Source: Nanobdellota archaeon
GTDB taxonomy: Archaea > Nanobdellota > Nanobdellia > Woesearchaeales > GW2011-AR9
NCBI GenBank assembly: GCA_030697505.1
Contig: JAUYPX010000018.1
Coordinates: 3,265 to 67,264 of the forward strand
Length of the DNA: 64,000 nt
Direction: 5' to 3'
In this document: positions 1 through 64,000 of the stretch, in pieces
Position numbering within the stretch: position 1 is the first letter of the stretch
Layout of the letters: the number at the start of each line of letters is the position of its first letter
Notes under the pieces: generated by a model
Databases searched by the model: none
Told to the model about the DNA's origin: nothing
Seen by the model: the letters and a program-made list of their open reading frames with translations, nothing else
Made by a program: the position numbers and the translations under genes

Positions 1-9
1 GTCAAGCAC

Positions 10-321
10 ATGGAGTTATTTATAGAAGAAATAGAACAATTTTCTAAAGGTCTTTCTAAAGAAGAATTTAAAAAAAATAATTTAAAACAAAGCGCTATTC
101 TTAGAAAAATAGAGATATTGGGTGAGGCAGTCAAAAATCTTCCTGCTTCGTTCCGAAACAAATACCCCTCTGTTGAATGGAAAAAAATTACTGGTACTAG
201 AGATAAATTGATTCATCAATATTTTGGCGTTGATTTAGATTTAATGTGGGATGTTCTAAAAATAGAGCTGCCAAAACTTAAGAAAGAAATCGAGGAAATT
301 CTCCGGCTAGAAGAGCAATGA
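10..321 (+). CDS. HepT-like HEPN toxin (DUF86 family), possibly 5'-partial at the window edge
   Basis: Rx4HxY HEPN motif in TRDKLIHQY. The size and C-terminal helical region are typical of HepT. No stop codon between position 1 and the ATG at 10, so the ORF may extend upstream. The cognate MNT antitoxin would lie upstream of the window. Confidence 0.5.
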   Translation: MELFIEEIEQFSKGLSKEEFKKNNLKQSAILRKIEILGEAVKNLPASFRNKYPSVEWKKITGTRDKLIHQYFGVDLDLMWDVLKIELPKLKKEIEEILRLEEQ

Positions 322-1085
322 CTCTTAAAATACTTTCTTGGAATGTGAATGGCATCCGCGCGGTATGGAAAAAAGGTTTTCTTGATTTTGTCAAGGCAGA
401 AAATCCTGATGTCCTGTGCATTCAAGAAACCAAAGCGCATCCTGATCAAGTCGACCAAAAATTAACGGAATATGAGCATCACTTCTGGAATTCGGCAGAA
501 AGGCCCGGATATGCGGGAACGGCGGTGTTTAGTAAAGTAAAACCAATTTCAGTTCAATATAATTTTGGCCAGAAAGAAAATCACAAAGAAGAAGGAAGGA
601 TCATCACCGTAGAGTTTGCAGAATTTTATCTGGTGAATGTGTATACGCCGAATTCCGGGCGAGAGTTATTGCGCCTCAAGTATAGGGAAGAATGGGATAA
701 GCTATTTTTGAATTACGTTTTGAAACTGGAAAAGAAAAAACCAGTGATTATCTGCGGCGACTTGAATGTTGCGCATACCGAGATCGATTTAGCAAATCCC
801 AAACCGAATTACAACAAAACAGCCGGGTATATGCAAGTGGAGATCGATGGGATACAACGGATCATTGATGCGGGGTATCTTGATTCCTTTCGGGAATTTG
901 TGAAGGAGAAGGGATATTATACTTTCTGGAGCCAGATGTTCAATGCCCGGGCGCGAAATGTAGGCTGGCGGATAGATTATTTCTTAGTATCTCCGAAAAT
1001 ACGCAAGAAATTGAAGAAAGCGTTTATACTTCCCTCGGTGATGGGATCGGATCATTGTCCGGTTGGGATTGAGTTGGAAGGTTAA
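318..1085 (+). CDS. xth: exodeoxyribonuclease III / AP endonuclease (ExoIII family)
   Basis: Motifs LSWNVNG, CIQETK, ICGDLNVAH, WRIDYF and SDHCP match the EEP-fold Xth/APE1 family. Confidence 0.8.
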   Translation: MTLKILSWNVNGIRAVWKKGFLDFVKAENPDVLCIQETKAHPDQVDQKLTEYEHHFWNSAERPGYAGTAVFSKVKPISVQYNFGQKENHKEEGRIITVEFAEFYLVNVYTPNSGRELLRLKYREEWDKLFLNYVLKLEKKKPVIICGDLNVAHTEIDLANPKPNYNKTAGYMQVEIDGIQRIIDAGYLDSFREFVKEKGYYTFWSQMFNARARNVGWRIDYFLVSPKIRKKLKKAFILPSVMGSDHCPVGIELEG

Positions 1086-1115
1086 TCTTAAAAATTTTAA
1101 TTTCCAAACTGCTCA

Positions 1116-1748
1116 CTAATGATTTAATTTATAATTTGCCCCATTAAGTCTACGATTCAATCTATTTAGTATATCATTTGCATGATTTAACCTGCGATTT
1201 GCAAGTACCAGCCTGTCGTTTGCTGACAACATTCGGTAATCTAAAAGTTCCTTACACACTTGAGGAATCCTCTTTGCGTTGTCTAGCATCTTTCTCCCCT
1301 TATAGAACATGTCTTCAAGTTCTGGCTGCGGTAAAGGCTGATCAGGGACTGAGCTAAAACTTCCTGAAGGATCCCGCCAAAAAGGGACATAATCCATATT
1401 TTTTCCGTCAACAGCAAGAACAGCGTTGATCTGCATGGCATCTTTCCGCGGACCGGCAAATTCACGCATCACCATAAAATGTTCAGGGACAGGCCGCTGT
1501 TGCTCATCACACTGATAAAGTTCATCAAAGAAATGTTTTTCTTTTTGAGCAATATGGTAGCAAAACTTTCCTGCACCTTTAACTTCAAATGATGCAGAAA
1601 AGCCAACTTTTTTAGTTAAATCTAAAGAACGGCAATCTGGTTCTCGAGGTTCTGGAGCTGGTGTTGGTACTTTTGCTGATAGTGCAGCAGGAGCACAACC
1701 CATAGCTGCGACCATAGCATATATAGAAAGATAATTTTGTGGATTCAT
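1116..1748 (-). CDS. secreted lipoprotein, paralog A of a tandem pair
   Basis: Signal peptide with lipobox-like Cys (AAMGCAP). Shares blocks DCRSLDLTxKVGF, REFAGP and DYxPFWRDxSG with the adjacent ORF. Confidence 0.4.
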   Translation of the reverse strand: MNPQNYLSIYAMVAAMGCAPAALSAKVPTPAPEPREPDCRSLDLTKKVGFSASFEVKGAGKFCYHIAQKEKHFFDELYQCDEQQRPVPEHFMVMREFAGPRKDAMQINAVLAVDGKNMDYVPFWRDPSGSFSSVPDQPLPQPELEDMFYKGRKMLDNAKRIPQVCKELLDYRMLSANDRLVLANRRLNHANDILNRLNRRLNGANYKLNH

Positions 1749-1755
1749 TTTTGAC

Positions 1756-2283
1756 CTAGTGAGTTGATGGTTTATACTCTAATAATTGCTGACAAACTTC
1801 AGGAGTGGTTTTAATGACATCAAGCATATTTTTGCCTGCATCGAGCACTTTGCCAATATTCTCCGGCATTACTCCTGAAGGGAGAGTGCTTATTTTTCCA
1901 GAAGCATCACGCCAAAAAGGGATGTAATCAAAATCATTTCCAGACATTTTCAAGATATAAATCAGCTCCATAGAACCTTTATTTGGGCCGGCAAACTCAC
2001 GGATAGTTATCCCTTGTTGCGGAAGAGGCATTCCTTCACTATCGCATTCCGTTATCTTATCATAATAATGATTTTCTTTAGACGCAATAGCGTAACAGAA
2101 TCTACGTTCTGAAATGGTAAAAGAAGTATGAAATCCTACTTTCTGGGTCAGATCAAGAGAACGGCAATCGGGTAGAACTTGAGTAGGTTTTGGAGCAGGG
2201 GTTGACGTTATTTTGGCCTGTTGTAGAGAATTACTGCAACCTACCAGCAAAGCAGCAGTTAGAGATAGATATTTTGTGTTCAT
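1756..2283 (-). CDS. secreted lipoprotein, paralog B of a tandem pair
   Basis: Signal peptide plus Cys (LLVGCSNS). Conserved blocks shared with 1116..1748. Confidence 0.4.
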   Translation of the reverse strand: MNTKYLSLTAALLVGCSNSLQQAKITSTPAPKPTQVLPDCRSLDLTQKVGFHTSFTISERRFCYAIASKENHYYDKITECDSEGMPLPQQGITIREFAGPNKGSMELIYILKMSGNDFDYIPFWRDASGKISTLPSGVMPENIGKVLDAGKNMLDVIKTTPEVCQQLLEYKPSTH

Positions 2284-2389
2284 AACAAATAGTAGTTGTT
2301 AGGAGATTAAAAAGATTGTGGAAGTGGAGAGATAGAAACTTAAAGCTCCTCTCAAAACCTTTAAAAACTGATCTTTACTTTAGACACAA

Positions 2390-3311
2390 ATGGCTTTCGA
2401 TATCCTTTCCATGATCCTTATTGTAGTAGGGCTGTGTTTATTTGAAACGGTCAGCGGCATCGACAACGCGGTCATCAATGCCGAAGTTCTCAGAACTATG
2501 TCTGCCAAAGCCAGGCGATGGTTCCTGTTCTGGGGCATACTCTTTGCTTCTCCCCTGGCTGATCATCTGGTTTACCAATCCCTCTTTGGGATTTATTGGT
2601 TCATTGACGGCTACATTCAGCTCTGATCCCAAAGTGATAGAAGCGATCGAAGCCTCTGCGCCTTTATTGTTAGCAGGAGGAGGAACGTTCTTAGTGCTTT
2701 TATTCTTCCATTGGCTGTTCATGGAGCCAAAAGTGTATGGCTTGCATTTTGAAAAATTCTTTCACCGCCACGGGATTTGGTTTTTTGCAGTAGCATCAGT
2801 TATTTTATCTGCTATTGTTTGGTTCTCATTGAAGCAGAATCCCTTTATGGCTTTCTCAGCCGTACTAGGATCGACGGCGTTTTTCATCACCCACGGCTTT
2901 AAGGAAAACGCAGAGAAAGTGGAACACGATATGCTGCATAAGAAAGAAGGCCTTAGCGACATCAGCAAAATCATGTATCTGGAAGTCATTGATGCCACTT
3001 TCTCGGTGGATGCAGTCTTAGGCGCATTTGCGTTTACGTTATCAATTCCGTTAATACTGTTGGGAAACGGCTTAGGAGCATTAGTGGTGCGAAAATTGAC
3101 CACTAGCAACATTGAGCGGATCAAAAAATACAAATATCTGAAAAACGGCGCGATGTATTCAGTATTATTCTTAGGCAGCATCATGCTGGCAGAAAGTTTT
3201 GGCGCACATATTCCGGTGTTGGTCTCGCCATTGATCACGGTCGGAGCATTGGCGTATTTCTTTTATAGGTCAGTACAGGAACTTAATAAGAAACCGGTAG
3301 AAGTGGTTTGA
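2390..3311 (+). pseudogene. DUF475/TerC-superfamily integral membrane protein interrupted by a +1 frameshift at a C4 run (2552-2555)
   Basis: The 78 aa ORF (2390..2626) carries the family N-terminal motif SGIDNAVINAEVL...RRWFLFWGILFA. The continuation sits in the +1 frame (2442..3311), which holds the second repeat motif EVIDATFSVDAVLGAFAFT. Deleting one C from tcccct at 2551-2556 restores a single ORF. Confidence 0.45.
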
Positions 3312-4438
3312 TTCTTGGGTTGCACAATCTTTTTATGTACATGAACTTTTTTTGCCCTATGCAAGAAGAGCTGCTCCTGTTGGCCAATCCCAATGGCAAA
3401 AATGTCACTCCGCAAAAGATCAAGAGATTGCAAGACATCTTCCTGGAAGGAAAGGGAAAATTACAGACTACCTTGATTGTGACTAAAAATCTTTCTCAGC
3501 TCGAAAAAGTGATCACAGAATATAAAAGAGGAGGAACAAGCACGGTAGGCATCATCGGCGGCGATGGCACAGTCATGCATACCAGGACCTTGATAGAGAA
3601 CATCTGGGGTTATGCGCCGAGATATGCGTTCTTTCCACTGGGCACTATGAACAATATCCATCGCGCCCTAGGCCTGGGCAGATCCGATTCTTCTATTAGA
3701 TTAGCTCAGCATATGGTAACTGCCGCCGGCAATGATGCGCTGAAGGAATATACTATCTCTTTTCCTTCGTTAGATGCCAATGGGCGAAAGGGTTTCAATA
3801 TAGGCTTTGGGCTAATACCTAAGTTATTATGGCTGTACTATGGACATACCGCCAAACAGTACCGGGAATTAGAGGAAGCATTGCAACATTCTCCACCGAA
3901 AGAATATCAAGCGAAGTACAAAGAGATCACCAAAAAACAAGAGACTGACCTGTTTGATCTTTTATCCGAAGAACGGGGATTATGGGGAGCGGTTAAAACT
4001 ACGCTGCGATTGATGAATGGATTACGAAACTATACTGACGAGAGATATTTGCTCCATAAGCCTCTTTCCGGCGGGATCAGCTTTGATGGGCAACGGCAGC
4101 ATTTTCCCAAAGCGCCATTAGGCTTATACATCTCTTGTTACCAAGAAACCAATCTAGGATTAGGGCCTTTCAATCCCAAACCGGCGCCGGAAGCAGGAAA
4201 AGAGGAAGGGAAATTTCAGGCAGTGGTCCCTTATGGGAATCCATTTTCGATCATGCCGCAATTGCTAAAGGTCATAGCGGGGGGAAAGCTTTCCAATGCT
4301 GTCTACCAACAAGTTTCTTCGGCAGAACTTCCTTCCGAAAAATTTGCGCAGGTAGATGGAGAAATAATCTTAGAAAAAGGATTTAAGGTAAGCTATGACC
4401 GCAAACGAGAGATCATCTGCCTACCTGCAGCTGGATAA
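3308..4438 (+). CDS. lipid kinase of the diacylglycerol kinase catalytic domain family (YegS/DAGK_cat-like)
   Basis: GGDGTV motif after a beta-alpha stretch (VGIIGGDGTVMH). The true start may be the internal Met at 3359. Confidence 0.45.
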   Translation: MILGLHNLFMYMNFFCPMQEELLLLANPNGKNVTPQKIKRLQDIFLEGKGKLQTTLIVTKNLSQLEKVITEYKRGGTSTVGIIGGDGTVMHTRTLIENIWGYAPRYAFFPLGTMNNIHRALGLGRSDSSIRLAQHMVTAAGNDALKEYTISFPSLDANGRKGFNIGFGLIPKLLWLYYGHTAKQYRELEEALQHSPPKEYQAKYKEITKKQETDLFDLLSEERGLWGAVKTTLRLMNGLRNYTDERYLLHKPLSGGISFDGQRQHFPKAPLGLYISCYQETNLGLGPFNPKPAPEAGKEEGKFQAVVPYGNPFSIMPQLLKVIAGGKLSNAVYQQVSSAELPSEKFAQVDGEIILEKGFKVSYDRKREIICLPAAG

Positions 4439-4591
4439 GTAATTCTCGGGCGTGTTCTTTATCGACGCTATAGATCACCTGACGGAGAGTTGTTCCTACA
4501 GGACGGATTTGTCATCAAATATGACGGAAAGGTAAAATTCATTTCCCCACTTGCAGGTTTGTAAAAGGAGAGAATAGTTGAAGGTATCTCT

Positions 4592-4903
4592 TTACAAATT
4601 GTTTAAAAAGTACAAAAATCTATCTTTATATCCAGCAGGTTCCCAAGAATAACGGTCAAAAAAATCATGTTTAGAGAATACCCACAGACTACCATCCTGA
4701 TCTAAAGACTTCGATCTGTCTGCAGCCATTCTGTCAGCTTCTAGATAGTGTAAGACTTTAGTGGATCGGTCGTTTATATTGTTAGCTCTACAATAGTCAT
4801 CTAAACTTATTTTTGTAGCTTTGGGTAGTCCATAAAGAGTAGCACGAACACTACCTAAGGCACCAGTTTTCTCCCATGACTCTATTGAACAGGATAAATA
4901 CAT
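4592..4903 (-). CDS. hypothetical protein
   Basis: ORF only; no recognisable motif. Confidence 0.3.
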   Translation of the reverse strand: MYLSCSIESWEKTGALGSVRATLYGLPKATKISLDDYCRANNINDRSTKVLHYLEADRMAADRSKSLDQDGSLWVFSKHDFFDRYSWEPAGYKDRFLYFLNNL

Positions 4904-4958
4904 TATAATTTACTAAAAACAAAATCTTGTTTATAAGCTTTATGAATAATTTTTTCAT

Positions 4959-5558
4959 TTAATTACCATTAGATTTTAGACTCGTAAGCAATTCCCTGGC
5001 CCGTTCTTTATCCACAGCATAGATCGCCTGCAGATATTTCTCTCCCAGGACAATGCTTTCTTTGCATTCAGCATCACAAGGAAAATGAGAGATTATTACC
5101 AAATCTTGTTCACGTTTGGAGAGATTGGTATGCGGGTTAGTCGGTTTATGTTCAGGATTGCTGTTGCGAGCGCTAAAATTCTGGCAAAAAAATTCAACGC
5201 AGCAGCGAGGGTATCCTAATACTAATCCTAGATCCTGATGATTTTGCACTAATTCATAATAACTGGCCAGCCAGGCTTGCTGCTCATCGTTAGAGATATA
5301 GACAAAATACATTCCCGGCCGTCTATCGTTTTCCGGAATTCTGACCCCCTTATTGGAATAGACTCCTTCATCGGCAAAGAGCACTTTGAAGTTTGATTTA
5401 ACTAAAAATAGTTTATTTTTGTGGCAGAATTGCTCTACTTTGAACAGTTCAGAGTCATAAAAGCCATGGCGCACCACTTTTTTGGCATTTTGCTGCAAGA
5501 GCGCTATTTCCTGGGCCTTGCTCTTCGAGCCGAAGATAAGGGATAACTGCCGGATCAT
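4959..5558 (-). CDS. conserved hypothetical protein with a GYPRCC cysteine motif
   Basis: ORF with a GYPRCCVEFF motif. A short degenerate copy of its 3' end lies at 4447-4490. Confidence 0.35.
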   Translation of the reverse strand: MIRQLSLIFGSKSKAQEIALLQQNAKKVVRHGFYDSELFKVEQFCHKNKLFLVKSNFKVLFADEGVYSNKGVRIPENDRRPGMYFVYISNDEQQAWLASYYELVQNHQDLGLVLGYPRCCVEFFCQNFSARNSNPEHKPTNPHTNLSKREQDLVIISHFPCDAECKESIVLGEKYLQAIYAVDKERARELLTSLKSNGN

Positions 5559-5630
5559 GCTATATAAAATGGTTTAGGTATATATTATCTTTTCTGAATA
5601 TTTTTATAGTATACCCCCTTTTAAGAAGGA

Positions 5631-6221
5631 ATGAACAAGGAAGAGATTGAACAACTATTTGAAATTGCTCTAGAAGAATTCGAGCAAGAATGTAAAAAAG
5701 CAAAATATGCGCAAAAGGAAATTATGTGTGATAACAAGCATGGGGTCTTCATCAATTTTGCGGGCATAGAAGTAAATTATAGCACCTTCGCCTTAGCTGA
5801 TGATAATGTAGAATATTATCTTCATGTTCAAGAAGAGAAGCATAATTTATACCACAAGGTTTTGCAAGAGCATCGCTTGAAAATGAGAAAAGAATGGAAA
5901 AGCTTCAATAGCGTAGTACACTCTTTGATTCAACGCTGGACAAAACCATCGGCGCCAGAACTGGAAAAGATGATCAACCAAACCAGGATGAAAATTAGTT
6001 TTGATAAAGTTCTTACTGAAGGAGCGCGCCTAGGGAACTATTTTTTTAGAGAAGAAGTCGGCGAAGTGCCGGCAGCACTGCAAAAAACAAAAAATGCACT
6101 GATAACCCATACCGAGAATATCTACGAGAATGCTAAAGATTTATATTCTGCCGATCAAGACCGACTGCAGTATTTCAGAAATAAATATTCTTTATGGTAT
6201 GAGAAGAACGCCGTGGAATGA
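5631..6221 (+). CDS. hypothetical protein
   Basis: ORF with a TATA-like box at 5601-5608, about 27 nt upstream of the ATG. Confidence 0.35.
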   Translation: MNKEEIEQLFEIALEEFEQECKKAKYAQKEIMCDNKHGVFINFAGIEVNYSTFALADDNVEYYLHVQEEKHNLYHKVLQEHRLKMRKEWKSFNSVVHSLIQRWTKPSAPELEKMINQTRMKISFDKVLTEGARLGNYFFREEVGEVPAALQKTKNALITHTENIYENAKDLYSADQDRLQYFRNKYSLWYEKNAVE

Positions 6222-6989
6222 TGCTGCTTCAGCAATAATTTCTGCATAGATCTCTTCTATCTCTTTACCTTGCGACAAGAGTTGATGGATGAAACTAAAA
6301 GCAAGATTATGCAGACCATTTTCTGCCGGATGTTCAGTGATGATAGCTTCTCCTAAGTCAGCGATATTGTGTTCCTGAATAATTTTCATCCAAAGCAAAG
6401 AAAAAGCATAGGCTTTGGCTTCCTCATCATGCTGATTTGGCAGGGTTTTAGTCAAGACGTGGCCCAACTCATGGCCGATAGTGAGCATCACTCTTCCTAA
6501 CGTATCGTTGAGGATAAAAATTTCTGAGAGCAATCCTTGCTGGCCGCGATTCAGCGATAAGCCGATGGTGCCCGATGAAGGAGCGATCTTGCTGAATTCT
6601 TCTTGATTCAGTATGCTCATTTTAATATTAGCAGGAAACTCCTGATGGCAGATTTTTTCAAAAGCTTCTTCCACGAATTCGCGCACTTCTTCTGCCTTTC
6701 CGACAAAAGCTCCTTCTTTTCCGGGCTTAAGGAACGTATCCGGAACAAAATAGTACTCTGGTTGGATGCTTATGAAGTTATAATTTTCTTTATTTATTGG
6801 ATAAGAAGATAATTTCTCTTTCTCAATTGAGGAATAGGAAAAAATAGCATCTCGGGAAGGTATGAACATGCCATCGTTATATGATGCTGGAGGTGCGGAG
6901 ATGGAGTAAAAAGCTTGGGGGGAAGAAGTATAATTAGATGTGCTTCTGGTGATATATTCTAATCCGCTATACTGTGACCCATGATACAT
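6192..6989 (-). CDS. ImmA/IrrE-family (DUF955) zinc metallopeptidase
   Basis: HEXXH in TIGHELGHVL, followed by the E..A..FA..LL segment (EEAKAYAFSLLW) typical of ImmA/IrrE. Confidence 0.5.
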   Translation of the reverse strand: MYHGSQYSGLEYITRSTSNYTSSPQAFYSISAPPASYNDGMFIPSRDAIFSYSSIEKEKLSSYPINKENYNFISIQPEYYFVPDTFLKPGKEGAFVGKAEEVREFVEEAFEKICHQEFPANIKMSILNQEEFSKIAPSSGTIGLSLNRGQQGLLSEIFILNDTLGRVMLTIGHELGHVLTKTLPNQHDEEAKAYAFSLLWMKIIQEHNIADLGEAIITEHPAENGLHNLAFSFIHQLLSQGKEIEEIYAEIIAEAASFHGVLLIP

Positions 6990-7394
6990 AACTTTGTTGT
7001 TAAAGGCTTTCAGTAATTTAAAGAAAATCCTGAAAAGCAGCTATCCCCAGCCCTAAAGGGCGGGGATTTACGCAAGAAAAGTGACAGCGATCACTTTTCT
7101 GCGCAGAAATGAGATATTCTTCGCATTTCTTGCGCCGCTTTTCCGAGACGGATTTTCTAAAACAAGAAAAGAAACAAAGATTTCTTTTCTGTTCAGAAAT
7201 AAAGTAGTTTCTTTATTTCATGAATCAAAAATAGCGAAATCCATGCGAGCATTCACTCGCATTCGCACAGAAAGACGACGATCTTTCTGGCGTCCAAGCA
7301 AAGTCGTTGCTTTGCTCAGGACATCCCTAAACATAAATGTTAGGGATTTCTGCTTTTTTGATTTAAGCTTTTAGGAAAAACGGGGACAAAAAAG

Positions 7395-8129
7395 TCAATC
7401 CCTTCTAACAATCTCTTTGATACATAAAATAGTATCCAACATCCCAATACTGGAAGCCAAACTTTTCCTTTTGCCGTCAGGACCAACATGAGAACTAGAA
7501 GCATGAATCATTCCTGCTAAAGCTCCATCACAAACTACGGCGCCTCCACTACATCCTGGAAACGAGTCGACTTCAGCAATATATTCATAACTTACTACAT
7601 TACCATGATTATGTTCTCTATTTTCTGTAACTAATCCTGGCTCACTTTGATATAATGTAGTTCTGTTTGGGCGAGCTAGAATATAGACCTCCTGGCCTAC
7701 GACAAGACCTGGATGAATATTAAACCGTTTTATCTCTGAAAAACCTTTTCCCTTCACTAATGCTAAATCTTGTTCTTCTGCGGAATGAAATAAAAAGGAA
7801 GTTTCAAGGGCATAAAAATTACCAGAATAATCTGCCACAGAAAGAAAACCAAGACTGTCCTGCTTTTGTTCATAAACTTTCTTCCAATCTTCTTTTCTTG
7901 GAGTTATGTTATGATACGCAGTGAGAATTATATCTTTTGTAATTCGAACTCCACCACCTACATCGTGTTGCACTCCATTCTTTTCATAAACCAAGGTTAC
8001 TAAGTTTTGTTGTAAAGATTTTTCAGATTCTTCTGGAGAAAGAACTTTTTTTTCTGCAGAGCATACGAAATCATTCAATTCTTTAACATCAACTTCGGTT
8101 AATAAAAACATTTTTCTCTGCCTAAACAT
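7395..8129 (-). CDS. trypsin-like (S1 family) serine peptidase
   Basis: Catalytic His in LTAYHN, Asp region DLALVK, and Ser in GCSGGAV (a GDSGG variant). Confidence 0.5.
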   Translation of the reverse strand: MFRQRKMFLLTEVDVKELNDFVCSAEKKVLSPEESEKSLQQNLVTLVYEKNGVQHDVGGGVRITKDIILTAYHNITPRKEDWKKVYEQKQDSLGFLSVADYSGNFYALETSFLFHSAEEQDLALVKGKGFSEIKRFNIHPGLVVGQEVYILARPNRTTLYQSEPGLVTENREHNHGNVVSYEYIAEVDSFPGCSGGAVVCDGALAGMIHASSSHVGPDGKRKSLASSIGMLDTILCIKEIVRRD

Positions 8130-8516
8130 CTATGGTTTGTAACCAATAGAGTCATGATAGAACTTACGCACATCTACTGGGAGGGAAGAACCTAGTTCTT
8201 TTGAAGCTTTATCCATTGCTTCTACCATATCATGCCCTTCGATCATTAAATTCGCTGCTATTGAGGCGATATCTAAATTTCTTTGAGCACGGGAAATCTT
8301 TTGTGTTTCAGTTTCATTGGTATTTCCTTTTAATATAAAATGGCGATATGCTTCAAACAGGGTTACCATACCCTGAACATCATTTTCTTCATAAAGACGT
8401 AACATTTCACAAGGAAAATCCCACTTCTGGATAGAATCTGGTGCCCAAGGAGTGCTTACGCTCTGCAACTTCTCGGCTAGAGTTAGTTCATTAGACATAT
8501 TCAAAACTTTTTGCAA
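8130..8516 (-). CDS. hypothetical protein co-oriented with the S1 peptidase
   Basis: ORF only; the two genes abut on the same strand (8129/8130). Confidence 0.3.
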   Translation of the reverse strand: MQKVLNMSNELTLAEKLQSVSTPWAPDSIQKWDFPCEMLRLYEENDVQGMVTLFEAYRHFILKGNTNETETQKISRAQRNLDIASIAANLMIEGHDMVEAMDKASKELGSSLPVDVRKFYHDSIGYKP

Positions 8517-8553
8517 AGAACCTATTTAATACTTGCCTATAGTAACTATTTAC

Positions 8554-9102
8554 CTACTCGATGTAAACCTTACTTTCTTTGGTAGTCATAACCCCGTCAG
8601 CGATAGTGCAAGTCAAAGGTTTGTCAAAGGTCCAAGAGAACGATTCTCCAGGGTTTAGAAAGCCACTGCGCACTTCACGGCATTCACGTACGCCGATAAT
8701 CATGGCTTTATTGATTGTGCCAGACCTGGTATTTTTCCACACCACGGTGTCTCCCACTTTGATATACAATTTATCCGGGCTGAAGCCATCAGCAGTCATC
8801 TTCACGATATGTGTTGCAGCTTTTGGTTCTTCTGGCTCAACTACCACGCTTCCGGTAGGAGAGGGGGAACTTTTTTCGGTTTGAGACTGCACTGTTTGCG
8901 CAGCTTCCGGAATAGCTTCTGGAGCCGCTGGTGAGGAAGTAGATTCTTTATTAACCCCGTCAAGTGAAGCAGTCAGCCTTTCGCAGCCGGCCAAAAGGGA
9001 AACGACAATAATAAAAAGGAGCATCAATGGCAAGGCGGAGAGCAGTTTAGATTTGATCATAATGATAGAAGAACCCCTATCTTTAAAAATATTTTGGTTC
9101 AC
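8554..9102 (-). CDS. secreted lipoprotein with a cupredoxin-like beta-sandwich domain, no obvious Cu ligands
   Basis: Signal peptide plus Cys (LLAGCERL), a Ser/Pro/Glu-rich linker, and a C-terminal pattern TADGFSPDKLYIKVGDTVVWKN resembling plastocyanin-like folds. Confidence 0.35.
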   Translation of the reverse strand: MNQNIFKDRGSSIIMIKSKLLSALPLMLLFIIVVSLLAGCERLTASLDGVNKESTSSPAAPEAIPEAAQTVQSQTEKSSPSPTGSVVVEPEEPKAATHIVKMTADGFSPDKLYIKVGDTVVWKNTRSGTINKAMIIGVRECREVRSGFLNPGESFSWTFDKPLTCTIADGVMTTKESKVYIE

Positions 9103-9283
9103 TACTTTTGAATACTAAAGACCATAAACTTTATATAGGGGTGCCTATTTTAGAGTAGTAAACATCTATCACCTCTTTTTCCCCAGCCAGCCTTTCGGGG
9201 CTGGCCAGGGGTTTATATTCATTTTTCTTCATAATCATTACGCGCACTAAATTTTTATAAACCAGTTTACCGACTTTCTGAGC

Positions 9284-10468
9284 ATGAAGAAAAGTTTGGC
9301 GTATTCTATCCCCCTCTTGTTTACCGCCGCTTGCAGTGATCCTGCGCCAAAAGAAGGCAATAGCGCTTGCTTATTTCAACCTACAGAAAAAATATTGCAA
9401 CCCTATTATGAATTCTTATCTAAGAATGATAAGGTGATTTCTGGCGGAAACTTTTGTTCTTTTTCTCCAGAATTGTATCAACGGGTCTGGGACAAAATAC
9501 AAGAAGCGGAAGAGACAGGATTGCCGCCGGCAGCATCACTGCCGCAATCTTTCTACAAGATTGAAAAAGATCAAATCCAAATAACGGTGACTGCATCGGA
9601 AGCGCATGAAATCTATGCCGCTCATCTAGCTCATTCCTTATGGCGGGAAAAAAATAAAATGTTTCCCTGGAGTTTAACGGAATATACTCAAGACCAATTA
9701 GAAGATTTGCTGCAGCCAAAAGCATGGTTCAATAGCTGGGATGAACAAAAGAAAGAATATTCTTTTCGCCATCTTCTAGATTATTCTCCGAAAGAAACAT
9801 TTCAGATAGCCAATGAAAACGTCAGCTCTTTTTCTGACCAAAAAGCAGCTATGATAGATATCATAAAATCTGTCCGTTCTTTCCGGCACGGGATAGCTTT
9901 TTCGTATGATGGCGAAGGAAATCCTAATGATGATCATGATCCGCAGGAGATCGCAACCATGCAAACTATGCACGAAGAGAAAATCTCCCGGCACGGCTGC
10001 CAGACCATGTCCCCTTATATTGTACAACTGGCTAATGTATTGAATATTCCGGGAGAAACGATTCGAGGATATTACTTTGGAGCGAATCATCGTTCAGCCT
10101 TATTTGAATTTACTGATCAGGTGCTGGCCCATGGCGATGATGTCTACGGGGGGAATACGCCTTCTTCTGAATTGATGGATAGTTATAAATTCTGGGAAAA
10201 AGAAGTTCTATCATATCCAAAGGGGGATCCTACTGCAGCGCACAATAGCATGATTCACGAATATAAGATGGCTATAAAATATCCGGGGTGGGGCATATTT
10301 TATGGCTATTGCAGGAAAGGAGGAATGGGCTGGCTGATGAAGGCATTTATATTCGAAAAATTCGGACCTTTCGCCGCCATGGATGAGCTGAAGGATCTCG
10401 AGGCAAGAATCCAGGATATAACAAAAAATTGCACTACTGAGATCCCATTAGACCATCCAGACCAATGA
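9284..10468 (+). CDS. lipoprotein, hypothetical
   Basis: Signal peptide with Cys (LLFTAACSD); no catalytic motif recognised. Confidence 0.4.
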   Translation: MKKSLAYSIPLLFTAACSDPAPKEGNSACLFQPTEKILQPYYEFLSKNDKVISGGNFCSFSPELYQRVWDKIQEAEETGLPPAASLPQSFYKIEKDQIQITVTASEAHEIYAAHLAHSLWREKNKMFPWSLTEYTQDQLEDLLQPKAWFNSWDEQKKEYSFRHLLDYSPKETFQIANENVSSFSDQKAAMIDIIKSVRSFRHGIAFSYDGEGNPNDDHDPQEIATMQTMHEEKISRHGCQTMSPYIVQLANVLNIPGETIRGYYFGANHRSALFEFTDQVLAHGDDVYGGNTPSSELMDSYKFWEKEVLSYPKGDPTAAHNSMIHEYKMAIKYPGWGIFYGYCRKGGMGWLMKAFIFEKFGPFAAMDELKDLEARIQDITKNCTTEIPLDHPDQ

Positions 10469-10500
10469 TGTTAATTATCATTTAAAAAATTCAGAAATAA

Positions 10501-12327
10501 TTATCTTCTTAATCTCTTCCAATACTTTTTTATCTTCTGAAGTTTTATTTGAGATAAGACCAGCATCACCAGAACTCCAAGAATAAATCCTTGCAGCCGA
10601 TCATAGTTAATAGTTAATTTGTCAGATAGTTGTTGAGTAAAGGTTTTCTCTTCCGGAAAATAAATTCCCAAGTCGCTCATCTCTAAGGCATATTCCAAGT
10701 AGAACAACGAGGTTACCGGCTCTTGTTCTTTCAAAGAGGTGGCATACTGATAATATGAATATCCTAAAATAGGGAATTTGCCTTCGGCAGTATTTTCCGC
10801 AATGACACGTTTAACCGCGGTCATTTTACTCTGCAATACGTCAGCTAATTCGTCTTTTCCTAATCCTAAAGTGCTGAGCACAGCGTTAGCATCTCCTTTT
10901 GCCTGGATCGCTTTCATCAGGCAAAGCTCGTATTCATTTTTTTGTGAAGCATCTTTTGCTGCAGCAATTTTCTTGGCGATCGCCCCCACATTGCTTTCTC
11001 CAATAAAGAGACCTATGTACTGCTCCCGCTCTTCCGCTTCCTGGATTTTTTGCAGGCAAGACCGTTGCAGATGTTCTTTATCCAAGACTAATTTTTTTCC
11101 AGGCATAGAAAAGAATTGAGTCCAGGCTACCGCAGAGAAATACCGCTCTTCGCTATAACTCAAGATGCCGTATGCCTCTTCTTTCTTCTCTGTATCCCGG
11201 GGCATTTCTTTAAATTGGGCAAGCTGTTCCTTTACATCGTTAAGACGGTCTTTTACGATAATCAAAGTCTGTAGATCAGTGATTGTTTCTATTTTTTGTA
11301 AAGATACATTTTGTTCTAAGGATCGAACCCTATCTTCCAATCTCAAGAATTTATCCCAAAGCTTGGAAAGAGTCAGTTTTTTTTGGTTATAATAATGGGA
11401 ACGCAAGGCGATGCTGGCAGTAAAGCAATAACTGGCAGCAGAATAATAATCTTTCTGCAGAGTAGCATTATCCGCTTTTGCTTTTTGTTCTTCTATTCGT
11501 TGGGAAACATTTTCATCAAGCCGAAGGCCTTCTTGATATAATTCAAATTCTATCTTTTCTGCCCGGGTACAGAGGAGATCACGCAAATCACTCATGATCT
11601 GCGTATATTCTTTATCTTCTTCTACCTTTATCTCTTTTTGATTAAGATTTTTTCCAGTAAGATGAAAGACCACTTCGTCAAGATCGCTTACTTCCACCAC
11701 TTCGATATTGAGATTTTCTGCGGCATATTGAGTAAGATTGAGATATTTTTGTACAGAAGTATTATTGCTATTGCTTTGATTGCTGCGGTCAGTATTCGTT
11801 TCTGGCAGAGGCACAGCCGTCCCTTCTGCGATAAGCACCTTGGTAAGGCCTAAATGTGAAGCAGCTTCAATTTTTTCTTTGGTGCCGCCGACCGGGCCGA
11901 CAATGCCGCCAGAGTTGATCGTCCCGGTGATGGCAGTATCGCCATTATGATAGTCTAAATCTAACACCGCGATGGTGGTTAACGCTGCGATAGCGGCTCC
12001 GGCGGAAGGCCCGCCGATAATATTGGTTTGCGCTTTGATGGTATATATAAAATCATATTTCTGGCAGGGCAGCTTGTATTGATGACAGGCAATCTCTTTG
12101 GCAAATCGCGTCGAAATCTGAGTGTCCATTTTAGGGACAGGAAAAGTGTCCAGGAAAACTCTGCCTGATCCTTCTTTTAGTTCCAGGTAGAGATCAGCCC
12201 CGCTGCCGCTGAGCGTTCCATTGGGATTTTCCTGAACCGCCAACAGTTTAAGCGTGTATTGTTTCTGCGCTAAGGCCGAAGAGCTGAGAAGCAGTACTAG
12301 CAGTAAAAACCACCACATCTTTTTCAT
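10501..12327 (-). CDS. secreted S16-family (Lon proteolytic domain) serine peptidase
   Basis: N-terminal signal peptide. Lon catalytic Ser motif GGPSAGAAIA and the Lys-region GGTKEKIEAA....VLI, which parallels Lon GGLKEKLLAA...VLIP. A C-terminal TM helix is present. Confidence 0.6.
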   Translation of the reverse strand: MKKMWWFLLLVLLLSSSALAQKQYTLKLLAVQENPNGTLSGSGADLYLELKEGSGRVFLDTFPVPKMDTQISTRFAKEIACHQYKLPCQKYDFIYTIKAQTNIIGGPSAGAAIAALTTIAVLDLDYHNGDTAITGTINSGGIVGPVGGTKEKIEAASHLGLTKVLIAEGTAVPLPETNTDRSNQSNSNNTSVQKYLNLTQYAAENLNIEVVEVSDLDEVVFHLTGKNLNQKEIKVEEDKEYTQIMSDLRDLLCTRAEKIEFELYQEGLRLDENVSQRIEEQKAKADNATLQKDYYSAASYCFTASIALRSHYYNQKKLTLSKLWDKFLRLEDRVRSLEQNVSLQKIETITDLQTLIIVKDRLNDVKEQLAQFKEMPRDTEKKEEAYGILSYSEERYFSAVAWTQFFSMPGKKLVLDKEHLQRSCLQKIQEAEEREQYIGLFIGESNVGAIAKKIAAAKDASQKNEYELCLMKAIQAKGDANAVLSTLGLGKDELADVLQSKMTAVKRVIAENTAEGKFPILGYSYYQYATSLKEQEPVTSLFYLEYALEMSDLGIYFPEEKTFTQQLSDKLTINYDRLQGFILGVLVMLVLSQIKLQKIKKYWKRLRR

Positions 12328-12375
12328 AAAGGTAAGAAGAATTTTTAGGATTATAAAGGTTTTGGCTGGTACTAA

Positions 12376-12876
12376 TTACGGGCTTAGAATTTTTTCCAAG
12401 CCTAACTGTTTGAATTTTTCCGGATATTGTTTCTGGTACTGTTCGGCAAATTCATGCAATTCTTGCTGATAGAGTTTCTTTTCTGTTTCCAGAAGCTGGC
12501 CATGAGTGGAATCATTACTTTGAGTATTGAAAGTCCCTTCAACTCCGCCGATGCTGAACCAGGGTTTTTCTATTTTCACAGCATCCAGAATCCCGTCACG
12601 ATTGCTGTCACTATAGCGTCGATTGCCCCGACCAAAAGGATCGGTACGGTATAGGACAAGATCATTTCTGGCGTACGAAATCTCTATGCTGCTATGAGCA
12701 ATCCACCAGCCATCTTTCTTGTATAAGGTAAGTGTGTAAGGAGAATCCTCCATCACGTTAGTATGAGCAACAGAATTCCATAGCGCAGGACCACTCATAG
12801 TTATGGCGGCAGTGATGGTGCTTCCGATTAACATACGTTTATTTTCGGATACTACTTCGCGCAGCTTTTTGAACAT
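12376..12876 (-). CDS. hypothetical secreted protein
   Basis: ORF with an N-terminal hydrophobic segment. Confidence 0.3.
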   Translation of the reverse strand: MFKKLREVVSENKRMLIGSTITAAITMSGPALWNSVAHTNVMEDSPYTLTLYKKDGWWIAHSSIEISYARNDLVLYRTDPFGRGNRRYSDSNRDGILDAVKIEKPWFSIGGVEGTFNTQSNDSTHGQLLETEKKLYQQELHEFAEQYQKQYPEKFKQLGLEKILSP

Positions 12877-12939
12877 CAGAAGTACATGACTTGAAGAAGA
12901 TATAAGGATTCTGATTAAACAGTATAATAGTGAATATAC

Positions 12940-13392
12940 TTATTCTACCTTCTTAACCTTACCCATATCCTTATGCCAGACCTGCACTTTCTTTCCGGTC
13001 TTGGCATGCTGGAGCATCACTTTCTTGCCGGACATGATCACGTTATAGGTTTCGTCGTGATATTCGACCTGGTCGCCTTTCTTGAAAGGCACGGCCCGGA
13101 AGAGGACCGTTAAGCGATAGACCGGCTTGCCTTCCTTGCGGGTGAACAAAGTAGCGGTTACGACAAATTCTCCACCATATTTTTCCTGTAAGGTCTTACC
13201 TAGATTTTTAGTCAGATTAGCATTGCCCAGATAGTAGTCATGGCCGTTGGTGACCGGCTTTACTTTGGCTACAAAAATGTTCTTCTTTCCTATTTCTTTA
13301 TCCACAAAAACGATTATCTCATCTGTGACATTACGTAATTGTAAGATCGCCTCATAGTACTCGGAATGCTTGCCGTGGATCGGTTTGACCAT
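12940..13392 (-). CDS. hypothetical protein; its first 29 nt are duplicated at 14016-14044
   Basis: ORF MVKPIHGKHS... The start codon sits at the edge of a 29 bp direct repeat. Confidence 0.4.
   Translation of the reverse strand: MVKPIHGKHSEYYEAILQLRNVTDEIIVFVDKEIGKKNIFVAKVKPVTNGHDYYLGNANLTKNLGKTLQEKYGGEFVVTATLFTRKEGKPVYRLTVLFRAVPFKKGDQVEYHDETYNVIMSGKKVMLQHAKTGKKVQVWHKDMGKVKKVE
13364..13392. repeat. 29 bp perfect direct repeat, copy 1 (gaatgcttgccgtggatcggtttgaccat)
   Basis: Identical to 14016-14044. Together they flank a 623 bp two-gene cassette. Confidence 0.9.
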
Positions 13393-13407
13393 TTTTCGAG
13401 AGGATAA

Positions 13408-13722
13408 TTAGGCCGGTATGATCTTTATTCCATTGTCTTCTGGAATTATGGTTACTTTTTCGTCATTTCTGAAATGGTACCTCTCAACTAATTCTTTGGG
13501 AATTCTTACGCCTAAACTCAGGCCCCATTTGGAGAGCTTAGCATGATATTTTCTCATCTCCCTATAAACTTGAGCAACATCATGCAATTGTTTCATGTTG
13601 ACGATTTCCTCTCCGCACTTCTCGCACTTGAAATATTTATATTCAACACCTTCAGGCGTTTCGTCTACGAGCTCTGCCATTTTCCCATTACATTCAGCGC
13701 ATTTTTTCATGTTGGTTTTCAC
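13408..13722 (-). CDS. putative antitoxin: N-terminal CxxC..CxxC zinc ribbon fused to an AbrB/MazE-like swapped-hairpin domain
   Basis: CAECNGK...CEKCGE followed by LSLGVRIPKELVERYHF..EKVTIIPEDNGIKIIP, an AbrB/SpoVT fold signature. It overlaps the upstream DUF4258 ORF by 4 nt. Confidence 0.45.
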   Translation of the reverse strand: MKTNMKKCAECNGKMAELVDETPEGVEYKYFKCEKCGEEIVNMKQLHDVAQVYREMRKYHAKLSKWGLSLGVRIPKELVERYHFRNDEKVTIIPEDNGIKIIPA

Positions 13723-13949
13723 CTTTTTGTTTCGATAGTTATGATTTTTATTTTAACCCCGACAATTTCTCCGACACAGATCACTGTAAAGTTTTTGTAC
13801 TCCTTCTGAAACTTCAGGTTGTTTTTTCCAAAGCTCTGGATTTTGCCGCCTTTCAGCGTAGCTTCAATCATATCGGGAGTTACGCCGCGCTGCATGGCCC
13901 TGATGAAAGCGTGCCGCTTGAGTTCAATCTCGTACTTAGTCCTGTCCAT
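13719..13949 (-). CDS. DUF4258-family putative toxin
   Basis: HAxxRxxxRGV motif (HAFIRAMQRGV) and the length are typical of DUF4258. Confidence 0.45.
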   Translation of the reverse strand: MDRTKYEIELKRHAFIRAMQRGVTPDMIEATLKGGKIQSFGKNNLKFQKEYKNFTVICVGEIVGVKIKIITIETKR

Positions 13950-14015
13950 TCTTCTCCCTCAAACATATCAAATGATATCATAAGATATATTTAAATGTTT
14001 CTTGACAAAATATAA

Positions 14016-14044
14016 GAATGCTTGCCGTGGATCGGTTTGACCAT
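14016..14044. repeat. 29 bp perfect direct repeat, copy 2; encodes a truncated duplicate of the N-terminus (MVKPIHGKHS) of gene 12940..13392
   Basis: Exact match to 13364-13392. The downstream reading frame terminates after about 17 codons. Confidence 0.9.
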
Positions 14045-14102
14045 GGTTTGCTAGAAAGAGGGGAATATATTTTAAGGTTTCTGGGAAAAATTGAGTAAAG
14101 AT

Positions 14103-14110
14103 TTTTAAAG
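14103..14110 (+). promoter_or_regulatory. archaeal TATA-box-like element about 26 nt upstream of the ATG at 14132
   Basis: tttttaaa at the canonical -26 distance from the start codon, implying a leaderless transcript. Confidence 0.35.
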
Positions 14111-14131
14111 GATTACTAACCTAAACGTTTC

Positions 14132-14710
14132 ATGAACAGAAATCTAGATAATTTTGAAAAGTTTTGTAGATTAACTGATGAGGGCTTTGAGGCAGAAGGA
14201 GATTTTTATAAAAGTCTACATTCATTGCTCAAAGCTAATTCAATAGACGCAGCAATTAGAGAATTTCCTCAAATTGGTGGAGGAGCTTGTTATTCAATAG
14301 AAATACCAGACAAGAAAATAAAAGTATATGGATTCCTCTCTTATGATATTTCTTCTTCTTATTTTTTAGGGTTAGAAGATTTTGATAAACAAATTACAGA
14401 AGAACCAAATATAAGTGAATTAATTCGAAAAGCTTCTGATCCAAAAATAATTGATTTAGTAGCAAATAATGCTGAAAATTTTTGTATAGGCACTTATCGT
14501 AGTATTGATAATATCTTAATTGATCCTAAAAATAGTATTCCTCAAATTATGGCTTATCAACCTAAAACTAATTGGTTAAATATAACATACCAATTTTTAC
14601 AAAATAATTCTGTTGATGATATTGTTGAAGTAGTAGGAAATAAAATGGAAGAAATTAATAGTGGTTGGTTTAAAACAATTCGGAAATATGTTAAGAAACT
14701 TATTGGTTAA
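14132..14710 (+). CDS. hypothetical protein
   Basis: ORF with an upstream TATA-like element. Confidence 0.35.
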   Translation: MNRNLDNFEKFCRLTDEGFEAEGDFYKSLHSLLKANSIDAAIREFPQIGGGACYSIEIPDKKIKVYGFLSYDISSSYFLGLEDFDKQITEEPNISELIRKASDPKIIDLVANNAENFCIGTYRSIDNILIDPKNSIPQIMAYQPKTNWLNITYQFLQNNSVDDIVEVVGNKMEEINSGWFKTIRKYVKKLIG

Positions 14711-14718
14711 AATTTATC

Positions 14719-14916
14719 TCACTTCCTTCTCGTCCTTCCCTTCCCGCCAACTTTATACGGAGTGTATCTTCCTTTCTCTTTTTGAGAAGTCCGCTCTCCT
14801 ACGAATGTTCCTTCCACCAGCTCATCATAGCCGCAGCTTTTGCAAGTAAGGAACTGAATATCTTCCTTATGCACTATGACGTTGAAAGAGCCGCATTGGG
14901 GACATTTTGGCTTCAT
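14719..14916 (-). CDS. small zinc-ribbon protein with a basic C-terminus
   Basis: CPQCGS...CKSCGY plus a C-terminal KGRTRRK. Confidence 0.35.
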   Translation of the reverse strand: MKPKCPQCGSFNVIVHKEDIQFLTCKSCGYDELVEGTFVGERTSQKEKGRYTPYKVGGKGRTRRK

Positions 14917-15042
14917 GGGATTTAGGTAAACAATTATTCTTTAAAAAGATTCATAAAAATTTACTAAATTTTTAGACGTTTTTGCTCATAAAATTCACAA
15001 AAACATTCATAAACATTTTTAAATGCACTCTAGATATACTTT

Positions 15043-16211
15043 CTATGTTAACACCCGAAGCTAAAGCAGAACTAGAAAAGCAGCAATACCGTATCGTAGG
15101 CAGCCACAGCGCGGTGAAGACCTGCGGCTGGACTAAGAATATGATCAATGGCGAAGGAGGCTGTTACAAGTTGAAATTCTATGGTATCATGAGCAACCAA
15201 TGCATGCAGATGACGACTAGTATCAGCTGCGCCAATAGATGCACCTTCTGCTGGAGAGGATACAAAGCACCAGTTTCCAAGGAATGGAAGTGGTCTGTAG
15301 ATGAACCAGAGATGATTTTAGAAGAAAGTAAAAAAGCGCATCACAAATTGCTGATTGGGTTTAAAGGATCACCGGTAGCGAATAAAGCTGCCTATGAAAA
15401 ATCCACCCAGATCAGGCATGTGGCACTATCGTTGACGGGTGAACCGATCACCTATCCGAGGATGAATGAGTTGATCGACGGATTTCACAAAGATCATATC
15501 TCTACTTTTTTGGTCACTAACTCACAGTATCCAGAGCAGATCAAGAATCTAAAACCTATCACTCAATTATACTGCAGCGTGGATGCGCCGACCAAAGAGA
15601 TGCTCAAAGAAGTGGACAAGCCTTTATTTCTCGATTTCTGGGAAAGGATGATTCTAAGTTTGGATTATTTGGCGCAGAAAAAACAACGCACCTGTATCAG
15701 ATTAACCATGATCAAACACATCAATATGACCGCATTGGATCAGTACGCAGAATTAATTAAACGGGGAAGTCCTGATTTTCTGGAAGTGAAAGCATACATG
15801 CACGTCGGCCCGTCACAAGAAAGACTGAGCAAAGAGAATATGCCTTTGCATGAAGAAGTGATTGTATTTTCCAAAGAATTAGTACAACATCTGCCCGAGT
15901 ATGAGATCGTCTCAGAACATATCGCTTCCAGGGTAGTGATGTTTGCCAAGAAAAAATACAAAGTTGACGGTGTCTGGAAGACTTGGATTGATTTTCCTAA
16001 ATTTCACCAGCTCTATGATGAATATCTGAAAACTGGAACAGAATTCACTTCTGACGATTACCTGCTCAGAACACCGCAGGTAGGATTGAGCGGCAAAGGG
16101 ACATTATATCACATGCCGGAAGAGAAACGCAAGAAGTACCTGATAGAACACCCGGAAGCGCATGTCTTTGTGGATGAACAGACCCAGGAATTGAGTTTTT
16201 ATGAGGGGTAA
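15043..16211 (+). CDS. taw1: tRNA 4-demethylwyosine synthase (radical SAM, TYW1/Taw1 family)
   Basis: Radical-SAM CxxxCxxC (CANRCTFC), upstream Cys cluster (KTCGW...GGCYK), LSLTGEPITYP and CSVDAP blocks typical of TYW1. Start chosen at the Met 25 nt after a TATA-like box (15015-15025); the ORF could extend to 14982. Confidence 0.7.
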
Positions 16212-16213
16212 AG

Positions 16214-16221
16214 TTTATAAA
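16214..16221 (+). promoter_or_regulatory. archaeal BRE/TATA element (aaag tttataaa) about 26 nt upstream of the ATG at 16244
   Basis: Canonical TATA at -26 with an A-rich BRE-like sequence upstream; supports archaeal transcription signals. Confidence 0.4.
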
Positions 16222-16243
16222 TATAGCCACTTATATACTTACT

Positions 16244-16468
16244 ATGGCAACCACCATACAAGTCAGCAGGGATCTATTAGAAACTCTACAGAAAAGAAAG
16301 CTCTACAATAAAGAAAGCTATGAAGAAGTGATCTGGGATTTAGTAGAGGATTCTATGGAATTAAGCGAAGAGACCAAACGAGACATTGAGAAAGCGCGCG
16401 CAGAGATTAAAGCTGGAAAATTCTACACTCACGAACAAGTTAAAAAGAGGCTTGGCTTGAAAGTTTAA
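16244..16468 (+). CDS. putative antitoxin partner of the RelE/ParE toxin
   Basis: Small acidic protein immediately upstream (13 nt) of the RelE-like ORF. Confidence 0.45.
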   Translation: MATTIQVSRDLLETLQKRKLYNKESYEEVIWDLVEDSMELSEETKRDIEKARAEIKAGKFYTHEQVKKRLGLKV

Positions 16469-16480
16469 GAGAGTGATTTT

Positions 16481-16738
16481 GTGTATACTTTAATTTATTC
16501 TGAAAAGGCAGATAAACAATTGGGAAAGCTGCCCAGTGATATTAGAGAAAGAATAATCATTGCTTTAGAAAGGCTACGAATACGCCCTGAATCGTGCGAT
16601 ATCAAAAAACTAGTAGGTGTGGCAGGATATAGATTTAGGGTTGGTGATTATAGGATTATCTTTGATAAGGAAGAAGAAAAATTACTTATCTTTGTTATTA
16701 AAGTAGGACATCGAAAGAATATTTATGATAATTATTGA
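16481..16738 (+). CDS. RelE/ParE-family type II toxin
   Basis: YRFRVGDYRIIF...LLIFVIKVGHRKNIY matches the RelE/ParE core. Confidence 0.6.
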   Translation: MYTLIYSEKADKQLGKLPSDIRERIIIALERLRIRPESCDIKKLVGVAGYRFRVGDYRIIFDKEEEKLLIFVIKVGHRKNIYDNY

Positions 16739-16811
16739 GTTTTTATGAAGGGTAAATAAGACTGAAAAACAGTGCAAAACCTTTATAAAACCCCTCTTTC
16801 TTTAGCCAGAT

Positions 16812-17012
16812 ATGATGGTCTTAAGCAAGGAAGAAAAAGCAGTATTGAGGATATTGGTAGAGAAAGAGCTCCATCACGTCAAGAAAGATGACCAGGGTTT
16901 CTTGATCAGCAATGCGCCTTTTCTTGGAAAGTCCGATGATCCAGATTTACCTTTTTTGAAGAGCTTAAGATTATATAAGGATTTCTTAGAACAGTTGAAG
17001 AAGAAATTGTAA
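16812..17012 (+). CDS. small hypothetical protein upstream of pfdA
   Basis: ORF only; it sits where archaea often encode a small ribosomal or assembly protein. Confidence 0.3.
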   Translation: MMVLSKEEKAVLRILVEKELHHVKKDDQGFLISNAPFLGKSDDPDLPFLKSLRLYKDFLEQLKKKL

Positions 17013-17014
17013 CC

Positions 17015-17422
17015 ATGGCGGAAGAGAAGAATGTTGAAGACAAGTACATGCAGCTCCAACTATTGCAGCAGCAGGCAGAGCAGATTGCAGAGTATCTGGA
17101 GAAGCTTCAGCTGCAGCAAAAAGAGCTTGATAATTCCTTAGAAGCGCTTACGGAACTGCAAAAAATCAAAGTAAATACGGAGATTTTAGCCCCGATCGCA
17201 AATGGCCTATTTCTGAAAGCAGAACTGAAAGACAATCAGAGATTAGTGGTCAATGTCGGAGCAGAAGCTACGGTAGAGAAAACCATTCCCGAAGTGATCA
17301 GCTTATTGCAAGAGCAAAAAGAAAAAATAACTGAAAATATTTCTGAAGCGGAAGGTGTCCTTCAGGAATTGCATGAACAGGGACGCAGAATGTATCAAGA
17401 GACTAGCGAGGCTGCAGAATAA
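17015..17422 (+). CDS. pfdA: prefoldin alpha subunit
   Basis: Coiled coil, two beta hairpins (ILAPIANGLFLKAEL..DNQRLVVNVGAEATVEKT), coiled coil. The conserved archaeal pfdA-ftsY adjacency is present. Confidence 0.65.
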   Translation: MAEEKNVEDKYMQLQLLQQQAEQIAEYLEKLQLQQKELDNSLEALTELQKIKVNTEILAPIANGLFLKAELKDNQRLVVNVGAEATVEKTIPEVISLLQEQKEKITENISEAEGVLQELHEQGRRMYQETSEAAE

Positions 17423-17424
17423 AA

Positions 17425-18777
17425 ATGTTTGGAAAATTAAAAGAAAAACTGAAGCAGGCAGTATCTATCTTCTCCCAGAAGACTGAAGAAGAGGCAGTCG
17501 AGGCTCCTGTTGAAAAAAAGGTTGAAGAGAAAAAACCAGAGAAGAAAGTTGAGAAAAAAAGTACCAAGCAGGATAAAACAAAAAAAGGGAAAAAGCCAAA
17601 GAAAGAAAGAAAAGAACGATCTCAGAAAGAAAAAAAAGCAGAAAAGAAGGAAAAAGAAGCAGCTGCTACAGAAATAATAACAGAAGAGATCAAAGAGGAA
17701 TCAGAAAAAACTCCGGCAGAGACGAAAGAGACGGTAACTGAAGAACCATCTGAAAAGAAATCATTCTTTAAGAGATTATTTGGCAAGAAAGAAGAAGCAA
17801 CTGGAGAAGCTAAGGAAGAAACTAAAGAAAAGGAAAAAGAAGAGACCATAGAGAAAGCACAAAGAAGCAAAGCTTCCAGTGCCTCGAAAGCAGAGCCTTC
17901 TGCGGATTCTTTCTTTGGCAAGATCAAAACTTCGTTGACCACCAAGAAGATTTCCGCAGAGAAATTTGAAGAGTTATTCTGGGAGTTAGAGCTTATCTTA
18001 TTGGAGAATAATGTTTCTGTAGAAGTGATCGAGAAGATCAAAGATGATCTGAAAACAGAATTGGTTGACAAGCCCTTGCCCCGAGATGTTCCTACAAAAA
18101 TCGAAGAGACCCTGAAACGGACCTTGACAGAAATCTTATCATTTGAACGAATCGATTTATTGCAAAAAGTACAGGGAAAAGATGGCCCTTATGTGATCGC
18201 TTTCTTCGGCATCAATGGAACCGGGAAGACTACCTCCATCGCTAAACTGGCGCATTATTTTCAGAAGCATAAATTATCCGTCGTTCTGGCCGCCTGCGAC
18301 ACCTTTAGAGCTGCGGCAATCCAGCAGCTGGAAGAGCATGCTGACAAACTGGGAGTAAAAATAATCAAGCATGATTATGGCGCCGATGCGGCCGCGGTAG
18401 CTTTTGACGCAGTTAAGTACGCAGAAAAGAATAATATCAAAGTAGTGCTGTTAGATACCGCGGGAAGATTACATTCTAATGCCAATCTGATGCAGGAATT
18501 GGAAAAGATAATGCGGGTGGCCAAACCCGATTTCAAGATTTTCGTAGGAGAGAGCATCACCGGAAATGACTGCATCGAGCAGGCTAAGCAGTTCAATAAG
18601 CTAGTGGAAATGGACGGCGCGATCTTGACCAAAGCCGATGTAGATGAAAAGGGCGGGGCACCGTTATCTATTTCCTATACCATCAAGAAACCGATCTTGT
18701 TCTTAGGAGTAGGGCAGAGATATGAAGATTTGGAAGAATTTGATGCTGAAAAGATTCTTGCCAGATTAGGCTTTTGA
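17425..18777 (+). CDS. ftsY: signal recognition particle receptor FtsY with a long K/E-rich low-complexity N-terminal extension
   Basis: NG domain with GINGTGKTTSIAKLA (G1), DTAGR (G3) and TKAD (G4). The N-terminal ~160 aa is a KE-rich repeat (17440-17900). Confidence 0.85.
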   Translation: MFGKLKEKLKQAVSIFSQKTEEEAVEAPVEKKVEEKKPEKKVEKKSTKQDKTKKGKKPKKERKERSQKEKKAEKKEKEAAATEIITEEIKEESEKTPAETKETVTEEPSEKKSFFKRLFGKKEEATGEAKEETKEKEKEETIEKAQRSKASSASKAEPSADSFFGKIKTSLTTKKISAEKFEELFWELELILLENNVSVEVIEKIKDDLKTELVDKPLPRDVPTKIEETLKRTLTEILSFERIDLLQKVQGKDGPYVIAFFGINGTGKTTSIAKLAHYFQKHKLSVVLAACDTFRAAAIQQLEEHADKLGVKIIKHDYGADAAAVAFDAVKYAEKNNIKVVLLDTAGRLHSNANLMQELEKIMRVAKPDFKIFVGESITGNDCIEQAKQFNKLVEMDGAILTKADVDEKGGAPLSISYTIKKPILFLGVGQRYEDLEEFDAEKILARLGF

Positions 18778-18881
18778 CCTGAACTTTATTGATGAACAGT
18801 ATAGGCGGATATAGAAGGGATATACATAAGATTTAACTATCGTCTAGCCATTACTGGCCCAAATACTTTTGAAGATACACC

Positions 18882-19472
18882 ATGGACAACAACGATCCGG
18901 ATGATGATTATCTGCCGATCAGAAAAAAGCGACATCTTTACTTGGCTGTTGATAATGATCCAGAGTATCATGAAAGGCCCGGCGTTAAAGGGCTGGAAGA
19001 ACAGAAAGAAAAAGAGGTTAAGAAATCGGTCTCGACCAAAAAGAAAGAGAAGGAAAACAAAGGAAGCAAAGGAAAGGTGATTCTAACAGAAGAAGAACAC
19101 CAAGAATATATAGACACGATAAATAATTCAAAAAGTAAAATTGCGCGATACCAGTATGGCATACTGGGAGCCTTGACCATGGGGATGCTGGCAGGATTTT
19201 ATTTCAGACCTACTCTTCAAGAAGACATGCCTGAAAATAAGCCCGCTGAAATAGTCCCATTATATAAGGATTTAAACCATGACGGCATTCCGGATGCATA
19301 TGTGAAATTACAAAATGGACACAAGGTCCCTATGTATGGCATGCGTAATGGCAGCGGCAATAGCATCAGGTATGTTACGGCAGAAGAGATGAAGAAAAGA
19401 GGTAACATTGATGATTATGATGCCTTGGAATATCGCCTTAACTATCCTCCAGAAAATTCAAGATATTTTTAA
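18882..19472 (+). CDS. hypothetical protein with one TM segment
   Basis: ORF; the K/E-rich N-terminus is followed by a hydrophobic helix. Confidence 0.3.
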   Translation: MDNNDPDDDYLPIRKKRHLYLAVDNDPEYHERPGVKGLEEQKEKEVKKSVSTKKKEKENKGSKGKVILTEEEHQEYIDTINNSKSKIARYQYGILGALTMGMLAGFYFRPTLQEDMPENKPAEIVPLYKDLNHDGIPDAYVKLQNGHKVPMYGMRNGSGNSIRYVTAEEMKKRGNIDDYDALEYRLNYPPENSRYF

Positions 19473-19518
19473 GTGTTAAATTAAGCTTAAAGCAAATAGC
19501 ATAAAAGTTCGATAACAT

Positions 19519-19528
19519 TTTTAAAATA
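19519..19528 (+). promoter_or_regulatory. archaeal TATA-box-like element about 24 nt upstream of the ATG at 19547
   Basis: ttttaaaata at the appropriate distance from the start codon. Confidence 0.35.
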
Positions 19529-19546
19529 AGAAGCCAAAAAAGGCTT

Positions 19547-20821
19547 ATGACTACTTTTCATATCCAGACTTCAGGATGCTCGACCAACCAGGCTGATGCT
19601 GAGCAGATGGCCGGCTTGCTAAAACAAGCAAAATTTGAGTTAGTGGAGACCATCGAAGATGCAGATGTGGTGGTGTTTAATGCCTGCACCGTAAAGGCTC
19701 CTCGGGAAAATTCTTTTTTCACAGAATTAGAGCAGTTCAAGAAAGAACATCCCTATAAAATAGCGATCATCGCCGGGTGCGCCCTCCAGGCGGATAAGCA
19801 GAAATTAAAAGCTTATGCTCTTCTCGGCACTAAGCGGATCCATAACATCGTCCAGGTGGTTGAAGAAGCATTGCATGATAATGTCTTGCAATTGTTGAAC
19901 AATGAAGAAATGCCCCCGCTGAATTTGCCGAGAGTAAGGAAGAATCTTCTGATAGAAATTCTCCCCATCAGCAGAGGCTGTTTAGGAGCTTGCCCATCTT
20001 GTAAAACAAAAAAAACGCGGGGAAATCTGGCATCGTATCCGATGGCAGAAATCGTAGAGGCAGCAAAAAAAGCAGTATCAGAAGGAGTGAAAGAAATCTG
20101 GCTGGCCTCTCACGATACATTCTGCTATGGTTTTGATATAGGAACCGATTTGCCGGCCTTGCTTGAACAGTTAGTGCTGATCCAAGGGGATTTCAAGATC
20201 CGCATCGGGATGGGAAATCCCGACCATATGCCCAAATTTGAAACTAAGCTGGTAGAACTCTACAGAAATCCTAAAATCTTCAAATTTCTGCATCTTCCTT
20301 TGCAGGCCGGCCATGATGAAACCCTGAAGGCGATGCGCCGCTGTCATACTGTAGAAGAATATGTACATGTCGTAAATCTGTTCCAAAGAGAGATTCCGGA
20401 GATAAATATCATGACCGACATCATGGTCGGCTATCCTACCGAAACAGATGATCATTATTGGGGAACGTTGGAAGTAGTACGTAAAACCACACCCGATGCG
20501 ATTAATATTTCCCGCTTCTGGCCCCGGCCGGAAACTGCAGTGGTTAATCTAGAAGAACTGCCGGAAGAAGTAGTTGCCCACCGATCCAAAGTATTGACAG
20601 ATATCTTTCACAATGTTTCCAAACTGCGGAATGAACGTTGGGTAGATTGGAAAGGCGAAATTATCATTGATGAAAAAGGAAAAGAAGAACGGCAGTGGAT
20701 CGGCAGGAATGATTCTTATAAACAGATTGTCGTCGAAGGGGATTTTAAGTTAGGCGATAAGCTGAAAGTGCAGATCGTGAAAGCGGAGACCTTTGAGTTA
20801 CGAGGGAAAGTGATTTTGTGA
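19547..20821 (+). CDS. mtaB: tRNA threonylcarbamoyladenosine methylthiotransferase (MiaB-like radical SAM, archaeal/eukaryal MtaB-CDKAL1 type)
   Basis: N-terminal MTTase domain (GCSTNQADAE...NACTV), radical SAM Cys motif (SRGCLGACPSC) and a C-terminal TRAM-like domain. Confidence 0.7.
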   Translation: MTTFHIQTSGCSTNQADAEQMAGLLKQAKFELVETIEDADVVVFNACTVKAPRENSFFTELEQFKKEHPYKIAIIAGCALQADKQKLKAYALLGTKRIHNIVQVVEEALHDNVLQLLNNEEMPPLNLPRVRKNLLIEILPISRGCLGACPSCKTKKTRGNLASYPMAEIVEAAKKAVSEGVKEIWLASHDTFCYGFDIGTDLPALLEQLVLIQGDFKIRIGMGNPDHMPKFETKLVELYRNPKIFKFLHLPLQAGHDETLKAMRRCHTVEEYVHVVNLFQREIPEINIMTDIMVGYPTETDDHYWGTLEVVRKTTPDAINISRFWPRPETAVVNLEELPEEVVAHRSKVLTDIFHNVSKLRNERWVDWKGEIIIDEKGKEERQWIGRNDSYKQIVVEGDFKLGDKLKVQIVKAETFELRGKVIL

Positions 20822-20902
20822 TTTGGAGTTATAAAACCTAAAAATTCTAATAAGTGCAAAATGGAGGAATATTTATAAAAGAGATACTTTCTGGAGTCTT
20901 GT

Positions 20903-21673
20903 ATGAAATTTATTAGAGTTAATAATGGAAAATTATCAACGCCAGTAGTCCAATATAGGAGAGGAGATTCAACTATTACCGCAATAGGTGTTATCCACCT
21001 CGGTGAGAAGAGATATTATCATCAAGTGCAAAAGGTACTAGACTCGGTTAGCTATGGATTTTATGAAGGGGTAAGGCCGGTGTCTGATCTAAATTCTGTA
21101 CCAGAAGGTAGACAGAAGTATCTTACCCAGTTCGCATCACTGAGTGAAACCTACAGAACACTTGCTACTTATTTTGGTTTGGTAGCCCAGAAGGACAACT
21201 TGGCCTATGCAGATGGCTGGCGTAATTCAGACATTACTCTTGATCAACTTATTGTTGCTTCTCCAGAAAAAGTATTAAAGAAATTCAGTCGTCTTCCTGA
21301 GAGTATGGAGAAAATGCGACTATATCATGAAGCTGATCCTCAGGCTTTGGCTAGGGTGGTGAAAGGAGCGAGTATGTTTATGTTCAAGTATCTCGGGTTA
21401 GCAATTACCGCCATGAATTGGAGTTGGAATAAAGTTATCCTGGATCAGCGTAACCAAACTTTGTTCAAGTCTCTAGAACCTGATCTCGAGAAGGAAGATT
21501 TGGGGATTATCTACGGTGCAGGCCATCTGAAAGGAATTGATAGGTATCTAAGAAAAAATGGTTTCAAGCAGGAAGGAGCAGAATGGCTCCCAGCTTGGGA
21601 ACTTGATCAAGAGCTGTCTTTCTCAGAAGCACTTAAAAGGATATCAACGGTGCAGAATAAATCAAAGAAATAA
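20903..21673 (+). CDS. TraB/GumN-family-like protein
   Basis: The N-terminal TAIGVIHLGEKRYYH resembles the GTxHV motif region of the TraB family; weak. Confidence 0.3.
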   Translation: MKFIRVNNGKLSTPVVQYRRGDSTITAIGVIHLGEKRYYHQVQKVLDSVSYGFYEGVRPVSDLNSVPEGRQKYLTQFASLSETYRTLATYFGLVAQKDNLAYADGWRNSDITLDQLIVASPEKVLKKFSRLPESMEKMRLYHEADPQALARVVKGASMFMFKYLGLAITAMNWSWNKVILDQRNQTLFKSLEPDLEKEDLGIIYGAGHLKGIDRYLRKNGFKQEGAEWLPAWELDQELSFSEALKRISTVQNKSKK

Positions 21674-21747
21674 CTAAAATTCATTATTTTAATTCAAAAA
21701 CTTTATTCTTATTTTATATAGGATGCAATTGTTTATGGTGCAAAGCC

Positions 21748-22332
21748 TTACATTTCGGCACTTGATTCTTTTCTCATCTCTTCTTCAACTTTCCTCATGA
21801 TCTCTGCTTCTTTCAGAGGCGCTATCTTCTTTCCTTCATATGATTGGAGCAAGTTTTTGACCTGGCCATAAATATAGGCAGTGTCACCAACTAGTTGGCG
21901 AAGAAAATCTTCTTCGATCCGGAATTTATATATATATTTGTGGATCACACTCCTCATAAAATACGAGAAGGGCTTAAGGCCCCAACGGCCTTCATGGTTG
22001 GTTATGGACCAGGCGTCAAAGGCGATAAGCACATCGCCTTGCTGGTATTTTTGTTTGACTCCGGACACTTCTTTCATGGTTTCTGTGATAGTATCCAAAG
22101 TGATACGGATCTTGATCATCAGCTGCAGGTACGGAGAAACGCTTTTGGAGGGCCGTAATTCCAATTGCAGCAATCTTCCTTCGGGGGTCACCAATTCCTC
22201 GTTCTTCTTTTCGCTTTTTCCGTATCCTCTCTCTTCTATAGCATGATGTATGACTGAGAGCAGTTCACTGGTCCGAAAAACGCCGTGATAGACGATTTTC
22301 TTATTATTGATGAGCAGATTTTTTTCTACCAT
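21748..22332 (-). CDS. member 1 of an unknown three-paralog family in this window
   Basis: Shares the pattern Y.G.F....L..VI.....E.GY...EK and downstream blocks with 22335..22847 and 27599..28129. Confidence 0.4.
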   Translation of the reverse strand: MVEKNLLINNKKIVYHGVFRTSELLSVIHHAIEERGYGKSEKKNEELVTPEGRLLQLELRPSKSVSPYLQLMIKIRITLDTITETMKEVSGVKQKYQQGDVLIAFDAWSITNHEGRWGLKPFSYFMRSVIHKYIYKFRIEEDFLRQLVGDTAYIYGQVKNLLQSYEGKKIAPLKEAEIMRKVEEEMRKESSAEM

Positions 22333-22334
22333 GT

Positions 22335-22847
22335 TTATCTCCCATAGGCATGAGTGAAGGAATTAAGATATGTTTTTATCTTGTTATGCAGATCTTCCAC
22401 ATCACTCTTAAGCCAGGTCTCTGCTTTGCGATAATGCTCTTTAAAGAAATATTTTTCAAAGAGGATGCTCATGAACCAGTATAAAGGCTTTTCACTCCAT
22501 TTATTCTTACGGTCGCTGATAACATAGCCGTCAAAGACAACCCGCAGCGTGCCCTGGCTGGTTTTGATGACCGTGCTGCCGGCTTGAACATCAACATCCT
22601 TTAGATCAATGACATTCATCTTGATAGAGATGATCAGCTTGTAATAATCAGTGATATTTTTCCAGGGCTCTAAGATGATGCGCATCTGCTTTCCGGAAGA
22701 AGTTACCGTGACTTGGTTCATCTTTTCATACCAGTCGTAGCCTTTTTCATAAAAGAAAGAAGATATTACGTTGTGCAGTTCATCTAGATTGAATAACCCT
22801 TCGTAGGTAAATTTCAGGCGGTCCACAACCAGGTAGCGTTCAACCAT
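22335..22847 (-). CDS. member 2 of the unknown paralog family (tandem with member 1)
   Basis: Collinear similarity to 21748..22332; abuts member 1 on the same strand. Confidence 0.4.
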   Translation of the reverse strand: MVERYLVVDRLKFTYEGLFNLDELHNVISSFFYEKGYDWYEKMNQVTVTSSGKQMRIILEPWKNITDYYKLIISIKMNVIDLKDVDVQAGSTVIKTSQGTLRVVFDGYVISDRKNKWSEKPLYWFMSILFEKYFFKEHYRKAETWLKSDVEDLHNKIKTYLNSFTHAYGR

Positions 22848-22896
22848 TTTTAGAAGGAGAGAATTTAGGCTTATAAATTATACTGTGGGGAATACA

Positions 22897-23017
22897 GGAA
22901 AGCCGCCGCCATGGCCAAGATGCGTCGAGCTAAGAGAGACTTTAGCCAAGGTTAAGTTACTTTTTCCTCCAGTGTTTAGCGAGAAAAAGGCGAAGGGCGC
23001 GGCCAAGGCGGCTTTCC
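22897..23017. ncRNA. candidate structured RNA, copy 1 of a ~125 nt element closed by an 11 bp terminal helix
   Basis: 5' GGAAAGCCGCC pairs perfectly with 3' GGCGGCTTTCC. Internal blocks (GCCATGGCCAAGA, GAGCTAAG, GTT(T)AAGTT, GAAAAAGRCGA) are shared with the second copy at 56794-56919. Confidence 0.35.
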
Positions 23018-23084
23018 GTTAGTATTTATCCATTCCACCATCTAAATCATTAAAAGTTTGTTTTTAATCTTTTAAGAGTCATGA

Positions 23085-23156
23085 AAGTGCGGGAAAGCGT
23101 CTCACCTCGCTCTAAAGAGCGAGGCTTGAAAAGAGACGCTTTCTAATCCCCGCACT
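23085..23156. repeat. about 70 nt nested perfect hairpin in a structured non-coding island
   Basis: Outer stem aagtgcggg/cccgcactt, middle stem aaagcgtctc/gagacgcttt, inner stem cctcgctc/gagcgagg with a taaa loop. Confidence 0.7.
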
Positions 23157-23238
23157 TTGTGACACAAGAAATCAAACGAAGATTTGATTTCTGTGCAGAA
23201 GGACAATGTCCTTCTTGCATAAATAGGCTAGAAAGCAT

Positions 23239-23325
23239 TCGCACAATAAAGCAACGACTTTATTGGCGCATGAGATCAGGAAACTACCCGATTTCAGCGC
23301 AGAAATAAAGTAGTTTCTTTATTTC
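23239..23325. repeat. two AATAAAG-N6-7-CTTTATT hairpin modules (23239-23270 and 23301-23325), diverged members of the structured repeat family seen at 28.6 kb and 40.3 kb
   Basis: cagaaataaagtagtttctttatttc is shared verbatim with 7194-7222 and 40373-40397; gcacaataaagcaacgactttattggc parallels 40476-40500. Confidence 0.7.
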
Positions 23326-23534
23326 TTGCGTCCCAGAAAAATCGTTGTTTTTCTGTGGACATCCTCGTCTTAAAAGACGAGGCTTTCTGCCTATTTAATG
23401 TAAATAAAGAGATAACCTATTCCCTAGACCACAAGAAGGCTGAGCCTTCTGTGCCGAAGGGATGTATCCCTTCGAGCACCAAAAACTTTAATAAGCACAA
23501 TAAAATCGTAAGCCAAAGGGGTGCGTGAAAAAAG

Positions 23535-24170
23535 ATGGTGTCGTTTTTAAAAAGCCTGTTCAAGAAACTGTCATCGAATCCTTTTAGTAAAAAGAGCCAT
23601 ATCAAATTAGGATTGTATGGGCCTCCCAATGGAGGTAAGTCTACCTTAGCCAATAAGATCTGCCAGGACTGGCTGGGAGAAGAGATGTCTACGGTTTCTC
23701 ATATCGCGCACGAGACCAGAGAGATCAAAATCAAGGAGCAGGTCAATATCAAGAACAAGAAAGGCAAGGAACTGACTTTTTCTCTGGTGGACACGCCCGG
23801 TATTTCCACTAAAATCGATTATGAGGAATTCATCCGCAAAGGATTGAAGAAAGTTGAAGCGAAGAAGCGGGCCAAAGAAGCGACCAAGGGAGTGATCGAC
23901 TCCATTAAATGGCTGGATGATATGGATTCAGTAGTAGTGGTCTTAGATGCGACCAAGGATCCTTATTCTCAAGTTAATATTACCATCATCGGAAACTTAC
24001 AGGCCCGTAATATTCCGGTGCTTATCGCCGCTAACAAAGTCGATTTAAAAAAAGCAGGCATTGATACCGTCAAAGCAGCATTTCCGCAGTACAAAGTGGT
24101 GGGAATTTCTGCCAAGTATGGTAAAAATATCGAAGAGTTTTATGAGCAGCTCTTCACTCTTACCAGCTAA
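23535..24170 (+). CDS. small GTP-binding protein of the archaeal GTPase/DUF2073/DUF2072 trio
   Basis: P-loop GPPNGGKST, G3 DTPG, G4 NKVD. Confidence 0.6.
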   Translation: MVSFLKSLFKKLSSNPFSKKSHIKLGLYGPPNGGKSTLANKICQDWLGEEMSTVSHIAHETREIKIKEQVNIKNKKGKELTFSLVDTPGISTKIDYEEFIRKGLKKVEAKKRAKEATKGVIDSIKWLDDMDSVVVVLDATKDPYSQVNITIIGNLQARNIPVLIAANKVDLKKAGIDTVKAAFPQYKVVGISAKYGKNIEEFYEQLFTLTS

Positions 24171-24278
24171 AGAGTTTTCAAGAGCAAGTATTAAAACAGT
24201 AAATGTTAAAAAGGCCAAAAGATTACTATCACTAGGATATAGAGATTAGAAAGAGTTTCCAAAAGAGGTATAGAAGAG

Positions 24279-24674
24279 ATGGTTACGTTTAAGTTTGTAC
24301 CGTATTATGAAATTGAAGGTCTTTCTTCCGCTAAGAGAGTCAATAAACTGCTCAAGATTGTCAAAGAAGACAAGATCGTGATCATGGAAGGACGCCTGCG
24401 TAAGCAGGAAGAAGCCGATTTAATAGAAATCACCATGGAAGAGATTTCCCCCAAGTTTAAAGGGATAGAGTTAAGCGTCATCTATCCCGATAAGGATAAA
24501 CAGGATGCATTGCAAAAACTCAAAGGGATGATGGCGAGTACGTTGCTGGGTGACCGGCAGGGACTTACCATCGTAGGCCCAGCTTCAGTGGTAAAAAAGA
24601 TTGAAAACAATCCTGATAAAATAGAATTATTTACTCGGGAAAGTAGAGCTAAGCAACGGGTAAAGCGCTCATAG
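24279..24674 (+). CDS. DUF2073-family protein (archaeal, usually adjacent to a GTPase and the DUF2072 Zn-ribbon protein)
   Basis: Size and position between the GTPase and the Zn-ribbon protein; assignment by gene order and overall pattern. Confidence 0.4.
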   Translation: MVTFKFVPYYEIEGLSSAKRVNKLLKIVKEDKIVIMEGRLRKQEEADLIEITMEEISPKFKGIELSVIYPDKDKQDALQKLKGMMASTLLGDRQGLTIVGPASVVKKIENNPDKIELFTRESRAKQRVKRS

Positions 24675-24730
24675 GAAGTATATAGTGTTCAATAGAAACT
24701 TATAAAAATAGTAAAATCTACGGTTTCTCT

Positions 24731-25132
24731 ATGCCACATCAATGCGTCCGTTGCAATACCTTCTTTCCTGATGGAGCTGCCGAGATCCTCAAAGGATGCA
24801 GCTGCGGCGCACGCTTGTTCTTTTATATCAAAAAGAAAGATATTGAGTACGGCAAAGAACTGCTTACCAACCTTAGTGAGGAAGATAAGATCAACATCGA
24901 AAAAGATGTGGCAGAAGTGCTGAGCATCCGGGAAGAAGAGCCTGATGCGCCGGTAATTCTTGATCTAGAATCTATCCGCGTGGTAAAGCCCGGGAAATTT
25001 GAAATCGATCTGGTGCATCTGTTCAAGAAAGATCCGTTGATCATCAAGTTGGAAGAAGGAAAATATATGATTGATCTTCCTCAGGCGTTCAAGAAAATGA
25101 AGGAAGATAATGAAGAGAAGGAGAAGAAATAA
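24731..25132 (+). CDS. Zn-ribbon-containing protein (DUF2072-like)
   Basis: N-terminal C4 ribbon (CVRCNT...CSCG) followed by a conserved acidic region; completes the conserved trio. Confidence 0.45.
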   Translation: MPHQCVRCNTFFPDGAAEILKGCSCGARLFFYIKKKDIEYGKELLTNLSEEDKINIEKDVAEVLSIREEEPDAPVILDLESIRVVKPGKFEIDLVHLFKKDPLIIKLEEGKYMIDLPQAFKKMKEDNEEKEKK

Positions 25133-25135
25133 AAA

Positions 25136-25537
25136 ATGAATTTCCAAAATAGATTCTATGCATCAATCTTATCAAGCGCAGCGGTTCTAAATTGTGCTGG
25201 TGGAATGCCTGAACTGCGCAATCCAGAGACACGGCCATTATTTGAAGGAGTATACGTAGGGGAGGTTGAAGGAAGACCGGCACGATATACGGTGGAGAAA
25301 GAAACCTGCATCTTCATTACCAATCAGAAAGTTTCTTTTCCCTATGGATGGGAGATAAGGACCGTATTCATAAGAGATGTTGGTTGCGATAATACTGTTG
25401 ATTCAGCTTCTGATAAATATGGAGTTGTACGAGGTCGTGACTATTTTGTTCAAGAAGGAACCGTCGATGAATTAGATTTTTTACTAGAGCAAGGACAAGG
25501 ATTGGTAAAAAAGGAAAACAGGATTAAAGAAGAATAA
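25136..25537 (+). CDS. hypothetical secreted protein
   Basis: N-terminal hydrophobic signal-like segment. Confidence 0.3.
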   Translation: MNFQNRFYASILSSAAVLNCAGGMPELRNPETRPLFEGVYVGEVEGRPARYTVEKETCIFITNQKVSFPYGWEIRTVFIRDVGCDNTVDSASDKYGVVRGRDYFVQEGTVDELDFLLEQGQGLVKKENRIKEE

Positions 25538-26053
25538 TTACAATTTACTTCTCTGCGCTTTGTCTGAGATAATTGCGCTATGGCCGGAAGGATCTTCAAT
25601 GATTATTTTTAATGGCTCTCGTCCGACTAAAACTTTGTTTAATTTCTTGATCAGATTTTTGGCTTTGGTTTTGGCAGCCGGATCATCTTCTTCCGCATCC
25701 GCAGCAGACTGAATCATGGCTTTGACTTTCTCTAACAATCCTTCCACATTAGTGATGTATCCCTCTGAAGCCGGACCAGATTCGATAGTTATAACCCTCG
25801 GAATTTTTACGGTCGCTTCAGCAGACTTGATGATCTTGATGTTAAGGTCGGCATCAGAAGTGACTTCCAAGGTATATCGGCAGGGCTCCTTTTGTTCAGC
25901 AGGTTCAACATCCGCCTTGCGGTAGCCGCAGCCGGTACAATCCATGGAGAGGACAAAGACCCGGCCAAAGAAAGGTATCTCTACTTCTTCTTCTCTCAGG
26001 GTAAGTTTATTCTCACCGCAAAAGGCGCATTGCTGACCAGTCATTTCTGCCAT
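25538..26053 (-). CDS. ZPR1-type zinc finger protein
   Basis: CAFCGE...CTGCGY C4 zinc finger with IPFFGRV..LSMDC spacing, and a ZPR1-like beta domain after it. Start taken at the internal Met (MAEMTGQQC); the ORF extends to 26095. Confidence 0.55.
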   Translation of the reverse strand: MAEMTGQQCAFCGENKLTLREEEVEIPFFGRVFVLSMDCTGCGYRKADVEPAEQKEPCRYTLEVTSDADLNIKIIKSAEATVKIPRVITIESGPASEGYITNVEGLLEKVKAMIQSAADAEEDDPAAKTKAKNLIKKLNKVLVGREPLKIIIEDPSGHSAIISDKAQRSKL

Positions 26054-26167
26054 GAAAATGTAGAAAGGGAGTTGATTTAAAAAGATTTTGTTCAACCTTG
26101 TTAACTACTTCCCAAATATACTTTCAAGGCTCAAAATCCATATAATTCATGAATTGGCCTTCAGCAT

Positions 26168-27010
26168 ATGAAATATATTAATTTTAACCTAAAAGAACAG
26201 CAAGATTTCATGAAAATAGTTAAAACTAATTCTAATCTTACCTGGAAAGCAATTGCTTATTCTCTTGGGATAAGTAGAAGTATGATCTTTTGTTATCTAA
26301 ACGGAAAATCAAAGATTTCAAAAGAAAACTATGAAAAGCTGTCTGAAATGGCAAAAATTGAACCCCAGTACAATTCTTATGTAATCATAAAGAACAAAAC
26401 TCAAAATATTAACACTCCTAAGCAAATAGATGAAAAACTGGCTGAGTTTATAGGATTATTAGCTGGAGATGGACATGTCTCTAAAATAAATTATGAAATA
26501 TCTGTTACTTGTCATAAAAAATTGGATAAAGATTATGTAAATAACAGAGTAAGTAAGTTATTTCTCGATTTATTTTCAATAGACGCTAAAATTAGAGAGA
26601 GTAAGGAAAACAATGTAGTAAGGTGTTCAGTTCATTCAAAATTGCTTTCAGAATACTTAACCACCAATTTTCTAATACCTCGTGGCAAAAAGAAAGGGAA
26701 ACTTCATATTCCTACACAAATCAGAACTGAAAAAGAACTTTTAATTCCTTACATTAGAGGTTTATTTGATACTGATGGAAGCATTTATTGTCGTAGAAAG
26801 AAAAGCTTAGTCGTTTCAATAATAAGTAGGGATCCAGTATTTCTCAACGAGGTGAAGAATGTTTTAACAGAATTAGGTTATTCTCCCAGCGTGAGCGGAA
26901 AAAACTTATATATTTACAATCAGGAACAAGTCAAGAGATTTATGATTGAAATAAAACCATCAAATCTAAAACATCTTAATAGATACGATAATTTTATAAA
27001 TAAAGTATAA
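26168..27010 (+). CDS. free-standing double-motif LAGLIDADG endonuclease-like protein with an N-terminal HTH domain
   Basis: Two LAGLIDADG-type motifs (FIGLLAGDGHV and RGLFDTDGSI) separated by about 100 aa. The N-terminal 60 aa resembles an HTH (IAYSLGISRSMIFCYLNG). Confidence 0.6.
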   Translation: MKYINFNLKEQQDFMKIVKTNSNLTWKAIAYSLGISRSMIFCYLNGKSKISKENYEKLSEMAKIEPQYNSYVIIKNKTQNINTPKQIDEKLAEFIGLLAGDGHVSKINYEISVTCHKKLDKDYVNNRVSKLFLDLFSIDAKIRESKENNVVRCSVHSKLLSEYLTTNFLIPRGKKKGKLHIPTQIRTEKELLIPYIRGLFDTDGSIYCRRKKSLVVSIISRDPVFLNEVKNVLTELGYSPSVSGKNLYIYNQEQVKRFMIEIKPSNLKHLNRYDNFINKV

Positions 27011-27024
27011 TGGTTTAAGCTTAT

Positions 27025-27197
27025 GCACCGGTGGTCCAACGGCTAAGAGATCTCTAAAAAAAGAACTAGCAAACTTCGGCCTTCCAAGCCGACTATCCGG
27101 GTTCGAATCAAATGTCACGCCATTTGCGAGGCGGAGGGATTTCGCTCTGGCTCAATCCCATAATCGTGACAATTTGTCGAAAGTCCCGGCCGGTGCA
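27025..27197 (+). tRNA. tRNA, probably Gly (anticodon UCC), interrupted by two putative non-canonical introns (about 27054-27075 near position 26/27, and about 27109-27184 in the T-loop/T-stem junction)
   Basis: Acceptor 5' GCACCGG (27025-31) pairs with 3' CCGGTGC (27190-96), discriminator A, no encoded CCA. Anticodon arm TCGGC-CTTCCAA-GCCGA (27076-92). T-arm CCGGG-TTCGAAT (27097-108) pairs with CCCGG (27185-89), which lies immediately 5' of the acceptor 3' strand. Exon lengths 29+34+13 sum to 76 nt. Confidence 0.5.
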
Positions 27198-27218
27198 TTC
27201 CTTTCTTAAAACCATCAC

Positions 27219-27548
27219 TCAAAAATCCATCCTATACTCATTCCCATGCTTCTTAAACCCTAACTTTTCATAAAGATGATGTGCGCGTTCATTAGAGAAT
27301 CTGCTGGTACAGATCAATTTATAACATCCGCGTTTCTGCGCTTCTTCGATGATGGCGGCGGTGATCTTCTCCCCATAGCCTTTTCCCCTGAATACTTCTT
27401 CTACAAAGATGTCTTCCATCAAGCCGAAAGGTTGGGCATGCAGATCGTTATGTAAAATATATAGAAACCCTCGGCCTAGGGTTTGCCCATTTTCTTCAAG
27501 CATTATTTTCACACCGGAAGCGGAAATATTTTGGGTTAATGTTGGCAT
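27219..27548 (-). CDS. GNAT-family N-acetyltransferase
   Basis: Acetyl-CoA binding motif A region FRGKGYGEKITAAIIEEA and C-terminal YEKLGF. Confidence 0.6.
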   Translation of the reverse strand: MPTLTQNISASGVKIMLEENGQTLGRGFLYILHNDLHAQPFGLMEDIFVEEVFRGKGYGEKITAAIIEEAQKRGCYKLICTSRFSNERAHHLYEKLGFKKHGNEYRMDF

Positions 27549-27598
27549 TAGAAGTTAAACCATTGAATTATTTAAAAATCTTAGGAAAAGATACGTGA

Positions 27599-28129
27599 CT
27601 ACTCCCCTTCGGCCAAATAGCCTTGGTAAGGGAATTTCTTAGCCTGCATGTCAAAATATTTTTTTATCTGAGCATGCAGATTCCAGACCCGATAGTAAAG
27701 CTGGTCAAAGTACACCGTCTCGATAGGATTCATATGCGGCAGTCTGTAAAACCATTTTCCCAGCAGCTGGGCAAACTTGCTTCCGCCAAATTTCTTCTGC
27801 CAATCATGCTCGATAGCACTATTGATGATGATGTATAATCTTGCTCTCATCAGCGGTTTCTTACGGCCTTCTGCAGCTACATCCTTCACTTCCCACATAT
27901 GGACAGTGAACAGGATATCATACTTGATGAATTCAGTCACGTTATTGGTGAGCTGCCAAGCTAGCTCTTGCTCTGCGCCTTCCGCGCCGGGAACTTTGTG
28001 CTTAAAAGAAGATTCATGCCACATATAGCCGTTCTTCTTGGCCCATTCGTGCACTTCAGCATACAATGCATCAAAATCAAATACGCCGTTATAGCGCAAG
28101 GTAATTTGGGGAAGAGGGACTTTCAACAT
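27599..28129 (-). CDS. member 3 of the unknown three-paralog family
   Basis: LRYNGVFDFDALYAEVHEWAKKNGY parallels the N-termini of 21748..22332 and 22335..22847. Confidence 0.4.
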   Translation of the reverse strand: MLKVPLPQITLRYNGVFDFDALYAEVHEWAKKNGYMWHESSFKHKVPGAEGAEQELAWQLTNNVTEFIKYDILFTVHMWEVKDVAAEGRKKPLMRARLYIIINSAIEHDWQKKFGGSKFAQLLGKWFYRLPHMNPIETVYFDQLYYRVWNLHAQIKKYFDMQAKKFPYQGYLAEGE

Positions 28130-28198
28130 AATTGGAAGAGTCTTGGAAGATATATAAAGATTTCTGAGAGAGAATAGATAGTGGAGAGGAAATCGAGG

Positions 28199-28624
28199 TT
28201 ATTTTTTTTCTCGCGCTGGTTCTACCCTCATCACGACGTAACCTAAATTAATCGTTCTTCGTTCTCTAAATAAAACCATTTCATCTTCAATAGGAATTCT
28301 GCCACTTTCATTAATTGCACTTTCTAAACTATCATAGAATTCTTGAGCAGCTTTATCCCATTCTTCCGGGGTTGCACTTGGTGATGGCACTGGTGCTGTT
28401 ACTCCAACATTAAGAAAATAACCCTCCTCCATCGGTCTCCAAGCTTCTGAAAAATTAATTCCATCAAAAATATGAAAATAAACATCAGCATGTCTTCCTA
28501 CGATAAAACCGCCGTCAGGACATCCACTACATAAATCATCAAAATCTCTTCTAGTAAGAACTAATTCATACTTTCTTTTTCCATCATAATTTGATTTTGT
28601 TATTCTCATATTTTTTATATTCAT
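28199..28624 (-). CDS. hypothetical protein; start trimmed to the internal Met because the upstream 26 codons run into the structured repeat
   Basis: ORF 28199..28702, but codons upstream of MNIKNM are read from repeat element C (28626-28897). Confidence 0.35.
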   Translation of the reverse strand: MNIKNMRITKSNYDGKRKYELVLTRRDFDDLCSGCPDGGFIVGRHADVYFHIFDGINFSEAWRPMEEGYFLNVGVTAPVPSPSATPEEWDKAAQEFYDSLESAINESGRIPIEDEMVLFRERRTINLGYVVMRVEPAREKK

Positions 28625-28625
28625 T

Positions 28626-28897
28626 AAAATCTGCTTTTTCCACCAGTGTCCTGAGAAGCGAAGCTTCTGGGATGCCAATAAAGTAGTTTCTTTATTGTGC
28701 ATATTTCACTGGTGGTAAATCGTTGATTTCACCTTGATTGGAAAAAGCAGGGTCGGAAATTCGACCGAGCGAAGCATGAAATAAAGAAACTACTTTATTT
28801 CAGCACTGAAAATTAATCGTTGTTAATTTTCATGTGTTTCTTTTCTTGAGCGACCATGCCACTGGTGTGTTCGCCAGTGGTGTCGAATTTCTTTGAC
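28626..28897. repeat. about 272 bp highly structured element, copy C; inverted copy of 40277-40548
   Basis: Reverse complement matches copy D end to end at about 95% identity. Contains several hairpins: ccaccagtg...cactggtgg, two AATAAAG..CTTTATT modules, ccactggtg-tgttcg-ccagtggtg, and a long-range pair ctgctttttcc/ggaaaaagcag. Confidence 0.85.
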
Positions 28898-28906
28898 TAT
28901 TCTCAG

Positions 28907-31900
28907 TTACAATTTCTCAAAATAAGCGCTAAACTCTTCATCCTTAACTTTGAATGTTCCAGTATGCTTATACTTCCTCTGCGGTTCATACAGTACAATA
29001 TCAAAGACATGCGCGCCTACTTTGAGCTGCATCTCATTCTTTAACGAAGTTAACATTTTCTTCATCCCAGCACTAACTTTCAGATAAAGCACAATCTTAT
29101 CAGTCTTCTGCATTTCCGCTTTTTTGCGCAGCTCCTGCACGTTGCGGGCAGCTTCCCGGGCAAATCCTTCTGCTTCTAGTTCTCCCGTTCGCTCGGTATT
29201 TACCAACACCGTGATATCTTTGTATTCAGATAAAGTATAATTGTGCGGCGCTTCACGTTCTACGATCACCATTTCCGGGGTAACTTCCACCGTCTGGTTG
29301 TTGATGGTGAAAGAATATTTTCCTTCTTTCTGAAGATGATTCATGATTGACTGCGGACTATCTAAAGCTAGTTTAGCGATGATCTGTGGGGATAATTTTC
29401 CGAAGGCTGGACCGATCTTAGCATAGTCCGGTTTTATTTTAAGCTGCATCTCTGTACTGTGTGAAGCGGCAGTAATCACTTTGGCATTCAGCTGGGAGCA
29501 TACCACATCTTGTAATTTTGAGACTACGCTTTTTACCACAGGATTTTCGCTGATGACCTGCACTTCTTGTACCGGCCATCTGACCCCTAGTTTTGCTTTC
29601 TCCCGGGCGTGCAGGCCGGCCTGGATGATTCCTTGCGCCAAGGACATCTGCTGTTCTAATTTTTGATTTATTTTTTTAGGATCTGCTTTCGGCCAGGCAT
29701 AGTGCATGATGCTTTCTTCTTTGAGCTTGAATTCATCTTTCAAATTTAGGTAGATAGCTTCAGAAACGAAGGGCGCGATAATGCTGAACATCTTTACCGA
29801 TTCCAGCAACACCTGTCCGATAGTATAGACACAAGCTTCTTTCTCTTCCTCGCTGCCGGTCGAGCTTTTTTCGCGGATCATCTGAATGTACGTTCGTGAT
29901 AATTCTAAGAATAATTCTTCCAGCGGAGCGATAACTTCATCCAAGCGATATTCATCCAGCAGTTTGGTGACTTGCTTGATCACTGAATGTAATCTGGAAA
30001 AGATATATTTCTCTTCCATCTCAAAATTCTTTTCTACTGCTGTAGCTTTAAGAGAGTAAGAATCTATTCTGGTCTCCTTGGCCAGGTTGATTAAAAATTT
30101 GTGAGTGTTCCAAAGCACAGTAAGGTTGCGCACTTTAGCTTTGCATTCTTCCCAGCTGAAATTGATATCTTCTCCGGCATTGGTCTGGCACAGGTAATAG
30201 CGCAGGGTATCAGCACCGTGCTTGTCGATCAATTCATACGGCGAGATGATGTTGCCCAAGGATTTAGACATCTTTACATCGTTAACATCAGTGACAAATC
30301 CATTCATGTAGACGCTTTTGAAGGAGGGTTTGTTGAAAGCCAAAAAGGAAGCGACCATCAGCAGATTGAACCAGCCGCGGACTTGATCCTTTCCTTCCAG
30401 GATAAAATCAGCAGGGAAGAGCTGCTCAAATAATTTTTCGTCTCTCGGGTAATTCAAGCAGTTCCAAGAGACCGTACCGGCATCGATCCAGACGTCTAGT
30501 ACATCCGGAATTCTGCGATATACTTTCCCGCTTTTTTTGACCAAAATTTTATCGATGTCCGGAATATGCATATTAGTCACTTTCTGTCCAGAAAGTTTTT
30601 CTAATTCTTTGACGCTGCCGACCACCAGATAATCTCCGTCATCTGCCTGCCAGATGGGAACAGCAGTCCCCCAGTAGCGCTGTTTGGTGATGGAATTATC
30701 CCGTAGATTTTCCAGCCAAGACTTAAAGGCGTGTTTCGCAGCCTGAGGATTCCAGGATATTTTTTCATTGGCGGCAATCATCTTCCCCTTAAGATCTTCT
30801 ACTTTGAAGAACCATTGTTTTGTCGTTCTGAAAATGACCGGCTCATGGCTTCGTTCTCCATGCGGATAATCGTGGCTGTACGATTCTTTGGCAACTAAGA
30901 CTTCTGCTTCCTGCAGCGCCTGGATGAATTTTTTATCGTCTGTTTTTGCTTTCCAGCCGCTGAATAGGCCGAAGTTATCAAAGTGTCCCGATTCATTCAC
31001 GCAGTTAAACGGCATTAAACCATTACGATAGCCTACTTCATAATCCTCAGGGCCGCAGCCGGGAGCGCAGTGGACTAAACCGGTACCGGCGCTGTCATCA
31101 ACATATTCTTTGCTGAGAAGGATGGAAAATAATTTCTGATTTTTTTGCAGTTCCGGGGGTAGAGATTTCTGAGTGTTTAATGGATGGAGATATTTTTTTC
31201 CTTCTAACTCAGAACCCTTAAACTTGCGGACAATCTTGTAATCATTAATTTTTGCTTTTCCTGTAAGATGCCCGACTAAATTTTCTGCAATAACCCATTT
31301 TTCATTTTTGGCATGTTCAGTATTTACCATAACTTCCGCATAGGTAAGATCGGGATTAACCATGATCGCTAAGTTAAGCGGAATAGTCCAGGGAGTGGTG
31401 GTCCAAACCAAATAAAATTTTGTTTTGTCTTCTTTGCTTTGGAATTTCAGGTAAATAGAAGTATCAGTGATTTTCTTATATTCCAATTCGTGTTTAGCTA
31501 CGGCAGTCTGGGTAGCGGCATCCCAGTGCATGGTTCGCAATCCTTGGTAAAGCCTTTTTTTTTCATAGGCTTGCTTGATCAGCCACCATTCCGCTTCCAT
31601 GAATTCTTTCTTGATGGGCTGATAGGGATCAGAAAAATCTAAGGTCGCGCCTAAACGCTGGAAATCCTGGTCCATCTTATGCATCATCTCGATGCAAAAT
31701 TTTTCACATTCCTGGGTGAATCTCTTTACGCCGAATCTCTCGATATCTTCTTTATCGCGAAGCTCCAACTTAGCCATGGCTTTCTGTTCCGTAGGAAGGC
31801 CGTGCATGTCGTAGCCCATGCGGTCCCAGACCTTGAATCCCTGAGCGCGCTTATAGCGGAGCATCATATCTTTCAAGCTCATATTCCAGGCATGTCCTAG

Positions 31901-32056
31901 ATGGATGTGTCCAGAAGTATAAGGAGGCCCCTGCAGAAAATAGAATTTCTTTCCTTTCTGGTTGCGCTTGCGTAATGAATCTAAAACTTTATTTTTCTTC
32001 CAGAATTCTAAGATCTGCGGTTCAAGCTGCTGAGCATTATAATCAGGAAATTTCAT
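28907..32056 (-). CDS. ileS: isoleucyl-tRNA synthetase, archaeal/eukaryal type
   Basis: HIGH region PPYTSGHIHLGHAWN, KMSKS as KMSKSLGN, CP1 editing-domain blocks, 1049 aa. Confidence 0.9.
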   Translation of the reverse strand: MKFPDYNAQQLEPQILEFWKKNKVLDSLRKRNQKGKKFYFLQGPPYTSGHIHLGHAWNMSLKDMMLRYKRAQGFKVWDRMGYDMHGLPTEQKAMAKLELRDKEDIERFGVKRFTQECEKFCIEMMHKMDQDFQRLGATLDFSDPYQPIKKEFMEAEWWLIKQAYEKKRLYQGLRTMHWDAATQTAVAKHELEYKKITDTSIYLKFQSKEDKTKFYLVWTTTPWTIPLNLAIMVNPDLTYAEVMVNTEHAKNEKWVIAENLVGHLTGKAKINDYKIVRKFKGSELEGKKYLHPLNTQKSLPPELQKNQKLFSILLSKEYVDDSAGTGLVHCAPGCGPEDYEVGYRNGLMPFNCVNESGHFDNFGLFSGWKAKTDDKKFIQALQEAEVLVAKESYSHDYPHGERSHEPVIFRTTKQWFFKVEDLKGKMIAANEKISWNPQAAKHAFKSWLENLRDNSITKQRYWGTAVPIWQADDGDYLVVGSVKELEKLSGQKVTNMHIPDIDKILVKKSGKVYRRIPDVLDVWIDAGTVSWNCLNYPRDEKLFEQLFPADFILEGKDQVRGWFNLLMVASFLAFNKPSFKSVYMNGFVTDVNDVKMSKSLGNIISPYELIDKHGADTLRYYLCQTNAGEDINFSWEECKAKVRNLTVLWNTHKFLINLAKETRIDSYSLKATAVEKNFEMEEKYIFSRLHSVIKQVTKLLDEYRLDEVIAPLEELFLELSRTYIQMIREKSSTGSEEEKEACVYTIGQVLLESVKMFSIIAPFVSEAIYLNLKDEFKLKEESIMHYAWPKADPKKINQKLEQQMSLAQGIIQAGLHAREKAKLGVRWPVQEVQVISENPVVKSVVSKLQDVVCSQLNAKVITAASHSTEMQLKIKPDYAKIGPAFGKLSPQIIAKLALDSPQSIMNHLQKEGKYSFTINNQTVEVTPEMVIVEREAPHNYTLSEYKDITVLVNTERTGELEAEGFAREAARNVQELRKKAEMQKTDKIVLYLKVSAGMKKMLTSLKNEMQLKVGAHVFDIVLYEPQRKYKHTGTFKVKDEEFSAYFEKL

Positions 32057-32159
32057 GAAGGTTGAGAAGAAGAGAGGTCTTTAAAAATTATTCCATCAGA
32101 TTATATTTATACGATTAAAGAGTAGCAAGGGAACAGTCAAATAAGATCACATATAGTTT

Positions 32160-33347
32160 TTATCCCTTTAAAGCCAGGTAAAGCTCTCGCATCTTTCTAT
32201 TCTTTCCTAGTTTTTCCAATGCTTGCGCTTCCAGCTGCCTGATCCGTTCACGGCTTAATCCATGCCTATCGCCTATCTGCTGCAGTTTGAGAGGTTCTTC
32301 ATCAAAGCCAATACGTTTATTGATAATATCCAACTCCATGGGGGTTAAAATTGATTTCAAAGTACGGTGAACGATCTCTTTTTGTTGATCTCGAAATACC
32401 TGCTCCAAAGGTGAAGCTGAAGCTTTGTCCTCAAGGACGGAATGAAAACTTAGGCCTGGAAAGTCATCTTCCTGAGTTTGAATTTTGTCTAACGAAAAAG
32501 GTTCGGCATCCAGCAAGGCATCCACCACTACTCTAGCAGGAAATTTAGTAGCCTTAACTATCTCTTCGACGCTTACATGGTCCTGGCCCTTTTTCTGTCG
32601 CAGCTGGATATGGGCCGTTTTTACTTTGTTAAAAACTGCTTCCGCCTGTACAGGTATGCGGATAGTTCGGCTGGTGTTGCTGATGGCCCGGCCTATTTCC
32701 TGCCGTATCCACCAAGTAGAGTAAGTAACAAATTTGAAACCTTTTCTATAATCAAAACCATCTACGCCTCGATAAAGACCTTCGTTTCCTTCTTGGATAC
32801 AATCAAGCAAACTCATTTTACCGCGGCGGGCATATCTCTTAGCGATAGAAACAACAAAACGTAAATTGTGTTTCGCAAGTAAGTCTCTCGATTCTTCCCA
32901 GACGGAAACCAGTTCTTCCAACTGTTCCCGTTTCTTATTGATTTTGCTGAGACTTGATCTGGAACGCCCATAAAGTACCTGCTCTTCATCCTGATTGAGT
33001 TTTTGCTGATAGGCCCCTACCACCGTTTTGTAGGTGCTGGTAAAGGGGACAATCTGACGCAATACTTCGATACGCCCATAGAATTTCTTTTCTGAAGTTG
33101 CTCTGACAGTTAAAAGGCGTTTCACTGCCTGTTTATTTTTCTTCTCCTCTTGCGGCAGCTGATCCAGAAAATAAGTTGTTAAAAATGCCGGGTCGGATCG
33201 GAATACCGTCCAGAGAATCTTGTTGCCATTTCGCTCAATCTGCTGAGCTGCGGCAATTTCTTCATCACGATTGAGAGGAGAATATCCTCCAATTTCTCGT
33301 AAATAAGTCTCAATGTTCTTACCGGTTACAGTAGGTTTTATCATCAT
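32160..33347 (-). CDS. bacterial-type RNA polymerase sigma-70 family factor (regions 1.2, 2, 3 and 4 all present)
   Basis: Region 1.2 YLREIGGYSPLNRDEEIAAAQ. Region 2 NLRFVVSIAKRYARRGKMSLLDCIQEGNEGLYRGVDGFDYRKGFKFVTYSTWWIRQEIGRAI. Region 3 TIRIPVQAEAVFNKV. Region 4 HTH TPMELDIINKRIGFDEEPLKLQQIGDRHGLSRERIRQLEAQALEKL. Confidence 0.8.
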   Translation of the reverse strand: MMIKPTVTGKNIETYLREIGGYSPLNRDEEIAAAQQIERNGNKILWTVFRSDPAFLTTYFLDQLPQEEKKNKQAVKRLLTVRATSEKKFYGRIEVLRQIVPFTSTYKTVVGAYQQKLNQDEEQVLYGRSRSSLSKINKKREQLEELVSVWEESRDLLAKHNLRFVVSIAKRYARRGKMSLLDCIQEGNEGLYRGVDGFDYRKGFKFVTYSTWWIRQEIGRAISNTSRTIRIPVQAEAVFNKVKTAHIQLRQKKGQDHVSVEEIVKATKFPARVVVDALLDAEPFSLDKIQTQEDDFPGLSFHSVLEDKASASPLEQVFRDQQKEIVHRTLKSILTPMELDIINKRIGFDEEPLKLQQIGDRHGLSRERIRQLEAQALEKLGKNRKMRELYLALKG

Positions 33348-33382
33348 TCAATCCATAAACACCTAAACCACACTAAAAACCT

Positions 33383-34108
33383 CTAATTAGACTTAAGAAT
33401 CAGTATATTTCCACGTCCCTTTTTAATCTTTTCTACTTTTCCTTTATGTTCCAGCTCAGTTACAATGAGGCTTACTTTGGCTTCAGAGAGGTACATCATT
33501 TCCTTGCGCAGCTCTTTCTGGTTGATCCGGCCGTCATGTTTTTTGATGATCTCTAACGCTTGATCAAGGTATCCTGGCTCCTTAGCCAGCTCTTCCTTAT
33601 GCTGCTCCATAGTTTTTTGGCTATCTTCTTTGATTTTTTTACGGAAGACCAGGAGAGAGCCGTATTTTTTCCTGGTGTAGATGATCCTTGCTAGGAGTAC
33701 AGTAAAAATGATTCCAGCGATGATCCAGGACCATAAAGGAAGGGGAGTTTCTTCGGTCTCCAGAGGAAGTTCCTGCTGGGTCTCCTGCCATAATTCGTCT
33801 TCTTCTACAAAATCTGGCAGCAGGAAAAGGTCTAAGATGTATTCTCCTTGAGCGGAAGTGATTTCTACTTGTTCGCTGATAATATACTGATCATTTTTAG
33901 CGGTGAGGGCGTACTTTCCGACTGGTAAATCAAAGGAATAGCTGCCGGTTTTAGCTAAATATTTCTGCTGGGGAATGGTGTTGATCTCGACTAAAACATC
34001 TTGAGCTACATCTAAATTTTCATCGTAGATGCTGCCTTTGAGGGTTGCTGCGGAAGCTAAAGGAGTCATGAGTAAGATGAATAAGAAAATGCTTAGTCCG
34101 TGCTTCAT
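33383..34108 (-). CDS. membrane-anchored putative transcription regulator: signal peptide, extracellular carboxypeptidase-regulatory-like beta domain, one TM helix, cytoplasmic winged HTH
   Basis: Signal peptide (LMTPLASAA), TM WSWIIAGIIFTVLLARIIY, and a C-terminal wHTH-like ALEIIKKHDGRINQKELRKEMMYLSEAKVSLIVTELEHKGKVEKIK. Confidence 0.45.
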   Translation of the reverse strand: MKHGLSIFLFILLMTPLASAATLKGSIYDENLDVAQDVLVEINTIPQQKYLAKTGSYSFDLPVGKYALTAKNDQYIISEQVEITSAQGEYILDLFLLPDFVEEDELWQETQQELPLETEETPLPLWSWIIAGIIFTVLLARIIYTRKKYGSLLVFRKKIKEDSQKTMEQHKEELAKEPGYLDQALEIIKKHDGRINQKELRKEMMYLSEAKVSLIVTELEHKGKVEKIKKGRGNILILKSN

Positions 34109-34228
34109 GAAGCGTATTACTCTAAAAGGATATAAAAAGATATCGGGAATAAGTTCAAAATAAAGGTTTTAATCTTTCTAAACCTTCCTAAAGTGTCCTA
34201 AAGTATCCTGTAAAGTATTCCCAAAAGT

Positions 34229-35575
34229 ATGTTTAAAAAGAAGTTAGGCCGCGTAGTTCTCATAAATTCAAACGGAGGTCACAAAATGACATCATTCAAA
34301 CAAAAATTAAGCGCCATGCTGGTGTTGTCGCTCTTTTTATTGAGCGTCTTGCCAGCAGGATTAGCTGATGAAGGAAAAAACATGGTAGATGTTGATGCAG
34401 AAGTTCATCTAGAATCAGATGCAGCTGATGCAGAAGTAAAGACAGAATCAAAGACCGAAGTGGAATCTAAAGACAATGATTCTGAGACAGAAGAAGAAGT
34501 AAAAGTTAAAACAAAAGTAAGAGATGGTTCTCTTAAAAGTTCAAAATTAGTTAAAAGAGAAGTAAAAGAACTGAAGAGAGATTTACACCAAGCTCGGGAA
34601 CGATTAGAAGAAGCGAAAGAGCGCTATAAGGAAGCAAAGGAAGAGCAGCGCGAACACCGCCAGAAAGTGCTGGATTTAGATAAAGCAGCGAAGCGCTGTA
34701 ATCCTGAGAAAAGAGATTGTGCGACTCTAAAAATGGAATTGCGGACAGGAGTCAAAAATCATCTGCTCAAATCAGTTCAAGTAGTGGAACGGTCTTTGGA
34801 AAAGCTTACCAAGACTATTGAAAAGATGGAAGACTTGTCTGAAGAAGAGAAAGAAAATGCTTTAGCCCTAGTTGCTGATCTAGAAGCAGAATTAGATGCG
34901 CAGAAAGCAAAGATCAACAGCTTTACCGATGAAACTTCTAAGGAAGAGATCAGAGCTGCTATCAAGGACTTGAAGGAATTGAACCAAAAAGTGCATAAAT
35001 TGCAGCGACGCTTGGTCGGCTTGTTAGTAAACGCTAAGCTTCAGGTCTTAGTGGAGAAGCAGGCTGAGCTCCATGCTGGAATGCAAGCACGCATTGATGC
35101 TTTAGCAGCAACTGGCGCAGACGTATCTGAACTAGAAGCAATCCTCGCTGAATTTGACGCTAAAGTTGAAGAGTTAAAGCAGGATTACCAAACTGCCCAG
35201 CAGAAATGGATGGAAGCAAAAACTGCAGAAGACTTTGACCAGTTCAACCGCAATTTACGGGAAGCTCAGCATCAAGTCAGAAAAGACTTGCAGGATCTTA
35301 AGAAGATTCTACGAGATTTCCTTCATACACACAAGGAACTAAAGGAAGGCTCGGAAGAAGATGAAAACGAATCAGAGAAGGAAACAGAAAAAGAATCTGA
35401 AGACTCTGAGGAAGATACTGCTGAAAATGAGTCAGAAGACGCAAATGATTCTGATGATGAAGAAAGCGAGGATGCAGAAGAAGCTGATCATAAGAACGAA
35501 AGCGAAGAGTCTGATGATGAAGCTGAAAGCAACACCACTTTGGAAGCTAACACCAGCGCAACAGCAACTGCATAA
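34229..35575 (+). CDS. secreted coiled-coil protein with a highly acidic Asp/Glu/Ser-rich C-terminal tail
   Basis: Signal peptide, long heptad-like K/E/L-rich region, and an acidic low-complexity tail (35340-35540). Confidence 0.4.
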   Translation: MFKKKLGRVVLINSNGGHKMTSFKQKLSAMLVLSLFLLSVLPAGLADEGKNMVDVDAEVHLESDAADAEVKTESKTEVESKDNDSETEEEVKVKTKVRDGSLKSSKLVKREVKELKRDLHQARERLEEAKERYKEAKEEQREHRQKVLDLDKAAKRCNPEKRDCATLKMELRTGVKNHLLKSVQVVERSLEKLTKTIEKMEDLSEEEKENALALVADLEAELDAQKAKINSFTDETSKEEIRAAIKDLKELNQKVHKLQRRLVGLLVNAKLQVLVEKQAELHAGMQARIDALAATGADVSELEAILAEFDAKVEELKQDYQTAQQKWMEAKTAEDFDQFNRNLREAQHQVRKDLQDLKKILRDFLHTHKELKEGSEEDENESEKETEKESEDSEEDTAENESEDANDSDDEESEDAEEADHKNESEESDDEAESNTTLEANTSATATA

Positions 35576-35577
35576 AG

Positions 35578-35817
35578 GTGAGCAAGATGAAAATCGTACG
35601 AATTTCATTGTTGCTGCTTATCTTAGCAGTAGCTATAGTCAGCGGCTGTAAAGCTGCTCAAGACATCTCCAGCGAGCCAGGAACCTTGTTAAGCGAAGGA
35701 GCAAATCCTTCCGAGCAAGCGGTGGACAGCGGATTACAGGAATTAGATGAGATCGATTCCTTAGCCGAAGAGACCGACTTAGGCTTAGAAGAGCTGGAGA
35801 AGATAGAGTTAGAATAA
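35578..35817 (+). CDS. small acidic lipoprotein
   Basis: Signal peptide with lipobox-like IVSGC. Confidence 0.3.
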   Translation: MSKMKIVRISLLLLILAVAIVSGCKAAQDISSEPGTLLSEGANPSEQAVDSGLQELDEIDSLAEETDLGLEELEKIELE

Positions 35818-35824
35818 GATTTTT

Positions 35825-36643
35825 TTATTTTTTATCTTTTTCTTTTTTCTGATATTTAATTGCTTTATACCCAGCCTGTTGCAGACTGTTTTCTGGGTTA
35901 CCAGCCAGCAAAGCCCCGTAATGAGCCTGTTGTTCTCCTACTGAACGCATAATATGGGTTTTTTTATGTTTAAATCCCCGTTCTTCAAAAATAGGAGTAA
36001 GATATTTGGCCATATCGGTTCGGTCTTCTTCAGAAAGTATACCCTCCAAGGCCTTCTTATTTAAAAAAATATTGTAACTTTTCTTTACCCGCTCAGACAT
36101 ATTTTTTAATTCATCAATAAGCTCAACCTTTTTCTTCCCTTTTAATCGTTTAATGTATGAATCGCTTAAGATGTTTTGTGGGTTTCCTTCGTCATCAAAA
36201 TGAAACTGGCCCATAAACTGCCCTTTTAACTCCCGTAATTCTTTTTTATCCATCTTATTTTCTTTCTGAGCATGATCCATTGCTTTCTTAAATCCGCTCC
36301 CCATAGCTTGCTGCAGGAATGTGTCAGCATAGGTGTCTAATATTTCCGCTAATTTATCCTCATCCTCTAACTTTTCATCATCTTCTTTGACATGCTTATC
36401 TAATTTTTTATATGCTTCATTAAACGCTCCAGGATAGTCTTTCTCTTTTCCTGGTCTTCCGAAAATAGTATAATGAGCGTGATGGGCAAAAACCGCACCA
36501 TGAATACTCTCTGGATCATAGAATTCTTCAAATTTCTTAATACGATCCTTGAATTCTTTTCCAGCTTTATGATGATATTTTTGATAGTCTGCAATAATTT
36601 CTTCTACGGTCTTGGGCTTCTTCTTATCACCTTTTTGAGACAT
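35825..36643 (-). CDS. hypothetical protein
   Basis: ORF, K/E-rich; no motif recognised. Confidence 0.3.
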   Translation of the reverse strand: MSQKGDKKKPKTVEEIIADYQKYHHKAGKEFKDRIKKFEEFYDPESIHGAVFAHHAHYTIFGRPGKEKDYPGAFNEAYKKLDKHVKEDDEKLEDEDKLAEILDTYADTFLQQAMGSGFKKAMDHAQKENKMDKKELRELKGQFMGQFHFDDEGNPQNILSDSYIKRLKGKKKVELIDELKNMSERVKKSYNIFLNKKALEGILSEEDRTDMAKYLTPIFEERGFKHKKTHIMRSVGEQQAHYGALLAGNPENSLQQAGYKAIKYQKKEKDKK

Positions 36644-36725
36644 GGCTTTGATAAGCTAAACAGAATATTTAAAGATTTCTCATTTGGGCAGAGTAATAAC
36701 TACTTAGTAGTTACACAACAGAAGG

Positions 36726-36733
36726 TTTAAAAA
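36726..36733 (+). promoter_or_regulatory. archaeal TATA-box-like element about 27 nt upstream of the ATG at 36756
   Basis: tttaaaaa preceded by gg at the canonical spacing. Confidence 0.35.
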
Positions 36734-36755
36734 GGATTGGCAAATTAAGCTTAAG

Positions 36756-38252
36756 ATGGTACAGGATCTCGTTAAAACCAGAGAAGAATTAGAAGAAATA
36801 GCTGGCGCTTTGGCCTCTGAAATTGCTAATCCGAATGAAAATATTGTCTCTCGATATCTCAGAGTAATTTATGATCAAGTTTCCTTTATGAACGGAAAGA
36901 AATACCAACAAAGAGGAGGCGATGGCAACATCAACAAGGAGTTCATGGATCGGGGTATTTACAATCAATGCCCTATTGACGACCTAGTGCCTTCTCATAA
37001 TTTTCGCGATCTGGTAGTAGCCAGGGATTTGCGTATGACCAGATTCCCTTTCGCGAAGAAAAATGTCGAATTACCACCAGAACAAGAAGTTTTCTTTGAA
37101 GAAATTCCTTCTGAGATAGACTTCTACAACCTCGAATTAGCCGAGTTTACAAAAGAACATCCAAACACGCGCTTCACCAGAGTTTTTGCAGTAGAGCAAC
37201 GGGTTATAGTAAATTCCAAAGGCGGAGTAGCAATCCAGTCTATCCCGTTTTTTAGAATTTCTTATTCGCATGGTTATGAACCCATCCCTACTTCCAGAGA
37301 ACTCGCAGCAGTGTGTACTTCTGCTCAAGACATCCACAATTATACCAAATTAATAGCGTTCATCCCTGATCCCACCATTGATAAAAAAGTTAAAAAGGCG
37401 TCATCTTTTTCAGAAGCTTTCCATGAGCTTTACCTCATATCTAAGTTACGCCATGGAAGTTTAGAGGAAGCAGGAATACCATTAGCAGGATTATATGATG
37501 TAGTAGTTTTAACCGGGACACCCGCTCATGAGGTTTTTGGCCATCATTTTGAGGAGCCGGTCAGATTCTTAAATTATGGTGAATCAGCCACTTTCAAGGC
37601 AGGACAGGATATTAAAAATGATACTATTACTTTGAAAGATGATCCTCATCAACGTATAGATAATTTACGGGTACAAGGTTTTACCCATGTTGATGCCTAT
37701 GGAAGAAAAAGAGAAACACGAACGCACATCAAAGATGGAAAATGCCTTGAGTTTTTAGGAAGCGAATACGCTGATCCAGAAATGTTACGACCTTATTTAA
37801 ATGTGGATACAAATATGTTTTTGGGCAATGCTTCTCAGCACCTAGATGGTCGTTTCCCACAAGCTAGAATGAGCTGCACCGTCTTAGACGGGAAAACAGA
37901 AGAGATTGACCTTGAAGGAAAAATTCTAATTGTGTCCCAAGAAGGCCATACTTCTCCACAGGATAAAACATATTCATTAGGTGCAAGAGAAGCATATGTA
38001 GTCAGAAATGGAGAACCACAGAGAATTGTTCCTCTACGAATAACAGGAGCAATAAATCAGGCCTTAGCAAACGTCACATTATTAGAAGATTGGAACTATA
38101 ACATTGGTTGCTGTGGAAAACCCTCTCCCTTAGATGAAGGATATGCTACCATTATTGTATCTGAACTTACCAGGAATCAATTATGGCGTCAACAGCAAGT
38201 GTATCCTGTACCTGTTTCTCCCGATCACTTACAGATATTACGCGGCTATTAA
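36756..38252 (+). CDS. TldD/PmbA-family (peptidase U62) metallopeptidase-like protein
   Basis: HExxxGH-type motif in TPAHEVFGHHFEEP and a length (498 aa) typical of TldD. Confidence 0.45.
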   Translation: MVQDLVKTREELEEIAGALASEIANPNENIVSRYLRVIYDQVSFMNGKKYQQRGGDGNINKEFMDRGIYNQCPIDDLVPSHNFRDLVVARDLRMTRFPFAKKNVELPPEQEVFFEEIPSEIDFYNLELAEFTKEHPNTRFTRVFAVEQRVIVNSKGGVAIQSIPFFRISYSHGYEPIPTSRELAAVCTSAQDIHNYTKLIAFIPDPTIDKKVKKASSFSEAFHELYLISKLRHGSLEEAGIPLAGLYDVVVLTGTPAHEVFGHHFEEPVRFLNYGESATFKAGQDIKNDTITLKDDPHQRIDNLRVQGFTHVDAYGRKRETRTHIKDGKCLEFLGSEYADPEMLRPYLNVDTNMFLGNASQHLDGRFPQARMSCTVLDGKTEEIDLEGKILIVSQEGHTSPQDKTYSLGAREAYVVRNGEPQRIVPLRITGAINQALANVTLLEDWNYNIGCCGKPSPLDEGYATIIVSELTRNQLWRQQQVYPVPVSPDHLQILRGY

Positions 38253-38355
38253 CTAATTTTATTAAGTATACTGATTTTTAAGTGCCTGACCAAAACGTCC
38301 CACTTTGGAAAGAAATAAATATAAGCATTTAAAATATAGATTAAAAACACAGTAA

Positions 38356-40263
38356 TTGTTGTCGCAGGAGGAAAATATCATGGCTAAAAAATCAAAATCT
38401 ATGCAACCTACAGAGATCAAAGCGGCCGAAACCGGCTTGCCTTTACCTTCTAATCTTCCTAACATCCCTCCGGAAATGGAGAAGAAGCTGAAAGCTATCA
38501 AAGATAAATTAGACAAATTCAAAGAGAAAGTCCTGGAAAAGTTTGGAGATTATATCGTAGGCATCGCTCTTCTGCCTCCGGAAAAGGCACAAAAAGAAGG
38601 GGAACAGGGCAAGGAAGGGGAAGAAAAACCCGATGATAAGAAAGATGAAAATAAGATCCATGTCTTAGTAGTTGTTGATGACACCACTTCGCAAAAGATG
38701 ACTAAAGATGAACTGTTCAACAAGTTCTCCTCCGCCGTAAAGCAGATCGGTGAAGAAGTAGACAAAGATATCGCTTCTCAATGCGCATTATTAACGGACC
38801 TATGGCAGAATTGTTATGATGCTAAGTATGATCTAAACCGGCTTATCTCCATGAGCGCGCCATTGCATGATACCGGAATGTTAGCAGCCATCAAGATCGC
38901 AGAAATCCACAAAAGCATGGTCATCAAGAAGTTTGAGAAATACATCCTCAGCTACGTTTTAGCTGGTTCTTTGACGCAGGGAAAAGCAACTCCTACCTCT
39001 GACATTGATGTATGGATCGTCATCGATGATACTGACGTCAAGAAGATGAGCAGATTAGAATTGAAAGATAAACTGCGGGCGATCATCATCGGCATGGGCG
39101 CCGAAGCCGGGGAGATGACCGGCATAAAAAATAAACTGAATATCCAAGTCTATATCTTAACTGACTTCTGGGAATCGTTGAAAGAAGCAAATCCGATCAT
39201 CTTTACTTTGCTGCGCGACGGAGTCCCTTTCTACGACCGCGGCATTTTCATGCCCTGGAAGCAGCTGCTGAGAATGGGGCGGATCAAGCCCAGCCGGGAA
39301 GCGATCGATCTGTTCATGAGCACCGGCGAACAAAGTATCAGCAGAGTAAAAGGCAGATTAAAAGAGATGGGCATGGAAGATACTTATTATGCGATCTTAA
39401 CTCCCTCGCAAGCAGCGATCATGTTGTATGGATTGCCGCCGCCCACACCGCGAGAGACTCCTGACGTGCTGGAAGAGATCTTTGTTAAGAAAGAAAAGAT
39501 GCTGGAAGCGGAATATGTAAAAATCCTCCGCAATAACGTGGACATCCGCAAGAAGATCGAGCACGGCGACAAAAAAGAATTGAGCGGAACAGAATTAGAC
39601 AAATTGATCAATGATGCAGAAAAGTTCCTGAAACGGATCAAGGAATTGTTTACCGAGATCGAAGCTAAGCATGATGAGCGAAGCATTATCATGCTCTACG
39701 ATGAAGTCATGACTATCATTCGCGATGTCCTCAAGCTAGAGGGAATCGAAAAAGCGCAGGATACGCAATTAATTAAATTTTTTGAAGATGAATTGGTAAG
39801 CACCGGAAAAGTGCCAGCGAGATTTTTGCGCGATCTGAACGAGATCATCGAAGCCAAACAGAAGCATGACCAGAAGAAGCTGACCAAGACCGACATCGAA
39901 AAAGCAAGAAAAGGCAGTTCCGGCTTGTTTAAGTTCTTAGTCGAGTATATGCAGCGCAAGCGCGGGCAGGAAATGGAACGCGCCAGAGTTCGGGTAAAGC
40001 ACGGCGAGAAGTTTGGTGAAGTCATTTTACTGGACACTATAGCTTTTGTCATTCATGACTTGGATGCAAAAGAGCAGCAGATTGAGAAAGCTGCTATCCG
40101 AGAGAATGGAAGCCTCGGCCCATTAGAGAAAACTAATCTGGAAGAATTTGAGAAGGAGTTAGCAAAAGCGAAATTTCCTAAGCGCGTATTTGTGAAAGAA
40201 CCTTTGTTCGAGAGTTTGAAAGGCATCTTCGGGCATGATGTGGAAGTGCTGCTGCAATACTAA
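38356..40263 (+). CDS. large protein with Pol-beta-superfamily nucleotidyltransferase domain(s) and a C-terminal helical, possibly HEPN-like, region
   Basis: Minimal NTase signature GSLTQGKATPTSDIDVWIVIDD. An earlier NTase-like stretch HVLVVVDDTTSQ lacks the Gly-Ser motif. C-terminal helical region IEAKHDERSIIMLYDEVMTIIRDVLKLEG. Confidence 0.4.
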   Translation: MLSQEENIMAKKSKSMQPTEIKAAETGLPLPSNLPNIPPEMEKKLKAIKDKLDKFKEKVLEKFGDYIVGIALLPPEKAQKEGEQGKEGEEKPDDKKDENKIHVLVVVDDTTSQKMTKDELFNKFSSAVKQIGEEVDKDIASQCALLTDLWQNCYDAKYDLNRLISMSAPLHDTGMLAAIKIAEIHKSMVIKKFEKYILSYVLAGSLTQGKATPTSDIDVWIVIDDTDVKKMSRLELKDKLRAIIIGMGAEAGEMTGIKNKLNIQVYILTDFWESLKEANPIIFTLLRDGVPFYDRGIFMPWKQLLRMGRIKPSREAIDLFMSTGEQSISRVKGRLKEMGMEDTYYAILTPSQAAIMLYGLPPPTPRETPDVLEEIFVKKEKMLEAEYVKILRNNVDIRKKIEHGDKKELSGTELDKLINDAEKFLKRIKELFTEIEAKHDERSIIMLYDEVMTIIRDVLKLEGIEKAQDTQLIKFFEDELVSTGKVPARFLRDLNEIIEAKQKHDQKKLTKTDIEKARKGSSGLFKFLVEYMQRKRGQEMERARVRVKHGEKFGEVILLDTIAFVIHDLDAKEQQIEKAAIRENGSLGPLEKTNLEEFEKELAKAKFPKRVFVKEPLFESLKGIFGHDVEVLLQY

Positions 40264-40276
40264 TTTTATCTTTAAT

Positions 40277-40548
40277 GTCAAAGAAATTCGACACCACTGG
40301 TGAACACACCAGTGGCATGCTCGCTCAAGAAAAGAAACACATGAAAATTAACAACGATTAATTTTCAGTGCTGAAATAAAGTAGTTTCTTTATTTCATGC
40401 TTCGCTTGGTCGAATTTCCGACCCTGCTTTTTCCAGCCTAGGTGAAATCATTGATTCACCACCAGTGAAATATGCACAATAAAGAAACTACTTTATTGGC
40501 ATCCCAGAAGCTTCGCTTCTCAGGACACTGGTGGAAAAAGCAGATTTT
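40277..40548. repeat. about 272 bp highly structured element, copy D; inverted copy of 28626-28897, lying between convergent gene ends
   Basis: See copy C. Contains gctgaaataaagtagtttctttatttcatgc and cacaataaagaaactactttattggc hairpin modules and the ccactggtg-aaca-caccagtgg hairpin. Confidence 0.85.
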
Positions 40549-40552
40549 ATAT

Positions 40553-41407
40553 TTATTTCTTCACTACATAAAACAATTCATTAGCAAATTCTAAAATAGT
40601 ATATCCATACCCTAGACGTTTACATAACCATTCCATCCAGCTTCGTCTGGGAGCAGTCATGGCTTTGCCGCTCATAGTCTTGGTGGCGAAACTTACTACG
40701 ATATATTTTGCAGGAATTTTCTGGAGGAGCTCTTCTGTTTTCTTATGCCCTTTACCCTGATCGATGACATCGGTCATCTTGAAGAGGAAAGCAAGATCGG
40801 CCTTAGGGAAGGTAACATTGGCAGCAGCAATATCGAAAATCAAGGCTTTTCCAATGAATGAAGGATTTTCTTGGTGTAACATTTGGAAATAGTGATTTAT
40901 TGATTGTATCTCTTCTTCATTGATATCGTAGACATGATAAGTACATTGGCCTAATTTCATATAACTAAAAGAAAAAGGATTGATGCCACCGCCAAGATCG
41001 AGAATTGTTCTTGGTTTTCCGGTGATAGAGAATATTTTTGAATATAATTGTTCGTAGACAGGCAAGCGTTCCTGCGTTGAAGAATGAGTGGAAAGAATCT
41101 GCTGGACGAGAGCAGCTCTTTTTGCTGGCGGCGCTTCTAATAATTCCTGAATTAATTTTTTCCTTTCTTGAGGATCATCGCGGAAAAGGCCATAGACTCT
41201 TCGCAACTGGGAGCGGACTTGTTTAACCACGGTTGAATAGGCTTTTGATTTGGGGTTGAAATTCTCCTGCAATGATTTCAGAAGTTTTTGCTCCTGCTGC
41301 AGATACTTGCGCAGGGATTCTTCTACGAAATGATCGTCGATGCTCTGCAGCTCTTTTTTTTTCTTGATCTCTTGTATTAAGAGGGTGATTTTATCTTTAT
41401 CCAGCAT
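40553..41407 (-). CDS. putative class I SAM-dependent methyltransferase, possibly an rRNA or tRNA methyltransferase
   Basis: Glycine-rich motif I-like ILDLGGGINPF followed by an acidic loop (YDINEEE) and FDIA, after an N-terminal helical region; weak. Confidence 0.3.
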   Translation of the reverse strand: MLDKDKITLLIQEIKKKKELQSIDDHFVEESLRKYLQQEQKLLKSLQENFNPKSKAYSTVVKQVRSQLRRVYGLFRDDPQERKKLIQELLEAPPAKRAALVQQILSTHSSTQERLPVYEQLYSKIFSITGKPRTILDLGGGINPFSFSYMKLGQCTYHVYDINEEEIQSINHYFQMLHQENPSFIGKALIFDIAAANVTFPKADLAFLFKMTDVIDQGKGHKKTEELLQKIPAKYIVVSFATKTMSGKAMTAPRRSWMEWLCKRLGYGYTILEFANELFYVVKK

Positions 41408-41466
41408 GAAGTATACTAAAACTTTCAGTTATAAAAAGCTTTTTAAAGCGGGAGAGAATAAGCAGA

Positions 41467-42108
41467 GTGATGGATAAAGGTGGAAAGCTCAAGAAAGCCT
41501 GGCACTTCTTTTGGCATGAAGATTCCCTAGCCAGTTTTGCAGTAAACATAGGAGTAGCACTTTTAGTGATCATATACGTGGTCTATCCGCTCTTAGGAAT
41601 GGTTTTAGGGACTAGTTTTCCTATCGTGGCAGTGATCAGCGAAAGTATGCAGCATGGGCTGCATAACGGAAAATTATGTGATGCGTACTTTGTTGAATTC
41701 AAAGAATCCTTTGACAATTACTGGGATGTTTGCGGATCTTGGTATGAAGAGCAGGGGATCAGCAAAGAAAGGTTCAAAAGCTTTCCTTTTGCCCAGGGAT
41801 TTAATAAAGGGGATGTGATCGTGCTCTGGAGAGCAAATAAAGATAACCTTGAAGTAGGTGACATTTTAGTTTTTCAAAACGACCGGCCTCAACCGATCAT
41901 CCATCGGATGGTGCAGATCGAGGAGGAAGACGGAAAATCTTTTTATCACACCAAAGGCGACCATAACCGCGGTTCTATCGCAGGAGAAGAGAAAATAGAT
42001 CAAGGCAGGATTTATGGCAAAGGGTTATTTCGGGTGCCCTATTTAGGCTGGGTAAAGATATTGTTTGTGGAACTGGTACGGCCGTTAGGCTGGAATATCC
42101 AGAGATAG
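41467..42108 (+). CDS. signal peptidase I (S26 family)
   Basis: N-terminal TM helix, catalytic Ser box VISESMQHGL, and box E-like KGDHNRGS. Confidence 0.55.
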   Translation: MMDKGGKLKKAWHFFWHEDSLASFAVNIGVALLVIIYVVYPLLGMVLGTSFPIVAVISESMQHGLHNGKLCDAYFVEFKESFDNYWDVCGSWYEEQGISKERFKSFPFAQGFNKGDVIVLWRANKDNLEVGDILVFQNDRPQPIIHRMVQIEEEDGKSFYHTKGDHNRGSIAGEEKIDQGRIYGKGLFRVPYLGWVKILFVELVRPLGWNIQR

Positions 42109-42111
42109 AAA

Positions 42112-42786
42112 TTATTTTAAGAGTTCTAGTTTGATCTCGGCGATTTTTTGTTTGAGGAGTAAAGAATGAGTTTCTTCTGTTCCTAGATAATCTTTAAATT
42201 CTTCAAAATAATGGAAATCATTTAGTTTAGTGATATAAACGCCACGAGGAGTAGCAGTAAGGTCATGATAGCGGAAGGAAATATTATTGTTTTTTAGATA
42301 TCGCAAAGATTCATCAAACAGATCCGGCCTTTTGCTTCGCCAATCATGAAGATCTGCTTCTACTCCGTCAACTACATACCAATCCGCTTTTCCGCCATGA
42401 GCAATTCCTACCACTGCTTTTTGAACAGCATATTTTTCAGTTAAATGATTCCGCAGGCCTTCATGGAAATCCATAGCATGAACACAAAAAGAAGTTGCCT
42501 CTGGAATATCATGGAGGGCAGAATCAAGATCTTTAAGAGAAGTATACTTCCCTATAATCAGGTTTAAATCGTGCTGTATTTCTTGGTCATTAGTCGGTAA
42601 AGCGAGAACTTGGCAAGGACGGCTTTCAAAAGAACCATAAAATGCTCTTTCTGTCGGGAACAAGAGATGCTCTTTATCATCGCAGAGGATCACTTCCGTT
42701 TCCTTGGGCCTTTCCAGCGAAATCTGCACCGGAGAGCCGTACTGCCGTTCCAAGGCCTTGATTAAGGAACGTATTTTCTTATCCAT
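42112..42786 (-). CDS. hypothetical protein
   Basis: ORF only. Confidence 0.3.
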   Translation of the reverse strand: MDKKIRSLIKALERQYGSPVQISLERPKETEVILCDDKEHLLFPTERAFYGSFESRPCQVLALPTNDQEIQHDLNLIIGKYTSLKDLDSALHDIPEATSFCVHAMDFHEGLRNHLTEKYAVQKAVVGIAHGGKADWYVVDGVEADLHDWRSKRPDLFDESLRYLKNNNISFRYHDLTATPRGVYITKLNDFHYFEEFKDYLGTEETHSLLLKQKIAEIKLELLK

Positions 42787-42909
42787 TGCTCTTACGCTAG
42801 CCCATGGATATAAATAGTTTATGCCTTTCCAATTAGATAAAGTATATAAAGAACCAGCTGATTTCTGGATAAAATAAACAATGGTTAAGATAGAGATAGG
42901 TGAGATATA

Positions 42910-43221
42910 ATGTTCTGTCCGACATGTGGTTCAATATTACGGCCGAAAGACAAGGCCGGGAAAAAGGTTCTTTTTTGCAGCTGCGGCTTTAGCAAGGCTC
43001 CCGAAGAGGAAACCGCGGAATTGAAAGAGAAAGTAAAGGGAACTAAAAAGATCGAAGTGATTGAGCAGGTAGAGACTCATCCTAAAATCAAGACCCCTTG
43101 TCCTAAATGCGATAACAAAGCAGCATATTTCTGGACTCAGCAGACTCGGGGCGCAGACGAGCCGGAAACCAGGTTCTTTAAATGCACGAAATGTAATTAT
43201 ACTTGGAGAGAGTATTCGTAA
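42910..43221 (+). CDS. tfs: transcription factor S / RNA polymerase subunit M-like (TFIIS-type C-terminal zinc ribbon)
   Basis: N-terminal Zn ribbon CPTCGS...CSCG. The C-terminal TFIIS-type ribbon CPKCDNKAAYFWTQQTRGADEPETRFFKCTKCNYTWRE carries the acidic RGADE loop motif. Confidence 0.75.
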   Translation: MFCPTCGSILRPKDKAGKKVLFCSCGFSKAPEEETAELKEKVKGTKKIEVIEQVETHPKIKTPCPKCDNKAAYFWTQQTRGADEPETRFFKCTKCNYTWREYS

Positions 43222-43731
43222 ATGGCTCTTACACCGGCAGAGATCCTGAAGAAAGTAGAAGTTAGTGTAGCATTTTCAAGCTGGAAAAAGAAGCATCCGC
43301 AAGGATATCTTTCTCATTTCTTTTGTCCGATCAGCCATGACTGTGAATTGAAAAGCGATTGGGAAATCGGATTTTACGATGCTGATTCGGAGAAGATGAG
43401 CGTCTTTGCCTGCGGGGAAGCAATTACCGTAAAAGAAAATGAAGATGAAGTGTTCAAGAAGCCGGAACAGAAAGTAGAAGAATTGAAGATCAAAGCAGTT
43501 GACACTTCTTATGAGAAAGCAGTTGATGTCTTTGCTGCGCAGGTAGAAGAATTGTTTCCTAAAGCCGGCCGGGGAGATGGTTTTGTCATCCTGCAAAATC
43601 TAGAAGGGAAATCGTTATGGAATTTTACTTTCATCACCAGTGACCTGAAATTCATCAACATCAAGATCAATACCAAAACCGGAGAAGTTGATTCTCATCT
43701 GAGTATGGATTTGATCGATAGGGGACAGTGA
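43222..43731 (+). CDS. hypothetical protein
   Basis: ORF only. Confidence 0.3.
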   Translation: MALTPAEILKKVEVSVAFSSWKKKHPQGYLSHFFCPISHDCELKSDWEIGFYDADSEKMSVFACGEAITVKENEDEVFKKPEQKVEELKIKAVDTSYEKAVDVFAAQVEELFPKAGRGDGFVILQNLEGKSLWNFTFITSDLKFINIKINTKTGEVDSHLSMDLIDRGQ

Positions 43732-44075
43732 ATATGAAAGAACCAGAACTTAGTCAACTCGCAGTCCTTGCCGATGCCTTAGTCGCTGACCCTAAAGGAT
43801 ATAAAGAACTCCTTGACGAAGCTCGACTGGATTCAACCATGTCGCATCGAGAACTGCAACATGCAATTGATTATTTAGAAAATTCATTTGATAAATACTT
43901 CAGTACGTCGCCTAGTAATAGACCATTACCTAAAACTTATGCAGATCTGCAATGCGTAGTAAATGACCTCTATGCGAAAAGAAGAATTGTGGCGCGGCAC
44001 GCAGCGAACATGCTTTCAGCCGTATTAGATGATTGGGATACTAAAGGATATTATCAGGTTGCTGAAGACTACTAA
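43728..44075 (+). CDS. hypothetical protein
   Basis: ORF only. Confidence 0.3.
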   Translation: MNMKEPELSQLAVLADALVADPKGYKELLDEARLDSTMSHRELQHAIDYLENSFDKYFSTSPSNRPLPKTYADLQCVVNDLYAKRRIVARHAANMLSAVLDDWDTKGYYQVAEDY

Positions 44076-44346
44076 TTCTAACACTATAGTTTCCATATCA
44101 ACAGTCTTTATATAGTTCAAGAAGCTTCTTTTTTCCACGATAGATGTTTAGTAAAAGAGGTAAAGAAGGATTCGTCCTTCTAACCTCTTTTTGAGTGCAA
44201 AGCGTTAAAAAGAGGTGATAGATTTTTGTCTAAAGACAGCCCCAAGATTTCTTTCAATGCGCAGAAGAAGTGCAAGAAGCTAGATTCATTCTTCGGTGAA
44301 AATAAAGAAGACGAGCGCAAGAAAGAAAATTAAAAAACCAAACCTA

Positions 44347-45114
44347 TCATCTAAGGTTCTGCTGATAAAATTCTCTGGCCTGCTGTTTGGAATATTCGAT
44401 ACTTACTCCTGCATCCATATAGGCTAGCTTGACTCCCAATGAAGCAAAGAGATTTCTGAATTCCTCGCTTTCAAAATGCGGTTTAAGTTTGAGCTGGAAT
44501 TCTAGGTTTTCAAATTTGCAGTTGTCATCTTTTTCCCTGTCGGCAAGACGCTGCATCACTTCAGCTGCATCTTTAATAGTGGGGATAGCCAAATAATCCA
44601 TGGGATGTTCAGCACAATATTTATTGCCAGGGATAGACATGATTTCAGCAATGCTTAAATCTTCACCTACGTCTAAGGCGCTTTGCCTCTGGAAAGTGAT
44701 GGAAGAGGAAAAAGATCTGCTTTGATAAACATCAATTCCTTTTTGCAGCAAGGGAACCAGGAGCTGCTCATAGAGGATATGCCGGTCCAGCGCATACGCT
44801 TCTGCCACTGCCCGAGGAGAATAGGAACGGCCATTTCTAGCAATCAACTCATTTCGGATATATCTTCCGATTCCGCAAAAAGTCGGCTCGGAAGTGATGA
44901 CTACATCAAAATTCCCAATAAGATCAGTAGGAGAGGGATGGTAGTCATTATTTTTCCAAAACTCGTGGATGTCATAGACACGTTTCCCTTCTTTTTTTGC
45001 TTCTTCGACAAAAGTGCCCAGAAAAACCCCTTTCCCTACACCGTCTAACCCATCAACAACAACTTGTCTTCCTTTTTTCTGGTTCATTTTCTCACTTTCT
45101 CGCATAGGTAACAA
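44347..45114 (-). CDS. thymidylate kinase-like protein with an atypical P-loop
   Basis: VVVDGLDGVGKG resembles the Tmk EGxDGxGKT(T) motif, but the residue after Lys is Gly, not Ser/Thr. Co-oriented with folA and thyA. Confidence 0.45.
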   Translation of the reverse strand: MLPMRESEKMNQKKGRQVVVDGLDGVGKGVFLGTFVEEAKKEGKRVYDIHEFWKNNDYHPSPTDLIGNFDVVITSEPTFCGIGRYIRNELIARNGRSYSPRAVAEAYALDRHILYEQLLVPLLQKGIDVYQSRSFSSSITFQRQSALDVGEDLSIAEIMSIPGNKYCAEHPMDYLAIPTIKDAAEVMQRLADREKDDNCKFENLEFQLKLKPHFESEEFRNLFASLGVKLAYMDAGVSIEYSKQQAREFYQQNLR

Positions 45115-45646
45115 AAGAATATCCTTGCTTATCCTCTCTCTTTTGCTCTTGCCATTGAGCAGGATCTATTTTTGGAAAATAACGCAGCTCCCGGCCTTCA
45201 ACCTGCTGCTGAACCTTCGTTATTTCTAAAGATGTTGCATAGGGCATCGCTGCTTCATAGACCTGCTGTCCGCCGCCGATAAATACCTTAGAATAGTCTA
45301 TGCCCTGAATCTGGAATCTTCGGTCTCCCAGATGATGGAGAGCTTCTTCCAAAGAACGGCTGATGTAGACATCTTTTTCACGGAAAGATACATCGCCAGT
45401 GAGAACTACATTCTGTCTTCCCGGCAGGGGACGGAATTTGGGAGGGATTGATTCATAGGTAACCCGTCCCATGACGATGGGGTAACCTACAGTCAATTTT
45501 TTGAAATGATCAAAATCGTCCTTGATCAGTTCCTGATTTTTTTTTCGGTCTTTATGCCAGGGAATATTTCCATCTACGCCGATAACATTATTTTCTGATA
45601 CGGCTGCTATTAACACGATTTCCGATACTATTGCTGGTTCTTTCAT
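45092..45646 (-). CDS. folA: dihydrofolate reductase
   Basis: AVSENNVIGVDGNIPWH, GRVTYESIP, and PGRQNVVLT. Confidence 0.75.
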   Translation of the reverse strand: MKEPAIVSEIVLIAAVSENNVIGVDGNIPWHKDRKKNQELIKDDFDHFKKLTVGYPIVMGRVTYESIPPKFRPLPGRQNVVLTGDVSFREKDVYISRSLEEALHHLGDRRFQIQGIDYSKVFIGGGQQVYEAAMPYATSLEITKVQQQVEGRELRYFPKIDPAQWQEQKREDKQGYSFVTYARK

Positions 45647-45661
45647 CTAGATCTCCTCCTT

Positions 45662-46528
45662 TTAGACGGCAATATCAAACTTGATGAACGCATGGTGCTG
45701 ATAATTCAACACTTTCGTGTCTGTGTATTTCCACTCAAAAATAGATTTGAAATTTTCAGTTTCAATTGACGGAAGTGGAAATGGTTTTCTGGTGAGCTGT
45801 TCTTTTGCTTTATCTTCATGATTGACATAAATATGGGTGTCAGCTAAAAAGCCAGTCAGTTTTCCTTCCTTGTATCCTGTTTCTTTTGCTAATAAATGAA
45901 GTAAGGTAGCATAACTAGCTATGTTGAAGGGAAGTCCCAGCATTACATCAATTGAACGTTGATTCCAGACCAAATTAAGTTTTCCGTCAAGTATATTCAC
46001 CTGGAAACTATAATGGCAGGGAGGCAAACCCATCTGATATAATTGAGTGGGATTCCAGGAATTGACAATCATTCTCCTGTCGGTAGGATTGGTTTTAATC
46101 ATAGTAACTAATTGGCTAAGCTGGTCAAAACCCTGTCCATCATAATTAACTCCTAACCCTTTATACTCTGCGCCAAAGTGCCGCCATTGAAAACCGTAAA
46201 TCGGCCCTAAATCAGGTTCTTCTCTCATCCGCCGCTTGCTTTCTTGATCATGACCATACGGAACTTTTTCAGGATTAGCCCAATCATCCCAGATGTGGTT
46301 CTTTCGTTCCTGCAACCAGCGCTTGTCAGTCAATCCCTTGATGAAAAATTCTAATTCGCTGAAAACTCCCTCATGCCGCATTTTTTTTGTGGTCAGTAAA
46401 GGAAAACCATTAACCATATCGTGTTCAAACTTTTCTCCAAAAACGGTTAGAGTAGTTATGCCGGTGCGATTTTCTTTCCTGACCCCTTTTTGCAGAATTC
46501 TCTCTACAATTTCTAAATAAGCATCCAT
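45662..46528 (-). CDS. thyA: thymidylate synthase (ThyA)
   Basis: GPIYGFQWRHFGAEY, RRMIVNSWNP, catalytic Cys in LPPCHYSFQ, and DVMLGLPFNIASYA. Confidence 0.85.
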   Translation of the reverse strand: MDAYLEIVERILQKGVRKENRTGITTLTVFGEKFEHDMVNGFPLLTTKKMRHEGVFSELEFFIKGLTDKRWLQERKNHIWDDWANPEKVPYGHDQESKRRMREEPDLGPIYGFQWRHFGAEYKGLGVNYDGQGFDQLSQLVTMIKTNPTDRRMIVNSWNPTQLYQMGLPPCHYSFQVNILDGKLNLVWNQRSIDVMLGLPFNIASYATLLHLLAKETGYKEGKLTGFLADTHIYVNHEDKAKEQLTRKPFPLPSIETENFKSIFEWKYTDTKVLNYQHHAFIKFDIAV

Positions 46529-46613
46529 CGCTGAAGTAAGAAAAGTAATCTCTTTAAAACCATTTAGGAGTTGAGAAATAATAATTAAAATTCATTATTA
46601 CTGGAAAGTAGAA

Positions 46614-46847
46614 TTATAGCACTTCCAGCACTTTCTGCCGGCTCGTTTCCCCAGATTTTATGCGCACTGAAAGTTTGTATTCTTTCTTAAAATATTTTAT
46701 CAATTCGATGTTTGCTTTTCCTTTTTCTGGAGCAGACTTGAGATATAATTTTAATTTTCCATTTTCTTCTTTCAATTCGGTTCTGCCGGACTGAGGAATG
46801 ACTTTGATCTTCAGTCTGCCATTATCAATGTATTTATTGATGTCCAT
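46614..46847 (-). CDS. DUF167 (YggU-like) family protein
   Basis: KVIPQSGRTEL...KSAPEKGKANIELIKYFKKEYKL matches the DUF167 core. Start trimmed to the internal Met (MDINKYI); the ORF runs to 46913. Confidence 0.5.
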   Translation of the reverse strand: MDINKYIDNGRLKIKVIPQSGRTELKEENGKLKLYLKSAPEKGKANIELIKYFKKEYKLSVRIKSGETSRQKVLEVL

Positions 46848-47694
46848 GGGCAGCCAGAGCACGGGAAACGTAGAGGCTGAGCCAAGACAGGAAGAAGGCG
46901 GCCAGAAGAACATTCAGCAAGGTTGAAGAGAGAGGATAAAACAATAAGGCTTTACGGATCGGCAAAAGAATGACCGTTGCCAGCAACGCGGTAACGGTAG
47001 CAAAGAAGGCCACCAGGAGTGCTTTTTTCCAGTTTTTCTTGAAGCTGCTGAACCCTGCGCCGATGGATTCCCAGATTTTATACGATTTCACGAAATGATC
47101 GTAGACTAAAAAGATGATCACCATAAATAACACCACCAGATAAAAGAGAGTTGCGCCATCCAGCATGACTCGGATATTTTCCATCAAGGCAGTATGAGTG
47201 ATGTAAAAAACTGGCATGAGTTTTTCCGGAAGGCTGAGCAGCAGCAGCATGGCCAGTTTTACGACTAAGATTACTGCCAAGAAAAGTAAAAGCGGCACTA
47301 ATAAGGAAAGGTTAAGCAGATTCCAGCGCCAGTAATTTTTGCTATTCACTCTTTTGCCCTGCAGATGATTCCAGATTCGGGCGCGGGAATAGGAGAATAA
47401 GAATACTGAGCCGATAAGTAAGACCACTAATCCGATCAATGAAGAGATCAGAAACCATTTCAAGGCGCTCATGAAAGGCATCAGCTGTTGAGGGCTTAAG
47501 GAGATGAGCATCTGCTGCAGTTCCTCAGTAGTACGTCCCTGCAATAGGGCAAGAGAACGCGCCTGCGTATACGAAGAAAACCAGGTGAAGACAAAAACGA
47601 TAATGGAAATACTAAGCAGATCAATCAGAAAAGTACGCACAAACTCTTTTCCCAACCTGAAGGAATCAAGATATTGCTGTAGGTGTTTATTCAT
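46834..47694 (-). CDS. polytopic membrane protein, hypothetical
   Basis: At least 6 hydrophobic segments. Confidence 0.4.
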   Translation of the reverse strand: MNKHLQQYLDSFRLGKEFVRTFLIDLLSISIIVFVFTWFSSYTQARSLALLQGRTTEELQQMLISLSPQQLMPFMSALKWFLISSLIGLVVLLIGSVFLFSYSRARIWNHLQGKRVNSKNYWRWNLLNLSLLVPLLLFLAVILVVKLAMLLLLSLPEKLMPVFYITHTALMENIRVMLDGATLFYLVVLFMVIIFLVYDHFVKSYKIWESIGAGFSSFKKNWKKALLVAFFATVTALLATVILLPIRKALLFYPLSSTLLNVLLAAFFLSWLSLYVSRALAAHGHQ

Positions 47695-47750
47695 GTGAGT
47701 TCAGCATCTTTACGTTTTATAATCTTTTCTCTGCTCTTCTATCTCTATCC

Positions 47751-50381
47751 CTACCAGTCGGTATTCTTGCTTACTCCGCCCTGTTTCTGGGAAACGCTGG
47801 TAGAACCCTGTCCAGAGCGCTGCCAGTTGACTTCTCCGATAGAGGAAGTGACCGCACTGAAGCAGACATTATCTATTTTACCGAAACCGATGGCTGCTCC
47901 CTCACGCCCGGCTACATTCATGCTGATCGGCGCTTGATTCCAGACAATGCAAGCCTGGTCGTAGAGATTAGTTGAATATTTGATGATGACGTCCCGATCC
48001 GACGCGCCGTTCTGAAGTTGGATGGGCGAGGCAACATTGCCGTTAAGATTGTAGATGGGAGTAGCCTGCTCGCCTTTTTTGAGGAAGATGTTAAAGGATA
48101 CGGCAACACCGTTTTCATCTTTCAAGGGCGTAAAGGCTTCATCCCGCGGAGCGGAAGCAGCCCAGGTTATTTTATAGAAATATCCTTTCAGCGGATTTTT
48201 ACTGTCAGGAGCGCCATCACGATCTTCATCAGCATAACAGAATTGGTCTTTGACGCAGACCTGTCTTCTGTCGCAGATAAATTGTTGATCCGCTTCTTCA
48301 TCCGGATTCTTGTGGCAGAGGATAGGAGTCGCTTCCTGAGAGCGTTCCATCTGTATTGAAGCGACCGCCTGATAGGTTCCGGAGATAGTTTTGATCACCG
48401 CCTTTCCTTCCGGCTCGATGTCTTTCCAGTGCAATTCATCATTTTCACAGATCGCGGAAGGGATCCAGTTAGATCCCAGCAAGGGAGCGAAAGCTTTATC
48501 CATACCGCTGCGCCAGTCCTTATAGAACGTTGCTTTTCCGAAGATAAGATTGCTGATAGCCGGATAAGATTTGATACTGTTGGTGACCGCGTAGATGGAT
48601 TGGAGCGCACCTTGCGCTTGCGCTAAAGAACCTTGAGTGCTGGAATAACGATCGTCGGCTAATTTTTTGTTTTTTTCATTGGCAAGAAACTTATTGGCAA
48701 CATCAACTCCGAGAGGTTCTTCTCCCTTGGGCTGACCCTCTAATTCCGCTGCTGCCCAATTCCCTTTTTCATCTTTGGTTATTAGGCCTTTATTTCCATC
48801 TTTATCTGTGACTTCAAATAAGCCAGTATATCCTTTTTCTCCTCGCTGAGCAGCAATTCCGCTTCCATCAGGAAGTATCGTTCCTTCCTGTCTTCCGGTA
48901 AGAGGATTGAAAAGTTCCTTATCTTCTAATTTACGATTTGCGCCAGTGAATTCACGATCTGCCCCGGTAGGAGTTTTATAATCATAATCGATTAAATAAG
49001 ACTGGGGCTTTCCATCGGCATCGGAGATAGTGGCAGTACCACCGGTAGGAACCCAACAACCTCCTTTAGTAGAACATCCTGACTCGCCGTCTTTGTAATA
49101 ATCAATTTTCAAAGATTGTGATTCCTGAGTTTTGATAATCTGCATGGTTTCTTTATCGTAATCTACAGCAGTCATAACACCATCCTTTAACTGCATAAAG
49201 CCAGAAGATTCACCTTTCTCGCCAGGGAGCTGGATTCCTTGCGATAAGTCGCTTTTGCTGTCGGCAATATTTTTATCTTTAGGGAATTTATAAGAAGCAT
49301 CGCCGACTTTTACATTGCCACTCTCTGCTTCTTGGCTAATTAAGATTTGAGTATTTTTGATCAGGTATGTTTCAACTAACTTACCGTTTGCGAAACGATT
49401 TGCTTCCAATATTCCGTCTTCTCCTGCTTTCTTGTCAACAATTACCTCTCCGCCGCTGCCGCTCATAACTAACGTTCCCGCAGTTCCCGCACCCGGCCTT
49501 TCAAATATATTTTTTACTTTTCCTATACTTTTTTCAAACTGCTGGTAGCTAGAGCCGAGAGATTCTTGCAATTGAGATTTGGTATCCGGATTTATACCTG
49601 AAGCGGCTGCATTTTCTTGTAATTTTTGTAATGCCTGTGCTTCGGTTACTTTTACACCAGTTCCTTTGCTATTAACGATAAAATATTCCCCTTTACTGTT
49701 CTTAAAAACCGTTCCTTCTTTATGAAAGTCTTTATCTGTTTCCTTAGTCCAAGTAGGTATATTATTAGAAGTAGGAGTTGCCGCTGGTTGTTTTGCTGTT
49801 GTTGCAGTAGGTTGTTGTGATGAGGAAGTTCCTGCAGGAGTTGTTGATTTTGGAGTGGGCTGTGGCAATCCTCCCTTTACAAGATCAATCGGCACATTTT
49901 TATATCCTGCAGAATAAGTTGCTCCTTTAGTATCTACACAGCCGGCTTCAAGACACTCACATAATTGTCCCGAACACTGCCATCCTCCTGAGGAGGCCGC
50001 AGGAGTTGTAGATGGTGCCGGTTGCTGTTCTGGGGTACTAGGAACAGAATATTGTCCCTGCACCATATCTGTAATTGGCGCTGTTTTTCCTGAGCTATAT
50101 TTTTTACCATTAACGTCATAACAAACCAATACGGAATGACAAGTACATACAGAGCCTGTACATTCCCATAACACGGCAGATCCCACCAACGGCTCAGAGC
50201 GGTCAAACCAGGCTTTACCGGCTCTTGCTTCTTTGCTGCCGAATAAGAACTGCCAGATCTTGCATCCAAGATTGCAATCTGCAGGAGCTTCACTAGAGGA
50301 ATCATTTGTTTCTTGCGCTATCGCAAAGATGGAACTACATAAAAGGAAAAGTACCAACATCACAACCACTTTTTTCATCAT
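47751..50381 (-). CDS. large secreted Cys-rich protein with Thr/Pro/Ser-rich linkers, hypothetical surface protein
   Basis: Signal peptide, repeated Cys-containing modules (SGQLCECLEAGC, VCTCHSVLVC) and PT/S-rich linkers. Confidence 0.4.
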   Translation of the reverse strand: MMKKVVVMLVLFLLCSSIFAIAQETNDSSSEAPADCNLGCKIWQFLFGSKEARAGKAWFDRSEPLVGSAVLWECTGSVCTCHSVLVCYDVNGKKYSSGKTAPITDMVQGQYSVPSTPEQQPAPSTTPAASSGGWQCSGQLCECLEAGCVDTKGATYSAGYKNVPIDLVKGGLPQPTPKSTTPAGTSSSQQPTATTAKQPAATPTSNNIPTWTKETDKDFHKEGTVFKNSKGEYFIVNSKGTGVKVTEAQALQKLQENAAASGINPDTKSQLQESLGSSYQQFEKSIGKVKNIFERPGAGTAGTLVMSGSGGEVIVDKKAGEDGILEANRFANGKLVETYLIKNTQILISQEAESGNVKVGDASYKFPKDKNIADSKSDLSQGIQLPGEKGESSGFMQLKDGVMTAVDYDKETMQIIKTQESQSLKIDYYKDGESGCSTKGGCWVPTGGTATISDADGKPQSYLIDYDYKTPTGADREFTGANRKLEDKELFNPLTGRQEGTILPDGSGIAAQRGEKGYTGLFEVTDKDGNKGLITKDEKGNWAAAELEGQPKGEEPLGVDVANKFLANEKNKKLADDRYSSTQGSLAQAQGALQSIYAVTNSIKSYPAISNLIFGKATFYKDWRSGMDKAFAPLLGSNWIPSAICENDELHWKDIEPEGKAVIKTISGTYQAVASIQMERSQEATPILCHKNPDEEADQQFICDRRQVCVKDQFCYADEDRDGAPDSKNPLKGYFYKITWAASAPRDEAFTPLKDENGVAVSFNIFLKKGEQATPIYNLNGNVASPIQLQNGASDRDVIIKYSTNLYDQACIVWNQAPISMNVAGREGAAIGFGKIDNVCFSAVTSSIGEVNWQRSGQGSTSVSQKQGGVSKNTDW

Positions 50382-50382
50382 T

Positions 50383-50703
50383 TTAGACTATTTTTATTCC
50401 ATTTTTTACTGCTTCTTGCACTACACCTAACTCATTTTTTTTTCCACGAAATTCTTTGGGGGTTAAACAGACAAAATCAACAGGATAATCTAAATTCCAC
50501 TTCATATATAGTTGAGGAGCTCTTTGTAATCTTCGTTTTCCAATAAATTCTTTTGAGACTAATAATAAGTCTACGTCACTGCTTCTTTTTGCTTTCCCTG
50601 TTGCACGGGAACCAAATAAGTACATTTTATCTACAGAAATATCATCTGATACTTCTTGGGCAAAACCCTTCAACGCTTTCACTAAAGCTGCTTTTTTATC
50701 CAT
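50383..50703 (-). CDS. minimal nucleotidyltransferase (MNT antitoxin-like)
   Basis: LFGSRATGKAKRSSDVDLLLV is the GS..DxD Pol-beta NTase signature. Overlaps the upstream HEPN ORF. Confidence 0.6.
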   Translation of the reverse strand: MDKKAALVKALKGFAQEVSDDISVDKMYLFGSRATGKAKRSSDVDLLLVSKEFIGKRRLQRAPQLYMKWNLDYPVDFVCLTPKEFRGKKNELGVVQEAVKNGIKIV

Positions 50704-51053
50704 ATCAACACCTCTCCTGCCATTCCTAAGATTTCTTCTGCTTCATTCTTATTAATCTTGTCGGCAGGCAATTCATTACCTTCAGGATAACGAACTTCTA
50801 CATATACTGGATTGATTTCCGCGCACTTCTTAACTATTTCTAAAGGAGCATTCACTTCTCTCGCTAACTTAACCACATCATGGATTCGTAATAATTCCCC
50901 TTTCTCTTTAAGATATAAAGATTTTAATGCTTTCTCTACTGCTTGCTGTGATAGTAATGCAGAAACATAATAATCTTTAGAGTTAAAACTATTCTTTGAG
51001 CTCTTTAAATCACGTTCCGCTTGTTTCCACCACACCTCAATTTCTCTTTTCAT
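50682..51053 (-). CDS. HEPN-domain protein (putative toxin partner of the MNT)
   Basis: Helical protein with ALLSQQAVEKALK and a conserved R...H region (LLRIHDVVKL), typical of HEPN paired with MNT. Confidence 0.5.
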   Translation of the reverse strand: MKREIEVWWKQAERDLKSSKNSFNSKDYYVSALLSQQAVEKALKSLYLKEKGELLRIHDVVKLAREVNAPLEIVKKCAEINPVYVEVRYPEGNELPADKINKNEAEEILGMAGEVLIWIKKQL

Positions 51054-51054
51054 T

Positions 51055-54000
51055 TTATACTACTCCAAAGGTGCCGCCGACCGCGTCACAGTAATTCAAT
51101 CCGCCATTCTTGAAGTCGGCGATGACTGTGGTCAGGAAGCCGGCAACACTTTCTATGATTCCTATAATATCCCAAATAAAGTAGGCGTAGCTGCACGCTG
51201 ATGAACCCGTATTACTGACTGAACATAATGAACTGCATGTTACTATCGTTAAGGTATGGGCTATCGCAATAGGATCAGCTAAGGCCTTAGCCAATCCATT
51301 AATTATCTGATCGAAGAATTGGGAGAAGGGCAGGATATACCACAATTCTCCTACCACATATTTACAGACCAGCATATCTTCTAATTCTTCACACATGCTT
51401 ACTGTCGCCAATCCTGATCTGACTTCATTCTCCAGGCAGACAATTTTCCTACATTTGATCTGCCTGAGCTTATCAAGATTCTTGATGATTCCAGGAATGC
51501 ACAAACCGGCAATAGAAAGGAAGAGATTGTCGCGGATGTCCCGGGCAGGAAATGCTTCATTTTTTCCCAAAGGATCTCCCGGTGCTTTGAGCAATTCTAT
51601 TTTGTACACTTCAAGGATAAATGACTGCCATTTCCCATACCAGCCTAGATCAGCTTTCCCAGTCGGACGACAGGATAACACTTGAACTATTTTATCAATA
51701 ATATCGGAACCTTTACGCACTCCTTCTGATGCGCCGCTGAATCCAAAACAAGCGGCAGTCCGTCCAGCTTCTCCAATGCCGGGAATAACTTTAAAAGATT
51801 CAGTCCCTAATTTTCCTGCACTCTCAAATACGCCGATGATGGTTACTACGATATTGTAAATCTGCACTAAATAATCCACATACTTCAAAATATTAGCTAA
51901 TACACCAATTATATCCCAGGCAGTATTGATATCGTCACGAGCATCTTTGATCACTTGCTCTAGATTCTCATCCTGCGCTCCTAAGGCGGAAAAGGCAAAC
52001 GGCACCAGCACTTTCACCTGCTGCACTTCTGCTGCTCTGATGGCATTCTTGCCGACCTGAGAAAATATTTTCAAGGTACAGACATATTCGACTTCCTGTT
52101 TTACAAATTGGGTCTCTTCTTTCTGTCCGATCTGGAACATGGAACGCCCGTCAAACGGCTCAAACTCCACGATCACATTCGGCGTTGGCGCATAATCGCC
52201 GGCAGCAGATACGCCGCCGTATAATATAGCGCGGCTGATCTTCGGTGAATTGCTGTTAGTCTCCTCTTTCGCTGCTGTTTCTTTACCTGCAGCTTTCTTA
52301 CTGTCAGCAGTAGGAACCGCACAATTGACTAATTGGATATCCAGCGCTTTTACGTCGCTGAGATCAGAACTCAAAGATACTTTGAATGGCAATCGGGTAT
52401 AGGTAAGCTGGGTAGTATCTAAATCAATAAAGGCATTGGCGCCGCCGGCAGGAACAACTTTGCGCACTTCCCAGAAGTCAGGGTTTTCTTCCGTCGATAA
52501 TCCCAGCAAATCGAGAGTGATAGAAGCTTGCTCTTTGCCGCTCTTGAATCTCTTGGCATTCTTAGGCTCATTTTCTGATAAAGGCCAGCTCACCGCATCA
52601 TTTCCGGCGGTATCCTGCACTTGAACCGGAATTTCTACCCCGGATTCAGGACCACTTTTGATAGGCTCAGTCTCCAGCGCACATTCCCAGTGCCCTTCCA
52701 TCCGTTTACAATCCTGATCGGTAAAGATAACCCAGCCATCTTCGTCAATAAAATCATTGGCCGGATATTTATTCTCTGCGTCCAACAAGAGATCCTGGAC
52801 ATTCACTAAAACCCGCAGGCCGCTGCTTTCCGAGGCGCGCAAGACAATCTTCAGTTTATCATTGCTTTGAAAATAATTTTTATCGCCAACTTCAGAGACG
52901 CCGAATATTTCCACCGCTTCTACTTTCGGACCGGTGTTGTCGACCACAAATTCATATTCCGGCGCAGCGCCTTCGTTGCCGACGTTATCTTCAAATCGGG
53001 ATAAGCCGAAGGTTAATACCCCTTCATTGACATTTTCATCTACATCCCAATAGCATTCTAAAACGCCGGCCGTCTCCTGGCAGGCAGTCGGCTCAGCAAG
53101 ATTGCTCAGGCCGAAGCCGACTAAATTAGCGCGGATGCCTTCTTTGCTTATGCCTGCGCCTTGGTCATCAGCTCGCAAAATAATTCTATTCTCGCCGTCT
53201 TTCAAATGACTTTTTCCTTCAAACTGCCTGGCGGTGCCAAAGAACTTGATGCTCGGAGCAGAATTATCGACTACAAAAGTAGAAGATAAACTTTTCTCAG
53301 CCGCATTGCCTTTGGCATCCGTAGCTTTTACTAAGATCGCTATGCTGCTGGCAGGATCAACTTTCACATCCTTCCAGGTGCAATGCCAGAGATCATCGAT
53401 ATCGGCATCAGCTTCACAGCTGGCGGCATCGCCGTCAAGATCAGCCTGCTGAGAGTGCCCTATCACCACAGGAACACTTTTTTCCACTACCTCAACTACA
53501 ATATCGGTGGAAGAGGCAAACTCCCCGATGAATTTGCCAAATTTAGTGAAATTTAATTGGTTGCCGATCTGCGGCTTGATAAAGTCAGCAAAAAATGATA
53601 CCGAAGAGCTGAAGGAGACATGGCCTAAATTATCTTCAGCGCGGATCTTCAATTTTTTAATTCCATCACCGCTTAATTGCTGGGACTGCAAAATTCCTTC
53701 AAAGCCAGCATCATTAAGGTAACTAAAGGTTTCTTTTCCTTCAGGAAGGTCGATAGCCTGAAGAACATTGGCAGTATCGCTGTCGATAATATCAATTTTC
53801 TTTAATCCGGCAGAGGGAAAACCTTCTTTTTTATCATTCACGGTGAAATCAAGCTTGACTTTCCCGTCTTTATCCTGGCTTACTTTTCCCGGAGAGAAAA
53901 AAATCTGCGGAGCTGAGCCGTCTGCTTTGATCACTTCGCCGGCGGAAGCGCTCTCTTGTTTCAAGGCGGCATTGAGGAAAGAGTAAATCACTTGGAAGGC

Positions 54001-54351
54001 ATATTCTCCTTCCTGAATTCCATCAGTAAGCGGACTGATATATTTACACAATACTCCTAAGGTGCTGGGCGAACAGGAAGTGAAAGGAGCCTGATTATCG
54101 CCGATCTTAACTTTCACATCTTCCGGCTTGACGCTGGCATTACTGGTTCCTGCACCTGAGATCAACGCTTCCACGGTCCAGACGTCGCCTTGCGCATCAA
54201 TATGTTGCTGAAGTGCTGCTTCACCTTCATTTTTGGTGATCTGCACAGATGAAGCCAAAGCACTGGCAGAATACACCGGCATGCTTAGGACTAGCAGTAC
54301 CATAAACAAACCAGCCATGCTCCAGATGTTTTTTGCGTTTTGTGATTTCAT
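51055..54351 (-). CDS. giant secreted protein (1098 aa), hypothetical surface or adhesion protein
   Basis: Signal peptide, long beta-rich repeats, and a Cys-rich hydrophobic C-terminal region. Confidence 0.45.
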   Translation of the reverse strand: MKSQNAKNIWSMAGLFMVLLVLSMPVYSASALASSVQITKNEGEAALQQHIDAQGDVWTVEALISGAGTSNASVKPEDVKVKIGDNQAPFTSCSPSTLGVLCKYISPLTDGIQEGEYAFQVIYSFLNAALKQESASAGEVIKADGSAPQIFFSPGKVSQDKDGKVKLDFTVNDKKEGFPSAGLKKIDIIDSDTANVLQAIDLPEGKETFSYLNDAGFEGILQSQQLSGDGIKKLKIRAEDNLGHVSFSSSVSFFADFIKPQIGNQLNFTKFGKFIGEFASSTDIVVEVVEKSVPVVIGHSQQADLDGDAASCEADADIDDLWHCTWKDVKVDPASSIAILVKATDAKGNAAEKSLSSTFVVDNSAPSIKFFGTARQFEGKSHLKDGENRIILRADDQGAGISKEGIRANLVGFGLSNLAEPTACQETAGVLECYWDVDENVNEGVLTFGLSRFEDNVGNEGAAPEYEFVVDNTGPKVEAVEIFGVSEVGDKNYFQSNDKLKIVLRASESSGLRVLVNVQDLLLDAENKYPANDFIDEDGWVIFTDQDCKRMEGHWECALETEPIKSGPESGVEIPVQVQDTAGNDAVSWPLSENEPKNAKRFKSGKEQASITLDLLGLSTEENPDFWEVRKVVPAGGANAFIDLDTTQLTYTRLPFKVSLSSDLSDVKALDIQLVNCAVPTADSKKAAGKETAAKEETNSNSPKISRAILYGGVSAAGDYAPTPNVIVEFEPFDGRSMFQIGQKEETQFVKQEVEYVCTLKIFSQVGKNAIRAAEVQQVKVLVPFAFSALGAQDENLEQVIKDARDDINTAWDIIGVLANILKYVDYLVQIYNIVVTIIGVFESAGKLGTESFKVIPGIGEAGRTAACFGFSGASEGVRKGSDIIDKIVQVLSCRPTGKADLGWYGKWQSFILEVYKIELLKAPGDPLGKNEAFPARDIRDNLFLSIAGLCIPGIIKNLDKLRQIKCRKIVCLENEVRSGLATVSMCEELEDMLVCKYVVGELWYILPFSQFFDQIINGLAKALADPIAIAHTLTIVTCSSLCSVSNTGSSACSYAYFIWDIIGIIESVAGFLTTVIADFKNGGLNYCDAVGGTFGVV

Positions 54352-54356
54352 TTTCT

Positions 54357-56732
54357 CTATTCAAATATTGGTTCTAATTGCGGCCGTAACTTTTGAGATA
54401 AATTTCCCAGCTCCGCCATGGTGTTCAAGTCTTCTAAGATACGCACATGTTCCTGTTCGGGAACTCCTTCTAAATTGAAAGTAAGGACATTGAAAGTGAT
54501 CTTCCCGGCGCTGTAGAGCTGCTCCGGAGTGACCGTGAGATAGGTCTTCGGCTGATCCCATTGCAATCTTCCTGATAATAATTCATCGATAGCCTGCTGC
54601 TCATAAGTAAAACAGGTGATTAGGTTAGGACAGCGCTTTTCTTTAGGAATAATAAGAGGTTTTGAACTGGTCACTAAAGAAGTGACTTCATACACACCGG
54701 GGACTAATTCTAAAGAAGCAGTACCGTCTCCAGTCACCGTTGCAGCAGAAGAAAATTCTTCACTGAAAATTCCCGGAAGCGTATCGGAAACGCGCTTGAG
54801 CATGACTACAGCAGTTTCTTCTTTCGCAAGCGGCTTAGCCTGATTCAAAAATGACCAACTATGCTGCTCATGGAGAGATTCAGGAGCATAGGTATAGACA
54901 GAATTTCCGGGAGCAGCAAATAATCCCTGGGTGAAACATTCCCGATCCTGTCCCTCTTCATCAGCGATGCATTTTTCTAAACTCTTTTTACGAACGGACA
55001 TATTTACAAATACTTTTTTGTGCAGAGGAACAACTACGTCGGGAACCCCGGCAACTGCATAGCCGATCGTTCCGGTGCTTTCTCTGAATCTGTAAGTATC
55101 GACAGGATAAAAGCTGGTTAAATATTCTGATTTGACAAAGGAAGCGACTCCGCCGTAGACGGCAGGATATTTGCTTTCCAATACGCCGTGATTATCGGTG
55201 CTTCCCATCTGGCAATCATCTTGTTCAGGGATAGAGAATCCAACCTGTACTGCTTCTAAAGGCTTAAGCTCGCTGCTGTCTACGACCACAGTTTTTACCA
55301 ATCCAGTGTTGCGCTTGTCCGGATCGCAGACCATGCTGGGCTGCAATGCCGCTATCGGGGGAGGCTGGGTATATCCTTCAATAGGGACTTGATTGTTACG
55401 GAGATTTGCTTCTAAGGCAAAAGCAAAAGTGTATCCTCTGCCTTCAAGAGCATTAGGATCGCGAAGGGTAACTAAGACCGGATAACTTATATCGTACGTG
55501 GAATAATAACGATTTATATCAAGTGGTATTTTTGGCATGGGGGGAACTAGAGGGCCAATAAAAGTGCTAGGCTCGATATTGCCGCCCTTGTCATTCATAT
55601 CAAAATAGGTATTCCAGCCAAAATAATCAAAGTTGACATCCATTCCCTGTGCGGTCTCCAAAGGAAGAATCATGTTATCATAATGTTTCTGGTAAAGGTC
55701 GCGCAGGCCAAGGATAGCCCCTTCTTCCTGCGAGTATTCAAAGCGGTAGAAATTAGTGCTTCCCAAATAGCGCAGCAATGGAACACTGGAAGACAACAAG
55801 CTTTCTGTTTTCAATTTGACCTCGGATTCCGCCCAGACCACCGGAACCAGAGAGTTAAACGTCATCTGTTCCATGGGCGGCAGGCGAGTGTGATCGACAC
55901 CGGCGTAAGCAGTGATTAAGTCTAAAGCCTGTAATTCTAAGAAGCTGTGATTCTTTTCCACCGCAGCAAGTTCTGCAGCTGCATCATACATCTGTTTCAA
56001 GCGGATCGGCACAGGAACATAAAATTGATTCATTTCCGTCTCGGCATCACCTTTGCTGGCTTCAAGATCCATCTTCAGCCAGAAATTCACGCTTTGATCG
56101 GCGACCGTGACTTGCACTTCTTTCAATTCTTTGGAGCCTTCTTCCAGAGCAGGCGCTTCTATGGTAAATCCTTCGCTCTGCAGAGCAGCATAGTTGTTTA
56201 AGCATTCGCCGATATTTTCTTCTGCAAACCTGGACAATTGCGCTTCAATACTTAATTCAGGATCTTCGCGGGCATATAAAGCCGGCCTTTTAGAAGAATA
56301 CGATACCTGCGGATTGGCGTTGGGCAGAACGTTGTAATGCCAATAGGGAACTTTGATCGGCTCTAAATCCAGGCCATCGGTATCAGTAGGATCGGCAGCG
56401 GAATATTTCCCGGCTAATTCCGGATAGATGTAGCCGCCCTGCTGGCCTAAGACTAACAAGCCCCGCCTTCCTATCTGGGCCAGACAATTTTCTGTATACA
56501 ATTGCAGCGGCTGGAATTCCTGAGGGACAGCAGCGACAATGGGTTCGCCGGCAGCGGTAAGCTCTTCTTTGGTAGTGACTTTAGTGATATACAGAATTCC
56601 CGAAAAAACGAATAAAACGATGATGCCGATGATGATAAAAATAGTGACCTGTCCCTGTTTAGCCGGTGGAAAGATTTTATGATTAAAATTACTACTAAAA
56701 GTACTACTAGAGCTACCTCTTTTTTGCTTCAT
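54357..56732 (-). CDS. large (791 aa) protein with an N-terminal archaeal class III (type IV pilin-like) signal peptide
   Basis: N-terminal KQG followed by QVTIFIIIGIIVLFVFSGILYI fits the [KR][GA] then hydrophobic-helix prepilin pattern. Immediately upstream of the giant protein on the same strand. Confidence 0.45.
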   Translation of the reverse strand: MKQKRGSSSSTFSSNFNHKIFPPAKQGQVTIFIIIGIIVLFVFSGILYITKVTTKEELTAAGEPIVAAVPQEFQPLQLYTENCLAQIGRRGLLVLGQQGGYIYPELAGKYSAADPTDTDGLDLEPIKVPYWHYNVLPNANPQVSYSSKRPALYAREDPELSIEAQLSRFAEENIGECLNNYAALQSEGFTIEAPALEEGSKELKEVQVTVADQSVNFWLKMDLEASKGDAETEMNQFYVPVPIRLKQMYDAAAELAAVEKNHSFLELQALDLITAYAGVDHTRLPPMEQMTFNSLVPVVWAESEVKLKTESLLSSSVPLLRYLGSTNFYRFEYSQEEGAILGLRDLYQKHYDNMILPLETAQGMDVNFDYFGWNTYFDMNDKGGNIEPSTFIGPLVPPMPKIPLDINRYYSTYDISYPVLVTLRDPNALEGRGYTFAFALEANLRNNQVPIEGYTQPPPIAALQPSMVCDPDKRNTGLVKTVVVDSSELKPLEAVQVGFSIPEQDDCQMGSTDNHGVLESKYPAVYGGVASFVKSEYLTSFYPVDTYRFRESTGTIGYAVAGVPDVVVPLHKKVFVNMSVRKKSLEKCIADEEGQDRECFTQGLFAAPGNSVYTYAPESLHEQHSWSFLNQAKPLAKEETAVVMLKRVSDTLPGIFSEEFSSAATVTGDGTASLELVPGVYEVTSLVTSSKPLIIPKEKRCPNLITCFTYEQQAIDELLSGRLQWDQPKTYLTVTPEQLYSAGKITFNVLTFNLEGVPEQEHVRILEDLNTMAELGNLSQKLRPQLEPIFE

Positions 56733-56793
56733 TCTATCAGCTATGAGGAAAGAATGAAGGTATATAAAGATTACTAAAGCTCAGGCTTATTTT

Positions 56794-56919
56794 GAAAAGT
56801 CGCCGCCATGGCCAAGAGGCGAACCGAGCTAAGCTAGGCGTAAGCTAAAAGTTTAAGTTTCTTTTTCTTACTTTATTCAAACGGGAAAAAGACGAGGTGA
56901 GCGGCCAAGGCGACTTTTT
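56794..56919. ncRNA. candidate structured RNA, copy 2 of the ~125 nt element
   Basis: 5' (G)AAAAGTCGCC pairs with 3' GGCGACTTTT(T). Relative to copy 1 the helix differs at paired positions (C to T together with G to A), preserving pairing. Internal conserved blocks are shared with copy 1. Confidence 0.35.
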
Positions 56920-57553
56920 ACGAATTATGATACGTTGCTACTACTTTGCCGTCACGGAGTTTTTCAATCTTAGAAGGTTGTTCGATTGGCTGGTAGTCAC
57001 GTTCGACTAAGTGAGTTTTAGGATGATGACTATGAAAATTTCTTCCAAAGCCTTTTTCAGCTTCTTTTTTACCCTTTAAAATATATGCTCGAATAGTATC
57101 TCCAGCTTCAAAATGAGGCCAACCATTGAATTGTAGTTTTTGAACAAGAGGTAGTTTTTGAACAAGAGAATCACTCTTCACAGATAACTCCGTATGCAAA
57201 AAATGACCTGTCTTATAGGACGAGATAGGAGGACCACCGTAACGAACTTCTCCATCGGTAGCACGCCCAGTTCTTTGATAAAAATTAACGCTCTCAACGA
57301 CGCATTCCAAACCAACGGTTAATTCTTCTTCTGTTTTTGCTTTTGCACGTAATTCTTGGTCGTATTGTTCTGCTTTCTGTCGTGCGCTTTCAAAGAGATC
57401 ATCAAAAGTAACATCTTCAATTGGTCCAAGAATTTTATCTATCTTTTGTTTGTTTTCTTTCTCTTCATCATTAAGAGGCCCTAAAGCACTTTTTTGTTTT
57501 TTATCCACATCGAGAATGTATGGAGAATTGTTTAAATTATTTATTGTTTTCAA
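56918..57553 (-). CDS. hypothetical protein with an internal 19 bp tandem duplication
   Basis: ORF only. gtagtttttgaacaagag occurs twice in tandem (57135-57175), giving VQKLPLVQKL. Confidence 0.3.
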   Translation of the reverse strand: MKTINNLNNSPYILDVDKKQKSALGPLNDEEKENKQKIDKILGPIEDVTFDDLFESARQKAEQYDQELRAKAKTEEELTVGLECVVESVNFYQRTGRATDGEVRYGGPPISSYKTGHFLHTELSVKSDSLVQKLPLVQKLQFNGWPHFEAGDTIRAYILKGKKEAEKGFGRNFHSHHPKTHLVERDYQPIEQPSKIEKLRDGKVVATYHNS

Positions 57554-57576
57554 GAATATATCTTACTATTTACTAC

Positions 57577-59664
57577 TTACCGCACTTTCGCCCCATCATT
57601 AACCGTATGCACTCTTACTTCTTCCAAAGATGAAATCAGCTTCTTGCCGGCATAGAATACTTTACCGGCTTGTACGGTCATGTTTACTTTCAGGAATTCG
57701 TCAAAAGTTATCTCTGCATGCACATTTTCCGTACCTTCAAAGTGAACTTCTTCCCCTGGATCGAGCTTCTGCACTTCAAGAATAGAAACATGTGCGCCAT
57801 CGTCAGCAGCTAAAATCATGGCTTCACTCATCTCCCCGCGCAGTTTGGCCGGCTTCATGTTGGCGACAAAGATCGCTTTTCTTCCTTGCAAAAGATCTTT
57901 GGAGAAATGTTTCTTCAAACCGGCAACTACCTGTCTCTTACCAAGTTTGCCAAGATCAACGCTCAACAAGTACAAGCTGTCGGCATTGGAATGGTCTTTC
58001 ACTTCCAAGATTTTTCCCACGGTCAATTGCAGGGGAAAACTTTCTTTGCGGACTATTTCCACTTTGTTCACCAGCAGCGGCACTTTGTGAACTTTTCCTT
58101 TCCATCTGAAATTGATATCGCTAAAGACAAGATTCTTTTCTCCCAGGACGCTGAATACTTTTGCACTAAATTCAGGAAGCACGGGGTTGATCAGGATAGC
58201 TAAATTCCTGGCTAGATTGATGCACCAGGAAACTGCTTTCTTGGTTTTTTCATCATCTTTAGATTTCCAAGGTTCTGCTTTCTGGAAGTAGGCATTGCCT
58301 AGATCAGCAACAACTAAAATATTTTTCATGGCGGCGTGGTAGTCTTGCGCCAGGTAATTCTTCTTGATTTTTTCCGACAGAGATAATACTTTTTTAGTTA
58401 AGGCCTTGTTTTCCGCAGCCGCTGGAAGCAGAGGATAATTTTTTTCCGCGAAAGTAAGCGACCGATAACAGAAATTACCTAATTTGCCGACTAAGACGTT
58501 ATTTACGACCGCGGCAAATTCATCGAAGTTCAGGTCTACATCAACTACCTTGCGCTGCAAGTGGCTGGCATAGTAAAAGCGCAACGCTTCCGCGCCATAG
58601 AGCTTATGGAATTCTTTGGCGGTAAAAAAAGTTCCCCGCGACTTGCTCATCTTTTGGCCATTGACGGTGATAAAGCCATGCACGGTTAATTTTGGCAGAG
58701 GGATGCCCATAGCCATCAACATGGCCGGCCAGAACAAGAAATGAAAGTAGGAAATATCTTTGCCGATAAAGTGCTGTGCTTTTCCACCCTTCCAGTAATC
58801 TTCCCAAGCGCAATTTTTTTGTTTTTGATTTTGTTTACCACAATAATTCTGAGTGGAAGAGAGGTATCCGATCGGCGCATCCAGCCAGACGTAGAAATAT
58901 TTCACTTCACCGCATTCTTTCTTGCTGTCAGGAATTTCGAAACCAAAATAAGGCGCGTCGCGGGAGATGCACCAGTCTTCCAACCCTTTGTCCAGCCATC
59001 CCTTCAGCCAGTTTCTCACTTCCGGCTGTAAATCGGCCCGCTTGGAGTTGATCCATTTTTTGAGCTTGCCGGCAAATGCGCTTAATTTGAAAAAGTAATG
59101 CGGGCTGGATTTGATTTGCGGAGTTGTCCCGCAGATAGAGCATTTAGGATTAAGTAAATCCGTACCTTTCAGGACACTGCCGCAGCCTTCGCAGATGTCA
59201 CCGTACTGGTCAGCGGTGCCGCATAATGGGCAGGCGCCGCGGATATAACGATCGGGAAGTGATCTCTGGCAGCTGGGACAGTAAATAACGTCCATATTTT
59301 TTATGTAGATGTATTTCTTTTTCTTGAGCCCGGTAAAGAAGTATTCAGATAATTCTTTGTTTTCTTTGGAATGGGTCTTATAAAAATTATCAAAGGAAAT
59401 CAAAAAAGAAGCGGCATCCTGCTGATGTTCTTTCCAATACTTTTCAACAAATTTTTCCGGCTCCAGGCCTGCTTTCCGGGCATTTATTTCTATAGGGGTG
59501 CCGTGCATGTCAGAAGCGCAGATGTAGAGAACTTCTTTTCGTAAAGACCTGAGAACCCGAGCGTAAATATCTGCCTGTATAGCTTCTAAAAGAAATCCTA
59601 TATGCATAGGGCCGTTGGCATAGGGCAGCGCTGCGGTAATGACTGTCTTTGAAGGTGATTTCAT
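57577..59664 (-). CDS. metG: methionyl-tRNA synthetase with a C-terminal tRNA-binding (EMAP/Trbp111-like) domain
   Basis: ALPYANGPMHIGF (HIGH region), KMSKS as KMSKSRGT, zinc knuckles CPSCQ...CPLCG and CEGCG...CSICG, and a C-terminal OB-fold region VGKILEVKDHSNADSLYLLSVDLG. Confidence 0.85.
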   Translation of the reverse strand: MKSPSKTVITAALPYANGPMHIGFLLEAIQADIYARVLRSLRKEVLYICASDMHGTPIEINARKAGLEPEKFVEKYWKEHQQDAASFLISFDNFYKTHSKENKELSEYFFTGLKKKKYIYIKNMDVIYCPSCQRSLPDRYIRGACPLCGTADQYGDICEGCGSVLKGTDLLNPKCSICGTTPQIKSSPHYFFKLSAFAGKLKKWINSKRADLQPEVRNWLKGWLDKGLEDWCISRDAPYFGFEIPDSKKECGEVKYFYVWLDAPIGYLSSTQNYCGKQNQKQKNCAWEDYWKGGKAQHFIGKDISYFHFLFWPAMLMAMGIPLPKLTVHGFITVNGQKMSKSRGTFFTAKEFHKLYGAEALRFYYASHLQRKVVDVDLNFDEFAAVVNNVLVGKLGNFCYRSLTFAEKNYPLLPAAAENKALTKKVLSLSEKIKKNYLAQDYHAAMKNILVVADLGNAYFQKAEPWKSKDDEKTKKAVSWCINLARNLAILINPVLPEFSAKVFSVLGEKNLVFSDINFRWKGKVHKVPLLVNKVEIVRKESFPLQLTVGKILEVKDHSNADSLYLLSVDLGKLGKRQVVAGLKKHFSKDLLQGRKAIFVANMKPAKLRGEMSEAMILAADDGAHVSILEVQKLDPGEEVHFEGTENVHAEITFDEFLKVNMTVQAGKVFYAGKKLISSLEEVRVHTVNDGAKVR

Positions 59665-59708
59665 CAGCTCTTTAAAATGAAGAAGTTATTTAAAGTTTGC
59701 TGTGATCT

Positions 59709-60233
59709 TTATTTCAGGGACGGAGGCCCCGGCTGTCCAGGAGGCAGTACTATTTCACAGTTACAACCGATGGTATTCCCAGATTTATCTGCCTTACAAT
59801 TTTTGACGCTAGGCATACGTAAGTACGTTACCACTTGATCAGCTCGATTTATTTCTGTTTCACTGTCGGCATAATAACAGGAGATGGCGCTTTCAACGCA
59901 TCGAACATCGACGACTTTTAGGGATTGAAATCCCCATCCCTCTGCTAACTTCCAATGCTGTTCGGCAGCGGACTCTAAAGCGGAGGGACATTCCTGAAAG
60001 AAAATCTTTTCACCTGATCTGATAGCAGCCGCCACTTTCGCTTCTTGCGCAGACGAGGCTAACTGCCTCGTTTCTTCAACACGCTGCCGGATAGCTTCCC
60101 CAGCTATTGTCTCTAAGTCAGTAGTGCGCTGAAGAATATATGCGGTAATGCCTAGAAGGACGATAATCACAAACACGGAGACTAAAAACCAATGATGCCG
60201 GGAAGATTTTCGCACAGGTTTTTTTTGTTTCAC
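59709..60233 (-). CDS. hypothetical membrane-anchored protein
   Basis: N-terminal TM helix followed by a Cys-containing domain. Confidence 0.3.
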   Translation of the reverse strand: MKQKKPVRKSSRHHWFLVSVFVIIVLLGITAYILQRTTDLETIAGEAIRQRVEETRQLASSAQEAKVAAAIRSGEKIFFQECPSALESAAEQHWKLAEGWGFQSLKVVDVRCVESAISCYYADSETEINRADQVVTYLRMPSVKNCKADKSGNTIGCNCEIVLPPGQPGPPSLK

Positions 60234-60327
60234 TATCTGCTGCCTCTTTTAAGCGAAAGAAAAGAAAAGAGGTATTTAATGCTTTCCTCTTTGTTTTGCT
60301 GAAGTAGTATCTGGATATTTTTTCCCT

Positions 60328-60759
60328 TCACTTCTCAAATTTCTTTCCTAGATTCCATTTCTGCCCTGCCCCGCTCAACAGCAAACTTACATTCGCCAGC
60401 AGGAGAAGAAGAACGAACTCATACCCTCCATTAAGAATGGAAAATCCTTTTGGTAAATGAAACACCAGCAGGGCAGTCAGCATATCGATTGCCAATAACA
60501 AAGCCGCGTATCTGGTAAAAAGACCGAGCAATAGCGCAGCACCGCCAAGAGTTTCTACTAAAGCGACCACCCAAGCGAAGAACAGGGCAACTGGAATCCC
60601 TATGCCGACAAAAAAGTTTGCCGTTCCGCTTATCCCTAAAGCAGTAGGCCCTATGTTGAATAATTTCCCGACTCCGTGAACGAAGAAAATAATTCCTACC
60701 CCCAAACGCAGAAAAAGGGCGCTCCAAGATGCATATTTTTTAATCATTCTGTCTAACAT
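60328..60759 (-). CDS. DoxX-family membrane protein
   Basis: LFLRLGVGIIFFVHGVGKL and a four-TM topology typical of DoxX. Confidence 0.55.
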   Translation of the reverse strand: MLDRMIKKYASWSALFLRLGVGIIFFVHGVGKLFNIGPTALGISGTANFFVGIGIPVALFFAWVVALVETLGGAALLLGLFTRYAALLLAIDMLTALLVFHLPKGFSILNGGYEFVLLLLLANVSLLLSGAGQKWNLGKKFEK

Positions 60760-60853
60760 TTTTCATTACCTCCTTTTTATACTAAAAATCCTTGATTTTC
60801 GAACAGAAAATCAGGATTTTGGTATATACCAAAGGAATTAGTTTGTTCGAAAA

Positions 60854-61054
60854 CTAATTCCTTTTAGTATATTCCACCATCTCAAGTTCTTCCAAGGCAG
60901 CATCCAAATCGTCAGGATATTGCGCCAGTACCTCTTCATCGCTCGGTCCTGAAACAGGCGGCGATTCTGAAATTTCTTGCTGTTCTATGCATCCTGTAAT
61001 AATAAAACTCGAAAAGAGTAAGAGGACTATTACGAGCATTGCGGTAATTTTCAT
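60854..61054 (-). CDS. small secreted protein
   Basis: Signal peptide plus Cys (FIITGCIEQ). Confidence 0.3.
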   Translation of the reverse strand: MKITAMLVIVLLLFSSFIITGCIEQQEISESPPVSGPSDEEVLAQYPDDLDAALEELEMVEYTKRN

Positions 61055-62301
61055 GCTTCTACTTTCACCTTTTTCATCAATTCAATCCACGCTTTCCGCG
61101 CTTCCAAGATAATCGTGCGGCGCTCTTCCTTGGTTGTCGCTTGGTTAAATGCCAATTTTGATTCCTCCATCGTAACTACGAATAAAGTAACATCGTCCTC
61201 GCTTAATTTTCCCTCTTCCATAAGCTCTTCTGCCTCTTCTTCAAGGTTGTAGAGCCTGAATTTAATTAAGCCATACGCTTTCTCGCGCAGTTCCTGATTG
61301 CAGTTTTCGCGCTTTCCTGCATCTAAGGCATTGCAGTTTGCTTGTTCGGCAAGAATTTCACCTAACTTGAGCTGGCGTTTCACGCAGGCGATCCTTGAAG
61401 GGCCGTTAGGAAAATCCCAGCATTCCTGCACTGCCCTATAGACTTGTAAACAGGTTTCTTGATCACTTCTGGCTTTACATTCCTCGGGAAAGAAATTTTC
61501 ATATTCATCGGCCTGCTCTTCCCGCAATCGCAATCTGCATCGTACCCGATCAGCTAAATCAATATATCCGCCGCATTTTAGTTTCTTTCCAGTCTCTTCT
61601 ACTGCTACCGCTTTTTCCTCTTCTAACTCTTTACGGCAAGCAATCTTTGAGTAAGTGTAGTACTGGCCTATACATCGAGGATGGGAGATCTGCACTGTTT
61701 CAAGCAAGGGAAGAAGCTCTGTTTCCACGGTAAAATTATCTGATGACGTTTTGGTGATTTGGAAGTTCTTCAGCTCAGAAGAGATCGACGCTTTAGAACG
61801 CTTGAAAAGGCGCGAGGAATCCTGCTGCTTGAATTGGTATTCCAAATCTTCCGGAGATGTTCCTATACCGCCTAAGAAAAATCGAACTTTCACTTTACCT
61901 TGGATCTGCTGGCAGTCCTGCGCCTGCAACTTCATCAAGGTACAACTGAAGGCAAGACCTGGACAAGTGACATCTTTATCGCCATATTTGGGATCCTTCA
62001 CTATATATGCGCCGGCTTTAACCAACAATGCTTCATCTGAAGTAAATTTGCTGCTCCTCCAGCTGCCGGAAACTATTTTCTCATTTCCATCCGGATCGTC
62101 AATGGTAACTTCCCATTCTGCTCCACGGGTGAAACTAAGCACACCGGTGTCGCTGCATTTTAAATCAGAATAAGGGCTTGTGCTCCCCCCACCGCTGCCG
62201 CTCCCACCGCCACCACCACCTCCTCCACCGCCGCCCCCGGCGGCTAAGACTAGGGCTATGGAAAACAGAAGAACAACAACGTAAATCAATGATTTTCTCA
62301 T
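61051..62301 (-). CDS. secreted protein with an N-terminal poly-Gly tract, hypothetical
   Basis: Signal peptide followed by G13-SGSGGGS, encoded by a GGN repeat at about 62175-62250. Confidence 0.4.
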   Translation of the reverse strand: MRKSLIYVVVLLFSIALVLAAGGGGGGGGGGGGSGSGGGSTSPYSDLKCSDTGVLSFTRGAEWEVTIDDPDGNEKIVSGSWRSSKFTSDEALLVKAGAYIVKDPKYGDKDVTCPGLAFSCTLMKLQAQDCQQIQGKVKVRFFLGGIGTSPEDLEYQFKQQDSSRLFKRSKASISSELKNFQITKTSSDNFTVETELLPLLETVQISHPRCIGQYYTYSKIACRKELEEEKAVAVEETGKKLKCGGYIDLADRVRCRLRLREEQADEYENFFPEECKARSDQETCLQVYRAVQECWDFPNGPSRIACVKRQLKLGEILAEQANCNALDAGKRENCNQELREKAYGLIKFRLYNLEEEAEELMEEGKLSEDDVTLFVVTMEESKLAFNQATTKEERRTIILEARKAWIELMKKVKVEA

Positions 62302-62339
62302 TCTATCACTGCAGATTATTCCTACTGTATAAATTATAA

Positions 62340-62759
62340 CTATTTAATTTTTCCTAATATTCCCTTGATCTTTTTGAGCTTCTTGGTCACCGGTATTATC
62401 TCCTTACAATGCTGACAGGCAACCACAAATGATTGAACTCCTTTGTAATTTTTTCGTTTATATTGCGCAGTTGATTCTCCTTCCTTTCCACAGTACGGAC
62501 AAGTGTATTTGGCTTGCAACTGCAGACTTTCTTCATGTTCTTGCTTCTGTTCGATGTAGCCGCAGGCAGGACAGACATATTCTTCTGCACGGGTTTTTAC
62601 TTTTCCTTTCACGACCGGCTTGCCCATCTTGGCTTTCTTGCATTTTGGACAGTCTTTCCGATACACCCAGGCGGTAACTTCGCCGTCATCGATAGAACGA
62701 TTGGTAAAATAGATGCATTCATCCATTGATTGCGGAGTTCTTAGAGTTATATATTTCAC
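62340..62759 (-). CDS. multi-zinc-ribbon protein
   Basis: Three CxxC...CxxC pairs (CPKCKK, CPACGY, CPYCGK, CQHCKE). Confidence 0.35.
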   Translation of the reverse strand: MKYITLRTPQSMDECIYFTNRSIDDGEVTAWVYRKDCPKCKKAKMGKPVVKGKVKTRAEEYVCPACGYIEQKQEHEESLQLQAKYTCPYCGKEGESTAQYKRKNYKGVQSFVVACQHCKEIIPVTKKLKKIKGILGKIK

Positions 62760-62998
62760 CTTTCCTCTGAGATTTTATCTTCTAAACTATTTTTTATACC
62801 TTCAATACTAAAACCTCCCAGCTGATTGTTGAACACATACAATAAACCTTGTGGAGGAAAATCTTCTGTATTTAAAGAGATACTAATTACTCTAGCTTTA
62901 TATTTTTTACAAAATGGATTGACGTATAGCTTATCTTCTAGTACAAGGGAAACAAACTCATTATATTTTAGGGATGGTTCGTAGATCTCTGTTGTCAT
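62756..62998 (-). CDS. hypothetical protein
   Basis: ORF only. Confidence 0.25.
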   Translation of the reverse strand: MTTEIYEPSLKYNEFVSLVLEDKLYVNPFCKKYKARVISISLNTEDFPPQGLLYVFNNQLGGFSIEGIKNSLEDKISEER

Positions 62999-63867
62999 TC
63001 AATCAACCTTTTCACTTCAATAGATATTGCTGGTTTGTTTAACCTGATATATCTCGGACATTCGGTCCACGGCAAGTTATTATGCTTGCAGTAGTTTATA
63101 AGACTTTCTTTCTGAGAAAGTTCAAAATGCGAAGTCATTTTGTTAGTTTCTTTTTCTGTTTGATTTTTATATTTGACTACGACCACAAAACCGAGATCAT
63201 TTCTGTGGACAAGATCAAAGTTCTTCAGGTCTTTGATAATCTTTTTTCTTTTCTGGGTAAGAAACAAAATTCTTTCGGGAAGTTCCCGGATTTTTTGGAG
63301 AATTATCTTTAATGATCCTATTTCGGTTAGTACAGCTATATCCTTATTTACTTTTTCAAATAACGCTTTATCTTTGCAGGAAATAAATCCTCCGGCTTTC
63401 GCTTCCACTAACTTCCATTCTCCGAAGCTGCCTACCAAAACATCGGCATAACTGCCATCACATAATTTTGTTCCGATCGAACCAGAGACATCCATGATAA
63501 CCAGACAATTATTTGTTTGGCAGAGAGAATAGATTTCCTTCATGGGCTGTTCCGCAAAATAACCGCCTGGATTCTGGTAAAGAAGCGCGCCGCAGGAATA
63601 TTCTTTTAATTTGTTTCGCAGATCCTGCAGGTTTATTTTTGCGTCGTCGCATTTTACTTCAATAACCTTGAGGCCTAATTTTGCTGGTATCTTAGGATAG
63701 CTTAACCAGCCGCCTTCTTCAGGGATGAGAACAGTTTTATCTTTTGAAACAAGAGAAAGAGCGGCCGCTATAGCGGCATCTCCCCGAGGGGTTATTTCTA
63801 CATACTTATGACCAGTCAATTTCTGCAGTGCTGAGATTATTTCTTCTTTTATTTCTCGTCTAATCAT
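62995..63867 (-). CDS. hypothetical protein, possibly a Rossmann-like or PLP-fold enzyme
   Basis: ORF; GDAAIAAALSL and a beta-alpha pattern; no firm assignment. Confidence 0.25.
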   Translation of the reverse strand: MIRREIKEEIISALQKLTGHKYVEITPRGDAAIAAALSLVSKDKTVLIPEEGGWLSYPKIPAKLGLKVIEVKCDDAKINLQDLRNKLKEYSCGALLYQNPGGYFAEQPMKEIYSLCQTNNCLVIMDVSGSIGTKLCDGSYADVLVGSFGEWKLVEAKAGGFISCKDKALFEKVNKDIAVLTEIGSLKIILQKIRELPERILFLTQKRKKIIKDLKNFDLVHRNDLGFVVVVKYKNQTEKETNKMTSHFELSQKESLINYCKHNNLPWTECPRYIRLNKPAISIEVKRLIE

Positions 63868-64000
63868 AGAATAAAGAAAACAGCAGGTTATTTTTAATGC
63901 TTGCGGCGGAATTATTTTTTGGGTGATCTCTTCTGTTTTAGTTCTTTCATTCCCACCCCAAACTTCAGCGCCAAAACTAATCTCTGCATCACTTTTCTTT

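Follow-up and report, generated by a model that had tools for sequence, protein, structure and literature searches.

In a contig from an uncultured Nanobdellota archaeon (Woesearchaeales; GW2011-AR9), a small toxin-antitoxin (TA) cassette lies between two perfect copies of a 29-nt sequence, one of which is the start of an NMD3-related gene. This arrangement raises the question of how a module without a mobility gene came to occupy that position. The movement of TA systems outside plasmids, phages, integrons, and transposons is largely unexplained, and so is gene acquisition by DPANN archaea, whose genomes are tiny and densely packed with genes. The window analyzed here is the whole stretch of 64,000 nt (assembly GCA_030697505.1, contig JAUYPX010000018.1, positions 3,265–67,264 of the forward strand), and all coordinates given below refer to it (Table 1). 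It is considered probable that the cassette entered the NMD3-related gene 29 nt from its 5′ end by overlapping joints, through host repair or recombination in which no dedicated recombinase took part.

The 29-mer, GAATGCTTGCCGTGGATCGGTTTGACCAT, was found in two exact copies in the window, as described in the earlier note, and no third copy was detected in it even when three mismatches were allowed. The number of matches expected by chance was 0 (100 shuffles), and the repeat ends at 29 nt, the bases bordering the two copies being different on both sides. The upstream copy opens a 17-codon ORF (MVKPIHGKHSYILSRNI followed by a stop; 14044..13991, minus strand), whose stop codon lies inside the TATA box of the cassette, and it is thus the truncated duplicate of a gene start that had been proposed. 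In ∼1.2 Mb of related DNA, the 29-mer is confined to NMD3 gene starts and hence is not a generic motif of many loci. Since 29 is among the k values common in metagenome assemblers, it was considered whether assembly could have threaded into the contig a small circle that has a k-mer in common with the chromosome. However, two Logan contigs (k = 31) from run SRR13727529, corresponding to window positions 12154–13656 (L001) and 13735–15703 (L002), showed 100% identity to the window, and in each of them one repeat copy is embedded in unique sequence. The same architecture is also present in eight independent assemblies of another species, and the probability of such an artefact is practically negligible.

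Table 1. Features of the two repeat-flanked cassettes and of their target genes in the window.
Feature	Position	Strand	Remarks
NMD3-related gene, insertion target (150 aa)	12940..13392	−	Pfam NMD3, 7.8e-12
Downstream repeat copy	13364..13392	−	Exact repeat; functional start of the NMD3-related gene, ATG + 9.7 codons, MVKPIHGKHS
Inserted TA cassette (623 bp)	13393..14015	−	BRE/TATA promoter, operator, toxin, antitoxin, 15-nt tail TTATCCTCTCGAAAA
Antitoxin (100 aa)	13408..13710	−	N-terminal 4-Cys zinc ribbon and C-terminal AbrB/MazE/SpoVT swapped-hairpin DNA-binding domain
Toxin (76 aa)	13719..13949	−	Probable RelE/ParE-superfamily fold (DUF4258-like); motif H13-A14-x2-R17-x3-R21-G-V
Cassette promoter and putative operator	13962..13995	−	Palindrome and half-site between TATA box and toxin ATG
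Upstream repeat copy	14016..14044	−	Exact repeat; pseudo-start beside the native promoter
Native promoter of the NMD3-related gene	14045..14081	−	CCAGAAACC TTAAAATATA; TATA at 14066–14075; conserved at ≥14 empty-site loci
Second case, repeat copy 1 (23 nt)	16190..16212	+	Last codons and stop of TYW1 (14982..16211); 22/23 identical to 16734–16756
Second TA cassette	16213..16733	+	Own promoter TTTATAAATATA; ParE/RelE type
Second cassette, antitoxin-like gene (74 aa)	16244..16468	+	
Second cassette, ParE/RelE toxin	16481..16738	+	PF05016 ParE_toxin 42.3 bits, above GA 23; stop codon inside repeat copy 2
Second case, repeat copy 2 (23 nt)	16734..16756	+	ATTGAGTTTTTATGAAGGGTAAA; adjoins the original downstream flank

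The cassette has a GC content of 38.8% (41.3% for the window) and carries two small, adjacent, co-oriented genes that form one operon with its own upstream TATA box and operator. The earlier note had described two overlapping genes. The presence of two genes holds, but the overlap probably does not: besides an alternative GTG start of the antitoxin (13408..13722, minus strand), there is an ATG at 13710 (MKKC...), which is favored by the family alignment with its invariant C4, C7, C29, and C32, and with this start toxin and antitoxin are 8 nt apart. An SD-like GGTGA sits in the toxin stop. The domain assignments made at first reading were borne out fully for the antitoxin and in part for the toxin. 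The antitoxin matched PF04014 (MazE_antitoxin) with 31.4 bits, above the gathering score of 24.7; its PDB profile matches were 7d2n_E (AbrB/MazE/SpoVT; 2.7e-5) and MazE (2mrn/1ub4), and the match to TIGR02609 “addiction module antidote” (3.4e-5) was below cutoff. The toxin scored 18.6 bits against DUF4258 (E 0.0024), under the gathering score of 25, though 38 of the 42 members of its family matched DUF4258 at E ≤ 0.01. The AF2 model of the toxin had a pLDDT of 92.9, and Foldseek placed it best with RelE toxins (1wmi_A; prob 0.97, E 0.02, TM 0.46), along with MqsR and HigB. The toxin sequence gave no match in the PDB, and NCBIfam and PADLOC added nothing further on it.

The cassette promoter comprises the TATA box TTTAAATATA at 13986–13995, followed by the palindrome ATGATATCAT at 13972–13981 and a TTGATATG half-site, and the block TTTAAATATATCTTATGATATCATTTGATAT of this region is kept in L163, L171, L173, L174, and L189. 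From this arrangement, the antitoxin probably autorepresses its operon through the palindromic operator. The cassette can be read as a self-contained type II TA addiction module, in which the first product would be toxic and the second would neutralize it. Exact-protein look-ups of the window toxin and antitoxin returned no match, and a literature search found no experimentally tested member of this TA family. The organization resembles that of the MqsR-MqsA, HigB-HigA, and DUF4258 pairs, in which a small RelE-fold toxin comes first (reversed gene order), as the putative RelE-fold toxin does here, and a palindromic operator lies in the module's own promoter; MqsA also combines an N-terminal zinc-binding module with a C-terminal DNA-binding domain. 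The DNA-binding domain of the antitoxin here is of the AbrB/MazE/SpoVT class rather than HTH. The cassette further differs from all these pairs in its toxin of just 76 aa, which scores under the DUF4258 gathering threshold, and in its archaeal BRE/TATA promoter signals.

For the target gene, 88 homologues were found, with the source name “NMD3-related protein [Nanoarchaeota archaeon],” and its N-terminus MVKPIHGKHSEYYEAILQLR is kept in 38 homologues. Exact-protein look-ups of this protein and of ORF192 matched the same organism only. The native promoter suggests a leaderless transcript, since 21 nt separate its TATA box from the ATG. In the window, transcription from this promoter would now enter the pseudo-start and then the cassette, and the NMD3-related gene begins 15 nt past the antitoxin stop without a promoter of its own. 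Its transcription would therefore run through the cassette, from the native promoter, the TA promoter, or both, and a housekeeping gene may in this way become transcriptionally dependent on a selfish cassette.

The empty site that the earlier note proposed to look for exists among relatives. The native promoter joined to a single 29-mer and the NMD3-related gene, with no cassette between them, is present at at least 14 related Woesearchaeota loci (L003, L004, L005, L007, L009, L011, L012, L083, L085, L087, L088, L090, L096, and L098), and the empty site reconstructed for the window reads …AGCAAACC + 29-mer + CGAGTACTAT…. Because these relatives carry the empty site, the arrangement in the window is an insertion with target duplication. 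The cassette was not found in 160 loci around NMD3-family genes from genome and metagenome collections. Homology between the window and L171 spans positions 14018..13392 with 91.5% nucleotide identity, as against only 75.6% for the adjacent NMD3 gene, so that the borders set by the repeats are also the borders of homology. The cassette family also occurs beside SPP, DUF192, ion-channel, and SQS_PSY genes. Empty sites, coinciding borders, and unrelated contexts together identify the footprint as that of a discrete mobile TA module, as the first reading had it.

The further claim of a recent acquisition, in the sense of a single private event, is not supported. The same promoter/pseudo-start/cassette junction was observed in L163–L170, the eight assemblies of a different species mentioned above, with a decayed repeat (28/32) and an extra VapBC pair, and in two further lineages (L171/L172 and L173) the cassette precedes NMD3 but no upstream repeat copy is recognizable. 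The earlier note would have taken the same arrangement with diverged repeats in all relatives for an ancient structure; such an arrangement is found in part of the relatives, namely L163–L170. A single ancestral origin with vertical inheritance, in which empty sites arose by precise deletion and gene conversion kept the repeat perfect, would accommodate the junction and decayed repeat of L163–L170, and L093, which has kept a remnant of the antitoxin 3′ end, indicates that the cassette can be deleted. Against this stand the number of empty-site lineages, which include the more distant L096, and the TYW1 tree, in which the TA-bearing lineages are not sisters: L163 groups with the cassette-less L008, L010, and L083, and the window lies on a separate branch. 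Between the window and L163/L171, identity at third codon positions is also 79–86% in the TA genes, far above the ≤66% of the flanking NMD3 gene, and the L173 cassette, though it occupies the same site, has diverged to the same extent as the SPP copy. Old vertical inheritance is hence regarded as improbable. The perfect repeat of the window matches the gene-start allele of its own genome, and therefore the duplication was made, or refreshed, in the window lineage.

The absence of an integrase nearby, pointed out in the earlier note, was confirmed: no integrase or transposase was found within ∼13 kb of the cassette, where the neighboring ORFs with Pfam matches are housekeeping genes (several neighbors have no Pfam match), and a Pfam search of 27 ORFs between 318 and 24170, including ORFs without a Pfam match, revealed no integrase. 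No tRNA gene is present in the 64-kb window, and a tRNA target was rejected on this ground. Terminal inverted repeats are lacking at 13393/14015, and the transposon reading was rejected for that reason in its usual form, which combines such repeats with a short fixed-length duplication. A non-autonomous element, MITE-like or other, moved in trans by a transposase with an unusually long staggered cut was considered separately. It would account for direct repeats of target sequence around a discrete unit found in several contexts, and IS1630 of Mycoplasma, with duplications of 19–26 bp, offers a precedent for long variable duplications (cited in PMC2853133). Such an element is nevertheless very unlikely here, as no terminal sequence apart from promoter and genes is conserved, the signature is shared by distinct TA families whose ends are unrelated, the duplications range from 23 to ∼70 nt, and no transposase was seen nearby.

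A Campbell-type integration deserves more weight, though it too appears rather doubtful. In this model, a 652-bp circle bearing one 29-mer as attP would recombine with the gene start as attB, by a trans-acting integrase or by homologous recombination across the conserved 29-mer, and the circular junction would read …CTCGAAAA + 29-mer + TTATATTTTG… (cassette tail, 29-mer, cassette head). Flanking repeats would be regenerated at each integration and precise excision would be permitted. The model agrees with the perfect repeat of the window, with a cassette that is more conserved than its flanks and whose homology stops at the repeat borders, and with repeated insertions at the NMD3 start. It also agrees with the left junction (…CATTC|TT…), which is identical in the window and L163, each having repeats that match its own allele. 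However, neither the integrase nor the shared att core of an integrase-mediated element was found (a trans-acting enzyme remains conceivable), and the 29-mer is plain coding sequence without dyad symmetry. Local alignment of the NMD3 and SPP target repeats was no better than that of shuffled sequences (p = 0.31), and a common att motif across targets was rejected on this basis. The model also leaves the origin of the element's first target copy unexplained and would sit poorly with the distribution of the cassette family: IMG/VR gave no match in either a protein-profile scan or a DNA pattern scan for the promoter/operator, tblastn against phage records gave none, and that against plasmids returned only an unrelated AbrB domain. 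A viral origin was accordingly rejected. Of the two mechanisms allowed in the earlier note, site-specific or microhomology-based, the unrelated targets and variable lengths speak against a site-specific recombinase, and the junctions would be consistent with illegitimate recombination based on microhomology.

The signature is not restricted to this locus. A second, different TA cassette lies downstream of TYW1 in the same window, flanked by a 23-nt duplication of the gene end; its empty site was identified in L096, where one copy of the 23-mer is followed by the same downstream sequence, and homologues of the cassette are present downstream of TYW1 in L010, L012, and L014. One 64-kb window thus contains two distinct TA cassettes, and for each there is a clean empty/filled pair and a long target duplication. 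The search for further repeat-flanked cassettes also yielded four more footprints of the same kind in ∼1.2 Mb of related DNA, and the duplication lengths are 23, 29, 29, 32, 35, and ∼70 nt. In L174–L176, a related cassette at the 3′ end of the SPP gene has a 35-nt duplication (32/35), and the old SPP C-terminus (...LALGVVWAIGLLM and stop) survives in the upstream repeat copy; no SPP orthologue was found in the related DNA compared, and this case thus has no empty site. At the TYW1 5′ end, L141 carries a ∼70-nt duplication (30 perfect) that encloses a PBECR2-like pair, and L120 has a perfect 29-nt duplication of a gene start. Among nine contexts of the cassette family that were examined, five showed no flanking repeat, and therefore the duplication is either not obligatory or erased fast. 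A flanking repeat was also looked for at the low-GC ORF192, and none was found.

In the reading preferred here, two joints at target positions overlapping by 29 nt would duplicate that stretch; the downstream copy would keep the NMD3-related gene intact, and the upstream copy would remain after the native promoter as a nonfunctional pseudo-start. Linear or circular DNA entering the cell would most likely be joined by the recombination or repair functions of the host, through a few bases of microhomology. Junction microhomology amounts to 1–4 nt across the cassettes: ATTC at the left joint of the first cassette, which is also found at the left end of the copies in L171, L173, and L174, and AAA and ATT at the joints of the second (compared with L010, L012, and L014). 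Other outcomes at the NMD3 hotspot are substitutions. In L084/L086, VapBC stands in place of the NMD3 promoter, and where L093 has 41 nt, L171 has 618 nt; these outcomes fit two independent illegitimate joints. DUF4258-TA, VapBC, and other small ORFs are stacked at one position directly upstream of the NMD3 start. In gene-dense genomes, the only surviving insertions may be those at the very ends of genes, where the duplication restores the reading frame, which would explain why the footprints lie on gene termini. After insertion, related species would pass the cassette to one another at this locus, probably through homologous recombination in the conserved 29-mer and flanking genes, and it could be lost again. 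Both the enzymology and the direction of transfer are what we infer, and microhomologies of 1–4 nt are weak evidence for a repair model.

As the left junction is identical in the window and L163, two independent random events would not have struck the same base. The shared junction needs common descent together with lateral transfer and repeat homogenization, or else an unexplained site preference.

The repeated signature around other TA cassettes points to a recombinase-free spread of selfish modules. A wider proposal is possible but tentative: Woesearchaeota, and perhaps DPANN archaea generally, may have a common recombinase-independent (or novel enzyme-driven) route for gaining small cassettes, mostly TA, in the opening or closing codons of housekeeping genes. 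Such insertions, with their duplications of 23 to ∼70 nt, would capture a host promoter, an essential gene (NMD3-related, TYW1) would come to lie behind or against the cassette, and the duplicated gene end would serve as a portable homology patch for same-locus hopping between species and for precise excision. If ordinary microhomology-mediated repair is the mechanism, the locus is a tidy example and not a surprise. Exact junction sequences are now at hand for mechanism inference.

Several known classes of insertion were compared. Integron cassettes and the pdif modules of Acinetobacter are likewise small, promoter-proximal, often TA, and stacked at one position. Here, however, no attC-like imperfect palindrome, 28-bp XerC/D-type dyad site, or IntI/Xer gene was found at or near the cassette, in which only 15 nt follow the antitoxin stop, and the repeats on either side reproduce coding sequence of the target gene itself. 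In tRNA-gene or icd-type integration, a duplicated gene end also flanks the insert and the gene stays functional. The present case differs in lacking an integrase, in an insert of just 623 bp, and in that related cassettes strike different, unrelated targets, with both 5′ and 3′ ends of protein-coding genes being used.

A close likeness is that to insertion with long target duplication (Gene 259:99, 2000; Furuta, Abe & Kobayashi 2010, NAR, PMC2853133; Mruk & Kobayashi 2014, PMC3874152). In this class too, an addiction-type module without a mobility gene is inserted in the chromosome (insert <20 kb), the empty locus of a related genome has one copy to which both direct repeats align, and the repeats are long and variable (44–47 bp in the restriction-modification (RM) examples of Furuta et al. 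2010, PMC2853133; 23 to ∼70 nt here). Gene fusions at the joints also have their counterpart here, in the C-terminus that SPP has gained and in the RelE stop codon. In contrast to that class, the cargo is a type II TA pair and not an RM system, so that DNA cleavage by the cargo is not available as an explanation; the hosts belong to the DPANN archaea and not to the bacteria, and the footprints fall systematically on gene termini. An insertion mode so far documented for RM systems in bacteria is thus extended to TA systems and to archaea. The 29-nt repeat is slightly shorter than the >30 bp required by Furuta et al. (2010), the 23-nt repeat is shorter still, and the related cases measure 32, 35, and ∼70 nt; that working threshold is a screening device and not a mechanistic limit (PMC2853133).

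The 29-mer GAATGCTTGCCGTGGATCGGTTTGACCAT was found to be present in the window as two exact copies, and no third copy was detected there even at three mismatches, the chance expectation being none. The two copies have different neighbouring bases; hence, the length of the repeat is exactly 29 nt. As proposed in the earlier note, the repeat duplicates a gene start, the downstream copy being that of the NMD3-related gene (Table). The host is an uncultured archaeon of Nanoarchaeota/Woesearchaeota type. Two separately built Logan contigs (run SRR13727529; k = 31, which exceeds the repeat length) showed 100% identity to the window; each contains one repeat copy and extends beyond both of its ends into unique sequence. 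An assembly artefact was therefore rejected as the source of the repeat structure.

Table. Positions and organization of the toxin–antitoxin (TA) cassettes and associated elements (window coordinates unless a locus is named)
Feature	Position	Strand	Remarks
Native promoter		−	First in the minus-strand order, followed by the upstream copy
Upstream 29-mer copy	14016–14044	−	Opens a dead ORF of 17 codons
Toxin gene	13719..13949	−	Between upstream copy and antitoxin
Antitoxin gene	13408..13710	−	3′ of toxin
Tail (15 nt)		−	Between antitoxin and downstream copy
Downstream 29-mer copy	13364–13392	−	Real start of NMD3-related gene 12940..13392
74-aa antitoxin-like gene	16244..16468		Second TA cassette of the window
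ParE/RelE toxin	16481..16738		PF05016, 42.3 bits
SPP-end cassette	L174 3349–4027		Also in L175 and L176; 35-nt duplication
VapBC (PIN) cassette	L084 1131–1843; L086 155–842; L006 1800–2515; L093 1330–2037		
Empty-site loci			L003, L004, L005, L007, L009, L011, L012, L083, L085, L087, L088, L090, L096, L098

The cargo is a predicted TA pair, as had been suggested. The antitoxin passed the threshold of the Pfam AbrB/MazE/SpoVT domain (31.4 bits against 24.7), and its family profile matched solved AbrB/MazE structures. The DUF4258 assignment of the toxin stayed below threshold (18.6 bits against 25); a DUF4258 match was also seen in 38 of 42 relatives. The AlphaFold model of the toxin, built from the family alignment, was confident (pLDDT 92.9). 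The structures closest to it were those of RelE toxins, with MqsR and HigB next, although the scores were modest (prob 0.97, E 0.02, TM 0.46). The toxin-first gene order and an antitoxin combining a zinc module with a DNA-binding domain resemble MqsRA. Since four cysteines in the N-terminal half are invariant and the MKKC start is conserved in the family, the antitoxin is 100 aa long and not 90 aa (public annotation) or 104 aa (GTG ORF). The publicly annotated P0092 (90 aa; region 13408–13722) begins 10 codons late and so lacks the first zinc-ribbon CxxC. The toxin gene is preceded by an archaeal-type BRE/TATA element, TTTAAATATA (13986–13995), which is followed on its 3′ side by a perfect 10-bp palindrome, ATGATATCAT, and an extra half-site; the whole block is kept in cassette copies of other genomes and occupies the position expected of a putative autoregulatory operator. 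The family appears to be an ordinary-looking, uncharacterised RelE-fold/AbrB pair with predicted toxicity and repression.

A profile scan of species-representative genomes and JGI metagenomes for the NMD3 family yielded 160 loci, none of which encodes the toxin or antitoxin gene. At least 14 of these loci have a single 29-mer copy and the gene body immediately behind the conserved promoter (…CCAGAAACCTTAAAATATA…), exactly the arrangement predicted by taking 652 bp out of the window. The TA cassette is thus an insertion, for which relatives show the empty site. In ∼1.2 Mb of related DNA, the 29-mer was confined to NMD3 starts and is not a generic motif. The exact 29-mer of the window was absent from all relatives, the nearest ones differing at one synonymous site; hence, both copies carry the window's own allele.

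Look-ups of the closest toxin homologues revealed the cassette upstream of NMD3 in three further lineages. In eight assemblies (L163–L170; NMD3 89% identical to that of the window at the amino acid level), the order is promoter, decayed pseudo-start (ATGGTCAAACCAATCTACGACAAACATTC; His and Gly replaced by Tyr and Asp, respectively), TA pair, extra VapBC pair and NMD3; the left junction is the same as in the window (…CATTC|TT…) and the flanking repeat matches at 28/32 positions. L171 and L172 carry TA, VapBC and NMD3, the latter with only 75.6% nucleotide identity. Their cassette is 91.5% identical to window 14018..13392, spanning exactly the borders set by the repeats, and the upstream 29-mer copy is not recognisable in these two loci. 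L173 has a more divergent cassette immediately 5′ of NMD3; its distance, with a third-codon-position identity of 58–60%, equals that of a copy from another locus. Between the window and L163/L171, third-codon-position identity was 79–86% for the TA genes, exceeding that of NMD3 (66%, window and L163), and the TYW1 tree placed L163 with the cassette-free L008, L010 and L083 and the window on a separate branch. Hence, the cassette moved between lineages after their divergence. The recent acquisition envisaged in the earlier note does not hold simply as a single, private event, as the same cassette occurs in three other lineages, in one with a decayed repeat. L171 is locally rearranged beside the hotspot: compared with the window, the segment upstream of its cassette (1–1380) has a TYW1 5′ fragment and the Zn-ribbon gene in inverted orientation, and part of the latter gene is duplicated.

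An insertion hotspot lies at the NMD3 start, immediately before it or a little within it. In L006, L084 and L086, the NMD3 promoter has given way to VapBC alone, and a small ORF (∼97 aa) lies between promoter and NMD3 ATG in L008/L010 (∼3700–4000). The VapBC cassette starts with AAGTTATACAAGTTATAC, and its stop codon lies 1 nt before the NMD3 ATG. L093, without the TA cassette, retains a remnant of the antitoxin 3′ end where the near-conspecific L171 has the full cassette; imprecise deletion can thus remove the cassette. Comparison of L093 1270–1345 with L171 1814–2455 showed flanks of 94–98% identity, the remnant resembling the last antitoxin codons and the tail. Between the Zn-ribbon gene and the NMD3 promoter, relatives have various genes or none, and the divergent promoter block CTTTAAAAATCTTTAC is conserved. 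ORF192 of the window (14132–14710, plus strand; GC 27% against 41% for the window) has neither a family match, nor a homologue in any related locus, nor a flanking repeat.

The DUF4258 cassette family also adjoins unrelated genes. In L174–L176, its site is the 3′ end of a signal-peptide-peptidase (SPP) gene of convergent orientation, and the flanking repeats match at 32/35 positions; the upstream copy retains the original SPP C-terminus and stop (…LALGVVWAIGLLM*), and the working SPP gene has acquired three cassette-derived codons as its new end. L174 and the empty-site NMD3 locus L005 belong to one MAG. The flanking repeat was absent in five of nine contexts of this family. A scan of 1.24 Mb for direct repeats (≥22 nt, 250–4000 nt apart) revealed that the TYW1 3′ end (last codons and stop) is copied in the window as a 23-nt repeat (22/23; 16190–16212 and 16734–16756) enclosing a second, unrelated TA pair. 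L096 provides its empty site, and L010, L012 and L014 carry homologous cassettes downstream of TYW1 without a repeat. In L141 (370–1290), the promoter and first codons of TYW1 are copied in a ∼70-nt duplication (30 nt perfect). It encloses a PBECR2-like toxin (885..1172) and a partner of 74 aa (664..888), both in the orientation of TYW1, just as the NMD3-start cassette shares that of NMD3. In L120 (1546–2582), a 328-aa ORF is enclosed by a perfect 29-nt direct repeat of another gene start (…AAAATGACTCAACCACAAAT, MTQPQI); the two flanking proteins share their first residues and are without Pfam match.

Several readings of this footprint were grouped as excluded or disfavoured. The absence of terminal inverted repeats and duplication lengths ranging from 23 to ∼70 nt speak against a classical transposon or MITE. 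An integron or Xer module would call for an attC or dif-like site, of which there is none, and the repeats consist of coding sequence that lacks dyad symmetry. Searches of IMG/VR and of phage and plasmid records likewise excluded or disfavoured virus or plasmid carriage. No integrase or transposase was found among 27 ORFs between 318 and 24170, in line with the earlier remark that no integrase is nearby, and the repeats at the targets are not related to each other (p = 0.31), which speaks against an integrase with a common att site. Taken as a whole, the reading of the earlier note is partly supported: the mobile cassette and the insertion footprint stand, with an empty site in relatives, and neither a simply recent, private acquisition nor a recombinase-type site-specific mechanism is supported.

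Cassette copies, when compared, suggest that the joints have short microhomology: ATTC at the left joint of the NMD3-start cassette and, for the TYW1-end cassette, AAA at one joint and ATT at the other. The substitution-type outcomes at the NMD3 hotspot fit two independent illegitimate joints, for which overlapping positions on the target would give a duplication and non-overlapping ones a deletion. Incoming DNA may be inserted by a host-mediated, microhomology-dependent process. Selection would retain only those insertions that lie at gene ends and leave the reading frame restored, and the cassette could later spread by homologous recombination via the duplicated, conserved patch and the flanks. 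The left junction is common to the window and L163, yet each repeat pair matches its own allele, which requires either transfer with homogenisation or Campbell-type re-integration through the 29-mer. The latter, our main rival explanation, could account for this combination but is considered improbable, and microhomology-dependent insertion followed by recombinational spread is preferred. Furuta, Abe and Kobayashi described a class of insertion in which an addiction module lacking mobility genes lies between repeats, of which the empty locus has a single copy; most cases come from competent species (PMC2853133). The review of restriction–modification (RM) and TA systems by Mruk and Kobayashi mentions insertion with long duplication for RM only (PMC3874152). 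The present insertions resemble this poorly understood class, with TA cassettes of different families at gene termini of DPANN genomes. Recurring clean footprints around different TA families at DPANN gene termini make TA movement without mobile-element machinery, a long-standing question, directly testable.

The native promoter has its TATA box at 14066–14075, and the spacing of 21 nt from box to ATG suggests a leaderless native NMD3 transcript. This promoter would now drive the 17-codon pseudo-ORF, whose stop falls inside the TATA box of the cassette, with transcription presumably continuing into the TA operon. Neither a promoter nor a terminator-like element was found between the antitoxin stop and the NMD3-related gene; this gene is therefore probably transcribed together with the cassette. 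Through the perfect repeat, the cassette could be excised precisely.

Other repeats were also observed in the window. Inverted repeats of 273 nt (28625–28897 and 40277–40549; 97% complementary) enclose 11.4 kb and contain the palindromic unit AATAAAGTAGTTTCTTTATT, also present in ∼64-nt repeats at 7069–7222, 23161–23328 and 40336–40399; in L115, a similar end sequence, ATTAAAATCTGYTTTTTCCACCAGTGT, recurs. Two adjacent minus-strand ORFs at 1116–2283 (210 and 175 aa), the first without Pfam match, have diverged direct repeats in common (1344–1406 and 1879–1941, 75%; 1587–1641 and 2119–2173, 73%) and are probably tandem paralogues.

Follow-up and report, generated by a model that had tools for sequence, protein, structure and literature searches.

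The window, by which we mean the whole 64-kb stretch of DNA analyzed here, encodes OapB/OapC, prefoldin, NMD3, a Tyw1-type radical SAM protein, and an archaeal-type IleRS. It holds two related elements, referred to as W1 and W2, each next to a divergent gene. The 170–amino acid (aa) protein encoded beside W1 has an exact counterpart in a MAG named "Nanoarchaeota archaeon," and homologues of both neighboring genes carry the source labels Woesearchaeota or Nanoarchaeota. Since the host is a DPANN archaeon, promoters are expected to be of the TATA/BRE type. The features of the two loci are listed below; P1, P1b, P2, P3, and P4 designate the helices of the elements.

22335..22847, − strand: divergent neighbor gene of W1, 170 aa, no family match
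22871..22878, no strand assigned: TATA-like box TTATAAAT, between the ATG of the 170-aa gene (22847) and P1 (22897)
22897..23017, + strand: W1, P1-bounded core module, 121 nt, interior type A; covariance model score of 115 bits
22897..22907, + strand: W1 P1 5′ strand GGAAAGCCGCC, partner at 23007-23017; 11-nt perfect inverted repeat with covariation in the family
22908..22921, + strand: W1 conserved 5′ core, consisting of bulge GCCA, P1b TGGCC (partner at 23001-23005), and bulge AAGAT
22922..22926, + strand: W1 P2 5′ strand GCGTC, partner GGCGC at 22996-23000; P2 covaries across the family
22960..22989, + strand: W1 P4 hairpin read from the sequence, CTTTTTC, 16-nt loop, GAAAAAG
23001..23017, + strand: W1 3′ core, consisting of P1b GGCCA, a bulged A, and P1 3′ strand GGCGGCTTTCC
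54357..56732, − strand: divergent neighbor gene of W2, 791 aa, Woesearchaeota-specific, first of a conserved pair with 51055-54351
56761..56768, no strand assigned: TATA-like box TATATAAA, centered ~32 nt from the ATG (56732) and ~29 nt from P1
56794..56919, + strand: W2, P1-bounded core module, 126 nt, type A
56794..56804, + strand: W2 P1 5′ strand GAAAAGTCGCC, partner GGCGACTTTTT at 56909-56919
56805..56818, + strand: W2 conserved 5′ core, GCCA, TGGCC (partner at 56903-56907), AAGAG
56819..56825, + strand: W2 P2 5′ strand GCGAACC, partner GGTGAGC at 56896-56902, with a 2×2 internal loop
56861..56891, + strand: W2 P4 hairpin, CTTTTTC, 17-nt loop, GAAAAAG

The preliminary description had reported two diverged copies of one element at 22897-23017 and 56794-56919 of the + strand, and both positions were borne out. 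Their blocks share the same order, with a mean column identity of 83% when the copies were aligned together with ~15 to 20 nt of flank per side, and the window contains just two occurrences of the 17-mer CGCCGCCATGGCCAAGA, compared to 0.03 expected. The terminal inverted repeats of W1 and W2 are the 11-bp P1 helix, perfect or near-perfect. The compensatory change claimed for this closing helix was recovered as well: between W1 (GGAAAGCCGCC/GGCGGCTTTCC) and W2 (GAAAAGTCGCC/GGCGACTTTTT), the C-to-T change on one strand and the G-to-A change on the other convert the C-G pair at position 7 to U-A. Position 2 is also compensatory (G-C to A-U), and position 1 changes from G-C to G-U. Two further details apply to copy 1 only: three GCCAAG motifs are present in copy 1 but two in copy 2, and hairpin-rich neighboring DNA is found next to copy 1 (23084-23387), whereas copy 2 occupies a short gap between two ORFs. 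The + strands of both copies fold more stably than their dinucleotide shuffles (z = −3.1 for W1 and −2.8 for W2); the result is less clear for the − strands (z = −2.6 and −1.3, respectively). A covariance model search did not find a third copy in the 64-kb window, and no tRNAs were found in the window.

Several features of the surroundings are recorded here in their own right. The 500 nt of noncoding, hairpin-rich DNA downstream of W1 (23020-23535) include a nested perfect hairpin of 75 nt (23084-23158) and three smaller ones (23167-23192, 23301-23326, and 23358-23387); the sequence of the 23301-23326 hairpin (AGAAATAAAG...CTTTATTTCT) recurs beside the element in locus L133. The origin-associated proteins OapB and OapC are encoded next to each other (24279-25132 and 26168-27010), with an HTH + LAGLIDADG protein nearby, and a replication origin may be located close to the hairpin-rich region. 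The − strand at 51055-56732 encodes the 1098-aa and 791-aa proteins, which match no Pfam family. Their gene pair adjoins MetRS and is kept in the Woesearchaeota relatives examined; one homologue is labeled a glycine zipper family protein. On this contig, otherwise archaeal (Woesearchaeota), the − strand at 32160-33347 encodes a full-length, 395-aa RpoD-like sigma-70 protein with regions 1.2, 2, and 4, which scores 211 bits against NCBIfam RpoD.

From the two copies initially described, the search for further homologs led to a family of ~25 members on Woesearchaeota/Nanoarchaeota contigs. A scan of reference genomes with a loose pattern returned mostly coding matches of GC-rich bacteria, L059 being the sole true relative among the matches listed, while a stricter scan of metagenomes returned ~22 true relatives on contigs of 36 to 45% GC, many of them from 0.1-µm groundwater filtrates. 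Scans of viral sequences produced chance matches only. The covariance model, built from 21 members, recovered all 21 and added three diverged members without the exact search motifs (L189:7145-7297, L151:1122-1273, and L188:1432-1579). Since the invariance of GCCGCCATGGCCAAG...GGCCAAGGC among the metagenome matches was imposed by the search pattern, these three members, found without the motifs, matter. They retain a P1 that is complementary but quite different in sequence (GUUAAGUCUGCC/GGCAGACUUAAC; GGGCAGGUGGC/GCCACCUGCUC), along with the GGCC/GGCC helix and blocks of the interior, GCUAAGC and GUUAAG among them. Elements are 121 to 153 bp long, with two copies in the 64 kb analyzed here. An all-against-all comparison of neighboring ORFs revealed no protein family consistently linked to the element.

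The idea that the structure is a novel one was upheld by Rfam searches, in which neither copy matched a family, be it 5S rRNA, Y RNA, a ribozyme, or a HEARO/omega RNA. There was no match at the gathering score in the whole window, nothing relevant around W1 at E-values up to 10, and no match on five related loci (types A, C, and D) at E-values up to 1. A number of known structures were also considered and rejected. The size of the element and the GUUAAG block are suggestive of 5S rRNA, which was excluded by the missing Rfam match and by absence of the element in relatives. On inspection, the P1/P1b and P1b/P2 bulges lack the tandem G-A pairs required for a K-turn; a bulge-helix-bulge splice site does not apply with both large bulges on one strand; and the three-way junction (GAG / A / CGAAG) does not fit the hammerhead core CUGANGA / GAA / H. 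A small ORF starting at the Kozak-like GCCGCCATGG would have 14, 9, and 4 codons in W1, W2, and L059, respectively, and is not conserved; the ATG of the conserved GCCATGG block opens 4 to 14 codons and no conserved ORF. A retron noncoding RNA (ncRNA) was rejected as well: inverted repeats are present, but the neighbors vary, and no shared neighbor family or reverse transcriptase was seen. An integron attC site was rejected, as the copies are 34 kb apart and form no array, and their ends are GARAA...TTYTC rather than the R-box consensus GTTRRRY.

Single-sequence folds yield the following layout. P1 (11 to 12 bp) is followed by a GCCA/A internal loop (4 nt/1 nt) and by P1b (UGGCC/GGCCA), inside which a 5-nt bulge, AAGAN, precedes P2 (5 to 10 bp). 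P2 encloses a junction with P3, which is irregular and often has a GUAA loop at its tip, and P4, a 7- to 9-bp helix with a 13- to 20-nt loop. P1 ends in a T-run (T5), and further T-runs follow. The conserved 5′ core of W1 is identical in W1, W2, and L059, and the W1-type P4 hairpin is also predicted in the folds of W2, L134, L166, L202, and L149. The helices themselves take many forms: P1 occurs in at least eight different complementary versions in the family, P2 in ~12 unrelated complementary versions (e.g., GUAACCU/AGGUUAC, GGUGCC/GGCACC, GCGCGU/ACGCGC, and GUGAGUGCGG/CCGCACUCAC), and P4 stems vary by type (CUUUUUC/GAAAAAG, GUGCCGC/GCGGCAC, AAAUUUC/GAAAUUU, and CCUAUCCUC/GAGGAUAGG). The interior topology is not uniform, as type C copies and L151 are devoid of P2.

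To quantify covariation, we used a model-based alignment of 24 members; since it was fitted to the structure, the counts depend on that fit. Paired cells amounted to 93.9% in this alignment compared to 81.6% in shuffles, and double changes were found in 11 of 20 pairs (58 cells). The observed values were not attained in any of 500 shuffles, and the signal collapsed when the partner columns were shifted by 1 to 3 positions. A plain MAFFT alignment gave a covariation picture that agrees with the model-based one. There were eight G-U/U-G cells and no A-C cells, which favors folding of the + strand; the mean folding energies of the + and − strands (−45.2 versus −43.7 kcal/mol) did not differ significantly (p = 0.11). 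Overall, the proposed selection on structure is supported: the fold is under structural constraint, and P1, P2, and P4 covary strongly. Covariation of the closing helix is in part also expected from terminal inverted repeats. That selection acts on the fold at the RNA level is a conclusion we hold with moderate confidence.

In 11 independent metagenome loci, the module is located inside a larger element with outer inverted repeats GGCTCTGTAG...CTACAGAGCC, and in all 11, 9-bp direct repeats, exact or with one mismatch, abut these outer repeats. The span between the target duplications is 152 to 153 bp in 10 loci and 187 bp in L151. L159 and L198 share an identical core, inserted at different sites and flanked by different duplications. 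Adjoining the copy in L202, at 772-1670, is a ~900-bp insertion sequence with termini GGCTTAGTAGAAAGTC and GGCTCTGTAGAAAGTC. The protein encoded is a 265-aa DDE_Tnp_1 transposase; NCBIfam transpos_IS5_2 is its top match, with a score of 126.6 bits that falls short of the cut-off of 140. The outer termini and the 9-bp duplication presumably place the mobile form near the IS903 group of the IS5 family, whose terminal repeat is GGCTTTGTTGAATAAATCG. Because the interior of the L202 insertion sequence lacks the GCCATGGCCAAG core, the core is cargo rather than a remnant of that insertion sequence. No shell-only mini-elements were found. In the window, each copy consists of a "naked" core with P1 at its ends: outer inverted repeats are not recognizable at W1 or W2, a 9-bp target duplication was not found at W1, W2, or L059, and there is no transposon with matching termini in the window. 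The element had first been presented as a candidate structured ncRNA; instead of a conserved, single-function host ncRNA gene, we find a dispersed mobile repeat, judging from the outer repeats, the 9-bp duplications, and the IS5-family partner in relatives. It is very likely that W1 and W2 are copies of this mobile repeat family.

Other arrangements were seen in individual loci. L189 contains two family members in tandem (6973-7297): downstream of a TATA box comes a 152-bp copy with a 9-bp duplication, which was inserted in front of an older, diverged copy whose P1 is different. When L198 (1775-1927) is compared to L159 (2067-2219), the asymmetric outer shell is seen to hold the core in the opposite orientation. 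Apparently, the module can flip or insert in either direction by virtue of its 12-bp P1 arms. The DNA of L205 and L198 is too diverged for an empty-site comparison.

The gene order around W2 (MetRS, small ORF, 791-aa gene, 1098-aa gene) is conserved. Among relatives whose 791-aa protein is 56 to 84% identical, the element is present at the W2 locus only in L247 (81%) and is absent in seven distinct loci (L248/249, L250/251, L252/253, L254, L255, L256, and L257). At the W1 locus, it is absent in L258-L261 (82 to 84% identical proteins), where a 107- or 152-aa ORF lies instead between the TATA box and the hairpin-rich region. As the element is missing in close relatives at both loci, both window copies are lineage-specific insertions, a pattern that contradicts the reading of the locus as a conserved host gene. 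Compared to the element-free sites in L257, L255, and L256, the ends of the W2 inserted segment coincide with P1 to within 1 to 2 nt. Two candidates for decayed outer repeats, AGCTCAGGCTTATTTT upstream of W2 and CTGTGG upstream of W1, were rejected, since both are host flank that is present in relatives without the element.

The more distant L059 (40% identical) has a copy at the W2-equivalent place, in the same orientation and with interior type B. Since this interior is nearly identical to that of mobile type B copies, it points to an independent insertion or a replacement. The L059 contig, titled "uncultured Methanosarcinales archaeon," shares the window gene order (1098-aa, 791-aa, MetRS; 35 to 43% identity) and may be mis-binned or mislabeled. 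In the L247 copy, an A-U pair of the W2 P1 is replaced by G-C, a compensatory change, and P2 has been rebuilt from GCGAACC/GGUGAGC to the fully paired GCUUUCU/GGAAAGC. This copy has also lost 15 nt of P3/P4, with CAUGG changed to CUGGG and CCAAGG to CCGAGG; the loss and the changes in these "invariant" motifs are as expected of neutral decay. At the exact position of copy 2, L255 (1131-1201, reverse strand) contains the 16-nt AGAGGGAACTTAGTGG, which resembles the two ends of the element minus its interior and may be the footprint of an excision or hairpin deletion (AGAGGGAA/CTTAGTGG).

Both window copies lie next to a TATA-like box. The TTATAAAT box is host sequence that is also present in relatives without the element, and the TATATAAA box is conserved in all relatives, with or without it. 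In 18 of 21 loci, the element has a divergently read gene upstream, and in tandem-gene contexts, which are the informative ones, divergent orientation prevails by 8 to 1, both statistics resting on naive ORF calls. The ATG-to-core distance is 66 to 67 nt in six independent loci, which puts the first P1 base 54 to 55 nt from the ATG. By eye, a TATA-like box located outside the target duplication and centered 25 to 30 nt upstream of P1 could be seen in at least 10 of 20 loci. An AT-only TATA-like 8-mer centered at −31 to −24 from P1 was found on the 5′ side in 8 of 24 cases and on the 3′ side in 0 of 24 (p = 0.004). The first P1 base is about 28 nt from the TATA center. In L198, where the shell is reversed, the orientation of the core towards the TATA box is unchanged, and the older diverged copy in L189 was also originally ~29 nt from the center of the same TATA box. 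In Thermococcus and Haloferax, divergent start sites are located 52 bp apart around a shared TATA box (bioRxiv 10.1101/2020.01.31.928960). Part of the constant TATA spacing could come from purifying selection, as insertions that disrupt a promoter would be removed where intergenic regions are very short. The orientation bias is not explicable in this way because P1 is symmetric. From this geometry, we infer that the module would be transcribed from the divergent side of host promoters, from the start of P1 to the end of the U-run; we grade this transcription model lower than selection at the RNA level.

Our results are best accounted for, with somewhat better than even probability, by a nonautonomous mobile family with a structured RNA-like module that is inserted beside host promoters and transcribed from a shared TATA box. 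The unit is the ~125-nt module comprising P1 ending in a T-run, the GGCC/GGCC helix with its bulges, a variable P2, P3, and P4. In its actively transposing form, this module resides inside a 152-bp MITE whose outer repeats match the ~900-bp IS5-family insertion sequence. The naked cores of the window are lineage-specific insertions, each located directly upstream of the core promoter that serves a divergent, apparently leaderless gene. A shared, roughly symmetric TATA box would start divergent transcription at about the first P1 base, and transcription would stop at the U-run that ends P1. The predicted product is a ~125-nt + strand RNA whose fold would be under selection. Within this reading, a selfish or neutral passenger RNA is favored over a host regulator.

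The main competitor, appreciably less probable, is a purely DNA-level MITE whose helices serve or result from transposition (as single-stranded DNA or a cruciform) and whose transcript is incidental and functionless. The outer repeats, the 9-bp duplications, and the matching IS5-family element are all accounted for by such an element, as are the overlap of P1 with the inner part of the terminal repeat, the different interior topologies of the types, the similar folding energies of both strands, the decay of the L247 copy, and the differences in presence between close relatives. However, P2 and P4 covary though they are not terminal repeats, and the interior is not palindromic. Interior hairpins are no known need of a DDE transposase, the insertion sequence with the same termini does without such a core, and naked cores with other P1 sequences keep the fold. 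Furthermore, neither the 8-to-0 asymmetry between G-U and A-C cells nor the orientation bias to the TATA box, including that of the flipped L198 core, is expected for a function in double-stranded DNA.

A benefit to the host is assumed by a different, improbable explanation, in which the element is an exapted cis-acting terminator or insulator, its hairpin and U-run guarding compact genomes against divergent or read-through transcription. Its place directly beyond the core promoter of a gene, the T5 end of P1 with the T-runs after it, and eight loci in which it has a promoter on one side and the 3′ end of the next gene on the other would all suit this role; yet a symmetric P1 terminates in either orientation, which leaves the orientation bias unexplained, the conserved interior is superfluous for termination, and the corresponding loci of close relatives function without the element. 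A conserved trans-acting host ncRNA gene with two paralogues (e.g., a divergent 5S rRNA or a Y-RNA-like RNA) is largely refuted and very improbable. Despite a length of ~120 to 126 nt, a closing helix, a three-way junction, covariation, and a TATA box at a suitable distance, such a gene is at odds with the absence of the element at orthologous loci (56 to 84% identical flanking proteins), with its embedding in transposon termini elsewhere, with the missing Rfam match, including 5S (E up to 10 around W1 and up to 1 on five loci), and with the exchange of interior types at one locus (type A in W2 and type B in L059). It is also conceivable, though doubtful, that the P1-bounded core is itself the replicating unit and moves through its transcript (RNA-dependent mobility) or that it represents an undescribed class of transposon-borne functional RNA. 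The DNA inserted at W2 does extend from the predicted transcription start, the first P1 base, to the predicted terminator U-run; transposon termini and a target duplication are missing there, and cores face a host TATA box in a constant orientation even where the shell is reversed. If true, the former would imply that a small structured RNA of DPANN archaea moves by an RNA-mediated (retro-type) or otherwise RNA-dependent route, and the latter would be, e.g., a guide or regulator of transposition.

The nonautonomous mobile family with a transcribed module, which we prefer, has several partial counterparts. Correia elements (CREE/NEMIS) of Neisseria are nonautonomous, ~100 to 160 bp long, and have terminal inverted repeats and target duplications (PMC10969869). 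Like the elements described here, they are mostly intergenic near gene starts, form long hairpins if transcribed, are invertible, and affect or use neighboring promoters (PMC10969869). Correia elements contain an IHF site and sigma-70 promoters of their own and give rise to transcripts on which RNase III acts, whereas the present element is archaeal, has no internal promoter that could be seen, and apparently borrows the host TATA box. Its core is branched, with covarying P2 and P4; a Correia element is one long hairpin. Structured small RNAs from transposon-derived repeats are known from Coxiella (QMITE1/2; Cbsr3, Cbsr13, and Cbsr16), and these, together with the enterobacterial ERIC/RU repeats, are likewise transposon-derived and yield structured RNA (PMC10969869 and PMC5896051). 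Unlike the QMITE and ERIC RNAs, which were detected experimentally, the present RNA is predicted from sequence, and its module is separable from the shell, occurring naked, flipped, or with an unrelated P1.

The presumed likeness to the IS903 group comprises the 9-bp duplication and the outer repeats GGCTCTGTAGAAAAAGTCG, which resemble the IS903 terminus. The partner differs from IS5/IS903 elements in being ~900 bp long with a 265-aa transposase scoring below the NCBIfam cut-off, and the window copies lack these termini. The absence of a target duplication in the naked cores is compatible with IS200/IS605-type palindromic elements (PATE/REP); however, those have subterminal hairpins and an associated HUH (Y1) transposase and make no target duplication, and the clear mobile form here has 9-bp duplications. 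Eukaryotic SINEs are similar in being dispersed, multicopy, small RNA-like modules, and the ends of the W2 insert are the predicted transcript ends; in contrast to SINEs, the present element has no link to a reverse transcriptase, no A-tail, and no internal promoter, and its clear mobile form has DNA transposon termini.

A Woesearchaea genome is among those with the highest MITE densities in a survey of archaea, and MITEs of DPANN archaea have so far been counted in bulk only (PMC11602168). The family described here is set apart from the bacterial MITEs above by its archaeal host, its apparent borrowing of host TATA boxes, its branched covarying core, and the separability of that core from the transposon shell. 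For annotation, it serves as a warning that a covarying helix present in two copies can be a repeat family and not a host ncRNA. Compensatory change preserves a small branched fold that is carried in a DNA transposon, and the copies lie at a constant distance from TATA boxes of the host, a place at which one would expect divergent transcription. Should transcription be confirmed, the family would be a clear case of an archaeal mobile small-RNA gene that borrows bidirectional host promoters and would provide a ready marker for insertion polymorphism in Woesearchaeota populations.

Follow-up and report, generated by a model that had tools for sequence, protein, structure and literature searches.

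Does the 173-nt stretch at positions 27025–27197 of the window (the whole stretch of DNA analysed, 64 kb) encode a functional tRNA interrupted at two unusual positions, and what is the LAGLIDADG gene directly upstream of it? The probable overall explanation is a two-intron tRNA-Gly(UCC) gene with a free-standing homing endonuclease at the tRNA locus. The archaeal assignment of the contig was borne out by ZPR1, prefoldin, a TFS-type zinc ribbon, NMD3, Tyw1 and OapABC in the window. TATA-box promoters and relatives named Woesearchaeota or Nanoarchaeota agreed with this assignment.

Exons and predicted mature form of the tRNA

The stretch 27025–27197 (+) is almost certainly a functional DPANN (Woesearchaeota/Nanoarchaeota-like) tRNA-Gly(UCC) gene, from which two introns would be removed by predicted splicing. 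The following features were assigned:

27025..27047, + strand: exon 1, with the acceptor 5' strand, D-stem 5' strand, D-loop and A22-G23
27048..27072, + strand: intron 1, 25 nt, at position 23/24 in the D-stem 3' strand
27073..27107, + strand: exon 2, with A24-C25, the anticodon arm, a 4-nt variable loop, the T-stem 5' strand and T-loop 54-59
27108..27183, + strand: intron 2, 76 nt, at position 59/60 in the T-loop, with a relaxed bulge-helix-bulge (BHB) motif
27184..27197, + strand: exon 3, with T60, the T-stem 3' strand, the acceptor 3' strand and discriminator A73
26992..27002, + strand: TATA-box-like element TTTTATAAATA, positions -33 to -23 relative to the tRNA start, within the closing codons of the upstream endonuclease ORF

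[quoted passage not shown] Its 7-bp acceptor helix was confirmed (GCACCGG at 27025–27031 with CCGGTGC at 27190–27196, followed by discriminator A27197), as were the anticodon arm TCGGC-CTTCCAA-GCCGA (27076–27092, with anticodon TCC at 27083–27085) and the T-arm (CCGGG at 27097–27101 with CCCGG at 27185–27189). The exons, which had been said to sum to 76 nt, gave 23 + 35 + 14 = 72 nt. After the three exons were joined, ARAGORN called a canonical 72-nt tRNA-Gly(tcc) cloverleaf. CCA was not encoded at the 3' end, and the T-rich trailer TTCCTTTCTT came next.

Loci fetched from other genomes are given here by L numbers. Exon 1 had the same letters as the uninterrupted 5' part of the gene in the relative L016, and exons 1 and 2 together were identical to the uninterrupted L016 sequence. 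Exon 2 exactly matched a pattern common to 19 genome loci. The spliced sequence was identical to the L009 orthologue (67.6 bits in Rfam) at 65 of 72 positions, and four of the seven differences formed two compensatory acceptor-stem pairs.

The TTTTATAAATA element is a putative promoter of the tRNA, and an equivalent (C)TTTATAAA was located about 25–35 nt 5' of most related tRNA-Gly genes. A scan of the whole window revealed no other tRNA with an intact T-arm and acceptor pairing.

Predicted splice junctions of the two introns

A BHB was defined as 3-nt bulges 4 bp apart, with the cut after the second bulge nucleotide; below, a slash within a sequence marks the cut. Folding of the junctions into BHB motifs had been suggested as a check, and such motifs could be folded at both insertions, with a strict core for intron 1 and a relaxed motif for intron 2. 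A permissive BHB finder gave many false candidates per precursor and was usable only together with the orthologue constraint; it missed intron 2 because of an extra nucleotide.

The first insertion, earlier put at about 22 nt, was 25 nt long. Its central helix paired GCTA (27042–27045) with TAGC (27067–27070), and the bulges were AG/A (27046–27048) and AA/A (27071–27073). The inner helix paired GATCT (27049–27053) with AGAAC (27062–27066), with one A-A mismatch in the copy of the window. Intron 1 thus had a strict 3-4-3 core, and its exon-side helix consisted of just one pair, G27041-C27074. Placement at 24/25 was equally permitted by the sequence alone. Intron 1 was missing in L016 and L005, which carried the same gene and showed exactly the predicted junction GGCTAAG/AC. 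It was present with substitutions in L020–L023, L014, L028, L029 and L030. When further copies were sought in the window and the fetched loci, the only matches were the L020/L021 counterparts and a weak 15-nt match in L017.

Because MAFFT, given the full set of 12 D-region BHB templates, followed the D-loop sequence and not the structure, covariation was counted on the seven 23/24-type introns only. In this set, 96.8% of the cells were paired, a value matched by 0 of 500 shuffles, and slid controls reached 7–38%. All four inner-helix pairs varied on both sides.

The second insertion had exactly the 76 nt that had been predicted; its place, however, was inside the T-loop at 59/60 by BHB geometry, and not after the T-loop. 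Judged by the letters only, 60/61 or 61/62 would also be permitted. The T-stem served as the exon helix, with the 3' bulge AG/T at 27182–27184, and the central helix paired TTCG (27102–27105) with CGAA (27178–27181). The 5' bulge AA/T (27106–27108) faced one extra nucleotide, T27177, which made the motif relaxed instead of strict. The inner helix in the whole-precursor MFE fold consisted of CAAAT with ATTTG plus GTCACG with CGTGAC.

Insertions of 18–87 nt at 59/60 were found in 12 loci. The NN/T 3' bulge was present in 12/12 and the Watson-Crick TTCG-CGAA central helix in 10/12, the exceptions being L015, which retained 4 bp via a G-U pair, and L007, with 3 bp; the inner helices varied. Intron 2 was 95–97% identical to a partial L016 intron, and this orthologue was its only match in the window and the fetched loci. 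Reading of the intron 2 sequence showed no RUGAUGA or CUGA boxes of a C/D-box sRNA.

A group I or other self-splicing intron was considered and rejected: no Rfam family matched 26900–27300 even at E<=10, and the insertions were too short. The earlier proposal that a relaxed-specificity splicing endonuclease is required is plausible. Neither EndA nor RtcB was among the 64 ORFs of the 64-kb window.

Detection by tRNA finders

A search with tRNA finders had been suggested as a check. ARAGORN, run on the window with default settings, -i, -i0,200 and a lowered threshold, never found the unspliced locus, and Rfam gave no match at the gathering score in the window. The spliced exons, by contrast, were recognised by ARAGORN, as described above. 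Five low-threshold ARAGORN matches (2496–2725, 41641–41713, 49844–50048, 50330–50512 and 59885–60029) were not credible.

Both programs also missed the 59/60-intron genes in L005, L007, L021 and L023, whereas the intron-less orthologues in L009 and L012 were found (Rfam, about 67 bits). Because intron-bearing relatives were missed and intron-less ones found, the silence of the finders is a known blind spot and not a refutation. ARAGORN accepted 4,284 of 10,368 junction combinations and therefore could not fix the splice sites, so the junctions were taken from the orthologues and the BHB rule. Every 59/60-intron tRNA-Gly gene examined was missed by ARAGORN and Rfam, including one with an 18-nt intron; a T-loop intron that is conserved in many Woesearchaeota/Nanoarchaeota lineages thus escapes these programs systematically. 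The locus exemplifies how hidden tRNA genes lead to seemingly incomplete DPANN tRNA sets.

The blank results of ARAGORN and Rfam on unspliced DNA, together with the inner-helix mismatch of intron 1, could also suit a decaying tRNA pseudogene or chance tRNA-like pieces with insertions that are not spliced. This explanation is strongly disfavoured and very improbable, since the exons match uninterrupted orthologues exactly, canonical BHB cuts at both insertions restore the orthologous sequence, and the helices covary. The presence of a putative promoter and a T-rich trailer, and the same architecture kept in many lineages, also argue for a functional gene.

The upstream HTH-LAGLIDADG protein

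The gene upstream of the tRNA was assigned as follows:

26168..27010, + strand: free-standing HTH and double-motif LAGLIDADG endonuclease gene, 280 aa, with catalytic aspartates D101 and D203

The ORF stopped 14 nt before position 1 of the tRNA and not 15 bp, as had been stated. The predicted HTH plus double-LAGLIDADG architecture held, with a Pfam LAGLIDADG_3 match at 3.3e-15 and an HTH_3 match just under the cutoff at residues 21–67, that is, in the N-terminal part. Both LAGLIDADG motifs (GDGH and FDTDGS, with D101 and D203) were invariant in 20 homologues of 35–94% identity. An AF2 model of the 280-aa protein had a pLDDT of 93.3 and agreed with the alpha-beta-beta-alpha-beta-beta-alpha fold of such enzymes, and its best Foldseek matches were the TliVMA intein endonuclease domain, I-Tsp061I and I-DmoI. 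The dN/dS of the gene against L023 was 0.10.

It had been hinted that such proteins are intron-associated. The hint failed insofar as the whole ORF lay 5' of the tRNA, so that the endonuclease is not intron-encoded; the family nevertheless showed a close and specific association with tRNA genes. An enzyme of the I-DmoI type was accordingly rejected, and the 25- and 76-nt introns held no ORF.

A WhiA-type regulator was another candidate that was set aside, since the catalytic aspartates were invariant, the HTH was N-terminal and WhiA structures ranked 46–50 in Foldseek. WhiA itself carries its HTH at the C-terminus, and its degenerate LAGLIDADG motifs lack the catalytic aspartates.

The upstream gene is, on balance, best regarded as mobile and targeted to the tRNA locus, with a product predicted to be a catalytically intact endonuclease. 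The protein could otherwise be a domesticated host factor, either a WhiA-like regulator of tRNA-Gly transcription or a maturase-like chaperone of pre-tRNA folding, which we consider rather unlikely. The strong purifying selection (dN/dS 0.10), the uniform length across about 190 homologues (270–330 aa in the examined ones), the N-terminal HTH, the bI3 maturase and WhiA among the structural matches, and the label WhiA given by JGI to some family members would all suit a host factor. However, both catalytic aspartates are invariant, although they are needless for DNA binding or maturase activity, and the likeness to WhiA is weakened by the terminus that carries the HTH and by the rank of WhiA in the fold search (46th or lower).

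Linkage of the endonuclease family to tRNA genes

All 13 distinct family members examined, the one in the window included, adjoined the 5' end of a tRNA gene; this sample represents 13 of about 190 members. For each of the ten archaeal members with at least 37% identity, the neighbour was tRNA-Gly(UCC), in several unrelated neighbourhoods. Homologues at 37–94% identity were located from 38 nt 5' of tRNA-Gly(UCC) to overlapping with it. In L025, L027, L028, L029, L030, L031 and L033, the endonuclease-tRNA pair was kept while all other neighbours differed. Relatives at about 30% identity adjoined a tRNA-Glu-like gene or tRNA-Tyr; the more distant relatives included Patescibacteria, and the tRNA-Tyr beside bacterial relatives was intron-less. 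Among the 37 distant loci of a viral LAGLIDADG control, none had a tRNA within 2 kb, and a search for viral contigs as a vector of the family gave only relatives at 36% identity or less. In the literature searched, there was no report of a catalytically intact free-standing LAGLIDADG gene linked to the 5' flank of tRNA-Gly(UCC), or of other tRNAs as in the more distant relatives.

The D-region intron was present in 9/10 endonuclease-linked tRNA-Gly genes vs 3/19 unlinked ones (p = 1.9e-4), and in 9/10 vs 3/14 when only DPANN-like unlinked genes were counted (p = 0.003); neither pair of samples was phylogenetically matched. The 59/60 intron was not associated with endonuclease linkage (p = 0.68). 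Exceptions to the link with the D-region intron were L031, which had the endonuclease and no intron, and the bacterial tRNA-Tyr cases. The link between the endonuclease and the D-arm intron is suggestive only.

Linkage kept over deep divergence and the co-occurrence of D-region introns in 9/10 cases would also be expected of a domesticated host factor. Against such a factor, D-region introns occurred without the endonuclease gene in L014, L017 and L018, and the tRNA-Tyr beside the bacterial relatives had no intron. The uniform length, the purifying selection and the long stay at one locus (ZPR1 synteny to 60% identity) were noted as features that also fit domestication.

The linkage might instead be inherited gene order, in which one ancestral landing beside tRNA-Gly was kept with occasional loss and without any functional or selfish tie. 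The ZPR1-endonuclease-tRNA arrangement was indeed common to the window, L022/L023 and L024, and the two proteins had diverged to a similar degree (ZPR1 68% aa vs endonuclease 60% aa). This reading is nevertheless improbable: the pair persisted in the seven loci (L025, L027–L031 and L033) where all other neighbours changed, distant relatives from other lineages, bacteria included, adjoined different tRNAs, and the viral LAGLIDADG control lacked tRNA adjacency. It also accords poorly with the patchy presence among close relatives and the low-divergence tract described below.

Presence and absence of the cassette and recent exchange

Comparison of the syntenic loci defined two further features:

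26091..26990, + strand: cassette of about 900 bp with the HTH-LAGLIDADG gene (blastn synteny and multiple alignment of ZPR1-tRNA spacers)
26060..26800, + strand: exchange tract, 95–100% identical to L023 (sliding identity profile)

The cassette was present in the window and in L022/L023 and was missing, with clean boundaries, at the syntenic loci L005, L016, L020 and L021, where ZPR1 directly adjoined tRNA-Gly; absence here means missing from the fetched locus. The common leader ended at 26090 (AAAAAGATTTTG), and homology restarted at about 26993. The gene was thus dispensable in very close relatives with the same tRNA, including L020/L021, which retained intron 1, and this speaks against a domesticated host factor.

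Within the exchange tract, two 100-column windows fell to 90–92% identity, and the flanking host genes were 70–88% identical. The synonymous difference (pS) against L023 was 0.127 for codons 1–210, 0.63 for codons 211–280 and 0.73 for ZPR1 (Fisher p = 1.6e-22). In the ZPR1 comparison, the endonuclease-bearing lineages were not each other's closest relatives. The tract marks a recent lateral exchange or gene conversion between lineages, which is a further point against domestication. It stopped inside the endonuclease gene, short of the tRNA, and may therefore represent recombination between two endonuclease-bearing alleles and not homing.

Proposed mechanism

In the mechanism that we infer, a 173-nt tRNA-Gly(UCC) precursor would be transcribed from its own TATA promoter. 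EndA would cut this precursor at the two BHB motifs, releasing the 25-nt intron (23/24) and the 76-nt intron (59/60), and an RNA ligase, presumably of the RtcB type as in other archaea, would join the three exons into the 72-nt tRNA, with CCA added later. The free-standing endonuclease would cut alleles that lack its gene, either within the tRNA gene or beside it, and its own gene would then be copied in by recombinational repair (intronless homing), leading to selfish persistence. With the putative tRNA promoter inside the last endonuclease codons, deletion of the gene would be costly to the host.

A more tentative extension, which we regard as possible though doubtful, is collaborative homing of the BHB introns. 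The endonuclease would target the uninterrupted D-arm of tRNA-Gly(UCC), and introns at 20/21–23/24 would split the recognition site, so that the carrier allele is immune. When a naive allele is cut, the D-arm intron would be copied in along with the neighbouring endonuclease gene.

Relation to known systems

DPANN archaea are already known for such introns, and the tRNA described here is a further member of that kind. In ARMAN-2 (Ca. Micrarchaeum), pre-tRNA-Cys(GCA) and pre-tRNA-Pro(GGG) have introns at 59/60, with a relaxed BHB (hBH) in tRNA-Cys and a strict one in tRNA-Pro; some of these genes are multi-intron, and an archaeal splicing endonuclease was found to cut in vitro (Fujishima et al. 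2011, PMC3239211). Both cases share a DPANN host and a T-loop intron at 59/60. They differ in the tRNA and the lineage, in intron length (13 nt there vs 76 nt here) and in the second intron, which lies in the D-stem (23/24) here. An alpha4 EndA with an L3 loop was described in several DPANN lineages (Kaneta et al. 2018, PMC5829648).

In Thermoproteales, a single tRNA can contain as many as three BHB introns, for example at 20/21, 22/23, 25/26, 53/54 and 59/60, M. kandleri pre-tRNA-Glu(UUC) has a D-loop HBh' intron, and an EndA of broad specificity is required where introns of the D-region have relaxed motifs (PMC4090602, PMC5829648). Those hosts, unlike the present one, are thermophiles of the TACK or euryarchaeal groups. 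The position list as quoted in PMC4090602 does not contain 23/24, and in the parts consulted of both reports (PMC4090602, PMC5829648) no link to an adjacent endonuclease gene was found.

Phage T4 SegB is a free-standing GIY-YIG homing endonuclease encoded between tRNA genes that targets this region and drives its preferential inheritance, and host promoters embedded in endonuclease genes favour gene retention (PMC2988022). The present locus is similar in having a free-standing endonuclease gene in a tRNA region, here with the putative TATA box of the tRNA embedded in the ORF. It differs in the enzyme family (LAGLIDADG vs GIY-YIG), in lying on a cellular archaeal chromosome and not in a phage genome, and in its introns, which are lacking at the T4 locus. 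Activity was demonstrated for SegB, while that of the present enzyme is predicted. The linkage would extend intronless homing, so far mainly a phage and organelle phenomenon, to ultrasmall archaeal and bacterial chromosomes.

In collaborative (trans) homing, represented by F-CphI with the psbA intron and mobE with I-TevIII, the endonuclease targets the place where the intron inserts, so that an allele with the intron is protected and the intron is co-converted (PMC3984707, PMC2790892). The parallel, a hypothesis drawn by analogy, is a free-standing endonuclease gene adjoining a gene with an ORF-less intron. In the known cases, however, group I introns splice themselves out of the transcripts of phage protein genes, whereas here BHB introns of a tRNA would be removed by proteins. 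How such introns spread between tRNA genes was described as "still unknown" (PMC4090602), and collaborative homing, if true, would be the first DNA-level mechanism for this spread. Since the locus exists in natural versions that carry or lack the endonuclease gene, and that carry or lack the D-arm intron, this candidate mechanism of intron movement is directly testable.

I-DmoI and I-Tsp061I were the closest in predicted fold (TM-score about 0.65–0.71 on the target), and both are monomeric double-motif archaeal enzymes tied to BHB-intron-containing RNA genes. Their ORFs lie inside rRNA introns, whereas the ORF of the window lies outside the tRNA; the protein also has an extra N-terminal HTH and only about 20% sequence identity with them. 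WhiA, a bacterial LAGLIDADG-derived transcription factor, shares the combination of a LAGLIDADG scaffold and an HTH with the protein described here.

Structure of the tRNA-Gly(UCC) gene

The window contained all of the predicted pieces of a tRNA-Gly(UCC) gene at 27025–27197 (+), namely the acceptor helix, the anticodon arm and the split T-arm. The helices below were read from the window sequence; exons and introns were defined by orthologue comparison.

Components of the tRNA-Gly(UCC) gene
27025–27031 and 27190–27196 (+), acceptor helix of 7 bp, GCACCGG/CCGGTGC; discriminator A27197
27076–27092 (+), intact anticodon arm TCGGC-CTTCCAA-GCCGA; anticodon TCC
27097–27101 and 27185–27189 (+), T-stem halves CCGGG and CCCGG, separated by 83 nt
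27025–27047 (+), exon 1
27048–27072 (+), intron 1, 25 nt
27073–27107 (+), exon 2
27108–27183 (+), intron 2, 76 nt
27184–27197 (+), exon 3

The syntenic relative L016 had the identical gene without intron 1 (...GGCTAAG-AC-TTCGGCC...), and L005 differed from it by one acceptor-stem base and likewise lacked intron 1. Because both carried the gene without intron 1 and interrupted after TTCGAA, the exon and intron limits in the window could be fixed. The 5' part of the gene was 25 nt in intron-less copies and 50 nt in the window. The original prediction was correct on the 76 nt of the second insertion, but the first measured 25 nt rather than about 22 nt, and the spliced length was 72 nt rather than 76 nt.

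The spliced tRNA folded as a standard cloverleaf with a variable loop of 4 nt, and in-silico removal of both segments gave the ARAGORN call tRNA-Gly(tcc). ARAGORN accepted thousands of junction choices and was therefore unable to locate the splice sites. Compared with the orthologue in L009, 7 of the 72 positions differed, four of them forming two compensatory acceptor pairs. With the anticodon arm and the 5' half of the T-arm as the query, 185,579 species genomes yielded 19 loci, many in Woesearchaeota/Nanoarchaeota MAGs.

In the unspliced window DNA, no tRNA was found by ARAGORN, with or without intron options, or by Rfam at the gathering score or at E<=10, an outcome that the prediction had counted against itself; yet these finders were equally silent on related genes with introns at 59/60. 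The Rfam tRNA model missed those of L005, L007, L021 and L023, the L007 intron being just 18 nt, while the intron-less control genes of L009 and L012 scored about 67 bits. Since known relatives were missed, the negative results reflect a blind spot and are no argument against a tRNA.

Bulge-helix-bulge motifs of the two introns

Applied to intron 1, the 3-4-3 rule for a canonical bulge-helix-bulge (BHB) yielded a junction identical to the orthologue-defined one, with the following parts.

BHB of intron 1
27042–27045 and 27067–27070 (+), central helix GCTA/TAGC
(+), bulges AG|A and AA|A; inner helix GATCT/AGAAC with one A-A mismatch

The exon-side helix consisted of G18-C25 only. By standard numbering the intron lies at 23/24; 24/25 is equally compatible with the sequence alone. 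When metagenomes were scanned for tRNA-Gly genes bearing an insertion anywhere in the D-region, a substituted version of intron 1 (GTTC/GAAC, GTTC/GAAT) turned up in four close relatives. Across seven distinct 23/24 introns, including those of L014, L028, L029 and L030, 96.8% of cells paired on the BHB template, a value matched by 0 of 500 shuffles. Two-sided changes occurred in all four inner-helix pairs, and pairing fell to 7–38% once the partners were slid.

Intron 2, at 59/60, followed the canonical order of T-stem, 3' bulge AG|T, TTCG/CGAA, 5' bulge AA|T, and CAAAT/ATTTG plus GTCACG/CGTGAC; its motif was relaxed, because an extra T27177 stood opposite the 5' bulge. Introns at 59/60, of 18–87 nt, were present in 12 loci. 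Their central helix was Watson-Crick TTCG/CGAA in 10 (L015 formed 4 bp via a G-U pair, L007 3 bp), and all 12 had an NN|T bulge, with inner helices lacking sequence kinship. Folding the entire precursor at minimum energy also produced the acceptor, anticodon and T stems, with an AGU bulge set against the T-stem. BHB folding, proposed earlier as a check, thus succeeded at both introns, strict in the 3-4-3 core of intron 1 and relaxed in intron 2; together with the orthologues lacking the insertion and the covariation, it bore out a tRNA-Gly with two introns.

The final codons of the upstream ORF contained a TATA-like element, TTTTATAAATA, from −33 to −23 relative to the tRNA; behind the gene came a T-rich trailer. 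Equivalent TATA elements preceded most related tRNA-Gly genes. The gene structure, the covarying BHB motifs and the promoter-like element are directly supported.

The upstream HTH-LAGLIDADG gene

26168–27010 (+), ORF of 280 aa, N-terminal HTH and double-motif LAGLIDADG_3

The predicted domain content of this product was confirmed, as was its position upstream of the tRNA; the gap between its stop codon and tRNA position 1 was 14 nt rather than 15 bp. Lying wholly 5' of the tRNA and outside both introns, the ORF is not intron-encoded, contrary to the suggested intron association. Its nearest solved sequence relatives were V-ATPase intein endonuclease domains. In an alignment of 20 homologues (35–94% identity), both LAGLIDADG motifs, including catalytic D101 and D203, were invariant. 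The AlphaFold model was confident (pLDDT 93.3); the structures nearest to it were those of the TliVMA intein endonuclease and of two archaeal BHB-intron enzymes, I-Tsp061I and I-DmoI. WhiA was rejected as a structural counterpart, ranking 46 or lower in the fold comparison.

Linkage of the endonuclease family to tRNA genes

Homologue contexts were taken at decreasing identity, covering 13 of about 190 family members picked for long contigs. All 13, the window's included, directly preceded a tRNA on the same strand, the spacing ranging from 38 nt down to an overlap.

Homologues and their adjacent tRNA genes
L024 (60% identity), tRNA-Gly(UCC), three introns
L025/L026 (56%), tRNA-Gly(UCC), D-loop intron
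L027 (56%), tRNA-Gly(UCC), D-loop and 59/60 introns
L028 (60%), tRNA-Gly(UCC), 23/24 and 53/54 introns
L029 (47%), tRNA-Gly(UCC), 23/24 and anticodon-loop introns
L030 (44%), tRNA-Gly(UCC), 23/24 intron
L033 (37%), tRNA-Gly(UCC), 22/23 and 37/38 introns
L031 (38%), tRNA-Gly(UCC), without introns
L032 (about 30%), tRNA-Glu(CUC)-like gene at 3401–3570, interrupted past the anticodon loop by an intron of about 90 nt
L034/L035, Patescibacteria (about 30%), intron-less tRNA-Tyr(GTA) at 2783–2865, next to ClpB

Around the tRNA-Gly(UCC)-linked homologues (L024–L031, L033), the remaining neighbour genes were mutually unrelated, and among these tRNA genes ARAGORN recognized the intron-less one only. 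In L031 (2381–2457), the endonuclease gene lay between tRNA-Arg(CCT) and tRNA-Gly. None of 37 distant viral LAGLIDADG control loci had a tRNA inside 2 kb.

D-region introns (20/21 to 23/24) occurred in 9 of 10 linked tRNA-Gly genes, within one 4-nt stretch: 20/21 (ATGG/CCAT), 22/23 and 23/24 (GCTA/TAGC). Among unlinked loci the counts were 3 of 19 in the genome scan (p = 1.9e-4) and 3 of 14 for DPANN-like loci (p = 0.003), the linked and unlinked samples being phylogenetically unmatched. For the 59/60 intron no association with the endonuclease was found (4/10 against 8/14, p = 0.68). D-region introns without the endonuclease gene were seen in L020/L021, L014, L017 and L018, and the gene without introns in L031 and the bacterial cases. 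That D-region introns are tied to the endonuclease is a rather doubtful hypothesis.

Probable mobility of the gene and mosaic structure of the locus

~26091–26990 (+), endonuclease cassette of about 900 bp, from synteny comparison

The window and L022/L023 carried the cassette; it was cleanly missing at the fetched loci of L005, L016, L020 and L021, where ZPR1 adjoined tRNA-Gly. Between the window and L023, identity was 70–88% in host genes, 95–100% in the cassette (~26060–26800), 76–82% in the last third of the ORF, 93–96% in the tRNA 5' part and 52–68% in intron 2. Synonymous differences per site were 0.127 in codons 1–210, 0.63 in codons 211–280 and 0.73 in ZPR1 (Fisher p = 1.6e-22), and a dN/dS of 0.10 for the endonuclease gene indicated purifying selection. 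By ZPR1 nucleotide identity, L022/L023 were farther from the window than L005, L020 and L021, which lack the endonuclease; the window's intron 2 matched that of L016, the farthest by ZPR1, while those of L022/L023 matched L005. These discordant patterns showed that the locus is a recombination mosaic and that part of the endonuclease gene was recently common to non-sister lineages. The tRNA linkage of the family, its patchy presence, intact active site and recent exchange tract have direct support.

In place of the cassette, L020/L021 had a GC-rich element with inverted repeats, about 130 nt long (L021 ~7600–7750) and without an Rfam match. In L021, about 5 kb missing from the window (7990–13108) lay between tRNA-Gly and a GNAT gene; variable DNA 3' of tRNA-Gly was also present in L005 and L022/L023.

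Proposed mechanism

The gene would be transcribed as a 173-nt precursor, EndA would cut both BHBs, an RtcB-type ligase would join the exons, and CCA would be added. No EndA or RtcB gene was encoded within the 64-kb window, so these enzymes are inferred from the literature. Alpha4 EndAs with an 'L3' loop occur in several DPANN lineages and go with more disrupted tRNA genes, in a survey that included one Woesearchaeota genome (PMC5829648), and the ARMAN-2 59/60 hBH intron (a relaxed BHB) was cleaved in vitro (PMC3239211). The LAGLIDADG protein may cleave DNA in or near endonuclease-less tRNA-Gly alleles, whereupon repair would copy its gene in, as in intronless homing (PMC3984707). The tRNA promoter embedded in the endonuclease gene may help its retention, an argument originally made for T4 endonuclease genes (PMC2988022).

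Multi-intron archaeal tRNAs with non-canonical positions are established, as the prediction stated, and they include 59/60 in a DPANN archaeon (PMC4090602, PMC3239211, PMC5829648); still-undetected disrupted tRNAs are expected in DPANN (PMC5829648, PMC3239211). No free-standing LAGLIDADG family associated with tRNA-Gly(UCC), or more broadly with the 5' flanks of tRNAs, was found described for archaea or CPR bacteria in the searchable literature, where absence is no proof of novelty. The nearest precedents were SegB of phage T4, whose gene lies between tRNA genes, and the collaborative homing of group I introns in phages.

Other features of the window and related loci

By its gene content the window is archaeal, in agreement with the earlier assignment: ZPR1, prefoldin, FtsY, a TFS-type zinc ribbon, NMD3, Tyw1, OapA/B/C, IleRS and MetRS were present. 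An OapA-like GTPase, OapB and OapC lay in series just 5' of ZPR1 (23535–25132, +), which suggests a nearby replication origin; this cluster was also conserved in L024. Beside IleRS, an ORF at 32160–33347 (−) contained bacterial sigma-70 regions 1.2, 2 and 4 (Pfam E = 3e-16, 7e-11), which is odd for DPANN on an otherwise archaeal contig and may reflect horizontal transfer.

A HepT-like HEPN ribonuclease ORF at the window start (10–321, +) and a nucleotidyltransferase/HEPN pair (50383–51053, −) are typical toxin-antitoxin modules. No Pfam match at E<=1e-4 was found for three very large ORFs at 47751–50381, 51055–54351 and 54357–56732 (−; 876, 1098 and 791 aa). Those at 21748–22332, 22335–22847 and 27599–28129 (−; 170–194 aa), on both sides of the tRNA region, also gave no Pfam match; by eye they look like mutual paralogues (...Y.G.F....L...I......GY...E...).

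The MAG contigs L005, L014, L015 and L016 are labelled 'uncultured Methanosarcinales archaeon'. These labels are probably wrong, because L005 and L016 share gene order and 75–85% nucleotide identity with the DPANN-like window and all four have a similarly disrupted tRNA-Gly.

Past several tRNA-Gly(UCC) genes, at a distance of 47–110 nt, the tRNA 3' end recurred in slightly altered form, e.g. CGGCCGGCGCA.

Repeated tRNA 3' ends
L001 ~3400–3530 (sense strand)
L025 3955–4090
L029 3545–3665
L030 3530–3590

The sequences between the repeats were alike in L001 and L030 (tcagc..cgg.cggt.ccg.aacg). The repeats could have been left as att-like scars by integration or as scars by repair, or could reflect an overlooked intron in the 3' strand of the acceptor. 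L024 carried its 59/60 intron sequence twice, the second copy (4149–4194, 89% over 46 nt) lying about 120 nt past the tRNA, with a TATA-like element ahead and inverted repeats on its flanks; this intron may be a repeated mobile sequence, or else be kin to a small RNA that is free-standing. Its sequence family also included the L014 intron.
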